From Fimbriosthenelais zetlandica (taxonomy: Eukaryota), in contig OZ365113.1 of NCBI GenBank assembly GCA_977030845.1, positions 13,764,001 to 13,828,000 on the forward strand: DNA of 64,000 nt. Reading direction: 5' to 3'. The position numbers and the translations under genes are program-made. Below the pieces are notes generated by a model, which did not search any database, was not told where the DNA came from, and saw nothing but the letters and a program-made list of their open reading frames with translations. Below, in pieces: positions 1-64,000 of this stretch; the stretch's first letter is position 1, and each line of letters starts with the position of its first letter.

Positions 1-1104
1 GATAAGTTATTTTCATGTTCCTCAACAAGTCTTTATGGATAATGGTCAACTTTACTGTACCCCTGATTGAAATATATTTTATCTTGGGTTGAAGTGACTA
101 CAGTATTAACTATTTACAATCATAAATCATGGCATCTGTAGAACCCTACAGATTAACTGTCATGTACTATGTCTATGAAAGGAGCACCTACATGTGCCTC
201 CCCACACTCCATAACAAATACAACCTTCAAGATTGACATAAGTTTTTGTGTATAAGAACGTAACCCCTTCCCTCTCAGCCCACACTGGCTTATATTTAAG
301 GCCGAGGATAATAGGTGTTTCCTCCCATTTTTCTTGCACCTTCCGTTGTTTTGTTAACTCCGCCCAATGGATATTTTAGTGGGTGAATTTATCCTCAATT
401 CTAATTTCTATGACAACTATAATTCTTAGCTTTTCCTCTTTCCACTGAATGAACTATCTGATTTCCCCCTCCCACATTACACAAACTGTAAAAACATGAG
501 GTAATTTGTGGCCTTACCCAATGCGATCTGTGTCAACACCCGAGTTAGGAAAACCTCATAGTCATACATAACTTGCTTGCTCAATAAATTTAATATTTGT
601 GAAGGTATGGGTGTTTGATGATGGTAATATGTGACCGAGTGAACAATAGTATTTCATGTGAAGGTCTCTCCTTTTGAACACCCACACGTTCTCCTAGTGG
701 GGATGTTTGCTGGGGCTAGGTGGGAGAGGAAGGGAATGTGAGTGAATGTTGGAATGATTGGGATGGGGACAAAAATGTGATGGTTCCAGTTGAACTTTTT
801 TTTCATTTATTGCGGCTGAAACAACTGAAAATCAGGTCTGCTTAGTTGGAACTCGTGATTCTTGGCTGTTTTCTTTACTATCTCTTGCTTTGGCATGGCA
901 ATGGCAGAAGTGGATCCTACCTGCATTATGAAATATTTAATGAAGATAAATTCAGAAGTTTTCTTCCATCAATGGTAATGGTTTTAATTAGAAATGTTTG
1001 TATATTGAGGTGTATTGACAGGCTTTTAGTAACGGGTGGGAGGAATCAGGAGAAGTGCCTACTGCTGTAGGAGTTTGCTTACAGGAGGAATCAGACAGCT
1101 CACA

Positions 1105-1235
1105 TTGCTGTGTCTTGCTCCACGTAAACACCGAGTGAATGTATGGAGGCAGAACGAGTGACTCGCGAGCAGGTTATGGAGCAACCCCGCCCATCTGGGT
1201 CATACAATGACGCAGCGCCCGCGTTTTGCTGAATG
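1105..1235. promoter_or_regulatory. CpG-containing motif cluster, possible promoter or enhancer
   Basis: GTAAACA (Fox-like), TGACTC, TCGCGA, CCCCGCCC (Sp/KLF) and TGACGCA within ~130 bp of otherwise CpG-poor DNA. Confidence 0.25.
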
Positions 1236-2104
1236 TCCCCAATTCCCCCCTCCCTTTACTCTTCTTTCACTGACTTTCTCGGGACTTTCTCTCTCTCTCT
1301 GAGTCTCCCTTCCCCATCTACTAACCAGTGTAGAATGCACCATTCTGCACCTTAGCCTATCTATATATCACTACTCCATCCCTGTGCTCCCATTCTATCT
1401 TCCCTTCATTTATCTCTTATGCACCACGCCCTTCCTGCTCTTCTGTATCCCCCCTTCCCTCCTCCCTCCTACTGTACTCCCCCTGTACTCTCTACCATTA
1501 CAAAGTGGGACTTTTCCAAAAAGTAAAGAAAAACCTTTTGAGAAAGCAGCAGGGAGTTTTGGCATGCCAATGGGGATACCTGTTTTTCTCTGCACGGAGG
1601 AAACCTTGCGAGAATGTTATTATTCTTGAAACATTAGAAGTTGCATAAGAAGTCGGCCTCTAGCCTTTTGATTGATATATGGATATATGGCAGACCCCTC
1701 TCACCATCCTCCAGCCCTCCTACTCCAGATCCAGGCCTGACTAGGGCTAGATAGTCAGACCTACATTAGATCTCTGACCCTGTATCATATATATACCACC
1801 TCCAGCTTCTAGTGCAACTCCTGCACACCAAACATTTCATATATGATGGTTTGACCATCAGAACGATCATGAGTAAGCATGAAATTTATGAATATTAGAA
1901 ATATGTTCATTTGGCTAACTTTTAGTAATGGGAAGATATTTTATTTTCTCCCCAATCATGTATGAATTTGGTTCCTACTCCTAAGATCATATGGCTATAC
2001 AAAACATTCTGTATATGAAACATTCCTGAATCATGAAGATTCAGTCTCACTTCTGGCTGGAGAGAGTATAGCACTGCCACACTGATCCGTACCACCGCTA
2101 ACCG

Positions 2105-2129
2105 CCACCACCACCACCACCACCACCAC
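2105..2129 (+). repeat. (CCA)n microsatellite
   Basis: About 8 CCA units. Confidence 0.9.
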
Positions 2130-5100
2130 TCCTCCACCAGCCATCACTATATTCAACATGTACTGGTTACATGTTCTCATAGAAACAACACTTCCTCAGC
2201 TGGTGGACTAATATACTATACAACAAGTGAGTCATCATTTATATATATACCTGAATCACATCTGTGTGTTCTACTTTTTTTATACAAATATTGGTGAATG
2301 GTCCGGTGCATTTTGGAGGCAGGAGGTTTGAATTGCCAACTGTAATTAATAGACGAGTCAGTTATGTCTGGTACTGTGGTGGGTGACAGACATCATGCTG
2401 ACCCTCTTTCCCGCTGTTCTTGGCTAATAATTGACTTGCACAATAACTTGGTTATGATCAGAATATTTGAGAATAACCTGAATTGTAATATTGATGTCTA
2501 TGGATAGTTACCTAGTCTATTCTCCTATCCTGGCTGGCCCTATGTTGGAATGGGGCCGAGTTTAACCGTTGAGTATTTATCATTATTTAAAACTCATTGA
2601 CATGATTTAATGTTGGCTCTTGGAATATAAAGAGTATGGGTGAATGCTTGATATGAATCCTCATTCAAGACGAGAAGCCAAGAAAATAAATTCCCATTTT
2701 AATTAAACCTCCCCTGTCCCAGCATAAAGGTTGATGGGCAGCAATATTTTCAATGATAACAAAAATTGCAGGTTAAAAATAGATTTATTTATAAATTCAA
2801 AGTGTTAACAATTGAAAATCTTCATCCATTTCTCTCCAATGTGTCAGTGTGTGTACCCAGGACTAGGCCTGTGTTTATCCTTGCATACTCTGGTTTACCT
2901 GTTACATTTTTATGTTCAGTCACTTCACTGAGGAGGCAGGTTTGTCAACTCTAGAACACCTAACAAGAAGGCTCTATAACTTAGTCATAATTCATGTACA
3001 ACTCTTCTACCTGACACCAGTGTTGGCTTAGATTATGGCGCCTATCATGGTCAAATATTGTCACCATGCCTTCCCCAGTTCATTCAAATCAAGGCATATT
3101 TAATCCAGATACCCATGAATTCCCCCCAAATCATATTTTCAACTTTTCCCTTTATTTCAGGGGTCACTCAATTTCAATCATTTATTTTTTCATGAGGATA
3201 ATAAAATATGATGAATTTTTCCTGGCCTAGGGGTCTTTTAAAGCTGGGGTAATTGGTGTTTACCTTAAACAGGAACTAGAAGAGCACCTCAAACATGAAA
3301 CACTCAGCTTGTAGGAAAGTCAACAGGCAGGGCTAGCTATACTGGTGTACACGGAGTACATGATCATATGAAACCTGGCGCCAACAGGTGTCTATGGGTG
3401 CTCTCATAATAGCATTAAAACTTAAAGGTGCACCACTTTTAACCCATTTTATAGTTCACATCAGAATGAAGTGTCACTCATGAGCAAACCCTACTTGTTA
3501 GAACCCATGTAGGCGATGTATTCTTGTATTGGTCAAGGGCTTGTTCCTCTGCTATATATTCAGTTCACGATACCTCATCTCTTATTACAACTTAGTATAA
3601 GGTGTACACATGTATTGAGAATTTCAACTGGAAGTGGGAGTGTGTGAACAAATTGTGTATTAGGGTGCATCACATGAGAGAACCCCATAATATTGGATCC
3701 CAACCATTATTATCACACCTCAGTCTAGGGTCATATGAGGATGTGCTTTCATATACACACACTACATGCTAGACACGCCATTACACATATACAAGCAGTA
3801 CTTATATCATTGATATGCCAGCCTGCTGCTATTAATGTGTACTATATACAGTAATCGTCAGTATAATAAGTACATTGTATAGTGTACCCTTAATGGATAT
3901 ATGTATCTGTATGGATGGTCTGTTAGTGGTGTGAACCTTATCCAGTGATAGAGAGTGAGATGTATGTACTGTATTCGTGTATGAGAGACAACTATGCTGG
4001 CCAAGTATTGGTGGTAGTACAGGCGTGCATATTTATTATTGTTTCCTATAGAAACAGACCTGGGAATTTTTCATCAAAATTTATAATATTATTTGATGTA
4101 TAAAGATTGCATGGTCTATAAATACCTGGTATCAAAACATGGAGTGGGAACAGGCTTGTATCATGCCATGATCCTTCTCATATATCACAGTGTTACACGA
4201 GGCACAGTCTGAGAATTGATTTATATTCCAGACTCCCCCTGGCTATGGTTATAAAAAGGCCTGGAAAAGACTTTGGATTCTTTCCATCCAAAAACCAGGA
4301 GAAACAAAAGTTAGTGCCATGGAAACTGAACAGGAAAAGTTGAAATGATAGAAAGGACTGCACTCAGTGATGTATCACTTCCATGAATGATTACACACAA
4401 TGCTAATGGAAAATCCAGCCCTGTTAACAATTTATTCAAGTACTTTTTAACATCTACTTAAATTTGATAGAAATCAGATCGTTTAGAGAAATCCTTTCCT
4501 GTTTATTTTTCTCCTTTCCACTTAAAAACCAATACTGTCCATGGAACCGACACATTATCAACTTCCCGACATGGTATTTTGTTTTATTCTTTTTAAAAAC
4601 TGGTTTATCAGATTTTACTGGGGCCATTTCCAGTCGGTATGTTTGCTCTTTTCCCTTGGCAGGTGAAAAAATACCACCTTCTTTCTGGCAGATCTCCCCT
4701 TCTTTCTGATAGAAATAACTGTGTTGAAAAGGTTGTAGCTAGCGTGATGATTTCGATTTAGTCAGGTGGGGTAACATATGACCTTTTTATCAGGTTAGAT
4801 ATTGACAAGGTTTGGTAATGTTTTCTCTGGTCATTATACACGGCTACATGCACATGCAGATACGTTCTCTTACTCCATCTGTCTCTCACCCTCTGTCTCT
4901 CGTTCTCCCCTTCACTCTCTTTCATGTCCTCCTCCTTCAGTCTCTTCTTGTACCCTGCTCTATTCTCCATTTAAATACCATTATGTATGACTGACCGCCT
5001 ACGTGAATATGTCACAGAATCGACAGCTTGTCATGGATATAAAAAATATCTCATGTTGACCTAAAAATCCATGCAGGTCACACGATGTGTATTTTTCCGA

Positions 5101-7454
5101 GTCGCCTTCAATTTAGTTCTAATATTTTTGTCATCGCCCGCCAGTAGACCTGCATATTTTGTTCTATATACGTTACCATTGGATATCACCTGCTCTTTGA
5201 TTTGTGCTGTATTTCATATAATTTGTTTAAACCTTTCTCTGCCTCTATATATTTCTCATGTCTTTTGAATGCGCTTATTCTGGAAATATTTATAAGCATT
5301 TGGTAATTTTATATTCCTGAGTCATAAAGATATTATAAGATGATGTAGCCAAGAAAAATATGTTATTGTATACACACCACATTTGGTGCATTTTTGTTCA
5401 TATTTAAGGATACCAATGTGGTTCGTTGGTATTCAAGAGAAATCACAAAAGCAGCAAGAGATCCTTTTACCTTGACAAATTTTGCAATGGACAACAATCT
5501 AAACTGGCGACAAGAAAATACCTCTGCAAATATTGGAACTGGTGGCATCTAGTTTCCATTGAGACTGCTTGGAAATATATACAAGTGGTAACCTATTGAA
5601 TGCCAGGGCTCCACGTTTTTCTTATTTTGAGGAAAAAAGCGTTCACCCAACATTATTGAACTTAGGGCCAGATTCAGTATCTATTGAGGGTTGTTCTCTT
5701 TTAAATAGCAACCAGTAAGAAAATATTTATTTAAGTAATATATTTTCATTTATTCCGTATTAGGACATATATATGCTCCTTCTCTTCTTAGAACCCCTAT
5801 GGATATATAAAAAGATTTAGTTTGGATATTATGACATAGAACCAGCTAATGTCACGGGTGGGAGGCCTGATCTATTCTAACAACCATGATATATCTTGAT
5901 CCAAAAACAACATGGTCGACAGTTACACAGATGAACAGGTTCAGTACTTGCTTGTAGAGGATATGTGGGGAAATTGTGGAGAGATGGGGGATGGAGAACA
6001 ACATTCCTGGCCAATTGTTCGCTGGGGAGAGAATAGAGTTTGGCTTTTTCAAGCGTGTTAACCCTCCGAGAATCTGTAATCACATGGAAAATTTGGTTTT
6101 GAGGGAGATGTATGTATATGACTGAGACTGCTTGTAGCTTCATAGGTTTACATTATAACAGTTTTGTGAGTGGTGATCACTTTTAACACTCTACACTGTG
6201 AGTTTCCGGTTGTAAAACCACACAATATCAACGTAAGTCTTAAGGTGTGTTAAACAGTCCAGTTGGAGCCATGTTAAAATTGCCTGATTGCCTTTGACGG
6301 TTGGTGCCAAGTTGGGGTGTGAGGAAAATAGGCATGTGATGAGCTCAATTTGTGGAAGAGACCATCTACGAGCGTATGTTTCTAGTCAACAATAATATAT
6401 TTTATCTTATCTATCAGCTGGATATCTTGCATCCCAGAAGGGAATTTTCCATCAATACACCAACTAAAGAACACAGACAAGGATTTTGTGAACAGAATTA
6501 TGTAAAAAAAAAAAAAAAAAAAATTGTATACGGTAACAGCTTTGTTTAAATTGTAAGGGTGTTGTTAAATTTTGTCACTTTGACAGATTCCATTTGGAAA
6601 ATATCCCAAACAATTTGGATTGGGCTGATGATGGTTTACATGTTATTTCCGAGATTTGGCAAGGCGAATATCATTCACGAGCCTAAGGCGCAAACAGTGT
6701 TTTAATGCTTGGATCACTTTCGAAATGACATTTTTGTTGCCTAAAAATTTACGAGGCAAGTTATTCTTCGTTAAATGTAATTTTGGTGATTAAATTCTCA
6801 CATTTCATGTACTAAATTTCACAGGATGTAATTATATAAAGTTCATAAATACTCTGCATGAATATTTCCTCAGTTATGGCTGAAATAGTGAAGGAAAATT
6901 ACCTGATTACCTGAAAAGATTTAAGGATGGCCAAATCGCATGCGCCTGCTCGTTGATGTTTTTGCCAATACCGGGCCTTTTGGCTTAAAGATTGGAAGAA
7001 AATTATTGATTTTTTCCGAAATCACTACCTTGGGAGGTTTTGTTGATGAAATGTGTGTGGTTTCAATAGAAGTTGATACTGAACTGAGTGACCTATCTTT
7101 TTTGTCTGGCCACCTATCAATTACATATTCTCAAGTCGATGATGGTGGGTCATGAAAAAACCATAATCTGATATGTCTAAACGAGTGATGTAAAATCACA
7201 TGTGATGAGGGGTTTTTACTTCCATAGCTTTCACAAAATTCATGCCATATGATCAGTCACTGGTTTCCATTCTAAGAATCAGGGACTGGAATATGTTGTA
7301 TAGCAGTATTATGTCCTAGTTCTCCCATCTGGGTGTTGATATCACCAGCCTTGGCAAGGGGTCATTGATTCTCAATGATGTATGATATTCAAAAATGTCA
7401 TAATATAAATTTATGGAATATACCAAATAATAATAATAGGCCCAGTGTCATATA

Positions 7455-7642
7455 TTGTATGAATATAAAAAATTCTTGGTCGTTATTATAGTTGCTGCTA
7501 TTTGCATGATATTGTTCGATATCCAAGTCATGGACATTCAGTATAACAGTTCACGATTCTTGGAACAAACTCCATCGAATGATACAGGAAAACCATCAGC
7601 CAATACAACAGAAAGATCGTCTCCACCTTGTACTCCGTGGAG
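7455..7642 (+). pseudogene. Disabled exon for a type II membrane protein N-terminus (signal anchor plus stem)
   Basis: KKFLVVIIVAAICMILF followed by a stem with NSS, NDT and NTT sequons and an AG|gtacat donor; ATG 7459 is out of frame by 1 nt at an A6 run. Confidence 0.4.
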
Positions 7643-10131
7643 GTACATAGGCGTTTGTATTGTTCTAAATGCCAAGGTCAAGTGTGGAGACTTAACTCGT
7701 TATGTACATGTACATATATGTGTGGTCTAATTTTATAATAGTGTGCCATATTGTTCATTTAGATATAATTTGTTCCATATTCACACTCTTTAATTTCCTG
7801 TTTCGTAAGACAACAACAACTGATCTGGGATATTTATTTTAATATTAAATTTTACTGGAACTCCTATGATTATATAACAACCAGTGACCAGTGTGACTGT
7901 ATTTTCCCCAGGTAGGTTATCATCGGACCATGTACATTATCTAATGACAGCTTTGGTGTGATCCTCATGATTTAAACGTTTCATTGTTTGTAATTGTAGG
8001 TTTCCGTTCTTGCAGATAAAGAACAAAGGAAACAAAATCCATATCATTTTTCAAAGGATGAGACCCAAGTGCAGCATAGGGAGTGCACCCCCTGGTAGCT
8101 TTAGGACATGTACTTCTCACACAGTGACTTCAAATCATCTGCCCTGTGTACATTGACCAGCCGAGCATGATCGTGAGCCAGTCACTACCCCTTCCTTTGA
8201 TCATGTCTTGGATCTGTAGGGCAGAGCCATTGAAGTTAAAAATTACTCAAAATAGTGTGCTTCCCCATGCTAGTCTGACATGCTTCCCTGCCCATTTCCT
8301 GGTTTTCTTTGAGTCCATTATGAACCTTATTTGTAACTCAAGAATCATATAGTCCCTTTCAAGTTGCATCTGTGCTTGTATATTCAACTAAGCAAACGAG
8401 TTGTTCCTGTAAAATGGGCCAATGAGACTGGAGTTCTAGAATGGAAAATGGACACAAAAAATATAGAAAATAGACAAAAATATGAACATTTTGAAAATAG
8501 GGATAGGGCAGGATCCAGAAATCTATGCTTGGGGGACTGGGAACTAGTCCAATAGAGGCGTTTTGCGGACAGAGCTTTTAAAAGTTAAAATAACTCCATA
8601 TGGAAGCATGGGTTTAGTGCAGAGTGGGGTCTTTACATGGAGCCCTGGAGTTGTAGCTTTCACTGTTGGTGGTATGGCTACAGGGGCGAGGAATGCACTG
8701 ACATTTTCATCATTTCATGGCACACCGGTCCGCCGCTATGTCCGTCAGAATCTGCTGCCAAAAACCCTCCTCATTTAGCCTTCTAGAAGAGGAAGACAAG
8801 CCGCCAGACTTGACATACCAATCTCCTTTCATCTCCAGACTATAAGCCAAAAATTATAAAAACATAACAAATCTCAAGTAAAAATCTCATCATGATAATA
8901 TTTTCTCAAAACTTTACTTCAGATTTGGTCATCTAGAACATGTTGAAATGAGTGGTTTTTAAATTGACTCAGAGGTTTTTTTCCATCCAGGCCTGTGGAA
9001 GGGTTAAATATGGGGAGGTCTTTGGCACTAGACACTATATAAGCTAAGACGATTCTAAGTATACCACAGGAATTACATATAGCTGGAAGAAATGATTTAT
9101 ATAGGCAGTTGGGAGTCTCTCAAATGTACCTCCTTCCTCTGCATGCAAATGTACCTACCGCATTGTCAGCTTCTGATATTGAAGGAAGTAGCAGATTGAC
9201 ACTGGCTGCTTTGGAATATTCATTGAGAAGGCATAATATAAGTTTATAAAAATGATATTCTGTATTACATTCCATATAGGCCTACCTACAAATAGAATAG
9301 ACTGCAACCTTCCAAGAGGGCCAGCGGATTCTGTATAAAGCCTATAATGGGATGCTTATATATACTGAGAAATAGACTCAGTTACTTGTTGCCTTGCCAG
9401 AGGCAGATCTGCACTCTTACTTACATAAATATGAATATCTTTAGGATAATTTTATATATATATATCTCTGGTCCTCCTTATTTTCCACCTGACAACATCT
9501 GAATTGACTTGCTCAGCTGGCTTCTGGACAGAATGATATATATACTCGTCATATATGAGGTCATTTCATGGAATACTTCCTATAATTATAATATATCCTA
9601 TCTATCACATCAAACACATGTAATTAAGTGTTGTTTGTAATTATCATAGATCTGACCTCTAAACTTAAAATTAATCACGTCTAAGATTTAATAACATATT
9701 CAGTGAAGCTAAAGCAGTAAAATTCACTCAGCATGTCGCTCTCACAACCAAGGTTTTTACCCTGACAATATTTATAATATAGCAGCATCATAAAATAACC
9801 CTAGTGGTTACCATCAGCTTAGAGTACAAGTTATAAAAACTAGCTTCATATATTCATAATATATAAAGCCAGCTCCGGGGACGATCTATCAGGGAACTGA
9901 CATTTAATAGTTTTCTTACGATAGATATGTTGTGCTTGTGATAAAAACATCTGTCTAGGTAGAGTTGATGCCAGACTGGGAGAAGTATAGATGTTTATTT
10001 CTAATAATAATCCCTTCTTACAAGCTTAGGATTCCTGACACCTTATGCCAACCATGCCAAGTCAAATACATACTTGCTACTCTAGACCTGGCTGCTAATC
10101 CTTCTATATAATGTACATGATTTTGATTAAT

Positions 10132-10238
10132 CTGGGGCGGGTCTAGGGATGAAATTTTTGTCGCTCAAATAATGAATTCCCCCCCTCACAGGGATGGCCG
10201 CCACTCAACCATTTCACAAAGTCTTGGGTCCGCCCCTG
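10132..10238. mobile_element. Short MITE-like element with GGGGCGG(A/G)TC...GATCCGCCCC-type termini
   Basis: ctggggcgggtctagg ... cttgggtccgcccctg imperfect TIR; related right end at 63703-63718. Confidence 0.55.
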
Positions 10239-10419
10239 TTAATAACTTAAATGAATTTGACTTGCAAAGGTTTGTAATATGATCGTACATAGTGGATTTT
10301 TATCTTTTCAGGTGTGAGAAAATTTGAGAATTTGGAAGGCGGCTGGTAGCTGGGACCGTGGATTACCTGAGTTTCCCTGGCGGGGGAAGACCCTGAGTCG
10401 GTGTGATACACGGGGGGAG

Positions 10420-10497
10420 ATGTCTACAAGCTTTCACATCCTCCAGATAATATCATTAGTTGACAAGCGCTCATATAGTCTCTACCCTGTGGGATGA
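10420..10497 (+). other. uORF (25 aa, MSTSFHILQIISLVDKRSYSLYPVG*) whose TGA overlaps the main ATG (ATGA)
   Basis: ATG 10420-10422, stop 10495-10497, main ATG 10494-10496. Confidence 0.6.
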
Positions 10498-10944
10498 CCC
10501 ATGGTCATTTATCTAAGGAGAGTCCGAAAGTGACCTCCACTTTCAGGGGGATATCTTCCTCCAGCTTATCACCACTGACCAGTCCAAGTATGGACTGGAC
10601 AAGTGACCAACAACTACTACCTAAACCACCACCCATACTATCTACTGGCCATCAGGGCCCTGGGACTGTGAGTCCTCACTATTCTACCTTCCCTTCACCT
10701 CAACTCGCTCACTCACTGCTCACATCACAGCAAAGTGTCCAAAGACTGTCGTCCTTCACAGACTTCAGTCTAGGCCTGCTCTCATATGAAGGGAATGGAA
10801 AAAAACTAAAAGCTATGGATACCCAAACTAAGCCCGATGCTCAAGGAGAAAATAACAACTCCAATACTAGTGGAAGTGCGAGTAATTTCGGAGTAAGACA
10901 CACGTCTAAATTGTCTGTGAAAGTTGGCAGTAATTCCTCAATAG
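10494..10944 (+). CDS. PLEKHG4: RhoGEF first coding exon (Ser/Pro-rich N-terminus); exon begins at 10312 with 5'UTR
   Basis: Acceptor ttttatcttttcag ends at 10311; in-frame TAG upstream of ATG 10494; donor ATAG|gtaagt at 10944/10945; phase 1 matches exon 16799. Confidence 0.7.
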
Positions 10945-13900
10945 GTAAGTTGTTATATATATCGGTATTTAATACTACTGGCAGGAAATGTGAAAGTCTA
11001 TATCTGAAGAAAAAACTTGGCCTGTCTTATATTAGATCGTCAATAATGCAATGCAACCTAAGGTCGTGTTGCATTAACCTTACCCAGGTGGGCATTAACC
11101 GAGTGATATGTGACTATATTGGAACCATTACAAAAATATCTCCAAACTCACATGTTCACATATTTGCAGTTGTTCCCATTTTTACTCGTGCATGTTTGGA
11201 GCATAAATAAATGAAGGATAATTTTGTAAATGTTTACTCAGCCTAACATTAAAACAAAAAAGATGTAGGTGTGGTTAGAATGCAGGAAACCAACTTTGAC
11301 TTTGCCCAGCCTAACCCGAGGCAGGTGGGAAGTGAGGCAGGTTACATGGATGCTGTCATAACTAAGACTGATTATAAACAGAGATGGTGATATATATGAC
11401 CTGTTAGTGTTGCCATGTGTGGGTTGTGTGCTATGTGGAATCTAGTTGGGGTTAGCCAGTACAGATATAACACACATTTCATTCCCTGTAATCCCTAAAC
11501 TTGATATTGCCTGCGGTATTAAGGTATGGCAGGTTGGGATGTGAGGGGTGATATTTCATTGAGTAGAGGGGTTTGTGGGAACAGGGTCATATATTATAGT
11601 TGGCTGGTGCCAAGGTATCACCATCACTCAGAGGCTGTGAAGCTGGTTGTAATTACAAACCGCCATGTTTTTTTCACTATTAAACTGGTCATATAAATCC
11701 GATTTTAAGGCCACAGTAATAAATTAAGTCCAGATGGTCAGATACCGGTATCTGACTCACTCATTAAAGCCTGCTTGATAATCTTTTTTGTCGTCATTTA
11801 AATGAATTTAATTTTTACCTACAAAATAGTAATTTCCAGCAAAATTTAAATAATGCATCCTTCCAGCATCCCAACTGGCCTCTCTATGTTTTTGTGTGAC
11901 CTGTGATGGGGAATCCCCTCTAGGCATCCCTGGGGAGCCCGAGGGAATCCCTGGGGCTTCCCTGTGGGTCTTTCGCACACACTCTTTTACTCTACCCTCA
12001 GGGAGTTTAACTAGACCTGTTTTCCCTGACCATATGAGGAAAAGTAGAGCACAGCATATTGGTTTCCCATCACAGACCTTCCCAGGGGCTCTGTACAGAA
12101 TATTTCCATTAGTAAATTTGAGAGGCTTGTAAAGTATTATTGGGACATGTTGATTTTTGTCAAAGGACAGCATGCAAGGATTGATTTCATTCCCTTGGGC
12201 TTGGGGAAAAAAATCGATAATCGATTTTAGAAGGCACATTTTCAAAGACTTTTTAGGAATCTATGCAAACCTTCCCAGGGGATGGATATTTTATCAATCT
12301 GTTGAATCCCCTTTGTAAAACGTTTTATTGGGAAGCGGCTTGCAGGTGACCAAAAGGAAAATAAGGAGGATTAAGGTTAGGAAATGACATAGTTTTATCA
12401 GTTTTTATCTCTTGAGAGGGCTGATTGTGGGGGCGGGCTCTGAGCACTCGGTGTTTACTATTAAGATTTATGTACTCATTATCATCTGTAAACTTGTTCA
12501 TACTATCTCAGCTATCTAGAGTCTGTCCACATAGATAAGTACAATGTCACTCGTACTGGCAGTAAGTTTGACTACAGAATATTTTACTGACCCTTCAGCA
12601 AATATAGACACATATAAAAGTATCTTAGTAGAGACAGATATGCAATATAATCTGGATGTTGAGTTGTGATATGGGGCTTTGAGGCACTCAGTAGGTAGTG
12701 GAGTATTTATGACTATACAGTGTTGCTATTTTCCCAGCCTCTGCCTACCATTTCCACCTGCCTGTATAATTAGATGAGGTGAGTTATGGCAACACGGTCA
12801 CTGGGTCACTGCTTTATGCCCTAACATTGTTGTAACTAAAGAACTATGGACAGGAAAAAAGGAAACAAAATTGTCTGGAAAGAAAATGGAACAGACTCGG
12901 CATTCAGAGAACAAAAGAAAAAATGGCAACTTCCCAGTATTCCTTTTGTACTTCAGTTGAGACGATTTAGGAAAATTATACTTCGTTTTCATATTATAAA
13001 GCTTCATTTTATCAACTGTTAATCTGTTTACCTCGCTACGATACAGCTAGGGGGTCGATCTACACAAGGCCACACTCTCAAAATGTGTTTTGGCCAAATT
13101 GAGAATTATGCCTCTGGTATAGTTGAATTCAGTCAATTTATCTTCTCGTTATTTTTTGTCATTTTTAACTTCATTTCAAAAGTGTCTGAGTAGAGTTGAC
13201 GTCAGAAACTGGCAAGGTATCAACGTTGAAACAACGTTCTATTGAATACTGCCAGTTGCTCATGATAATATTAGATGTAGCCCCGCCCCGCCCCGCCCCT
13301 CCACCCCCACCCTCTCTCCACACCACCCTAAATTTACCCCTTTGTTTCATTATGGTGTAGTCTCTTTGTTTCATGTAATGGGTTTCCCCCAGAGCTGAGA
13401 ATTTAAGGGCAAGGGGAAGCAATACTTTGGTAATCCATCATTGACCAAAATAGAAAAACCGAGATTCATAAATTAATTCATTGAACTATTATTCAATGAT
13501 ATCAAAACATATTAAAGATACAATTAATGCAAATTGATTAATTGTGAAAAACACGTTTTAAGTTACCCATAGTGGCGTACTGCGCCGAGCACACATTTTA
13601 AATTCCTTGGCCTAATGTAATTCATTTCAAAGGGGAAAACCGCGGGGAGAGGGGTGAACCGATTGTGCAACAAGAATCAGGGGGAGGGGGAGCGGGTGGG
13701 GGGCGGGGGTGGTGGTAGAAGATGGGAACGTTACTGGAACGCTGGCCAGACGTTGCTGATCTCCAGCCAAAACGCTCGGTGACAACAGCTGGTTGCCTTG
13801 GTAACCATCAGAGATGGCCAGCACTTCCATTCATGGGGGACTTTTAATATAATACCTTCATGGATTTGTCTCTATATATACCTCGAGTATAGGTATAGAT

Positions 13901-16900
13901 TCTGTGGTGTAAACACTGGACCTATAGCTCCACGGGAATGATCATGTCATGGTGCTCTAAGATTCAAAGACTGTTTGTGTTTGACAGCACACCTTGCCCC
14001 AGTTCTTACCCCTTGGAATATATACTGTATGTACGGTATTGAGCGCTGAGGATCTACTTGTAAAAAGATCCATGGTGTGTACAGGGAAGTGACAGGTATG
14101 TCCTTTAACGGTTTTAGATTCCTTTATTTGTTACATTGAAGCCCATAAAATGTAGTTATATTATATTTGATATAATTTCTTTTGCCTATCAGGCCTAAAT
14201 GAGTCTACCTATTAGTCTACTTCGTCATACAATTACCGGTAGACCTATTTCACATGTATGTCTTATTAACTGGTTCTGTTTGTTTTGCCAATATCTTGCT
14301 AGATTTATTAATAGGTCAGTGTTATAATATCAGTGAATCAGCCATGTAACTAAATCATTCCATTGAACCTATAACAGATGGAAGGATTGCTTGTTTCCTG
14401 CAAACCACAAGACCCCATAATTGTGGCTGTCATAATGATTGACAGAATAGTATCACATGTTTCATGGCAAGCCCCTCCTCTTTATTAGGACTTGCCCAAT
14501 ACATTATTACACAATTTTTCCATTAGATTTATTTTTAACCAAGGAATAATTAATTTATATAGGATAAATTTAGATTTTTCCACATACACAGATGTAGACC
14601 CCCCACTAGTGTGAGAAACGGGTTTAAGTACAAACATGCCTGGGATCCTCTCTTTCCCTGTTAGAATCCTCCGTCCCAATCCCTAACACAGATGGTGGCC
14701 CTTCTCTATTATGCTACAAAATAGGTCCTAACCCGCACAACACATGGAAACCCTATATTTTGTTAGAAAATAGGTTTCAGATCTGAGCACATAACAAGTG
14801 TGTTACAGTTTGACACAAGCTTAGCTAGTCTTACTTCTTGTTTTCCCTACACTCCCCGGAAATCCTTTTTCCTTTCCTTACTTTATAATTATACTCCTAT
14901 TCTCGATTCGTCCTGTTTTCACCCATTTTCCAGTCCCCCTTTCCCTTTCTCTATTCTTTCACATCTCCTCCCTGTTCCCACCTCCTGTCTCCTCCCCTGT
15001 CCCCTCCCCCTCCCCCGCCACCGCCCCCGCCCCCTCCCCCTCCCCCGCCTGTCTTCTGTCGGAGGATGATCCTCCGCATCTACTCGTAGAGTAACATGTG
15101 TGATGCCCTCAGGCACTAGCACGTGCTAATGACCACCAACAGATGTCACTGGTGCATATAATCCTCTCTGTCTCTTCCAATAATCTGTGACTGGCTAACT
15201 GACTGATGGAATAGTCAATACACTAGTAGATGTCTGCCTTACTGGCTGTCTTATTGGCTCACTGGCTGACTATTTCTCTCACACTCTCACCCAAATTGTA
15301 GTCCCTAATTATATTTTTCATGTAATTTATTAGTGGTTATATTATTCAACATGTCCACCTGGCCATCTGTCAATGTACAGGTGTCATCTGAGGATGAACA
15401 GGTCAGGATAAGGTCACCAAGATGGTCAGTTAATGACAGTAGGTCACCACAAATTAGCTAGACATTTCCAAGAAAAAGGCTTATATGTATATTGCCGATG
15501 AAACCAGGCGAGTCCTGAAATATATACCTTTTGAAGTATGGTCAATAAAACAGTCAAACAACAACACTGCCACTTCAAGCCAGTGTGGAAGCATAGTTGG
15601 AGGTCCTACTTTCAGTTTCGTATTCATGGTTATTTGCCATAATGTAATACAGACATACTGATGTTTAGAAGGTGATTGATTCACAGGAAGTCATTAATGA
15701 TACATCCGTAATATCTGTAAATAGTGACAAACATTAGGGACTTTCCTCTGTGCTTATTTTCCTGGTAAGCTGACTGGTGGAGTAACCAACCAAAATGGAG
15801 ATGAGTCAACTATGACTTTAGTTACAGTTCCGTTAATTTTCACAAGTGACAATCCCGCCTTCCTTTATTATGCTAATTTGCTAGATGTGTACATCCTTGC
15901 CCTTTTTCCTTTCCATACAGCGCGTAGGATCGTGCTGAGTAAGTAAAGATATGTACTGGAGTGGTTGACATATATTAGTATTAGATAAATTCAAATGATA
16001 CAAGTCATATTGAATATTGTCACCTTACAAGTGTTTGGAAATGCATTACATTTCTTTGGCAGTTTCCTAGTTTCCAGTTAGACTGAGTTTCCTCTTTGCT
16101 GGAAAATCTGCTAGTTGTTATCTAGGGGGAATTACCATTTAATGCATGTTCCTAACGTAGACCTTATTCAATTGTTGCTAATTTAACACTGACAGTTATT
16201 GAAATTTATTACTTCAACTGATGGAAGTAAGCTAATTGTACCCCTCGTGTTCATGGGTAACCAGATTGTTAGATTTTTCTATAGAGACAGTGGCGTTTCA
16301 CATATCTTTTGTATCTCCTGTTTTGCTCTACATACACTTTATATACAACCAAGCTGTAAATTGGACAATGATAGAGCTGCCTCTATTTATAAGTATAAAG
16401 TCGGTCTCTGTTCATTGTGGACGACCTCCAATATAACCGTCTTAAGAAAAGATTAACTGTTTTTGTGTGGTAGGCTTAGAACCTGTACTTAAGTGGAAGG
16501 AACCTGCTTGAAACGCGGACTGAACCATTTTCTACGCTAGCTACAAGTTGTCCCATTGCATAATTTTACCAAACTTTATACCCTCTAAGTCCTTTTGAAG
16601 TGAGGAATTGGACTAGAAATAATCCGGGTGAGGGTATTTTAAGTTTTCCTGCTCCCTTGAGGTCCTGGGTGGTTAGAATATTTCTATACAGTATAGTAAT
16701 AAATATTTACAATATATTTATATATAATAGTCATTGTATCTGTCATCATCCAGATATATTATACAATATCTTTAACTCTGACTTTCTTGGTTATACAGGA
16801 GGAGGGGAAGGCATGATGGCGGAGGGAGAGAAGATGAACAGTTCAGGAGCGTTTGATTCTCACCTGCCCAGCTCCATCACTGAGGTCGATCCTCAGGTGA

Positions 16901-19900
16901 CAGAGTCAGGCATCGCTGTCTATTCCGGTGAGTAACATAGTATAGCGTCATCTCATAAAATACACAGTTTTAACATTATATTAATTATGACTGACGAAAT
17001 AATTTTAGTAGATGGTGGCCGTTTACATGGTATGTTAAAAACACTCGCGTTGAAATTCCATACCTTAATGCTAACTAAATAGAACATTTCCGAACATCTT
17101 CATTGTCATTTTGGATTCGGATTAACCAAATAATTGATGGTTTTCTGATATTTTTTATTATAATAACATATACAAGGCCTGTGCTTTTAGAACTTAACAA
17201 CATTATACAGTTACTGACTTATAAAGGTGAAGTCCAAACAACAGACCTGTGTTAAGAATAGTCTGCTGTATTGTTGCCAATAAGTCAATCGATTCACGCC
17301 TGACAGGTGAAAGGAATGGGATAATTATCATCCCAGGTGACCAAGCGATTGGTTTTGACTTGTAGCAGGGCCTTAGGGCTGTACATTGGTAAACATGCCC
17401 TCCCTTTCCCGCCCCTTACCTCAGAGCTCAATACACTTGTGCTGCCTCCCAGGACGTATCCACTTCTCCTTTAATTATCAGTCCATTCACTGCTAAAAAG
17501 AAGCCATATAGCTTTTCATGTAGGAACGCCTCAGTAGGAAAGGAACATATTGTAGGGGGAAATGATTGTATATTATTTATGGAAAATGCTGAAATTTGAG
17601 ATCCTTGGATGAATAAGATCTATAAGTAATATTAAAGTAATATATGATTATCCACTTGATCCCCATTCTGATTGCTGATTGGTTTCACTGTAGTGGTGGG
17701 AAATGATGGACATGTACAATATGTGTCTTTCCGGGGCCACCACCAGCTGGTCTCAGGTGAAGTTTGTGATTTTCACTCTGATCTCTGTCCTCTGTTTCCA
17801 GGATACGCAGACAGTCACGGTAGTCGACTGGTGGGAATCTTATGTAGACACGATGGTTGGAGTTTAGAACAAGTTACAACCAAGGAATTGACCAATCTAT
17901 TCCTCTACTACAGGTCTCTTCCCAAGTAAGTTATATATTTCATTTAATCTCAGTAGCAGTGGAATAATTACAGAACATTTTGTAATTTACATTTGTATGT
18001 CTACCCAGTTCAGATTTCCTGTACTAACACTAGATTGGTTTCTTTTTCAGAGGTGAAAATAGAAATAAAGGGTTTACTTTAATTGTGGAAGCTCGAGGAG
18101 CTACTTTACCCATTATCAACCAATTACTGGAGACCATTTATATGATACATGTAAGTGATTTTCTTTTTCCCATATATGTGATATATCAAGCCAGGAATAG
18201 CTCTTTCATACAAAGTGTATATAAAATAGATGTCAATATGGACTTAAGAGCACTTAGATAAGCAGATCCGTTCACTTATTCACTTTGTCAACCGTACTCT
18301 GTTACATAACTCGTTTGATATTCATCGCTAATTTAATTCACTTTCGGATGGATAATAAGACCGGCGGTTCACTGTATCTTAATCCTTGTTTAATAAGAGG
18401 ATGTCTGAAGTTTATGAATATTTATGGTTTGATGTTTGGACATTAACTTATTACGTCGAAGATTAAAAGCTTGATAAAATGAAAACGTACATTTTAAAAA
18501 TTGGGCAATGAAGTAAAATGATGAAGATGCTGTATAAAAGAGAAATGAATGGCAAGATGAAAAGGATAAGCAGAGGAAGACGACGAAGATAATGGATTGA
18601 AATAGGATAATAGTATTTGGTTTTAGAGGATCTAAAATTAAAATTAGAGCCTCCAAGAGCTTGGGGGCTTTATACTTTATATGAAAAAGACTAGAGACTT
18701 GGGGCCTGTTGACACATGTCATGAATGACAATGTTATGACGGGTTCTCAGTGACTGCCGTGTCAACACGGATTGTTGTGGTTCCTGGCGAAAGCTAGAGA
18801 CAATACAGGAACATGACTGGTTCCTTGTCATAAGAAGACTTCATATAGAATAGTTAAAAATAGCAAAAGTATGGAATGTGCTTAGTTACATGTACATACC
18901 AGGAGGACAGTCTGAACTAAATCTTACAGAAACAATTCATTGAGAAGGCTGGGATTCTTATATCAAGAATTAGTTCTATTTTTAACGTCTTTTCTAAAGA
19001 GATTCCCTGTCAGATTAAGTGTGGGACCTCTACTTTGATTAAAGATTAAGAATAGGTTTACACCTGCAATAAAGCTTGCGAATCCTTTTTTTATTTAAGT
19101 TAAGTATATCCATGAGGAAAACAGTAATTCTATCGCTTTTTCTTTTGGGGAAAGTAAGAATTAATCTGGTAAGGTTTCCGTTAGTCAACCTGATGAATTC
19201 TATGTTACATTGGACTGTTTTTTTTCAGGAAACGTGTCCAGATGCAATAGCCATAGTCCATCTTCTCGCTGACCGCCAGGCGCAGTCACTTCTCTTCCGC
19301 TCACCTGTCTTCCAACCTCAACTAAATATCAAAGTCAGTCACTGTTTGTTTCTCAACGTTTTCATAGTTTTATCACTACATGTACAATGCAAACCTGGCG
19401 ACCATTTGTCTCGCCTCTCTCTCTATCAGTCCGCGTGGTATTGAAGTCGACACCGAGAGTTCGATTGGAAACAAATCGAGATTTTATGAAGGACCCTAAA
19501 TTGTGATACACATGAATTATAGTAGATACTTATTACACTTTATCTATAACCTCTGTCAGCATGATTTGTACTAAGTGGAATAATCAGGCTTGATGTAGTG
19601 TATTAGATATTGATCAATATAAGATAGAAAGGCTGTATTGACCACTTTAAAAATGATTCATGGCAATTGAATAGCTCACATCTTTAAGCCTAATAATTTG
19701 ATAGAAAGATGTATGTATAAAGAATATAAATCTGTCCTCCACAGATCGACCTAGTCACAAGTTTAGAGACACTCTACAAGTTCGTACCGCCGCCCCATCT
19801 ACCGTCAGAATTAGGAGGTCAGCTACAACATAACCACCGTCAGTGGGTGGTCTTTAGACGGGTCAGTCTTAACACTTGTCACTTACTTTATCTTTCTTTC

Positions 19901-22900
19901 CTGTCTTACATCTCATCATGTTTCTGAGTATTTCTCCTTCATTCTCCCTTCACTGCTTTCTTCATTCTAAGTATTTCCCTACTTCAATTATCACAAATTT
20001 GCAATCTTATCAATATTTCCTTCAACAGATTAAAGAAATTGTGTTGTTTGCTAGGATGATGTCAATGGGTAGATATCTAGGTTTATGAAGGGAGTGAGTG
20101 TATATGGTTCGGAATTCGGTCATACATATATATGTCCATATTATAGGAAGGTAGTTAACGCAGGATGCATGTATTCAACACCTTTGGGTGAATAAGTGAC
20201 CTAGTGTTTTACTTGGTGGTATAATGATGTCTTGTGAATAATTGACCTCAGCTATAACCCACCCTGACTCAGTTATGTTGCCAGTACTATCTATACTTTG
20301 TCATTTTCGGTTTAAAATCCGACCAAAGTATGAAGTGAAAAAGTTAAGAGGGAATTCAATATGTAGTTTCCAATCATATACACGTACATCTTGAACCCAG
20401 ACATCTTGACATTTAAAGAGTAATGTATCTTTGCTGGCCCTGGAAACAAGGCTTTTTAAAGGTTACCATACAACAAAACAGTGAAAGGTGCAGGATTGAG
20501 TTGACTTCAGATATTACAATAGCTTTTTAATGAGTCACAACTCATTACACGTCCTTGTAGGTAGCTTGCCAACACTGGTCTTGGCACAGGATCTGAAGAC
20601 TCGTCTAGAACAATGTGTACATTTGACACCTTTTACTTATTATTTACAACTTACTCATGACACGTTTTAATATGGTGCAAATAATGCGATGAATATTGAG
20701 TGGAGACTATGATAATTCTCTAAACTATTTTGACTTATGAATTTTTAATTTTTTTTTTTAATTTATCTATATTTATACAGGAGGGGAGAAAAGTATACAT
20801 TTAATCCACGAGCACAGTCGGGCCGAGTTTAATACGATTAACAATTTATATTTGCATATTTCAGCAATTGGACCCCTTGCTGATGGAGTGTCAGAGGCTG
20901 GCCCGGCATCTTGTAGACGTGATGTCTGAACTCTCACGTGTAGATCGACCGCCGGACACGCTGGAGGAGACGCGGGCAGAACTAGAGCGACATGAGCGAC
21001 TGGTGAGGGAGGCCATGGTCCTCCGTGAGGAGCAGCTCCAGGCGTTAGACTGCCACAATGTGATGGCCAGGTGTCTGGCCATGGAGACAGAGCTCAAAGT
21101 CTCTCTAGATTACAGGTATATAGGCCCTTTAGTCATCATTACAAGCAGGACCATGTTAAAATATCTATATCCAGACATCAAAAAAATGCTGTCTCTGATA
21201 TTGTCTTCTTTCTGTCTGCCTCTTCTTAAAATAACCTACCGTACTTGCCGGTGTATAACGCGCAACTTTTTGACCTGGTAATTGGCCAAAATCGGGGCCT
21301 GCGCGTTATACACCGGAGCGCATTATATATGGATTTTTCTCACATGGTGACTGCCAAATTCGATCTAAGTTCGGCGGGACCATGCTTGTCAGACTTCAAA
21401 GGGACGCATGGTGGGAGGCAGCCGACTATGTCCACGGATTAGTGGTCGGCTAATTAGTCCATACAGAAAAGCTATGTTGCCTTGAGATGGCTATTGTGTC
21501 TGGGAGGACGCTGTCTGGGGTGGGAGAAACGGGTATACAAATTGCGCGTTATACACCGGTGCGCACTATATATGGATTTTACTTGAGAGGTAGGGGGGTG
21601 CGCGTTATAGTCCGGAGCGCGTTATACACCGGCAAGTACGGTATTCATGTTGACGATGGAGGAATAAATCACGTCAATGGCCATGTCATAGTGGGTGTAT
21701 TAGGCCAGTTTTACAGCCCCCAGTTGTTTAGGGTAAATTATGCTTTTATCCACCGGAACAGTCCATATGATTAATGAAGTCGCGAGTAAAAGGTGAGGTG
21801 ACAAAGGAAGTCCCTGTGGCACCCCATGCCAGGGGCTATTCTGCTCATTTCTATAAACCACCTAATAAATCACATTTTACCCTAACCCCAATATTTTAGA
21901 CCCTAGCTCATTCCATGCGTAATGCAAAAAAATGACTTGAAATGAAACTAGAATATTGCCCTACAATAAAGGCCTAATAGTAGCACTTTTTTCCCTCCAC
22001 TATCTCATTATCCGAGATAATGCACTTGTATATCTGTGCACCTGTAACTTAGGCTTATGTGTACATATGAGGGAAACAATGCAGCTATACACATCGATGA
22101 TAGATCATTATAGATAGAATATAGACAGCCCTAAGGCTCTCAGCGTGATAAGCTGAGGGACGCTAGTTTTTCATCCTCTCATTCTATTTGACTTTACTGC
22201 TATACACCTCCGGGCTTGAATCCTTTTGAAGCTGGAGTGTACCAGTAACCCTTCACAACGAGGCTTTGTTTCAAACAGCAATTCATAATATGAAATTACA
22301 GTGTCTATCACAACATGTGTAATGATATATTGGTGCTAGGGGACAGAGTCAAGCCATGTTATTATATTGTAGACATTTAGATCGGTTCTAGCACCAACTT
22401 TTAGTCTGCTTTTCACTGGAGATAGCCTCTGGTGTTCATACATTATCAAATATTTCAAGTGAGGGAACCTAGTTATCCTGATAGTTTTATATAAAGGATT
22501 AATCAAGAATTACCTTGACTGGCTTAAACTCATGACATAAGTTATTCACTGTTATGTATTACTGCAGGAGATACGTTATCACCCTGATAACATGGTTATT
22601 GATGTTTGGCTATTTCTGTCATTTTTCATACTTTTATTACAGAGAATCAATGGAGTACGCTCAGTGCCTAATCAGACAGATCGAGGAGACAAGTCTACAT
22701 GCCGCCACTCTAGCTGATACCCGCCGACTGAAGCTACAACAATGTCTGCAACTCAGACTCTTTGAGGATGAGGCCTCACAGGTAGGCTGGCTTGGACTCA
22801 ATCGATTCTGTGGACACTATAGAGGTTTTTCATGAGACGTCCAAGGCGTCACAATGCAACGATCCGCTATTTTGGACGTATAGCACTGCACGTCTATGAC

Positions 22901-25900
22901 ATAGGCTACGTCCTAACGACATTCATGTACAATGGCAGCTTCTAGTGAGCCGACTGCTACTATTATTTCAATTTTTGCAAGCCATGTTGTTTGGACGTAG
23001 ACAACGTCATAGAAGTGCAGTGCTATACGTCCAAAATGGCGGACCGTCGCATTATGACGCCTGGGACGTCTCATGAAAAATCTCTATACATGAATGATAA
23101 TGTGTGATAATGACTAATGTAAAAGCTACATTCGGAGGCTGAATTAAATTCATTCTTGTATCCTTAATCAAGGATACTCTATTTACTCTACTATCCTTGC
23201 CTTAATAACATAGACCATTCCGCAGCTGGGGATTGAATGATTACATTCCCCAAGGCCTGTGAACTTTTAGAATCACAAACTGGAGCATGTGAATTAGATT
23301 GTCCCTTCTAGGCATAGAATCTCTTCATTATCTTGTCATGAAGATCGCTCTCCTTACATAATAATTACTTGACCTCACGTCATGCTTCCTCTCCCAACTT
23401 TAAATGGCTACCATAAATACTTAATGGCCTGCTTCATTCATTAAATCATATTTTATATTTTAAAAAAGGCTACACACGTGTATTAAACGTTTTCTTCTAT
23501 CCATTTGTGATACTTATGTGGTACTTTTAATCTCGAGTGTCTACAGCTTTGCTCTGAGTGCTTCAATGAGAGATTTTACGGTAATTTTCCCTCTTTCTAC
23601 CTCAGGTGATCGGCTGGTTGGACACAGAGGGAGAGAAGTGCATATCACTCCACTCCAAGCTGTCGTCAGGCATTAAAGCCATCCGCCAACAACAGAAGGA
23701 GTTTGATAAATTCTACTTCGCAGCTACAGTAAGTTTTCATTTACTTTTTTATATACACATTTTAGTGATATAAGGAGTTCGGAATCCAAAGTTAACATTA
23801 ATGTAAAGTTGCAATGAACAGACCCTTAAATAACTTTAAATAAATGTAAACTATATATATATGTATATATAGTAGGAGTGAAATGGCCCAATGAAGAGGG
23901 GAAAAATATGTAAAGCGCTCTTGAACATGCAACTACATGGAAAGAGCGCTATATAAATCTGGTATATAAAATGTGAATTGACATTAGTCACGGATATAAA
24001 TATAACCATAGTGGACACCAGTAGTCCTTTAATTCCATGCCATCTGGATCTTCTCCAAATGAGCAGCACATAAAAGTTTGATAGCCTTTGATGTTGTCAC
24101 GACCAGGTTGGTGAATGGACGCACCAACTTCTGACTTGTGACGCAGAAAAAGAGCTATGTCTATACAAATGTTGCCATGGCAAGCCTTACTCGAGACCAG
24201 ATTTACGACCAATTCTCACTTTTCATCTATGATTTCATGAGTATAAGCCAAAATATCCAATAACAACTGACAATTGAAAGCTTTTCGTTCTGGTCGAGAT
24301 TTGTGGCCATTTGTTGTTTGCCTTTTATCTAACTTTCTCTGCTGTAAAAGTAGTTGATAGAAATTGTAAATTGCGAAATGATTGCAGCACCGTTGTGTCC
24401 CGAATACATTATCGCCACGGGATCTCAATTGTTTTCTTCTCAAATTGAGTTTTAAAAGGCGAGGAGACGCAATAGGGAAAGAGCTGTCACCATTTGTAAG
24501 TCAAGTGCTACAAAAATTGATGTATCCCCAGACTACCTGTTTATGTTCACACTCGTGCGGCTTAAAGAGGGGATACTCTAATCATTGATTGCTTTATTTT
24601 TTGTTTCAATGAATGTTCTTGATTAAAACTATTGAGAGGGAGAAACCCTAGTTCCAACATAGACATGAGAAAATATGTTAGTTCCATTGTTCTTCAGAAT
24701 GTGGAATGTATAGCAGCAATTGGCAAAGAATTTCACCGAGAAACGTTATGATGCTCGAGAGGGGATTTCCACTATCATTTAGTGATTTTGACTGTCATTC
24801 TCTTCCATTATACCATACAATGACCGAGTTTTCGTTGGGATTGTAGACAGCAATTTTAACCTTTATATTCCCCCCTTTTGAAGTGGCAATAATGACCCTT
24901 GTATTGCCCAGCTTGAGCCACAGCCAAGGACCCTTAAGCATGTGGTGTTGGGGCACTGTTAGAGGAGGTAGAGTTGGTGTTGTCATTTGGCAATGCCCTC
25001 AGGTGCCCTTTAATGTGGCCCTCTATCACAGGCCCCTCTGTAATGTTAGTGCAGCAACGGATCCGTAACCTGTCACTTCAAAGTAATGGTTGTTCTGGTT
25101 GGGTGGGAGGGCCCGGGAAAGTAGGGTTGAGGTGGAAAGGGGTTGAATCCCAAATGTGGGTATAGGTGGGAGGTAGGAGGTGAATGGTGTTAGCTCAGGT
25201 AAATGGGGTTGTAAAATAAGGTATTTCAATTGAGAATGGATATTTATGATTTCATGAAGATTAGTATTTGTACCTTTATGAATGCTGCAGGACCGGATGA
25301 TGTTCTGTTATAGGCTTGGGCCTTGCTTGCCCTCAGGCTTTCCATCTGTCCCCCTCCCTACCCCATACCTCCCCTTCCCCCCACCTACTCCCACCCCTCC
25401 CCCCCCCATCTACTCCCACCTACACACATGTCCACAACCAAGTACCCACAACCATCAATTCTCAATACATCACAGAGCTGCTAGTGCAAACGTAGAGGAT
25501 GCGTGTGGCGAGTGGACAAATGTATATGTACCTACAAAACAATTGAATGGACACAAGGCTTTATCAGTGCTAATGGATCTTTTACTCCATGCCTATCATT
25601 GACTGATCGTTTCATTGTGTGTCACATAGTAACACTTTTGTATACTGCCTGGAAAGTACCCTGTGGACAGGGTCCTATGCATGTAACCAGTCTCTGAACA
25701 CTCTTGCTGTAGACTGAGTCAATGCCCTGTGGAGCCTAGGATAATGCTCTGTGGCTTTTTTTGGCTTAGTAGGAATCAAAGGCAGATTTCCATGGATCAC
25801 CATTTATCGGATCAAAATCTTGGATCTTTTCTGAAAATACTGACTTATGGACAATAGATTAGAAGATATATTATCAATTGATCATATATATTATAAGGAC

Positions 25901-28900
25901 AAGTACATGTATATGAGAGATATATGTCCATCAAATTTAAATATATTATTACATATTGTTTAAACCTATTTGGAGAGAGGGGTAGATAGAGACGTATGAT
26001 TAAGAGGAAGACTGACAAGTGGTCTTTTTTGCTGATTGACTTTTGAATGATTGCCACCTCAGGCTCTATGGACACGCCCTATTGCTCATGGAAATTGGTC
26101 CCTCGTCCGGATAAACTCACAATCTTATGTGGGAAAAGCTAGAGTGAGTGGCTTTGTTTTTGGCTGAGTACAGATTCACTTATTCAAGGGAATATTACTC
26201 AGGCTCCTTATCCCTATCAAAATTATTCATGCTGGACCTTATTTGCCTCGGGTGTTAAATATAGACTTCCTGATGTTAAAATTGGATCGATATTGAGTAA
26301 TACATTACCCTAATTTTTCATTTTGCATTAATTTCTATGAATGAATCAATTGTTGCTTTTGCTTAAGGCTAGTAACATAATCCAGGTTATCATTATGTTA
26401 ATTTATCATGCAGGTTTATACTACAAATGTCCCACTGGGACTTATGCTCATTCAATTCATGAAATTTACCCTGGGGCAATCATTTTAGTACATTAGTTTA
26501 ATTCGAGAGGAGCATTACCTAATGTGTGTGCAATAGTGTGACTGGAGCCAGGAGCCCATCGACAACAATTTTTATCCTAAAGCGACCCTTGTTTATGCGA
26601 ATTGATAAAATCTATAATTGACTCAATTTTATGGAAAATGATTGAAAGATGTTTTTGGACATATATATGACCCCAAAATTGACACAAAATACGGAAGGGA
26701 TTATTATTATGGCCAAAATAGCAGCAGGTAGGAACAGATGCTGCTAATGGTGCTTTAACCAATGGGCAGGCACACTGATATGTAGCTGGCCTTCATGGTA
26801 AATGTTAATCCATGTTAGTCATGTAACGTGTTTCCATGTTGGAGCACGAGAGTAGAGAGATAGTGAAGTAACAGCTGGTCTAGCCTGGATACACCATGCT
26901 CTCTGTGGATTGATAGTAAATCAGGAATGCTTTATGTGCGAGTTAATCCAAAAGCTTGATCACAATGAAGCTTAGGTTACTAGCACTTTATCATGAGGAC
27001 CAATCAATATATATAATCTAACCTTTTTCAGATGGCTTGGTCGTGTAAGTTCACACTGCATGACTCACTCTTATTTTAGCAGAGTAATAAACTCACATTG
27101 TTTTAGGGCATACCAAAACATTGGAGCTATGCTAAATGACTTGTTAACCTATTTCAAGGATTTTGTATCTGAAGGGTTAAGACAGAATAGGGTTAACCGT
27201 AGTACACATGAATGAGCCACGGAACCTGGAAACATAAGGTGGAAGGTTGAATATGGCTCGAGGGGACATATATCCAGAGGCATGAATCTATAATAATTGC
27301 TTATCTTCATTACTTCTTTTTTTCTTCTTTCTTTCGTCCTTTTCATGGTCTTAAATTCAAATTTATTCGTCCACCCATCTTCCTTTTCATTTCTTTTAAC
27401 TTTTCCATTTTCGTCTTAGATAATGTAGCTACTGATATATGATGTTTTCATCTTAGCATGGTCACATCTTAATGCTTTGTCATTGCCTCAGGGTTCTTGC
27501 AGAAAACCAACACTATCAGTGAAACATGGTAATAAATCACCACCAAACATCTTCCAGGTACCTGTCAAACTGCCAATGGCTTGATTGTCAATTTAAATTT
27601 CATTTCTGTCATATTTGACTGTCAATCTATTGTTCATCATTCTGCTGTTGAATGAAGTTAGTTGAATGAATATCCAAGTCTAATTAGTGTGATATTCAAC
27701 CCTATATAGACCATATCATATGATTTCCTTTTGAGGGATAAATCAATTTCAATATTTAAAAAATGGTTTATGGTTTGTTAGTAGGCATGAGGAGAGTATT
27801 TGGAGGTGGGAGGCTGGTTTAGTTTATGAGATCACGACCCTGTGTGTTACATTGACATGCTGTCACTCTCAGCTCCTTCCACTGGATTAGCCTTAGTCTA
27901 AACATGTTAGCAACAGTAGCCAACCCGACTTTGAGTGAGGCTTGAACACCTCAAGGATGATTTAGTTTGAAATATTCTTCTTTTTAAAAAAAAAAATCTT
28001 GTCACCCACTTACACTATAGGGGAGGCAAATACCGAATCCGTGTAACTGGTTGCTGCCATGATTCAGATTCAAAATCTTTCATTTCTTTTGGAAATTGAA
28101 ACAATAAGAAATTAGAAAAAATAGGTAAAAGATCCTTTAATGAAAAACCAAGGTTTGTAGAAATAGACAGAAACTTCCAAGAATTTCATTTTTTAAATGA
28201 GTTTGATTTGAAGTTTAACAAACTGAAGAGGAGGTTACAGATGAACAAATTGTAACACAAATGAGTTAAAACATATGAATCATGCAGGCATGCAATGATA
28301 TTGCGCTCCAAGTGGCCGTGTATCTCAACTCAAATCCACGGCAAAGTTCAAAGTGCTATAGGAACAGACAGTGTTACGCCACGGGGGTTTACTGTACATT
28401 TAAGGCTTGATCAACTGTAGCAGGTCAGAGTTCAGGTTAGCTTAAATGGGATTGACCTGGTAAGTTTGACCCTCATTGGCCAGAGGGGGACATCTGTTGT
28501 GGGTGCCCAACCATACTCCACTGACTTGCTTATACACACCCATTGGCCTACAGTACCATCATACTCTGTCTAAAATATCAATCCTATGATTAACATTTCT
28601 TGTCATATAAATATAAACATCATTAAGTCATGTTCAGCTTCCCTCCGTTGTCCGTATTCAGGCATATCCTGGGAACACTTCTATACCTTGAAACTATTTA
28701 ATGAGTTGACTCTAATAAACATTATATTCAGTTGATGCTTGAGGAATTCTATCGAGGGTTTACAGTATATTTTATGGCCACCTCTCATTCGGTGGATGGT
28801 GGTACAACTGTCTGCACGATTGGTTTCCAGCAATTTGGAAATAAAATCCATGAGAAAGACACGTGGCCGCTTCCCCCGGGGGCCTAAATCCACAGCTTGC

Positions 28901-31900
28901 TCATTATAGAACCATGCAGGACACACATTTCCTAGTTCTGGGCCATGGTTGATCGGTCTGTGGTTATGGGCCATGGTTGAAACTCGAGATTTTATTTTTT
29001 GGAGGCTGCAGGCCGAGACCCCCTATGGCCATGGTCGGATTACATTAATCTATGGGCAGAGAAGAGGGTAATTGTCTGTAAAGTTTATAGACAGGTTGCA
29101 TATTGTCTTTCACAATAATAGTGTTGGTGGTTTTGTGGTTTTTCTACAAGACTTCGTTGCTTAGGTCCAATATCTCCCTGTTCACAAAGACTCGAGAGTT
29201 AGAGGAGCTTCCTATCCAACTCTATTCTGTAGGCCTAACTATGTTGCCTACTCACTCAGTTCAAAAAAACTATGAAGCACTCAGGTTCGAATACCCCTCC
29301 ACCCATGTACACTACCCACTGATCCGCCACAAACAATGGTGTATCAACAATCACAGCACAGCGAGTAAAGCTAAGCCCAGACCCAGACCCAGACCCAGAC
29401 CTGAACCAGACCTGAACCCCAATCCCTCAGCGCTAATCCGCCAAACACCCCTACCCAGTTAATCCTTACGACTCTCTCTCAGTCTAAACCCGTCCTATAA
29501 CTACGGGTACACTAACAGGATCTACGTGTCAAAGTATTTGTATCCAGTTGACTAACTTTTCGAAATTAATCAGAATCGTAGACAGGAATGTCAGGTATGT
29601 CACCAGTCCACAACACCTGATGATCACGTATGAATAAATACTCGATAATTAGCTGGTCTGTTTACAGTATCACACCTGGTAATAGATCAATATGTCCAAG
29701 TACTGATTCATTAGGGACAAAATATGAATAACTCAATACTAAGTACAACCTAGCTTTGTCACAGATACATGAGGTAAATTATTACATCTTGTACTTCTTT
29801 CAGGTATAGGAAGATGCAGATTTTTCGCTTCGAATGTTTCAGTTTATTCAGATTCTATATCTCCGGATCACATTGTTTTAATCTTTGCTTGTAGACACAG
29901 ACAGAGAAGGGGAAGGATATGGTAGACGAGGCCTGCCTGCTGGCTCAGTGCAGTGACTACGAAGAGGTACCTGGTCTAAAAGAACTCACTCAAAAGCTCA
30001 AAAACAAAGTCAAATTCTTCATGACAAAGGTTGACTCGCTCAAGGACAAGATAGCCGATGCCGCCAAGTGCTACTTCTTACTAGACAAGGTAATGTTCTA
30101 TGTTAATTAATATAACATAACATTTTTATCCCTAGGCCTATATTGTAAATATTTCATCTTTTTAAATTGAACTTGTATACCTGTAAAATATAGGACAGGG
30201 AATGTTTGAATTGGAGAAAGTCCAGCCATTACACGATCATGATAATTGTAATAATATGGTATTTGTTCTTCTGATGTTGCAGTCCCAGGAATGGGCCCTG
30301 GACGCCACTAAGTATGTAACGAGTATGAAAACAGAGACGACAGTAACACCTGAGCTGCTTGACAAGCTCTCCACCAGCCTGAACCTGTACCTGAGAGAGC
30401 ATCCTCAGCTTCCTGACTCCTCCTACACCACCATGTTAGAGCTGGCCTGTAAACTGGAGGATGACAATGATAAGCTTCCTGAGATGTGCCGGGTGGCTCA
30501 GTCCCGCTGTACGGACATCTCTAACATGTTGAAGACCCGGCAGCAGGACTTACAGAAAGCCAGGAACCAGCTTCAGCTGGAGGAACAGAGACGCGCGTCT
30601 CTGGCCAAATCTCATGCTAGCCCACTATTCGGGCCTGATCTCAATGAGCCTGTGTGGTCCCCTCATACTGACTATACTGACAGTGTAGAGAGCATGATGG
30701 CTTTACGTCGCCGGTCCTACGCTGGTCAACCATCCGCTCCTATCTACAGCCCTGCCGCTCAGGCCTTCCGCGACGGCGTCCGCGACGTCAACCTATCAGA
30801 ATGTGAGGAGCGACTCTTTCGCGAGGGACTCATAACTGAAGATCTATCTGACCGTGTAGTGACGTCATTACCTAAAGGCTTGTCAAGCTCTGTGATGAGA
30901 AGTTCACGGGAAAGCCTTCATGGTTCCAAAGAGAACCTGAGAAACAGTAGTGACAATATATCCCGGGAACAAAAGAGCAACTCCTTCCCCCGGGAGATGT
31001 CCTCCTCTTTTCTAGACTTTGGTGAGGGGCAGGTCCCACCGCAGTCAGCCCGAAAGAGCAGCAGACCGCTGAAAAAGTTCATGAGGAGGACACAGAGTGT
31101 ACTCACAGGAGCAGAAGGCGAGGTACTCGATCACCAAACAGCGGCTGAACATATTAAAAGCGATCCACTTCATGTGATTGGTGGCAGCTCTGAGAGTCTA
31201 CCAAGGTAAGTGATGCTTCCATCCAGATCATTGAAATTAGATAAGTAGTAAAATCCCTCTGATTATTAAGAGTCCATATTAAATATTTCGGCTTCTGTTT
31301 CCTTAAATAAAACCAAGTTTATACTTGAAAGTGGATTCAAAGCCTAATTGTGAGGGGAGTCTCCCTTGCTACCTCCCATGATTTCACTGGCATGTTCTAC
31401 TTTTTCTGCAGCATGCCAGAAGAGGAGGACCTTGCCAACAAAGGCGAGCAAGGGGGCGGAGAGGAGCAGGAGAATGTGGAAGGTGGTGGTGGTGGTGGTG
31501 GGGGTGGTTTGAGGAGCAGTAAGTTCCAGTGGTCACCACTCCCCGTTAATACCACACTAGCCCGTCAACACGGAACACTACAGTCCTACCACTCCATGGC
31601 CGACCTCAGGCTCACGGATGAGGAAATGAAGAGGAGAAGGTGAGTGAAATTAACCTTTAAAACATTCTCATTTTTACTTCCTGCTTCCTTTCAATGGCTT
31701 ATAATTTCCTTGGGCAAACTCCATACCTAAACTTCATTGACTTATTTCCGAATTCAGATTGCATAAATATATCCCCAGTCTTTTCGTCTATGTCATCAGA
31801 TTTAAATGTGTATATAGAACCTTCATGGATTTGCCTGAACTTGAATACATTGTACTATGGTAGTATTAGTTTGTAAAACAAAAATCTCTGAAAAATAGAT

Positions 31901-34900
31901 CTTCTGAAGTAGAATATCAGAGAAGCTTTCTTATATTTTTCGCCTCAGTTTTATAGTTGTTTTGCTTTATTAAATTGAAGCATGTTTGGATTGAGCTGTT
32001 GGGTTAAATTCAGCAGTACAATGTGTAGAGGAGGTAAACAGTGTTTGGCCTTGTTAATCCAGAACGCTGGAACTGATCATGAGGGAAATGATTGATACGG
32101 AGCAGCACTACGTCCGCTCACTCAGTTACGTCGTCGACCACTACATCCCTGAGCTGCTCCGTGACGACGTGCCTCAACCGCTCCGGGGCAAGCGAAACGT
32201 CATCTTTGGTAACCTGGAGCAGATCCACACCTTCCACTCACAGTACTTCCTCACTGCCCTCGAGCAGTGTGAGGTGCAACCATTCCAGATCTGCCACTGC
32301 TTCCTCCAACATGTGAGTCATGACTAATCAACTATAAAGCAATGTAATGTCTTTCATGGCATAAATATTTTGTTATTTTGTTACACTGTTCAATCTTATG
32401 ATGCATGGTAATTAAATTTTCTAATCATTTTTGTAATTGGGAATATAACAAAATGTAATTAGGATTTTTAAAAAAAACTTAATTAATCTGTTTGGTTAAA
32501 CTGCTGGAAGCTTCTGTAACTATGATTCTTTTGGAGATATTTATAAGGAAATGTTCTTGTTACAGGCCCAGGAATTTTATTTATATGCCTTGTACAACAA
32601 GAACAAGCCAAAGTCCGACGAGCTGATGAGCGAATACGGAGCCAAATTCTTTAAGGTGAGTCACACTTTGTAATGCCCTCAAATGACACGGTATACTTGA
32701 ATGGACAATAGTGATCTAGGCTGGAAATTCTTATTTGTATACTTAAGATACAACAGACAAATATTATATGGGTTGCGCCATCTAATTTGAATAATATTTC
32801 TCCCTATAGAGAAAACAACAAAAGTTGTCAGACAGGATGGATCTGAGTAGTTACTTGTTGAAGCCTGTACAGAGGATGGGCAAGTACGCCCTGCTCCTCA
32901 AACAGATCATCAAGGAATGTCCAGAAACAGAACCTGAACATGCTGATCTCAAGGTGAGAAAAACAAGTCTTCCTCATTTAATCTCATTTCCTAAATAGGA
33001 TACCTTTTGTCTTTAGAATATTCAAATTTAGAAGTTCTACTTTCCTCGTGCTGATTTTCAATCAAATATAAAATAAACGCCACCAAGTTTAAAATAACGC
33101 CACCAAGTTTCGAGGCTAGAATCATTGGATCTCTCAGTCATTATTTCTGCTGTAAAGTGGTACTTGTTTACGTTGCAGTCTGCCTTAGAGATGGTGAAGT
33201 TCCAGCTACGTCATGGTAACGACCTCCTCGTCATGGACTCGCTCCGTGAGTGTGACGTCAACCTCCAGGAACAAGGTCGTCTGCTACGTCAGGATGAGTT
33301 TCTTGTCTGGGTCGGACGCCGGAAGTGCGTCCGCCGTGTCTTCCTGTTCGAGGAACTCATTCTCTTCAGTAAAACTAAACGTAGTACTAGTGGTCATGAT
33401 ATCTATATCTACAAGAACGCTGTGAAAATGTCTGACATTGGTCTCACAGAGAATGTAGCTGATAGCCAGTTTAAATTTGAGATTTGGTTCAGGAGGAGGA
33501 CTGACGGAGCAACGACCAAGCTTCAGGCCCCCAACATGGACGTCAAGTCAAACTGGATTAGAGACGTCTCCAGGTTACTATGGAAACAGGCTATCAAAAA
33601 TAGAGGTACTAGTGGAAGACTGCACTTTCTCTCTTTGAAAAGTGTCTTTTGTTGCATACTCAAAGAATTGAGATCCATATATGGGAATATTCTAAAGCAG
33701 GTCTTATTTTTTTCAGAATTAAGGTTACAAGAGATGGCTAGAATGGGTATTGGTAGGAAGCCATGTTTAGACTTGAAACCTAGTGAAGACAACATCAATG
33801 ATCGGTTTGTCAGAGCCACTTCAACTAACAAAGGTAGGTTTCCCCTAACACCAGTATCCGAGTCTAGTAGAAGCTTATAGACCTTAGTATAGATCCATAT
33901 TTATGGGGATTTTTCATCATGAGTGAACGAGTAATAACTGCCTGGTTCATGGTTCATGGTTCGCCTCCCCAATAAATTCTTTGAGAATGAATTTTGGTAT
34001 AATGTAGACACCAATTTTTCCTATAGTTGCGAGGTCGAGGAATTCGATAGCTGTGTCGACTTTTGAGCATTTGAAGAATGGTAACAAGCGTCCTCACTCC
34101 ATCATCTCTGTCAGTAGTACCTCGTCCTCCAACAGTAGTCAGTCCTCCTCTGGCCTCCCGCAGCCGGCCACCGCTGGGACGCCCCTTCTCCTCCATGGTG
34201 CTACGCAGATGGCCGGGGGTGGTGGTTCCACGGAGGATGGTCACTTCAAGTCCCCTCAGCGGAGTATCAGGACTCTCACACTGTATACACCAGGTAATTA
34301 ATACTCATCTAATAACCTTATACTGTAGGTGGGCCCATATCATCTAATAACCTGACCCTATACTGTAGGTGGGCCCATATCATCTAATAACCTGACCCTA
34401 TACTGTACGTGGGCCCATATCATCTAATAACCTTATACTGTAGGTGGGCCCATATCATCTAATAACCTGACCCTATACTGTAGGTGGGCCCATATCATCT
34501 AATAACCTGACCCTATACTGTACGTGGGCCCATATCATCTAATAACCTTATACTGTAGGTGGGCACATATCATCTAATAACCCTATACTGTAGGTGGGCC
34601 CATATCATCTAATAACCTGACCCTATACTGTAGGTGGGCCCATATCATCTAATAACCTGACCCTATACTGTACGTGGGCCCATATCATCTAATAACCTTA
34701 TACTGTAGGTGGGCCCATATCATCTAATAACCTGACCCTATACTGTAGGTGGGCCCATATCATCTAATAACCTGACCCTATACTGTACGTGGGCCCATAT
34801 CATCTAATAACCTTATACTGTAGGTGGGCACATATCATCTAATAACCCTATACTGTAGGTGGGCACATATCATCTAATAACCCTATACTGTAGGTGGGCA

Positions 34901-35430
34901 CATATCACCTAATAACCCGACCCTATACTGTAGGTGGGCACATATCATCTAATAGCCCTATACTCTAAGTAGCCCGACCATTCAGGTGGGCATTACTAGA
35001 TGTTAATGCTCCATCCATACAAGTAGAAAATAGTTAATTCCAAACAGTTTAACTAAGTAATGCTAAGTAATAAATTCTGTTCATTACAGAGAGAATAGTT
35101 GAAGCTCCGTCGTCGCCCACCTCTCCGTCGTCAGCCACTATGACGGACTCGTGTACACAGACCACACTAAAACGTCCTCCACGCGCTCCTCGCCATGGCT
35201 CCTCCTCCTCCTCCACCATCTCCCTCACTCCTACCTCCCAACCACACTCACTGAGCACAGATGTGAGTACTGGTAGGCCTGCATATTTTATATCTACTTC
35301 TTTTCTTTTTCATTACCTGAAATACGTTAATTAACAGAGATCTTATTGTATTTTATTGTAGGTTTTTGTAGGAATATTTAACTGCTCTTCTGAAGTTAAA
35401 ATTTGTTTCATACTTGTCTTGCAGGTATAG
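10494..35430 (+). CDS. PLEKHG4: Multi-exon RhoGEF, PLEKHG4/puratrophin-1-like (Sec14-like + spectrin-like repeats + DH + PH), about 1452 aa; whole-gene span
   Basis: 20 exons with canonical AG/GT sites join in one frame (sum 4359 nt, divisible by 3). Recognisable motifs: Sec14-like SGIAVYSG...LPSELGGQLQHNHRQWVVFR; DH EMIDTEQHYVRSL...IFGNLEQIH...YLLKPVQRMGKYALLL; PH QGRLLRQDEF...RRVFLFEELILFSK; family-type post-PH motif MGIGRKPCLDLKPS. Exact orthology within PLEKHG4/PLEKHG4B/ARHGEF40 not resolved. Further upstream coding exons outside the window are not excluded. Confidence 0.9.
15921..15938 (+). CDS. PLEKHG4: Candidate 18-nt in-frame microexon of the RhoGEF
   Basis: tgctaat branch point, ccttgccctttttcctttccatacag acceptor, CGCGTAGGATCGTGCTGA, gtaagt donor; phase 1-1, no stop. 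Confidence 0.6.
   Translation, partial: RVGSC
16799..16927 (+). CDS. PLEKHG4: RhoGEF exon (GGGEGMMAEG...ESGIAVYS), start of Sec14-like domain
   Basis: ttatacag acceptor, G|gtgagt donor, phase 1-1. Confidence 0.85.
17802..17925 (+). CDS. PLEKHG4: RhoGEF exon (YADSHGSRLVGIL...LFLYYRSLP), Sec14-like
   Basis: tgtttccag acceptor, AA|gtaagt donor, phase 1-2. Confidence 0.88.
18051..18150 (+). CDS. PLEKHG4: RhoGEF exon (GENRNKGFTLIVEARG...IYMIH), Sec14-like
   Basis: tactaac branch point and tctttttcag acceptor, CAT|gtaagt donor, phase 2-0. Confidence 0.88.
19229..19333 (+). CDS. PLEKHG4: RhoGEF exon (ETCPDAIAIVHLL...QLNIK)
   Basis: tttttttcag acceptor, AAA|gtcagt donor, phase 0-0. Confidence 0.87.
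19745..19861 (+). CDS. PLEKHG4: RhoGEF exon (IDLVTSLETLYKFVPPPHLPSELGGQLQHNHRQWVVFRR), end of Sec14-like domain
   Basis: ctccacag acceptor, CGG|gtcagt donor; matches the Sec14/CRAL-TRIO C-terminal LPxELGGxLxxxHxxW pattern. Confidence 0.9.
20865..21115 (+). CDS. PLEKHG4: RhoGEF exon (QLDPLLMECQRL...VSLDY), spectrin-like helix
   Basis: atatttcag acceptor, AG|gtatat donor, phase 0-2. Confidence 0.87.
21239..21641. mobile_element. MITE of Tc1/mariner(pogo)-type, about 403 bp, intronic
   Basis: Perfect 25-bp TIR CCGTACTTGCCGGTGTATAACGCGC / GCGCGTTATACACCGGCAAGTACGG; TA duplication on both sides; internal repeats of gcgcgttatacaccgg. Confidence 0.9.
22643..22781 (+). CDS. PLEKHG4: RhoGEF exon (ESMEYAQCL...RRLKLQQCLQLRLFEDEASQ), spectrin-like
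   Basis: ttttattacag acceptor, CAG|gtaggc donor; RRxKLQQCLQLRLFE is a spectrin-repeat junction pattern. Confidence 0.9.
22820..23086. mobile_element. MITE with ~95-bp TIRs (TAGAG...CTCTA), TA target duplication, intronic
   Basis: Left tagaggtttttcatgagacgtccaaggcgtc...ttttggacgtatagcactgcac is mirrored on the right at about 85-90% identity; flanked by TA. Confidence 0.85.
23606..23728 (+). CDS. PLEKHG4: RhoGEF exon (VIGWLDTEGEKCI...EFDKFYFAAT), spectrin-like
   Basis: tctacctcag acceptor, ACA|gtaagt donor, phase 0-0. Confidence 0.9.
29895..30089 (+). CDS. PLEKHG4: RhoGEF exon (TQTEKGKDMVDEACLL...CYFLLDK)
   Basis: ctttgcttgtag acceptor (alternative in-frame cag 6 nt downstream), AAG|gtaatg donor. 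Confidence 0.88.
30283..31205 (+). CDS. PLEKHG4: RhoGEF large exon (SQEWALDATKY...SSESLP)
   Basis: Lies within ORF 30202-31209; gttgcag acceptor, AG|gtaagt donor, phase 0-2. Confidence 0.9.
31412..31639 (+). CDS. PLEKHG4: RhoGEF exon (MPEEEDL...poly-Gly...EEMKRR)
   Basis: tttttctgcag acceptor, AG|gtgagt donor, phase 2-2; poly-Gly encoded by a GGT microsatellite. Confidence 0.87.
32063..32312 (+). CDS. PLEKHG4: RhoGEF exon, DH domain N-terminal part
   Basis: TLELIMREMIDTEQHYVRSL...IFGNLEQIHTFH; ttaatccag acceptor, CAT|gtgagt donor. Confidence 0.95.
32566..32655 (+). CDS. PLEKHG4: RhoGEF exon, DH domain (AQEFYLYALYNKNKPKSDEL...FFK)
   Basis: ttgttacag acceptor, AAG|gtgagt donor. Confidence 0.95.
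32810..32953 (+). CDS. PLEKHG4: RhoGEF exon, DH domain (RKQQKLSDRMDLSSYLLKPVQRMGKYALLL...DLK)
   Basis: ccctatag acceptor, AAG|gtgaga donor; canonical DH LLKPVQR motif. Confidence 0.95.
33179..33605 (+). CDS. PLEKHG4: RhoGEF exon, DH end plus PH domain
   Basis: SALEMVKFQLRHGNDLL...QGRLLRQDEF...FLFEELILFSK...FEIWFRRR; G|gtacta donor, phase 1. Confidence 0.93.
33717..33833 (+). CDS. PLEKHG4: RhoGEF exon (LRLQEMARMGIGRKPCLDLKPSEDNINDRFV...)
   Basis: ttttttcag acceptor, G|gtaggt donor, phase 1-1. Confidence 0.9.
34027..34293 (+). CDS. PLEKHG4: RhoGEF exon, Ser-rich C-terminal region (ARSRNSIAVSTF...RPHSIISVSSTSSS...)
   Basis: tttttcctatag acceptor, G|gtaatt donor, phase 1-1. Confidence 0.88.
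34306..34964. repeat. Intronic minisatellite, 17 units of 35 or 40 bp plus a partial unit, with higher-order structure
   Basis: Unit catctaataacc(tgacc)ctatactgta(g/c)gtgggc(c/a)catat; order 35-40-40 recurs. Confidence 0.97.
35090..35262 (+). CDS. PLEKHG4: RhoGEF penultimate coding exon (RIVEAPSSP...DSCTQT...LSTD)
   Basis: tcattacag acceptor, GAT|gtgagt donor, phase 1-0. Confidence 0.85.
35425..35430 (+). CDS. PLEKHG4: RhoGEF terminal exon coding part: GTA TAG (Val-stop), followed by 3'UTR
   Basis: Acceptor tacttgtcttgcag ends at 35424; gives C-terminus STDV*. Confidence 0.72.
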   Translation, partial: V

Positions 35431-37271
35431 CCTCTAGTCGGATTTGCCAGAATTCGCTGTGACAACTCTATCTCCTAATAACAAGACTTAAACTCGATGG
35501 TTGGACGCTTAAGTTATTACTCTACGCACTGTATGCCTTGGATCTCTGTGTAGCTAAAAAGTGGACTGAAATTGATGAGGTAACGTTAAATATTGCTAAT
35601 TTTCTGGCAAAATTAGAGTGTAGTGCCTGCTCAGAAAAGAGCTTCCATAGTGAAAAATGTATATTTGTGATATCTCTTCAGCAGAGGAGCTGAATGATTA
35701 CAAGTGTTAATACTTGGAATAGATCAACATGTATCTAGGCTTGTATCATAGACTCTGGCCATCTGATGACGTTAGGCACATTGGTGCTCCAATGAGCCAG
35801 TACTGCAATTACTACATATTTTCCAACATGTACAGTACATGTGTAGAGGGTGGATCCAAAATGCATATGTATAGTAAGAGTCTGCACTGGTTACATTGAT
35901 TGGTGTAAAAACGCTGGTAAAGGAATCAGTATCGTAGAAAAGAAACTTATGGGTGTGTTTGAGACTAGATCAAAATATCCTCAAGTACCATCATCTCTCA
36001 GTTGTAAATAGGACTTTAGGGTTGTCAAAATGTTACTGTTACTTTTCTGCTATGAAGAAGAAACTATCTGTAACCATTGATGGACGTTGACTAAATTAAG
36101 GAAGTGTATAGTTACTGTTTGTTAAATAGTCAGGATCTTGATGACTATGTCCATCATCGGCTTGTGATACAGGTGCCTTTAGACTTATAGGGATGTATAT
36201 ATATATGTTTTAAGCCCTGGTCTAGCAAGGTTTAACGGTGGCCAAAATGCAGGGGTGTTATTAGTTCACTGTTGGGTGCCTTGGTGCACTATAATTGTTA
36301 GCCTAAATGACCGTAAAACTTCAAGAAAGAGATTAATTATAGCTAGTTTTAAACTGAATGGGTAAACATGAAACATAAATTTCATTTTATAGATGATTGT
36401 CATAGATTATTTAAAAATCGCCTGTATTAAAAATATAAAGGTGTGTATTTTTATTTGCCTCAAAAATTGTTATCACTGTTTCGTTGCCAAGGCTGAGGAA
36501 CAGCCATGTCACAAAGTGTTCACTACAGAAATTTTCAGCAAGACTTTTATACTAATTTGATTATTATTCCTTGAAGGAGAGGATAGAGAAAAGATATTTC
36601 AATAATTTTAATTGTTGGAAACAACTGACTTATTTTCTTGAAGATTTTACCAACATGGTGCTAAAATCTTGTCGACATAATATATTATATACATTTTATA
36701 AGAAATGGTGGATGAAAATGTGTAAAAGCCATTCCGTTAATTTTTTTCCCACAACGTTTTTATATAAAGGAAACATTTTATTCTTTGAACAAAATACGGA
36801 ATAATAGTGGCCTTGATTGTATGGTAGGGACTAGGTGAAGCCACGTTTGTAATAGGTTTAATTGTGACTGTATGTCTTGGTATATTCATTTTACCTGACT
36901 CAAGGGAGAGATCCGTGGCTGGCGACGCCATTAGAGTTTCATTATAGAAAAATAGCGTCGTTAAGTTTCAACCACTTTCATCCTGTTACCGTACTTAAAT
37001 CAATGTAAAATCGCTGCGGGGTAAAGCATTACAAAAGGTCATTTTTACAGTGTATGTAACATATCGTCCGTCCAAGCTGGCTAAGATTCGTTTCGTTAGT
37101 ACAAATATTTGTATATACACCGGGTATATAGCTAAATTTTCCTTGAGCTATGTTTCATTTTAACCTGCTCAGTTTCGGACGATAGCCTTTGGTTGGTTAT
37201 GTACATTTGAGTTAATCCATTTTCATTTCCACTGTAAAGTACCGTATTTATTGCCTGTACATTTTTCACAA

Positions 37272-37277
37272 AATAAA
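37272..37277 (+). terminator. Probable polyadenylation signal of the RhoGEF (3'UTR about 1.85 kb)
   Basis: AATAAA at the end of a long U-rich stretch, followed by a U/UC-rich downstream element (tgcctcttgtctcttgcc). Confidence 0.5.
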
Positions 37278-37622
37278 TATGAAATGAAAAATCTAATTAT
37301 TGCCTCTTGTCTCTTGCCTCATTTTAACAAAAATTGATTGGCTAGAACAGCTAGCTTGGTTCTTCCATAGAGATCAATGCTAAAGATTAGTTTTAGGCCT
37401 GATAGGAGATGATTAGGCACGGAAATGAGTAGGCCGAAATTCCAAGAAAATGTTAGATCCCAAAACCTAATTGGTGGGAGTGCAACCCCGATAACCCCTC
37501 TTCTGAATGCGCCATTGAGACATGGGCCAGGTCGACAAGAACTCCCATCGTTGGAGGTGAAACATAGCTGGCTAGTTCATGTTTTCGCCGCTGTAAGTCT
37601 CGGAGCAGCGAAAAATTCATTT

Positions 37623-37693
37623 AAAAGAGGTGGAATCGAACCCCCGATCCTTCGCGCTCCAGGCCAGTGGCTTACCTCTAAGCTACCAGGCTC
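37623..37693 (-). ncRNA. tRNA-derived Pol III-like unit (tRNA pseudogene or SINE head), not a canonical tRNA
   Basis: A-box-like GGTAGCTTAGAGGTAAG, D stem GCTT/AAGC, B box GGTTCGATTCC, followed directly by TTTT; acceptor stem truncated. Confidence 0.6.
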
Positions 37694-38708
37694 ATACATT
37701 CGCTGTAGCTCTCAGGTCATACATTAGACCCTGCCCAGTGCAAGGCTGAATCACAACGCTTATAATTATTTTGACCCCCGGCCCCCTTCCCCTTCCCCGA
37801 ACCTCCAACCCCAACCCCATGTCTATCCCTAGCACTGTTATAAACTCACTCTAAAACCCCCAGCCCGATTTGAAACGGCTAACCTGTCATAATCCCTTGG
37901 AATAGCCCACTGTGTAGGTACTGTCCATAGGCGCCAATGTTAAAAATTTCTTTAGCCCCCCAGACCCCTCCCCGGCCCCCAACCTCCACACCAACCTCCA
38001 TGTCTACCCCCAGTACACACCCCAACATCCTCCAAAAAATTCAGCCTGATCCATTGCCTCTAACCTGTCTAAATTCCTTGTTTTCCGTAAAAGTGCACGC
38101 TCCATAGGCACAATGTTAAAAATCACTCACGATTACAGGAATGTGTGCCACAGAGCCGGTTTGCCAGTCCACTCCAATCGGCTCTTTTCATACTTAATAT
38201 GTGTTATTTTCACTGAAAACAACGGCTATGTATGACTTATTACTTCTACTGATAAATATCAAAAGGGCAGAGACGTAAAACGAAGATAATACCGATTTTT
38301 GCGAAGTTGACAAATCGGCTGTGCGTATACAGGCCTATAATTTGGCCTTTTAAAAACCTTAACAGCGCCCTCTCACTAAATGTCGAAAAAGTTGAATAAC
38401 TTCGTAATTAATTGGTCTAAAATTACAATTCAAACGGATTATTCTTAGTTAGGAGACCCTTCAGATATCTATGTGGTTTTTGTTCCGATAAATTTCATTT
38501 AAAATTTTAGATTTTCAAAATGGACTGAATTTCTTCAATTAGCATTGGAGTCAATGGAAGGAGGCGCCTGAGCGCCAGTGGCGACCCGTGAACGGCGGAA
38601 ACGTGAACTACTATGCGCCAGCCAGCATAGACGGAGTATCTGTCACGGTGAGGCTATTCGCTGGGAGGACGAGGCTTGTCATACAGGCTACAGCCAGCAT
38701 AGTCTGAA

Positions 38709-38975
38709 TGAAAGTGAAGGAACACCCAGCAAGGATAAAGGCCTTGTGAAATTTATGGTAAATAGTGAAGGAACGCCTAGCAAGGGTATATAGGCCTTGT
38801 GATATGTAGGCCTATGGGAAATAGTGAAGGAGCGCCTAGCAAGGGTATAGGCCTGATGATAGGCCTATGTATGGGAAATAGTGAAGGAACGCCTAGCATG
38901 GGTATATAAGGCCTTGTGATATTTATGGGAAATAGTGAACGAACGCCAAGCCCAGGTATAGGCCTTGTGACATAC
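38709..38975 (+). repeat. Five tandem ~50-58-bp units in the foldback core (mirror copy at ~50310-50580)
   Basis: Unit aaatagtgaaggaacgcctagcaagggtatataggccttgtgatatttatggg. Confidence 0.9.
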
Positions 38976-40674
38976 AGCGGCGAAACGGTGAACTACAGTA
39001 GGCTATTATGATCTCGGCAAAGCTCTCTACTCCTTTCTCGGTGCGTTGGGTAGATCATAGTAGAGTAGTTCACCTTTCTGCCGCTTTCGGGTCGCTTCAT
39101 TCGCGCTGGCTTGTCCTTCCATAGAGTCCAATGCTAAAGCCTCAAATTGGCACCATTTTCAAAAATCGAAATTTTAAATTAATTTCAGTTGCACAAAAAT
39201 CACATAGATACCTGGAGGTGCTTCCAACTAAGAATAATCCGTTCGAATTGTAATTTTAGACCCATTATTTACAAAGTTATTCAACTTTTTCGACTTTTAG
39301 TGAGAGGGCGCTGTTAAGGTTTTTAAAAGGCCAAATTATAGGTCAGTATACGCACGGCCGATTGGTCAACTTCGCAAAAATCGGTATTATCCTCGTTTTA
39401 CGTCTCTGTTCTTTTGATATTTATCAGTAGAGGTCATAAGTCATACATAACCGTTGTTTGGAGTAAAAATAACACATATTAAGTATGGAAAGAGCCGATT
39501 GGAGTGGACTGGCAAACCGGCTCTGTGGCACACATTCCTGTAATCGTGAGTGATTTTTAACATTGCGCCTATGGAGCGTGCACTTTTGCGGAAAACAAGG
39601 AATTTAGACAAGTTAGAGGCAATGGATCAGGCTGAATTTTTGGGAGGGTGTTGGGGTGTGTATTGGGGGTAGACACGGAGGTTGGGGCGGGGGTTGGGGG
39701 CCGGGGAGGGGTCCGGGGGGCTAGAGAATTTTTAACATTGGCGCCTATGGACAGTACCTACACAGTGGGCTATTCCAAGGGATTATGACAGGTTAGCCGT
39801 TTCAAATCGGGCATAGAACTGTTCTCTCAGAGGAACACTTCTATGATTAGCGTGACAACACTATTCAGCCATCAGGATTAGTAGATTGTCATCTCTACTG
39901 ATGTTTAATTATCAATGGTTGATGAAATAGAGCCGGACTCTTCCATGAGACCCCCTTGTCTCTGTGGACGGGTGGCAGACCGGCATCTGCCGCCGGCTCT
40001 CCCCGACCACAACAGCCCCGACTCCCGGCTAGATTCCTCCATTGCCACGGTCTGAATTTCCCTTTAATTACTATCCCATATTATTAGCGGTTATTCCGTT
40101 TTTGTTCTAAGGTCTGCATGGGGTGTGGCGTGGTAAAGAATACCGTACCGTACGGATTTATTGCATGTGGGCCCTACATAGGCCTATCCAAATTAGTAGC
40201 CCCCATTTTGTGGTGGAAAGACGTACCATGATGTTATTACCATCCACTACTTAGATTCAAGATTGATTTTATTTTTCTTCCTACGCCCCTGTATTTGTTT
40301 GTAAACTAATAATATACGTGTCCACCCTGAAGTCTCTTTATTATATTTTCCACCTATCTTCCAAACCAAACGATTTTATTGGGGTAGGCTTATGGAATTC
40401 CTCATACGTGGAGATAGGTGGAGAATATAATATAAAGAGACTTGATAGCTGCTTAGAGTAAAATTTTACTCTAAGATAGCTGCCACAGTTGTAAATGGAA
40501 ACTGTGACGTCTACCAATGTGAAAAATATATGCCTACATGGCCTACAGCTGTGTGGAATTAAATGTGCCTGTCTGGTGCCTTAGTAAAGCACTGTGCCTG
40601 CTTAAGTCAAATATTCGTCTATGTGCATTTCTCATCACACTTTCGCAGAGAGGAAAATGCATAGGCCTACCCAC

Positions 40675-40746
40675 AGCACCAAAGAGGATTCGAACCCACG
40701 ACCATCCGGTTTCTAATGCGCCACCCTACCAACTGATCTAGATCCA
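40675..40746 (-). mobile_element. tRNA-derived SINE head or tRNA pseudogene (different family)
   Basis: A box TAGATCAGTTGGTAG and B box GGTTCGAATCC at tRNA spacing; no acceptor stem. Confidence 0.55.
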
Positions 40747-41360
40747 GTTTTGGCTACTTAGGCGCTTCACCCTACCTGTGATAAGCTATAGGCCTATACA
40801 TGTAGAAAAATGGGAGTTGGAGATCATAAAAGTCCAGGTCGGACTGACCAAATGATTTTTCCAAGTGATAGCAAAACAAAATGGGAGTCTCAGATTGTAG
40901 GCTAAATGTCGAGTTCTGACTAGATTAAATATGTTAAATTTACATGAAGCCAAGAGAGTAAGACATTGTGAGAGGTGGCTGATAATATGCTGTGTCACCT
41001 AGTCCAGGAATCTTTTAATGGGGCCCGATGTTATATTTCATCATTGTTTTCCTTTAAAATATCTTTGACACGATTTGATTGGTGTTTTATAGATTTGTTG
41101 TTACATATTTTCTCGGTTACCAACTTATAATTGACAGATCAGGGTGGTCAGGTCAGTCTGGGTGTGTTCAGAAACCGTGGACCTTACCAAAAAACTTCTC
41201 TCTAAGTCAACTTGTCCGAAATCAACCATAAAAAGTATGATATGAATAGAAAACACATTTTCCTAATATCGCAATTTTTTATATTCGGTTTCAGACCATT
41301 GTGATTATTTGTATTGGCTTATTGATCCGAACACCTCCTGCACCGCGGCCTTGCTTACAG

Positions 41361-42103
41361 GTGTGTGGACACGCTTGTCCTGGAATCTCAATGGCAAGTT
41401 CCTAAGGAAATATTCATGAAAATGTAAGTTTTTAACCAGATTTGTCAGCTAATTTTGTGTTGAACATTAAGTTTGTATTTTAGGGATTGTATATTGATGT
41501 GTTATAATATTTTACATGTTGGATATCTGGGAGAAAATTGGATCTTGAATTGTGCAAGTTGTCTGAGAGTTACACTAGTACATGTGTACAATATGGCGTC
41601 CCCTCGATCACCTTGCTGGTTTTGTGAAACGCATGATTCGAAATTACTATGTGTAAGCCTACAGATATATAAGGGAAATAACGCAGTTATCAAAATACCA
41701 GAAACGCAGACAATTTAAGAGATACAAAATGGTCCACCAAATTTCCAATTTCTGTAAACTATCCTAAGTTTCCTTCTAATTCTTTTTGCCCTTCCCGTCC
41801 CTCTTCCACACGCCACTGTTTTTCATGCTAATAATTGTACTCTTTCACATCTCTGTCACATCTCTGTACAATATATTTTTCCTTTTGCTAATATTTGGTG
41901 TTTCTTTCAGGACTGAAACTTTTGAGTCATTGGTACTGGATCTGCTAAATGCTAAATGAATATTATTTATCATATTTTAGGGGAAAAATCGTTGTGCCAC
42001 GCCCTGCTGCATCGTCATCGTCTCTACTTCTCCAGCTTCACATGAGAGGACATTTCTTCATGCACAACAATCATCTGAGTTCCTCCTGACTACCTGGCTG
42101 AAG
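41361..42103 (+). other. Three candidate exons (41361-41423, 41911-41932, 41981-42103) joining in one open frame; orphan gene or transposase relic
   Basis: Acceptors cttacag, tttctttcag, tattttag; donors gtaagt, gtactg, gtaaga; phases 2-2, 2-0, 0-0; second intron only 48 nt. Confidence 0.35.
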
Positions 42104-45018
42104 GTAAGACAATTAAACTAATTAATGCACAAGTCAATGTGCCCCCGAACATTGACCTGGGGGTTTAGACCATTTGGGGCAGAACGACGCCGGGATTCAT
42201 ACTGTAGATTTTTCGTCTTGGAAATTTCAATACATTTAACATTATAACCAGTGATGATAATATTATTATGAAATCACAGCATTTCCGACTTATAAATAAT
42301 TGTAAGGATACCCGGGAATTAAGACTTAATTTTTGGAGTTAGTCTGAAATCTCCTGGTCAGCCTGGGGGTTGGCGGAGGGCGGTACATTGACTGGTGCAT
42401 ACTAGGTGTTAAGTATCTTTTGCATGTTTTGGTCAACTAAGCACAATTATTAACATGTTCTCTGTACTTTCGACTTGTCGGGGTCTTGTCTGTTCCTTTC
42501 CTTATCAGCTTAGTCTTTTGTGTAATTAAAACATAGGTAGTTTCTCGTTGAGGGCTTGTCCAATGTTTCTTCTTAGTGCATGGAGTCGATTATCTTACTG
42601 TCTTTTGTCCGTTTGTTGGCGATTCATGTAAGTTGTAGATAGACATGAGTTTGGTACCTCTTAGTTTAAAAGCTTCTCCCATTTCATATAGTTTTGCAAT
42701 CGTTTTTTCAGATATTATAATGGGTAAAGTAAAGAAAGTAAAAAAAGGAAGACCAATATAGATAAACATTAATTTTGTTATTTCCACCGAGGAAACCCGC
42801 AAAAAACAGGAATCAAGACAGAACCGATGACTTAGATTTCAGGCTAATGATCTAAAGAAAGAAGGGATAGTAATACATTTTATTGGCCTTATATATCTTT
42901 AATTTCATTATAATTTTTTCATGGCTTTTAGGTTTATCTCTGTCCGCCTAGTCTATGCTATTTTAGCTCCCTGATATAATTCTACTTTTAAAATCTATTA
43001 TCTCATTGAGTGAGGCTACTTAGTCGCCTATTATCTCCTTATATTGTAGTTGTATTCTGTATTGCCTCTGTACTGAGTGCATTGTATACTCGTCCATTCT
43101 ATCTTTTGGATTTAATTCTATTGACATTTATCTCCTTTCTCTCTCATGAAGTAGAGTGTCTTATTTTGTCCAGCCTTTTGATTATATTTCTGTTCTAATT
43201 TAGATTGATTGTAGACTTAGTTTAGTATATACCCTCCTATTCCATTGTCTTTTGGCTCTTCAAATATTTTCGATTTTTTTTTTAGATATAGTTCAGTGTC
43301 TTTCAGGGCAGTCTATGCTAGTTGAATCACTCTTTAGGCCTATATAGAGCTCAGTCTATGCTAGTTGAAGTACTCTTTATAATTTTATAGAGCTCAATAT
43401 TCCGAATTAGTTTATTATATTTTATTAGTTTATCACATGGCTCCTTCTTTTTTTTTTTTTTTAGCTCCTTGATATTTTTGTCCATGTCAAATCTATTAAG
43501 CTCCATTTTGTCACTGAGTATCGGTTAATTTGTCCCTATTCTCTTATACTCTTATATATTGTACACAAAGCTTTATCTTAGAGTTCCTGTTCTATCCTCG
43601 TCGATTCTATTTTGTGGACCCATCTGGATTTAATTCGATTAGCATTGACCTCCCGTCCCTCCCATTAAGTCTTATAAATGTAGTCCAAGTTTTTTTAGAT
43701 CCATTTTTATTTGTAGATTTAATATAGTACATGATCCTACTTGATATTCTTGTCTCTATTTGAAGTTTTATATTCGCTTTGTTAGGGCAGTTATTTTAGT
43801 TTAGTTTATTTTAGTTTCTAGTGACATTTTTCACCCATAAATTACAGGCTCGTCTTTAGTCCATTTGTTTTTTATTACCCAGTTTTATTTGTAGAATTTA
43901 TTGAGTATATTCCATCCGACTCCATTTTGTTACGGCTATTTGATTAGATTTAGTTCAATGCAGTATACCCTAGCTCTATATCGAGTTAGTTTTTGTGTTA
44001 GGACAGTTCTTTACCATTTATTTTGTCTACAATTCCTTTACATTCTTCTGTAGCATTCAATCGAGTTTTCTTCAGTTCAGTCAATTTCCATTGAACTAAG
44101 GATATTTATTCTGTGCTGCTTCTCTATATTAAGTTTCTCCTTTCTAATCTAAATCGGTGTATGTATTTCTTTTATATATATATTCCTGTGCTTGGGCTAG
44201 CCATTGACCATCCAAATTCGCTCGTTTCCTCCCTCCTACATCCTCCCTCACAGCCTGGTCCATAGACCCCCCCCCCACCCTGCTTACCCCTACCCCCACT
44301 CCTTCCGTATGCCTGCCTCCTAAGAATTCCTTCATCCCCCATCTTCCCCTCGCTCCCAACCTTCTCCTCCCTCCCAACCTTCTCCTCCCTCCCTCCCTAC
44401 CTTCTCCTCCCTCCAAACCTTCTCCGACTGCAACTCACTCCTCCAGTCTCCACTCTAACTCGCCCTCCACTCAAACTCGCCCTCCAGTCAACCCACACCC
44501 CCACTTTTATTATTCTCCCTCTATCAATGGATATTCCTACACCTATAAATTTTATTTTATTTCCTGTCACCCTCCCCACTCTCACAGCATAGTGTTCTCC
44601 CGTTCCTTTATACGTCTGCCTCCTAAGAATTCCTACATCCATCCTCCCTCCCTCAACTCCCACTTTTCCAAAATTTCCTCAATGTCTGTTTCAGGTAGTT
44701 TTAAGATATTCTCTTATAACCCTGTCTACTAAGTTCATTTCTAGTCTATCTTGTTAAGTTTCCTTGTTTTAAGTCCTTCACACTGTCAACTAATGCTCTG
44801 GTCTACATTCAAGTAATTTCCTTTCCTTCTTTTAAGTCCTGTAATATTCTTTTCTAACTAATATAGTTTAAGTACCTTCTTAAGTCTAATATTCATTTAA
44901 GTTTTACTGCTCCTTTCCTTTCTTAAGTCTTTTATCTCCTTTCCTTTCCTTCTTTTAAGTCCGATAATATTCTTTTCTAACTAATTTAGTTTAAGTACCT
45001 TCCTTCATCCAAGTCTAT

Positions 45019-45128
45019 CTCCACTGTCACCATTTCAAAATTATTCTATCTCCACTGTCACTGTCAACTACTGCTCTACTGTCACCATTTCAAAACTATT
45101 CTATCTCCACTGTCACTGTCAACTACTG
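45019..45128. repeat. 55-bp tandem duplication rich in CTGTCA
   Basis: ctc(c/t)actgtcaccatttcaaaa(t/c)tattctatctccactgtcactgtcaactactg twice. Confidence 0.9.
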
Positions 45129-45223
45129 GCAATGTCTCTTATAGACACTGTCATAGTTGACAGTTTATTTTTTTTTTCTTATTTTTTTTTATTTCTATTT
45201 TTTTTCTATCTTCTTCTCTACTA

Positions 45224-45278
45224 TCAACTAGTTGACAGTGCTTCTACTACACCAGTAGAAGCACTGTCAACTAGTTGA
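45224..45278. repeat. Perfect 25-bp inverted repeat with a 5-nt loop
   Basis: tcaactagttgacagtgcttctact-acacc-agtagaagcactgtcaactagttga. Confidence 0.95.
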
Positions 45279-45592
45279 CAGTAACTTCTAATTTTTTTTT
45301 TATTTCCTTCTCTACTGTCAATAGTCACTACTGACAGTTGAGTTTGGAAAATCTTTTAAGTCCAAAGCTACTGTCAATGGCCAGAAGGGCCAGTTGACGT
45401 TGACACTCGAGATAGGTTCTGCCCACACGGCCAGGATTTTTCAAAAAATGACCTCCAGACCTAACCCCCATGACAGGGGTTAAGCCCAGAGGCACATCTT
45501 TTAATTTGTTCAGTCAATCTTCCCATCAATTGGGCAAGAAAGACCAAACAAATTAAAAGAGCTGTAAAAGGAATACAAACATATATACAATT

Positions 45593-48503
45593 TCAGTTCA
45601 ATAATTTTATTTCACCATAAGAATCAAGCTGCAACTTCTTGTTTTTCAGGTCTTCTTGGGACATCAAACTGCTACAATGGTCGGTTTTCAGGTCTTCTTG
45701 GGACATCAAACTGCTACAATGGTCCATTTTCATACATCTCCAGCACTTTACCTCTGCTGCATTGATATCACCTGGAAAAGAAGACATAAAACAGTCTTAG
45801 ATAACATTTTGACACATCTCTGGGAAAAGAACATATTTGATAATAAAATTGAACACACTGAAATGCCTACTTCTATTTTCATATCACTCAGCTTCACCTC
45901 ATGCTATATCCTGTATACTAATTTTGGCTTATTTAGGTATACAAATTTATTTGCAGTGTACACAAATTTACCATGTATTGCAAATCTAAAGCTACATTAT
46001 CTACACAGAAATTAGTTTTCCTAAATAAGCCATAAATGAAATTTCTAACAAACATGTCTAAAACTACAGAGTTGAGATTTTTGGTTTATTTATGAACACA
46101 AATTATACTGAAAATAATGTTCACCTTGTCTATCTTTATACATTAGCAGTATAAAACTGACAAAATCATTTCTATGGGGCATTAATTTTTAACCAAAAAT
46201 ATACTGAACTTTACATACAGAATAATTATACTAAAATGCCTAATCTAACTCAGTTTTAAAGGCTATATATTTTACAAATTGATTTGTGTGAAAGTGGACA
46301 TTTTATCAGGAATTTTTATTTTTGGCGTTTAGGAATAAACTCCAGATACAACTTTCATGCACTATCTGCTGTGGAAATGGCCATACTAAACCATTTAGTT
46401 TATCCTCTATCTAGTTTTGCAAATTATTTAAAGGCCTAGATCTAGCTTATATGGATATTACTGTTACAGAAACGCACCAAACTTTCGGACCTAATTTTAA
46501 TAGCCTATCAAGGAAGTAGGCATTTTAATTTTTTTAAGTTGGCTCTTTTAGAATATATCAATTGTTTTCTAAAATTCCTTCCTAGTTCCTAATGGCTATT
46601 TGAAAGATAAATGCATTTCTAAAATCAATTTAAAATAAATGAAGACTAAACTTGCAGTCTAACTACAATTAAGCCTATACAGCAAATAATTTATAACTTT
46701 CACTAATTGACTTTAGAGCTTTTTACCTAACTTGCTTCAATTAATTTACATTAGTAATATACTACATATCATGGTATACTTTAGAAGCCTCTTAATCTGG
46801 TCAAAATTAAGATATTCAGTTTTGCAAAGCCAGGAAATTTATTGCCATAGAATTTTCATGCCCGTAGTCAGGGGTTGGGACGCGGCAGTTAAACATTCCC
46901 CTTCCTACTTAAACTAAGCCTCGAGTCTAACAACTTCACACTCAACTAAATTATGAAATGCTTGAGACAAGACTTGAGCTGCGGACTGACTGAATTCGTT
47001 TGGGAGATAGATTTAAACTTTATGGCTGCAAGGAAAGTACCCTAGATTGCGGGTTAAAATAACAATTAAAAATATTACCTGGCCAATAGGCTGTACTTTT
47101 TCCCAGTTTGTAAAGTAACCAATGCTCAAGTCTTGCATTCAAGTAAAGAGGTAAGGCCTAGAATACAAATTGGTGGCTTCCTGGTGCATTCATGGGGCAA
47201 ACAAATCTTTGGGGATAATTTAGCAAATTAACGCTCTGAAATGTGTAGCTAACTTATATATTTCTTTAGTGCACAAAGGCTGCTAAGCGCCAAATGAGTT
47301 TCTAAAAGATTTGGGGATACTTTAGTGCATAAGGGTAATTAAATTCCGAAAGAAATTTATGAAAGGGTTGGGAGATAATTTGGCGCACAACGGCTCAAAT
47401 TTAAATCAATTTCCAACTATTTCTGATAAGTTAGCAGACAAATACAGCTCTCCAATGGGGATAATTTCTTTAAAAGAAACCATGTTGGACAGCCCAAAAC
47501 AAGGGGGGAATTCAGCAATAGGAAACTGCGTAATTTACAAGCCATTGAAATATTGCAGTCCTGCCTTCATGAATGCCACGAGAAAATCACCAATTCCTAG
47601 TTGGGCCCAATAGCAAGGAATAAAATAACTTACTTTTTGTCAGTATTTACTGGACGAATGAAGGGTGGTTGAACGACGGCAGTACGAATGGAGAGTGGGG
47701 AAATGCCTGGTGCCCCTGAACGTATGGTCGTGTCAGTATGAAAAGATAAGAAGTGAAAGAACATTAAGTATAGGCATGAATAAAAATTTAACATAATATT
47801 AACTCGGAATAGTCTCGTTGTATTACAGTAATGCGGCCAGTACACAGGCTGAAGAGTTCATTAAATTGTACTGTGATAAATTAAAATGGCTGCCATATTA
47901 CCACCACAAATTCTACACAATATATAATACATTAACTAAATAAACCAAGTAAACTTTTGTAAAATCCAGTTGGCCATTCTCCACAAGTCTAGCATGGATA
48001 TGATTAAAAAGAAAGTTTAAGAAAACAACTAAGGAATTTAGATAAATAAGTCGTACAGGCCGAGAATAAGAATAAAAAACTAAAGTAAATACAATAGGAA
48101 AGTTGATGTCCAGATCCAGGTGGAGAAAGGTGGCAGGGAGTATACAATGAATACAGAATAAATTCATATGAGTGAACACTCACCTGACACAACTGCCTCC
48201 TTTGCTGTCCAGACAGAAAAAGGCTGATTCTTGGTCGTTGCTGCAGACTTCCTCAGATCAGCCTTCTCATTGGCCGAGAGAGGTGTCACATGGTGATGCA
48301 AACCACAGCCTTCTCATTGGCACTGAGAGTCGTCACACTGCCAAGCAACTAGAGGTTTTGTTAGGTGTCTGTCCATTGGTTCTTATTATCAGGTGATTAG
48401 TACTAGTACAGCAGTGGCAAGATAGGTGGCATATGCAGCCCTCAATCTTGGTTCCCTGGTTTCCCGCTGGGTCTGCCCAGGCGCTCTTTGCAACCATTCT
48501 GAC
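45593..48503 (-). pseudogene. Spliced non-coding or pseudogene relic (exon-like 48503-48184, 47715-47634, 45771-45593)
   Basis: Consensus acceptors and donors (gttcag, cag|gtgagt, aa|gtaagt, cttttccag); first exon closed in all frames; last segment encodes a degenerate CxxCxxxxH knuckle and has AATAAA. Confidence 0.35.
45643..45724. repeat. 42-bp tandem duplication
   Basis: ttttcaggtcttcttgggacatcaaactgctacaatggtc twice. Confidence 0.95.
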
Positions 48504-48820
48504 CTGAACATAAGCAGTTTCGAATTTTCCTATAATTTTACATGTTAAATAAAGCTATTACAATGCGCATCTAACCCAAATAAAGGTGTTTAACATTACT
48601 GAAATGACATGTGACAGTAATATCTCATGATTGGCATTTAATTTGTGGATCACTCAGGTGTGGTCTCTGATAGGGCCTACAATCAATAGGGACATGGCTT
48701 ATATATAAGTGGGCATCTCAAAAGTAAGCAAGTTAACAAAACTATTTACTTTCCTTTGGAGTCAGACGACCACCCAACACGGTAACAGTCCTTGAAATTA
48801 GTTGAATGCCCAGTACCGTA

Positions 48821-48870
48821 TATTAAGAACTATGTATTTTTGAACTATTAAGAACTATGTATTTTTGAAC
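48821..48870. repeat. Perfect 25-bp tandem duplication
   Basis: tattaagaactatgtatttttgaac twice. Confidence 0.95.
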
Positions 48871-49529
48871 GAGAACAGATAATTTAGGCCTCATATATTA
48901 AACAAATTTTCAAAAATTAAAGTGGGTCTCAGACCACCGCCTACTGTTTTATAATGATTAAATTCTGAAATAAAAATTTTGAGATGGGAAAAAACGTCAG
49001 TTGTTTAGCGTTTAATGTCCTATCTCCCCTCCCTATATTGGACAAATTTTATAGGCTCCGTAGTTGAATTAATCTATTAAGGTTTTTACCTAGTTTTTAT
49101 AGTTATATATAACTCATATGTTCCCCCTTCAAGCCTGGGCCCTTCACTAGCTCTATGCGTGTCACACCCACGGCCCATTCATTTAGCCCCGCCATCCATA
49201 CTAAATTAAGCCAAAGACATGATTGCGGTGGTTATTTCCTGAGCACACACCCGTACAGCAGGCTGCCTGACACTCGTCACCTGCATGGCCTGTTAATCGT
49301 TATAATTCAGTGTCAGTCTACTCACATTTAGTACTTGTAATCCCTGTTTGGCTCACAAAACAGTCCTTCAATATCGATGAAAACTTGTCAAGTTATGAGC
49401 AGATGAAGTTACCGGATGTTTATAGCTTGGATAACAGCAGAAATTGCCCCATGTTAAAACGCCAACCTCAACCAGTTTTAACGAATAGTTCCTGGTTTAT
49501 CCGCTTGTATAATCTAGCGCAAATATCTG

Positions 49530-51658
49530 CTGCCATAGGGTCCAATGTTAAAAATTATTTAGCCCCCCAGGCCCCTCCCCGGCCCCGAACCTCAACCTCC
49601 ACTCTCATGTCTACCCCCGCCACCGACCCCAACTCCCTCCCAAAAATTCAGCCTGATTCGAAATGGTTAACCTGTTTAAATCCTTTGGATTGTGCAAAAG
49701 TGTCCCCTCCATAGGCTCAATGTTAAAAATCACTCACGATTACAGGAATGTGTGCTACAGAGCCGGTTTGCCAGTCCACTCCAATCGGATTTTTCTCTAC
49801 CTAATACATATTATTTTCACTCAAGACCACGGTTATGTATAACTTATGACCTCTACTGATACATCTCAAAAGAGTGGAGACGAAAAACGAGGAAAAGTCC
49901 GATTTCTGCAAAAGTGACAAATCGGCCGAGCGTATACCGGCCTATAATTTGGCCTTTTAAAAACCTTAACAGCGCCCTCTCACTAAAAGTCGAAAAAGTT
50001 GAATAACTTTGTAAATAATGGGTCTAAAATTACAATTCAAACGGATTATTCTTAGTTGGAAGCACCTCCAGGTATCTATGTGATTTTTGTGCAACTGAAA
50101 TTAATTTAAAATTTCGATTTTTGAAAATGGTGCCAATTTGAGGCTTTAGCATTGGACTCTATGGAAGGACAAGCCAGCGCGAATGAAGCGACCCGAAAGC
50201 GGCAGAAAGGTGAACTACTCTACTATGATCTACCCAACGCACCGAGAAAGGAGTAGAGAGCTTTGCCGAGATCATAATAGCCTACTGTAGTTCACCGTTT
50301 CGCCGCTGTATGTCACAAGGCCTATACCTGGGCTTGGCGTTCGTTCACTATTTCCCATAAATATCACAAGGCCTTATATACCCATGCTAGGCGTTCCTTC
50401 ACTATTTCCCATACATAGGCCTATCATCAGGCCTATACCCTTGCTAGGCGCTCCTTCACTATTTCCCATAGGCCTACATATCACAAGGCCTATATACCCT
50501 TGCTAGGCGTTCCTTCACTATATTTACCATAAATATCACAAGGCCTATATCCTTGCTGGGTGTTCCTTCACTTTCATTCAGACTATGCTGGCTGTAGCCA
50601 AGCCTCGTCCTCCCAGCGAATAGCCTCACCGGGACAGATACTCCGTCTATGCTGGCTGGCGCATAGTAGTTCACGTTTCCGCCGTTCACGGGTCGCCACT
50701 GGCGCTCAGGCGCCTCCTTCCATTGACTCCAATGCTAATTGAAGAAATTCAGTCCATTTTGAAAATCTAAAATTTTAAATGAAATTTATCGGAACAAAAA
50801 CCATATAGATATCTGAAGGGTCTCCTAACTAAGAATAATCCGTTTGAATTGTAATTTTAGACCAATTAATTACGAAGTTATTCAACTTTTTCGACATTTA
50901 GTGAGAGGGCGCTGTTAAGGTTTTTAAAAGGCCAAATTATAGGCCTGTATACGCACAGCCGATTTGTCAACTTCGCAAAAATCGGTATTATCTTCGTTTT
51001 ACGTCTCTGCCCTTTTGATATTTATCAGTAGAGGTAATAAGTCATACATAGCCGTGGTTTTGAGTGAAAATAACACATATTAAGTATGGAAAGAGCCGAT
51101 TGGAGTGGACTGGCAAACCGGCTCTGTGGCACACATTCCTGTAATCGTGAGTGATTTTTAACATTGCGCCTATGGAGCGTGCACTTTTACGGAAAACAAG
51201 GAATTTAGACAGGTTAGAGGCAATGGATCAGGCTGAATTTTTGGGAGGGTGTTGGGGTGTGTACTGGGGGTAGACATGGAGGTTGGGGCGGGGGTTGGGG
51301 GCCGGGGAGGGGTCCGGGGGGCTAGAGAATTTTTAACATTGGCGCCTATGGACAGTACCTACACAGTGGGCTATTCCAAGGGATTATGACCGGTTAGCCG
51401 TTTCAAATCGGGCTGGGGGTTTTAGAGTGAGTTTATAGCAGTGCTAGGGATAGACATGGGGTTGTGGTTGGAGGTTCGGGGAAGGGGAAGGGGGCCGGGG
51501 GTCAAAATAATTATAAACGTTGTGATTCTGCCTTGCACTGGGCAGGGTGTAACGCATGACCTGAGAGCTGCAATGAATGTGTGAGCCAGGTAGCTTAGAG
51601 GTAAGCCACTGGCCTGGAACGCGGAAGATCGGGGGTTCGATTCCACCTCTTTTAAATG
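49530..51658. mobile_element. Foldback-type element copy 2, inverted relative to copy 1
   Basis: 50000-51658 is the near-identical reverse complement of 37618-39300; the 49530-49950 arm is more diverged. Confidence 0.85.
51583..51653 (+). ncRNA. tRNA-derived Pol III-like unit, mirror copy
   Basis: gagccaggtagcttagaggtaagccactggcctggaacgcggaagatcgggggttcgattccacctctttt. Confidence 0.6.
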
Positions 51659-51664
51659 TAGCAT

Positions 51665-51990
51665 AGAATGGGGCTGAATTTTTGGGAGGGAGTTGGTGAG
51701 GGTGCCGGGGTCCGGGGGGCTAAATAAATTTTACCGTTGGAGCCTATGGACAGTACCTACACAGTGGGCATTCTAAGGGATTTTTACATGTTAGCCGTTT
51801 CGAGTAATGCTTGTATTTTTGGAGTGAGTTGATGGGAGTGCTGGGGGTAGGCTAAACATGGGGGTGGTGGTGGAGGTTGGGGCCAGGGGAGGTGTCCGGG
51901 GGGGGGGGGGGGGGGAGCACATAATTCTGATTTAGCCTTGTCCTGGGCCTTTCAGGCTAAATCGTATCTAGGCCTACTACTGCCGTTACC
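51665..51990. repeat. Additional degenerate arm module (two subrepeats) outside copy 2
   Basis: ggctgaatttttgggaggg...ctatggacagtacctacacagtgggc matches 51233-51400. Confidence 0.75.
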
Positions 51991-51993
51991 TGT

Positions 51994-52069
51994 GAGCCAG
52001 GTAGTCCAGAGGTAAGACACTGGCCCGCAACGTCAGCGGCTGGGGTTCAATTTTAGGTTCACCTTTTTT
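51994..52069 (+). ncRNA. Degenerate tRNA-like unit
   Basis: gagccaggtagtccagaggtaagac; intact anticodon-like stem CTGGC/GTCAG with loop CCGCAAC; degenerate B box ggttcaatt; T6 run. Confidence 0.45.
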
Positions 52070-52120
52070 CTGCTCCATGGGTCGCTAGGCCTACACATTT
52101 CTATAACATTGTATCATATC

Positions 52121-52200
52121 AAAAGGGATTTACAAGACGGGGAATCGAACCCCGGTCTCTCGCGTTGTAGTCAACATGTCTTAGGCCTACCTCTAAATAT
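52121..52200 (-). ncRNA. tRNA-like unit whose 3' half resembles eukaryotic tRNA-Asp/Gly (AACGCGAGAGACCGGGGTTCGATTCCCCG)
   Basis: Perfect T-arm CGGGG-TTCGATT-CCCCG; D region interrupted by an aggcct insertion; TTTT downstream. Confidence 0.55.
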
Positions 52201-55200
52201 CCGAATATCCCTTCAGTGCCCATCAAGGTTTGCAAACCTCCCGTCCCTGGCCCCCTGAAGCTTTGTGATCATTGAAGCGTTGACAAATTTACACACGAAT
52301 CAATGTGCACATATTCGCTATAGGCGCCTTGTATGAAGAATTTCACAGTGCATGTTTTCCATTGTATTATTCTAGCATATCTTATAGTTGATCGCTATCG
52401 AAATGAATTCATCAGATTAAAAAACAAATTGTTTTTTTTTTTACTAGATCGCAATTTTATTCGCATAATATATAATAGATAGGTGAAAACGGAACACAGG
52501 CACCGATAGAACAGGAACCTACTATACTATCTACAGCTGCAGAGAAAAAAGTACCTCCAATACCCTCAAAATAATTAGAGCCGCGACCAAGACAGTAGGC
52601 CTAATGGAAGTAGTGTGTGTTGACTATACGATCTAGACTCACACCGACACACACATCACCCTTCATACATTGATTTCCATAACCGACTGTAAAATAGTTT
52701 TTTAATACTTGTATGTTTTACTGAAAAATATTTTTTTTTTTATATAAATCAGTCATAACCTAAAAAAGAGACTAGATCTAGACTTTTCTCAAATAATTAT
52801 GTTCAAGTCATTGGGACACAATGAAAAATAAGTGTTGTATATCTCAGCCATGGAGACGAATTATAATTTCCCTGGGGAAAGTATAAATGTTAAAAGACCA
52901 AAATATATCAAACCCAGGTTGACATAAAAATAAAGGATTGTATAAAATTGCTAGATCGATTCGGAAAAGGGAGATAACAAATATATAGGAATACAACACG
53001 TAAAATATAATTAATCATTCACAAAATATCTGGACATATACAGAACCAAATCTCAGAAATTAGCTGAGAGGATAAATTAAAAACTGGAGTGAATGAAATT
53101 TAAAATACAGGTGTTAAAATTCATATTAGATCATTGTGGTGAAGTCACTGTGTACCAGTGTATTTTTTCAGCCTACAGGCGAGCGAAACTATTTGTTTTG
53201 GCACAAGCTATTTTCTATCAATGTAGAACTTTGGTAAAGATGTGAGCATTACTTGATTAAAACATTATACGCGTACATATTTTACAAACGTAGTTTTGGT
53301 CGTTTTACAAGATCATAAACTCATGATTTTAAGAGTGGATAAAACATACATAATTAGCGCAATATGCATTTCATATTTTCCATACATTGAACAATTTATA
53401 TTATAATGTATACATTAAGTTATTATTTATCCTGTACCACGCATAAAGCCATTATGTGATTTTCAAAGAAACCCTTCAAACCTACCGTTATTAATATTAC
53501 ATTTCACTTCACGTGAAGATTTAGCATTCTTATAAATTACATTGTGTTGATTCGCTAATGGATGCCTATGAATTATCTCCACTGAAATTCCATATTATAC
53601 ATGATTATGCAATGATAATTCTTCGATATGTTTCTCCCACCTCTTAAACATTGTAATGACTGAATGTTGACAATCTGACAATTTACGAGGTACTAGGTGG
53701 GAACTAATAATTTCCACTGGAAATTCCGGTCTAGGTCAGAGACCCTAACACCCTATTGAAATAGCGATTCGTAGTTCCACTACATTTCCATTTAATCACT
53801 TTTTCGAAAGCAAACATTTTCCAAAGCAAAACATTTAATAAAACAGTTTAGCACAATTCGGACACGATCTGATGATTGAATACAAAACAAAAACATTGCA
53901 GAACATAGGTAAAAGATCGATTATACAACAATAATTATAGTGAGACATTGAAATTGAGGACCAAATTTTCAGTGATCTTCATGATACATTACATGAATTA
54001 AATTAAAACCTGCTGTTAAATAATTTAGATAGCAATCAAACCATCTGAGGCTGAACAAAATGCAATTTTTATCACAGTTCTATCCTTTCCAATAAAGAGT
54101 CAAGATTGGGACCGAGTGTAACAATTTGTAACGATTGGAATGAAACATCTAGATTAAATATTCAGGCTTATTATAACTTACACCTGTTACTTATTAAAAC
54201 TTTGAAGAGACTAGGTACAGTTACTACATAAAATCATTACCCAATAGGGCCAGAAAAATTTCTGTATAATGTTTTGAAATCTACAATGTATTATCATACC
54301 TGATAATAATTCAGATAAATCATAAATTTCTCGATAATAGAATTATGACACTTAACTAACAGTAAGGAAAATTCCCAACTATCGTCTATGAGAGAAACAT
54401 TTGTAAGTTTTAGGATCATCTTAAACATACTTGTATTAAATAATTAGGCGTCCCAATTATATTTGGGATGGGATATTGAAAATCTAGCGAAAATACAGCT
54501 AGCCATAAGAAGTCATCTTATGCAAAATAAAAACAACATGATGGGAAAATAATTCTTGACCAGAAAATAAAATAATCATAATGAAGTATCAACCAAAAAT
54601 CTAGCAAACCCTTCTTTCACAGAAGTGATACACGGTATTCTTCAATTTACCTTTGTTACCAAATACCTTTGGTTCATCCCAGTAGTTATAATTAATATAT
54701 TCTGTAAGTTTTGAATTCCTATCTATAAATGAGTGGAAAGCATGTCATATTTAACAATCCATTAGGCCGATTGCACCATCTGGCGAGAGTTGTGTGAACC
54801 CTCGTCAGTACCCTCGCCTGCTTAGTGCTATATTATAAAACTTTGAACGTAATATTTTCCATCTTATTTTTCACCTTTTCTGTCAACAGAGAAATATATG
54901 AATAAATCTACATTCAAACAATAAATAATTATAAGTTGTGTTGTAAAACCAGATTATTTCAAGCTGTGAGTAAATTAACCTCCAAGATTTTTCAGAGTCA
55001 CGACAGCAACAACAGTGTTGGACAAAAGTGTTAGAAACGTACCTCTGTAGGGACATATTATGTTCACATTGAAAAAATTATTTAACATCAAGTGCATGTG
55101 AATCATAATCAATTATAGCTACCTATGTGGGACGTCTATTTAAGAATTGCATATATATATTTTAGTATAATCTTTAATATTCTAGAATTTTTAAACAATT

Positions 55201-56448
55201 CATTGAATTATATAAACTCCAAGGGACCCTGTTCCTTGGGATACAGCTACTCTTGATTTCTTAAATCATTTAGCTGCTTTCAAAAGCGCGAGTCGAGCAA
55301 ACATGAGAAGCATAGTTGACGATAAAGCTCTAATAGAGATCTATGTTGTCTATATCATACCAGTATTACCCCAAGTTATATATTATGTACATCGCAAAAG
55401 ACTGATAATCATATTTCTTAAAGTAACCTGGAAAGAAAATTTAAAGTAAAACCAATTTTAGAATATCTGAACAATCCGAGCCAGCTTGTATTAGATCTTT
55501 TAGGGTGGTATCAGGTCAGTTCAGTTTTGTGAACACAATAGAAATTTGACTGAGACATGATAAAGCACCTGTTAACTGAACAATACCTGTACATTCAAAA
55601 TCTACCCGGTTTATATGACACTCATTCAACATATCACCCAGGATACATTTAACTCTTGTATTAGAAATAACCAGAAATGAGAAAAGTCCAACTGAAAATA
55701 TTTGTGATCATATTCAACACATCAACAGCAGACTTAAGATCCATATTTGAATACGTTTCAAACTTCCAGACAATTCAGTACTCCAGAATAAAGATGAATT
55801 TTCTCATGTACGACCCTTAAAGGAAATAAAGCTGTAAGCTTATGGGGAGATAGGCTGTATTCATGGGCGTTTTTGATAACTTTAACAACAAATATACGAG
55901 AAAGCATTTCACAGCCAGAACTCTGGAGCAAAACTATACAAAATGTCATAACTCAAACTGTATCTCTCCCAGAGCATTGTAACTTCAAGTCTCGTTTGAA
56001 TTGTCAAAATAAAGTCTTTCACCTTGACGATATTAATCTTCAAGCCTCCGTAGCTAATCAAGGGAAACAAAATATCCTGTTACGTTTTACAGACCATCTC
56101 CATCAAGTTGAAGGTCTTCACGGAAAAAATGGCTTAGGATCATTCTTAGTGTCGCCGAATTAAAATAGAAGTAACATCACACTGTCGCTATGATTTGAGG
56201 ATCACAGAAGATCTTTTAGTAGTAATAGAAGTAGTTGTATCAGAGCCTGCCAAGGTGTGAGACAAAGTACCTGGGCCGGCCATGGTCCGCCATAGCAAAT
56301 GGAATTGCAACGAATTGACAACTGTAATGAAGAGTTGGGGTTACCCGATTGTGCAAGTATTGAAGCCCAGGCGGCGGTAGTCTTTTGGATCCTGGCAGGC
56401 CCTGAGTGAGAGTGGGAGAAGGTAAGGGAGCAGGTACCTCCTCATCTT

Positions 56449-56561
56449 CTATCTCATCTTTTTATTGTTGTTGAAAGTACCAGTAGTCTCCGAAGAGTCT
56501 GGATCATCAGGGATGACTGTATTAAACGGGTAGTCCCATAGTTTGCTGGATATTCCAAAAC
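56449..56561 (-). CDS. FA2H: FA2H last coding exon (FGISSKLWDYPFNT...KKMR*)
   Basis: ccgtatag acceptor; TAG stop at 56451-56449. Confidence 0.92.
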
Positions 56562-58794
56562 CTATACGGCAATTAAACATAGATCAAAACATGTACGAGT
56601 ATGGATATGCAGGCTATGACATCCATTATTTAATTTATCAATTTTTTTAAGTGGATATAGCAGGCCTAAATATAAACTGTTTATAAGTGTAGAAAATAGT
56701 CCGAGGGTGAGGCCTCTTAGAGATTTAGAAGTCTTAGGCCAATGGTGAAGATTAAAAGGTACCAACGTGTGTCGCTTAAGTCTCAAAGGTTGTCGCTTAA
56801 GTCAATTAAGACATCAAGGAATTAAAAATGGTGGAGAAACCAACCTTTTTTCTGATCAGTGAAGTGATGTTTGACATGGTAGGACTTGAGGCGTTTAAAG
56901 TAGTTTGAAGGCGGCTTGCCATGGTGTAGAAAATAGTGTGTGAGATCATAGCAAACATAGCCCAGGAGGACGCCCGACAAGACGATCTGAAAACAAGTCA
57001 ACCGTCAGTCAAAAAATAACCAAACTCCAGCCAATGTTACTTCCTAAAATATTCCATTTAAAACTTTTTATATTTGATTTCATATTATCACTATAGAACA
57101 CTCTATTATACACAGGAAAATATTATCGAGCGGAGATAAATATATTCCAGATGATATTGAGGAAAGCCAAAGGACAGACATTCTGCAAAGGATAAAAATG
57201 TAGAAAAATGTACAATACCTGAGCTATTGGTCTTGGGAGAGTTAACATCAATAAGGCCCAAAACGTAATAGCAAATCCCGATGCGGGAACAGGTGGGAAC
57301 ACAAGGCGACCTTTGTCAAATGGTGCCTGAAATAAAATAATTTAGTACATACATCGAACTTACCCAGCATTTCATCAAATATTCATCTAGTTTTGGATTT
57401 ATTGACATCTCAAGGGACCTTTAGGGGGATAATGTTGATAAAGTATAGAACCAATTAACCAATGCCATTAGGTCTAGACAATTTTAAAGGGTCCAAAAAA
57501 GTTAATTTTTGAGACTTATACCTATACCAAGAGTAGTAGAGTAACTCTTGTCTATACCTTATGATGTTGCCCATGTAGGATGAAGTGTGCAGTAATAAGG
57601 AAGGGAGAGTTCGGGGGAGGGTCGAGGTGGAATAACCAACGATGGACGGTATACTCAAGGAACGTCCACAGCACCAAACCACCGAGGAAAAGTGTGGTGG
57701 TGACCAGCAGCACCGAGGATCCAGATCCTAAACAAGATCACATTTATTATACATATATGTCAGTCACATTTAATTCTACAGGTCCACAGACCATTGGTTC
57801 ATGATTACATGATGGATGATTTTAGCGTGCACCAATAATTTTCTTGATGCAGAATTCTGGAGCTGACCTCTGCTACCTAGATTGACCGGTGGAGGCCGGA
57901 CTCAAACCATACACGTTCATGTATTTTGGATTTGTATGAACATGTGTTATTTTCCAGACATTTAAGATCATTTTGTATTTAATAAAAGGAATTTGAAAAA
58001 TTACCTCCTGTGAAAATATAGATTGAATAAAAAAAAAAGAGTTTGCAAATTACCTGGCTGGAAGCCTAGCCAGGTGAGCAGCGTGGACCACCAGGACATC
58101 TGGTTCCAGATCAGTGGGTCAGTCTTCAAGTTTCTAATACCGAACAAGAGGAAGGTAGTAACTATGGGAAGCCAGAGGAGTGGGATGACCCACCAGGGTG
58201 TCTCCGAGAAGAACTCACAGAAGTCCGAGTAGAAGAGGCGGATATGACGGTCCACCGGAGAGTGCACCCACTCAGAGTAGTTCTTACCCAGCTTACCCAC
58301 CTGCCAGAAGATGGGCTTGTTCCAGTCCACAATCTCATCCTGCAAAATTAAATTTGTTCATACTTCAAAAATATGAGAGAGCGCCAGAGGGAAATGCTAG
58401 AGCAGAAAAAAGTAGTAGAAACACCATAAATAGTGTTTAGGTGGATCTTGAATTAAAATTTGAACATTTGAAAATTTTCATTCTAATAGAAGAACATAAT
58501 ATTCAATACATAATATTTGACTGAGAAGGGTGGAATGTCCTGGGCAGAATTATGGCTGACATAGAATTTATTTACGTACTTTCTTTACTTCTACATATAC
58601 ACTGTTCAATAAAGATCTAGTGAAATCAGAGTGAGAATGGTGCTTACCTCCCTCCATCCATTCATGGAGTGACCACCTGTATGGACCTCATCTCGTGTGG
58701 TACCGGTACCGGGTGGTGAGCTGTACTGGTCACTAGTGGCTGGACCTACTGGTCTATGATCAGACACGCTGCTACCATTCTGAGCCGTGAAGTG
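56449..58794 (-). CDS. FA2H: Fatty acid 2-hydroxylase (sphingolipid alpha-hydroxylase); visible span, N-terminus unresolved
   Basis: Six phase-compatible exons: DEIVDWNKPIFWQVGKLG..WVHSPV; LWTFLEYTVHRWLFH..HFILHGQHHK; APFDKGRLVFPPVPAS; GYVCYDLTHYFLHHG..YHVKHHF; GFGISSKLWDYPF. All His boxes of the FA2H family are present. Confidence 0.95.
56845..56986 (-). CDS. FA2H: FA2H exon (IVLSGVLLGYVCYDLTHYFLHHG...HVKHHFTDQKK)
   Basis: ttgttttcag acceptor, G|gttggt donor; His boxes 3 and 4. Confidence 0.95.
57219..57326 (-). CDS. FA2H: FA2H exon (APFDKGRLVFPPVPAS...PIAQ)
   Basis: ttatttcag acceptor, CAG|gtattg donor. Confidence 0.95.
57558..57727 (-). CDS. FA2H: FA2H exon (SGSSVLLVTTLFLGGLVLWTFLEYTVHRWLFH...HGQHHK)
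   Basis: ttgtttag acceptor, AAG|gtatag donor, phase 1-0; His boxes 1 and 2. Confidence 0.95.
58054..58339 (-). CDS. FA2H: FA2H exon (DEIVDWNKP...WLGFQP)
   Basis: Within ORF 58001-58345; ttttgcag acceptor, G|gtaatt donor, phase 0-1. Confidence 0.93.
58648..58794 (-). CDS. FA2H: FA2H linker exon (HFTAQNGSSVS...HSMNGWRE)
   Basis: GAG|gtaagc donor in phase 0 with the next exon; open frame; acceptor tctgtccatccag (5' boundary less certain). Confidence 0.65.
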
Positions 58795-60787
58795 CTGGAT
58801 GGACAGATATCAATATCAACATGTAGGCTATTATAGTGCTGACAGGAGGACATATCAATATCAAATATCAGTATACATGATGTATTAGATGTGCGCAAGT
58901 CTTTGATTTTTTTATTTTGTTAAAAACTAACTAATGATGAGACCTTTGGTATGAGTGGGACGAGTGGGATAAGAGGAGGGGATTTTCTGTCATAGGGACG
59001 AGCGCTCGTCTAATGATGTACATGTACATAACATAGTGAAACCCGAATCATTACAAGCATGTGATAAGGCGGGGTAGGGGTATCATAAACCTATTGCTCG
59101 CCAATTCTGGCGCAGAAATGAATTCTGCTCGCCAAGAAAGATGTTGGCGAGCAGTCGACAAGCCGAATTTGCGTGCCTTGCATAAACCCATCGCTGGCGA
59201 ATTCTAGCTCAGCAAAATAAGGCCAAATCCTATTTGGCGTTGGAGAAACCCATCGCAAAAATAGAGACATTGGACGATTTGACGATGTTTTTACACACAA
59301 TTCCGTTTTTTACACAAAATCTCAATTGACATTAGTATATTTCGCTTTTTCTGTTGAGTAAAACATCTGTATAAGCAACAAACAAACGCTTTTTCACCAA
59401 ATAATAATGGTCTATTTTACCAAGAAAACAGGAAACTCCATAAATGATAAACTTCATATAGTATGTAGACCTCTACAAAATTTCGCAGATATTTGCACTA
59501 TTTAGGTATATAGGCGTTATCACATACATAAAATTCGACCCCAGACCTAAAAAAACAGCCATTTCTGTGAATTCCATTCAACTTAAGTATTCCGTTTTTG
59601 GGGGAAATTCAGCGAATTCCTAATTTTACGTGAATTAGGAATTTATTGGACAGCCAAACGAAACTAAACGAAAATAAATAGTAGAATGAGAGGCAAATAA
59701 CCATTTAATAATAACAATAATTCAAATACTTATGGTAGATATGGCTACACTCGACCTCTTTAGATAGCCTCAGTAACAGCTGCGTCTTTTAATATATTTT
59801 TATTTTACAAGTACAAGTGTTATTATTATTAAACTGAACCTACTATAGGCTAGTGGAAGTGTCAGTGGGTGTGGATATTTGTGTGCCACGTCTCTGACTT
59901 ATTAAACACCGTTATTTCTAGATGAATGCTTCCAATACCCGAGTGCAAGCCAAAGTATTGAACGCCAATATATATTGTGTAAAAAGAGAGTGTCATAAAA
60001 CATATTAAAAAAATTCCACTCAATTCCGTCTATTTCTATCGGGTTGTTAACTGAAACAATTTTAACCACTGAATTGTCAGGAAATGTTCTATTTTTTTAA
60101 CTTGATAATAATTTAATAATATTTAAAGTATTTTGCTCGTGACGTTTTACAAGCATAAGGCACCAGATTGAGGACAGGAACACAGGTAAAATCCAACTAC
60201 TGTGTACTTGGGGCTCAAAAACCAATACTTGCTCAGTGCATGGACTATGGGGCCAAGTGTGTCAGGTAAATAAGGGAGTAGACTCTCGCTAGGGTATACG
60301 TGTATTCTCATAGAAACAGGGTTCAGCGACAGGACCTTCATGAAATTAAAGGATTCCAAATTCCCAGAGATGAGCTCTGAACTTTAAATACAGCGAAATC
60401 AAGTGCATGTCTCGTACCGCATTTCGACAGTCTATATTGATGGTAAATATAAAATAAAATGTAATCTATAACCGGTCCAAAGTGGCATGATGGAAGAGAC
60501 ACATTTTCATATATTTCCCCATTTGGTAGCAACATACTATAGTAGATTTTCTTAACTTTATTAATGATAAAATAAAAAAAACTCCATATGGTTTTCTTGG
60601 CAACTCGCTCTTTTGTGGTAGTGCTGAGTGTATTATTTAAAATTCCCATTTTTTGTAAATATTCTCATGGTTGCTCACCTAGAGCACAAACTAACCCATT
60701 GCTTCAACGCCTTCCCGCATCAGCTGGAGGAGACACCAGGGTAAATATTGTACAGTGTGTTTGCACATCCCTGTGTCGAGGTGAGAG

Positions 60788-61003
60788 GGCGGGGGGGGGG
60801 GGGGGGGGAGGGGAGGTAGAAGGGTGGGTGAGTGGCATTAAGGATGGGATGAGGGAAACTAAATTTCATGAATGGTAAATTTTTATTTTTTATGTCCGGT
60901 ATTGATGGGAGAGGGAAGAGCACATATTAGATATGAGTAGTTTGACAGAATTAGCGGCCGAGAGGCGGGGGGCGGGGGGGCGGGGGGGCGGGGGGGGGGG
61001 GGG
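60788..61003 (+). repeat. G-rich tracts with G-quadruplex potential
   Basis: Poly-G at 60791-60808 and (GGGGGGC)n at 60966-61003. Confidence 0.7.
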
Positions 61004-61906
61004 CTTGCTTATATATATGTGTTAATGTGCATAGTGATAGGTGGGGGCAGGGTGGGTGTTGGGAGGGCGGGTATATTGGGACGCAGGATGGGCCGGTGTG
61101 GGTGGGATATGTGGGTGTGGCTGAACTACACGTGTGCAGGCTGGCATGGGGAGTTGAATTAAATGGGTTTTATTGAAATCCAACAGGTTAGCAGCGAAAT
61201 AATTATTATCTCCTTCAACTTGTCCCTAGCTGTATAAAAACAAGGTAATCCATTACTAGTTTTTTCGTTAGCAGGTCGAAATTTAGAAATAAAACATCAT
61301 AAATGTAATTATTAATATGAGCACTCGGAGTGAAGAAAGCTCTGGACATTCACCGGCACAGTCCTCATTTGGTGGCGGATGGAGGCATATAGGTTCATGA
61401 CACTGTTCACACGAGAGGCTGGTAGAGGATTAACCCGTATAACGACATCAATAACCATCCGGCCGCCTGGGTCAGTGGGACTGACCCTTAAGGGCCACAA
61501 TTGCTGATTATTCTTACATATGTACATGTACAGGAAGCTCAAACTCAAATAATGGTGGTTTAACGCCTCAAACTCAATTATATACGGATGCTGATTATTA
61601 AATATATATGAATATAAAATGATATTTATTGCATATAAGCTGAAGGAAATTGCAAGATACATGCATCCTACTTTTCTTGGTTTATCGCCTATAATATTTA
61701 TTGTGTCCCCTATTCAAACACATTATAATATAATACCATAGGGCAATTCAATTTAGAACAAAGACTTTAAATTATGCCAGATGCTATGTTGCTGACATTA
61801 TACATAAGGCCACTGTATATACTCAGCAGTCCTTTTCTTGAGCCTGGGCACCGGTGTAACGATTTCAGTTTCCGACCTATTCAAATTCAACTTCCCCCCT
61901 AAAACT

Positions 61907-62102
61907 TGAAAACGTTTTCAAATCGCAACCGGCAAGAACGTTTTCGAGTTCCCTCCCAAGATTTAAACTTCCCTCCTAATGGAATATGAAAACGTTTTGA
62001 AGTTTCATCCCAGGAATATGAAAAAGTTTTCAAGCACTCCCAGGATTGTGAAAACGTTTTCAGGTTCACTACGTCTACCAAGAAATACATAAACGTTTTC
62101 AA
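61907..62102. repeat. Array of six copies of the palindrome (T)GAAAACGTTTTC(A) with variable spacers
   Basis: Copies at about 61907, 61934, 61987, 62018, 62049, 62090. Confidence 0.85.
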
Positions 62103-63286
62103 GTTCTACCACACCCCACCTCCTTGAACATTGGCTGTATTCAACCCATATGATATATCCACTGAATAACCAACCTAGTGTGGTGGTATATGGAAGCATG
62201 ACTGGCAAGTTTTGACTGGGCCTACGTGCATCTCGTCATTTACTAGTACTAGTAGTAGTCGCCTGCTGCTTATCAACTTGGTGTATTCAAGAAGAGAGCA
62301 AACATGCCTCGCCCAGACCGGCAGGACGCGAAAAGTCATGCCGGTACTTTACTCCAACTACACTTCTCATTAAGCAGCAGTCTCTACCGAGTAGAGAGAG
62401 ATTAGACAAGCCTGTAAGGTATGAGGGTGGCCTTCAAATAATCGTGGCCTCTGAACATAATTATGACATTCCATAATCTGATTTAAAGAGTTTAATTTTT
62501 AAACATATATAGAGTCTAGGACAGATTATTATGGTGGACGGTTATCTTATCTTATGTCATAAAAATCTGAAGTATCAGAATGTGAAGAGCTAGGTCAACT
62601 CCACCAACTGAAAACAATCTCTTCATACTTTCTACAGGCTAATTATTATGATCTCTTATTATGACAGAGGGATCAATAAGCTATGTCAATGTATGAAGTG
62701 ACAGGGATGTTTATATGAGTGATGGGTATAATGGAGGTAATGTTAGAGGACAGTACTTATCGGTAAGGCTGAGGCGGAGGCCAGTCACCGCTTATTAGCC
62801 TCCAGTCAGCTAGACAACTCAATTACATTTGTAAAGGGAGATGTGAAGTCTTTAATTATTCAACGCAAAGGAAGGTCAGGCGCAGGCCACGACAGCAGGA
62901 TAGGTAGTCCTTTAGGGTGTTCAATTCATGATTTTTTTTGTCTAAATGTCGACCTATCTGCTTCTCTGTTCTCTAAAATGTGTGTACACAGTTCTGGAAT
63001 GACGTCTATTAAAATCCATCACTCTAAATCACCTAGACAACCTCAATGATCGACTTAACTTTTATCAATGTTATCAATTTTACTGACAATTTACTTATCT
63101 CTCCAAAGACTGTGTTAACCAAAATGATGAGGCCCTTAGAAATTACCTTTATCCAATTATGGTACCTATAATTTATATTTGACCATTCAAATCTGTCGAA
63201 TACAAATGAATTTATAAGTGTTTATTCTGCCAATGTCTCCTACTTCAGACCTTACTCGCTCCTCCGTGTAACCAGCAACATTGACA

Positions 63287-63532
63287 ATGGAAGAACTGGA
63301 AGAAAATTACTTTCAACACAAAGCTTTTCCGTTCCTTTTGTCTACTCGACAGAATGGGTTGGGCAAAACATCAGACATCCCCAGTAGGCCTGTATATATA
63401 GGGACGATGAAAATCAATAATGATATCATAGAATATCTGTCTTTATACTATGTCAATTTTATACAGGGGACTACAACAAACAACACGGTACACTTCTGTC
63501 GGCCTTGGCCCACAAAGCATCTAGGGAAGACA
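63287..63532 (+). CDS. Candidate 5' coding exons (63287-63383 and 63467-63532 or 63559) of an unidentified gene running out of the window
   Basis: MEELEENYFQHKAFPFLLSTRQNGLGKTSDIP|RDYNKQHGTLLSALAHKASRED; acceptors ctacttcag (63248) and ttttatacag (63466); donors gtaggc and gtatag, phase 1. Confidence 0.35.
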
Positions 63533-63543
63533 GTATAGACGTG

Positions 63544-63718
63544 CAGGGCTTGGTCCAGGGTGTGTGTTGGGGGGAAGGGGGGGGGGGGGGGTGTGTCCGG
63601 GCGGTTAGCCGCCACCCCTCCCACACTATAGACACGCACTTTGGAGATGTTTCTTTCTCAAAAAAATAACTTTTTAGGGCAACTAGTCTTTTCAAAATAG
63701 ACCCTAGATCCGCCCCTG
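63544..63718. mobile_element. Degenerate MITE of the same GATCCGCCCCTG family
   Basis: Right end ccctagatccgcccctg; degenerate left end cagggcttggtccagg followed by a G-run. Confidence 0.45.
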
Positions 63719-63759
63719 ACGCGTGTGCCCGGGTCTTGCAACTAGCTTATTATGATCTG

Positions 63760-63830
63760 CCGTATTTGCCGGAGTATAAGTAGATTTAAAAAAATCGCGG
63801 CCTGCGGTTAATACAACGAAGCGATTTTTA
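63760..63830 (+). mobile_element. Truncated relative of the 21239 MITE
   Basis: ccgtatttgccggagtataa...aaaatcgcggcctgcggttaatacaac resembles 21239-21315. Confidence 0.55.
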
Positions 63831-64000
63831 CAGCATTTGGGCATAATATGGCTTTCTATAGGCCTACAGCGCCATGGATAATAGTAGAACTACTATTATC
63901 TGTGGGTAGGCCTACCGGTATTACGGGCAGGCTTCGTTTCTGAGAGGTATCTTAAAATAAAAATGTTATGGTGGAAAACTAGAAATGTTCAAATAGTACT

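Follow-up and report, generated by a model that had tools for sequence, protein, structure and literature searches.

In Drosophila, the Foldback-like elements Galileo, a member of the P superfamily, and Tetris carry long inverted arms composed of tandem subrepeats; in the terminal inverted repeats (TIRs) of Tetris, the subrepeats are about 220 bp long (PMC3573991, PMC4079207). These families are mostly non-autonomous, rearranged, chimeric, two-TIR and solo-TIR forms are frequent, sequence is exchanged between copies, and Galileo copies mediate inversions through ectopic recombination (PMC3573991, PMC4079207).

The window, that is, the whole 64-kb stretch of DNA that was analysed, contains a group of long palindromic repeats between a RhoGEF gene and a fatty-acid 2-hydroxylase (FA2H) gene. 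We suggest that this is probably a local cluster of a non-autonomous, non-coding foldback-type repeat family, and not one element.

The inverted pair and its surroundings

The flanking genes had been predicted to converge, and they do, RhoGEF being read from the plus strand and FA2H from the minus strand; coding exons of FA2H were traced as far as about 56488, which leaves approximately 4.3 kb to the repeat cluster. The features of the locus are as follows.

32058-35298, plus strand: 3′ exons (DH and PH domains) of a PLEKHG4/puratrophin-like RhoGEF, the upstream convergent gene
37350-37599, no strand: left-flank boxes at 37350-37385 (36 bp, 86%) and 37573-37599 (27 bp, 85%)
37618-37862, minus strand: copy 1 tip module, consisting of a decayed tRNA-derived unit, a linker and the outermost C-rich subrepeat
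37863-38612, plus strand: copy 1 outer arm (O type)
38222-39343, no strand: homogenised tract, equivalent to 49940-51055 in copy 2, with 7 substitutions in 1122 bp (0.6%)
38613-39063, plus strand: copy 1 core, containing 4.7 tandem units of 57 bp (38713-38970) and, at about 39030, a small central palindrome
39064-39812, minus strand: copy 1 inner arm, mosaic, without a tip module
39813-49532, no strand: spacer of 9.7 kb, non-coding, single-copy in the window and of ordinary local composition
49533-50219, plus strand: copy 2 inner arm (I type), sharing about 82% identity with the outer arms, without a tip module
50220-50664, minus strand: copy 2 core, in which the 57-bp array occupies 50313-50572
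50665-51413, minus strand: copy 2 outer arm (O type)
51414-51658, plus strand: copy 2 tip module, with a tRNA-derived unit at about 51578-51655
51681-52071, plus strand: third tip module, about 70% identical, with a subrepeat, a linker and a tRNA-like unit ending in T6
52121-52207, minus strand: fourth tRNA-like relic, lying tail to tail with the third module and having a perfect B box (52141-52151)
56488-58357, minus strand: exons of a fatty-acid 2-hydroxylase (FA2H/SCS7-like), the downstream convergent gene

The original prediction that the two copies are reverse complements of each other was borne out by BLAST, which aligned copy 1 (37618-39812) with copy 2 (49533-51658) in inverted orientation at 94.5% identity over 2137 columns, the aligned extent being 37618-39750 against 51658-49533 and the differences amounting to 96 substitutions plus indels. 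Their inner ends differ, copy 1 stopping at 39812 and copy 2 at the equivalent of 39750, and the inner tip is missing in both. Each copy had also been read as a hairpin with arms of about 750 bp, subrepeats of about 175 bp and a five-unit core, and this description stands with slightly altered dimensions. Long terminal inverted repeats make up most of each copy, the arms measuring 690-752 bp and being 82-90% identical: in copy 1, 37863-38612 pairs with 39064-39812 (752 bp, 89.8% identity), and in copy 2, 49533-50219 pairs with 50665-51351 (about 690 bp, 82.5% identity). Compared with the others, the copy 2 inner arm is short and strongly diverged, and decayed homology possibly extends it as far as about 49475. 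The arms carry approximately 2.5 G/C-skewed subrepeats each, with a period of 168-178 bp, and the subrepeat marker motif CCATAGGNNNCAATGTTAAAAAT has six matches in the window, compared with 0.01 expected. The core of each copy holds a tandem array of 4.7 units of 57 bp (38713-38970 and 50313-50572). The assignment of the copies to foldback-type, non-coding repeats with long modular arms is supported, and it is confirmed that they are real, non-coding, hairpin-shaped repeats in opposite orientation with sequence swapped between them; nothing shows that the copies and the intervening 10 kb move or flip as one unit.

No further copies of the family were found in the rest of the 64-kb window; it occupies only 37.35-52.2 kb, where four arms and five tip or tRNA-like modules are packed into 15 kb, and the remaining 49 kb has neither. 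The limits originally given to the block, 37618 and 51658, are those of the inverted pair, but the cluster itself runs on to the right of 51658, and short boxes lie to the left of 37618. On the right, the third tip module, also delimited as 51681-52052, and the inverted fourth relic, also delimited as 52121-52196, directly adjoin copy 2; the third module is in tandem with the copy 2 tip and holds a 20-nt G run. On the left, the boxes are similar to the family's arm-proximal and core-edge boxes, the marker motif recurs with 3 mismatches at 37365, and these boxes are possibly an old family fragment.

In a first relative (contig L001 of ENA ERZ24900295, FA2H exon 57% identical at the amino acid level), no RhoGEF was found within 6 kb downstream of FA2H. 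In a closer relative (ENA ERZ26222911, loci L002-L004), whose RhoGEF exon has 83% amino acid identity, the 23.7 kb past the RhoGEF stop contained no FA2H, long foldback or similarity to the block. The gene calls on the contig of the first relative read through standard stops.

Tips, ends and spacer

A tRNA-like unit had been proposed at each outer tip, and the box motifs and T-run bear this out, but tRNA detection by ARAGORN and Rfam and the folding comparison were all negative. In copy 1, the tRNA-derived unit (about 37621-37700) lies on the minus strand and faces outward, with its B box at 37632-37642, its A box at 37675-37685 and a T-run at the extreme end; in copy 2, on the plus strand, the A box is at 51591-51601, the B box at 51634-51644 and the T-run at 51650-51653. 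Both tips have a perfect B box and an A box matching at 10 of 11 positions, followed by the T-run, and the two tips are 6.1% diverged from each other. ARAGORN at default settings called no tRNA genes, the Rfam tRNA model gave no match to the tRNA-like units at E<=1, where Rfam as a whole yielded only sub-threshold chance matches, and the units fold no better than shuffled sequences (z-scores of -1.0 to +0.8). Relaxed ARAGORN calls were rejected as tRNA genes, their number (20 in 64 kb) being that of noise. Judged by whether detectors recognise a cloverleaf, the tips are not functional tRNA genes. The homology between the copies ends just past the T-run of the tRNA-like unit, and the same endpoint is found in the independent third module, which suggests a natural element end and not a random duplication breakpoint.

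Target duplications were found neither around the 14 kb (37618/51658) nor at alternative ends nor around either copy; no pair of ends shares a flank of at least 6 bp in the right register, this being a weak test when both copies are one-tipped. A search for transposase found no Pfam domain in any block ORF of at least 70 aa, and these Pfam and boundary checks agree with the first reading of the sequence, which had seen neither a transposase nor a target duplication at 37618/51658. As there is no target-site duplication and no copy with two intact tips, the locus does not demonstrate transposition. An ORF that reads through the foldback gave no match in a protein word search, exact-pattern scans of JGI metagenome contigs gave none to the conserved arm motifs, and no foldback family whose ends are tRNA-like emerged from word searches of the open literature.

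The spacer has a GC content of 0.37, like the neighbouring DNA, and a CpG observed/expected ratio of 0.49, compared with 0.46 in the neighbouring DNA and 0.75 in the repeats. Pfam searches with 14 spacer and edge ORFs of at least 70 aa identified no domain. The spacer contains an unrelated tRNA-derived SINE-like relic at about 40680-40750 on the minus strand, small hairpins, and a pyrimidine-rich stretch with minisatellites at 44.0-45.2 kb. The idea that it represents cargo is therefore not supported, there being no Pfam-recognisable ORF of at least 70 aa and a composition equal to that of local DNA.

Mosaic divergence and the history of the cluster

Divergence between the copies forms a sharp mosaic, the values by segment being 6.1%, 3.3%, 0.5%, 0.7%, 0.7% and 15.2%. 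Inside the homogenised tract, an identical run of 493 bp (38751-39243) has a length that was reached in 0 of 5000 permutations, and the two-breakpoint chi-square statistic was likewise never reached in permutations. In an alignment of the four arms, the proximal part of the copy 1 inner arm (39064-39343) is identical to the copy 2 inner arm, and its distal part (39480-39812) is 98.7% identical to the copy 2 outer arm. CpG decay was rejected as the source of the uneven divergence, CpG transitions being few and the CpG-rich centre nearly identical. We infer that the mosaic was caused by gene conversion among the four arms, and one tract of about 1.1 kb (38222-39343) explains most of it; the zone 39344-39480 is patchy and private changes are clustered at 37947-37990, suggesting more than one exchange and making the single-tract history a simplification. 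As the mosaic identity implies that the arms recombine, inversion is mechanistically possible, and crossover between arms may thus have the potential to produce it.

In the reading that we think probable, a local cluster of foldback-type repeats, a family member would begin on its outside with a decayed tRNA-derived unit that faces outward and closes with a T-run; further inward would come approximately 2.5 G-quadruplex-prone subrepeats of about 175 bp, an AT-rich arm interior and, in the core, a 57-bp minisatellite. The two large members, each minus its inner tip, would lie in opposite orientation 9.7 kb apart with smaller fragments beside them, and the spacer would be ordinary intergenic DNA trapped between them. 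The copies may have arisen by separate local insertions or by an old local duplication, with mobility presumably supplied in trans by an unknown transposase; their presence within 10 kb of each other requires local hopping, insertion preference or local duplication. Later gene conversion between them would, in the simplest history, have carried the tract from copy 2 to copy 1, a transfer that would leave the copy 1 inner arm outer-type distally and inner-type proximally.

The common one-tipped architecture, the 4.7-unit core array, the identical inner-type proximal arm and the centre diverged by only 0.6% would also fit a single insertion followed by local inverted duplication of the element, whether by alternative or aberrant transposition with sister-chromatid ends or by replication template switching at the hairpin, with later conversion replacing the distal inner arm of copy 1. 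We consider this history rather unlikely, since the conversion tract accounts equally well for the shared central features, while duplication needs extra events for the 3-6% divergence in the outer 600 bp beside the 0.6% centre and must also account for a copy 1 inner arm reaching 62 bp past that of copy 2. An improbable alternative is a non-mobile palindromic array, which would have evolved locally from a cluster of decayed tRNA genes whose flanks were conserved, with amplification by unequal and inverted duplication; it would explain the five tRNA-derived units in 15 kb, the tandem and tail-to-tail tip modules and the failure to find either target duplication or transposase, but the tRNA-like part is only about 75 bp of a 2.1-kb unit, and arm subrepeats with a minisatellite core are typical of foldback elements. 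An assembly artefact, in which chimeric foldback reads or mis-joined haplotypes produced the inverted duplication, seems very unlikely, even though palindromic repeats are difficult to assemble and polishing with cross-mapped reads could account for the 493-bp run of identity: the 96 substitutions plus indels, the segments that are 6% and 15% diverged, the differing inner ends and the 9.7 kb of unique DNA between the copies all argue for two real copies.

The original prediction went further, envisaging an undescribed foldback family that forms a composite, cargo-carrying or invertible unit. The foldback type is supported, and tRNA-like ends had no match in the literature searches; a composite unit is not supported. 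Inverted flanking copies with outward natural tips do provide the right geometry for a composite transposon that mobilised the enclosed 9.7 kb as cargo; given the absence of target duplications at 37618/51658 or at alternative ends, a right end that adjoins more family fragments, and a spacer without coding content whose composition is that of local DNA, we regard such a transposon as very improbable. Hardly likely, too, is the conjunction in which the tRNA-tipped foldbacks are a new mobile element with Pol III-type mini-gene ends and the pair is a functional flip-flop or composite unit. Were it true, recombination among the arms would invert the 9.7-kb segment between the convergent genes, or that segment would be mobilised by the outward tips; the locus would have alternative intergenic states and be a source of long double-stranded RNA. 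With a composite, cargo-carrying transposon unsupported, what is left at this locus is a repeat cluster of a fairly ordinary kind.

Relation to known repeat systems

The locus offers a clean, statistically supported example of what is, by inference, gene conversion among four nested-palindrome arms. If the family were confirmed genome-wide, foldbacks with tRNA-derived Pol III-type arm tips would be an architecture without a match in these literature searches, and such tips raise the question of a role in mobilisation, targeting or chromatin boundaries.

In a SINE, the 5′ end is a tRNA-related head with A and B boxes from which reading proceeds into the body, and there is a tail at the 3′ end. 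The repeats described here resemble tRNA-derived SINEs in having about 75 nt of tRNA-derived sequence with A-box and B-box motifs in a non-coding repeat. They are not built as SINEs, however, since their unit points away from the body at the outer end, with the T-run and the end of the element coming immediately after it, and the remainder is a 2-kb hairpin.

The likeness to Galileo and Tetris lies in the modular subrepeat arms, the rearranged forms and the sequence exchange among copies. Unlike in Galileo and the P superfamily, no 7-bp target duplication, P-like transposase or sequence similarity is shown here. The tips consist of decayed tRNA-derived units that carry Pol III box motifs and end in a T-run, a feature not reported for either family, and the host is a lophotrochozoan-like animal and not a fly. 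In Galileo-like elements, exchange among arms creates new subfamilies and predisposes to inversions.

Finally, as repeats of about 2.1 kb in inverted orientation, 95-99% identical, 10 kb apart and sharing a sharply bounded homogenised tract, the copies resemble the inverted low-copy repeats that mediate inversion and conversion as substrates of NAHR. They differ from these in being palindromes themselves, so that the four arms are able to pair in direct or inverted register.

An inverted pair within a cluster of related pieces

Inverted-repeat and BLAST self-comparisons confirmed an inverted pair of self-folding repeats with subrepeat arms and a tandem core: 37618-39750 is the reverse complement of 49533-51658, with 94.5% identity over 2137 columns. 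Within copy 1 (37618-39812), 37863-38612 pairs with 39064-39812 (752 bp, 89.8%), and within copy 2 (49533-51658) 49533-50219 pairs with 50665-51351 (~690 bp, 82.5%). Both foldbacks enclose 4.7 tandem units of 57 bp (38713-38970 and 50313-50572). Subrepeats recur every 168-178 bp in the arms, about 2.5 per arm, and every one contains the motif CCATAGGNNNCAATGTTAAAAAT (6 matches, 0.01 expected) along with a run rich in C or G. Each ~175-bp subrepeat also has a canonical G-quadruplex motif, together accounting for seven of the window's 21.

G-quadruplex motifs of the subrepeats, all on the strand reading toward the tip
37775-37798
37956-37980
39684-39711
49563-49586
51285-51312
51478-51501
51898-51915

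BLAST self-comparison found no further similar sequence in the remainder of the 64-kb window. Immediately beside the pair lie smaller pieces. A third tip module (subrepeat, linker and tRNA-like unit; 51681-52052) stands in tandem with the copy 2 tip, to which it is ~70% identical, and ends in T6; tail to tail with it, at 52121-52196, lies another tRNA-like relic, the fourth, whose B box is perfect, and two short family-like boxes lie to the left of 37618. In the alignment of the copies, both lack an inner tip: the inner arm of copy 1 ends at 39812, and that of copy 2 at the equivalent of 39750, followed by weak, fading similarity. Given these flanking pieces and missing tips, the true feature is a cluster of family pieces spanning ~37350-52200.

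The third module contains an unbroken 20-nt G run (51897-51916). The 8-mer GCATAGAA occurs both at the copy 1 inner-arm break (39811-39818) and at 51661-51668, 3 bp outside the copy 2 tip, where the third module begins. With ~0.06 such shared matches expected by chance, the 8-mer may reflect microhomology where a rearrangement was joined, or may be coincidental.

On its outer side each copy ends in an outward-reading, tRNA-derived unit of ~75 nt. The B box is perfect (GGTTCGATTCC), the A box scores 10/11 and is spaced as usual, and the T-run falls where homology between the copies ends. The units were rejected as tRNA genes, as ARAGORN at default settings made no calls, the Rfam tRNA model gave no match at E<=1, and folding was no better than that of shuffled sequence. 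Relaxed ARAGORN calls were given no weight because 20 sites were called across the window. We also rejected a SINE identity for the foldback unit, since its tRNA-derived part occupies the outer end, faces outward and ends where the element does.

Mosaic divergence among the four arms

When copy 2 was reverse-complemented and aligned with copy 1, divergence proved strongly uneven by segment.

Divergence between the copies
Tip module: 6.1%
Outer arm, distal: 3.3%
Outer arm, proximal: 0.5%
Core: 0.7%
Inner arm, proximal: 0.7%
Inner arm, distal: 15.2%

Only 7 substitutions separate the copies over the 1122 bp of the centre (38222-39343), where 493 bp in a row are identical, a length reached in none of 5000 permutations of the differences; the two-breakpoint chi-square value was reached in none of 200. 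Mutation-rate differences fail to explain this, since most of the differences are not CpG transitions and the copies are almost identical in the CpG-rich centre. A four-arm alignment showed the copy 1 inner arm to be chimeric: the proximal 280 bp match the copy 2 inner arm, and the distal 330 bp share 98.7% identity with the outer arm of copy 2 but just 63-90% with its inner arm.

The mosaic pattern itself is plain in these alignments, and from it we infer gene conversion as the cause. In the simplest history, two related copies would have stood a few percent apart, copy 1 with two outer-type arms and copy 2 with one old, diverged inner-type arm, and a single non-reciprocal transfer of ~1.1 kb would then have passed from copy 2 to copy 1. 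A patchy zone (39344-39480) and clustered private changes (37947-37990) in the four-arm alignment hint at additional small exchanges. What this locus newly contributes is clear evidence that the four arms have exchanged sequence by recombination.

The spacer and the flanking genes

The original prediction also made the 14-kb block (37618-51658) a composite or cargo-carrying unit, which our results do not support: no direct repeat was found flanking the whole 14 kb or either copy, the right end lies embedded in further family fragments, and the spacer (39813-49532) is non-coding and locally typical. None of its ORFs of at least 70 aa is recognisable by Pfam, and no similarity to the foldbacks or the rest of the window was found. 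Its GC content (0.37) and CpG o/e (0.49) match those of the upstream DNA (0.395 and 0.46), whereas the foldbacks, at a CpG o/e of 0.75, look younger than their surroundings or differently treated. As expected of ordinary intergenic DNA, the spacer has its own unrelated tRNA-derived SINE-like relic (~40680-40750, minus strand). Its B box (GGTTCGAATCC) is perfect and it has a D-arm-like TAGATCAGTTGGTAGGG, but default ARAGORN did not call it.

Other spacer features are a near-perfect hairpin with a ~30-bp stem adjoining 31/55-bp tandem repeats (45217-45284; 45014-45128), where a plant miRNA family gave a sub-threshold, chance Rfam match (E 0.69); a strongly pyrimidine-rich plus strand at 44000-45200 (GC skew to -0.62), with CT-rich minisatellites of 17-40 bp period; and an old duplication in tandem (42889-43323 and 43385-43816; ~430 bp, ~60% identity).

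The flanking genes converge on the cluster as predicted. Upstream, on the plus strand, is a PLEKHG4/puratrophin-like RhoGEF with DH and PH domains, for which the annelid Capitella teleta supplies the best named relative and molluscs come next; downstream, on the minus strand, is an FA2H/SCS7-like hydroxylase (exons 58357 to 56488). Synteny was compared using ENA contigs of two related genomes. In the closer relative (ERZ26222911), 23.7 kb 3' of the RhoGEF stop held no FA2H, long foldback or similarity to the block, and in the more distant one (ERZ24900295) RhoGEF was not found in the 6 kb downstream of FA2H. Several gene calls on the latter contig (ctg6639l; eukaryotic) cross standard stop codons; the pipeline apparently used a non-standard code, making its gene-call products unusable by reference. 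The RhoGEF locus of the closer relative has, in introns and downstream DNA, three long tandem arrays of ~70-90 bp period (locus positions 4984-5802, 13672-14487 and 19787-20347), unrelated to the foldback family.

Comparison with known foldback elements

Membership in a named superfamily gained no support at this locus, with no target duplication at the block and no transposase among ORFs of at least 70 aa compared with Pfam, as originally noted. Word searches of the open literature returned no foldback family with tRNA-like ends. Of the original proposal, an undescribed foldback family remains probable and the composite unit is unsupported. According to two papers, the arms of Galileo and Tetris are long and contain internal tandem repeats, their copies are mostly non-autonomous and rearranged and exchange sequence with one another, and elements of this type have a role in inversions (PMC3573991, PMC4079207). 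Measured against those accounts, the architecture and behaviour seen here resemble foldback-type DNA transposons, and these repeats probably form a foldback variant that has not been described before.
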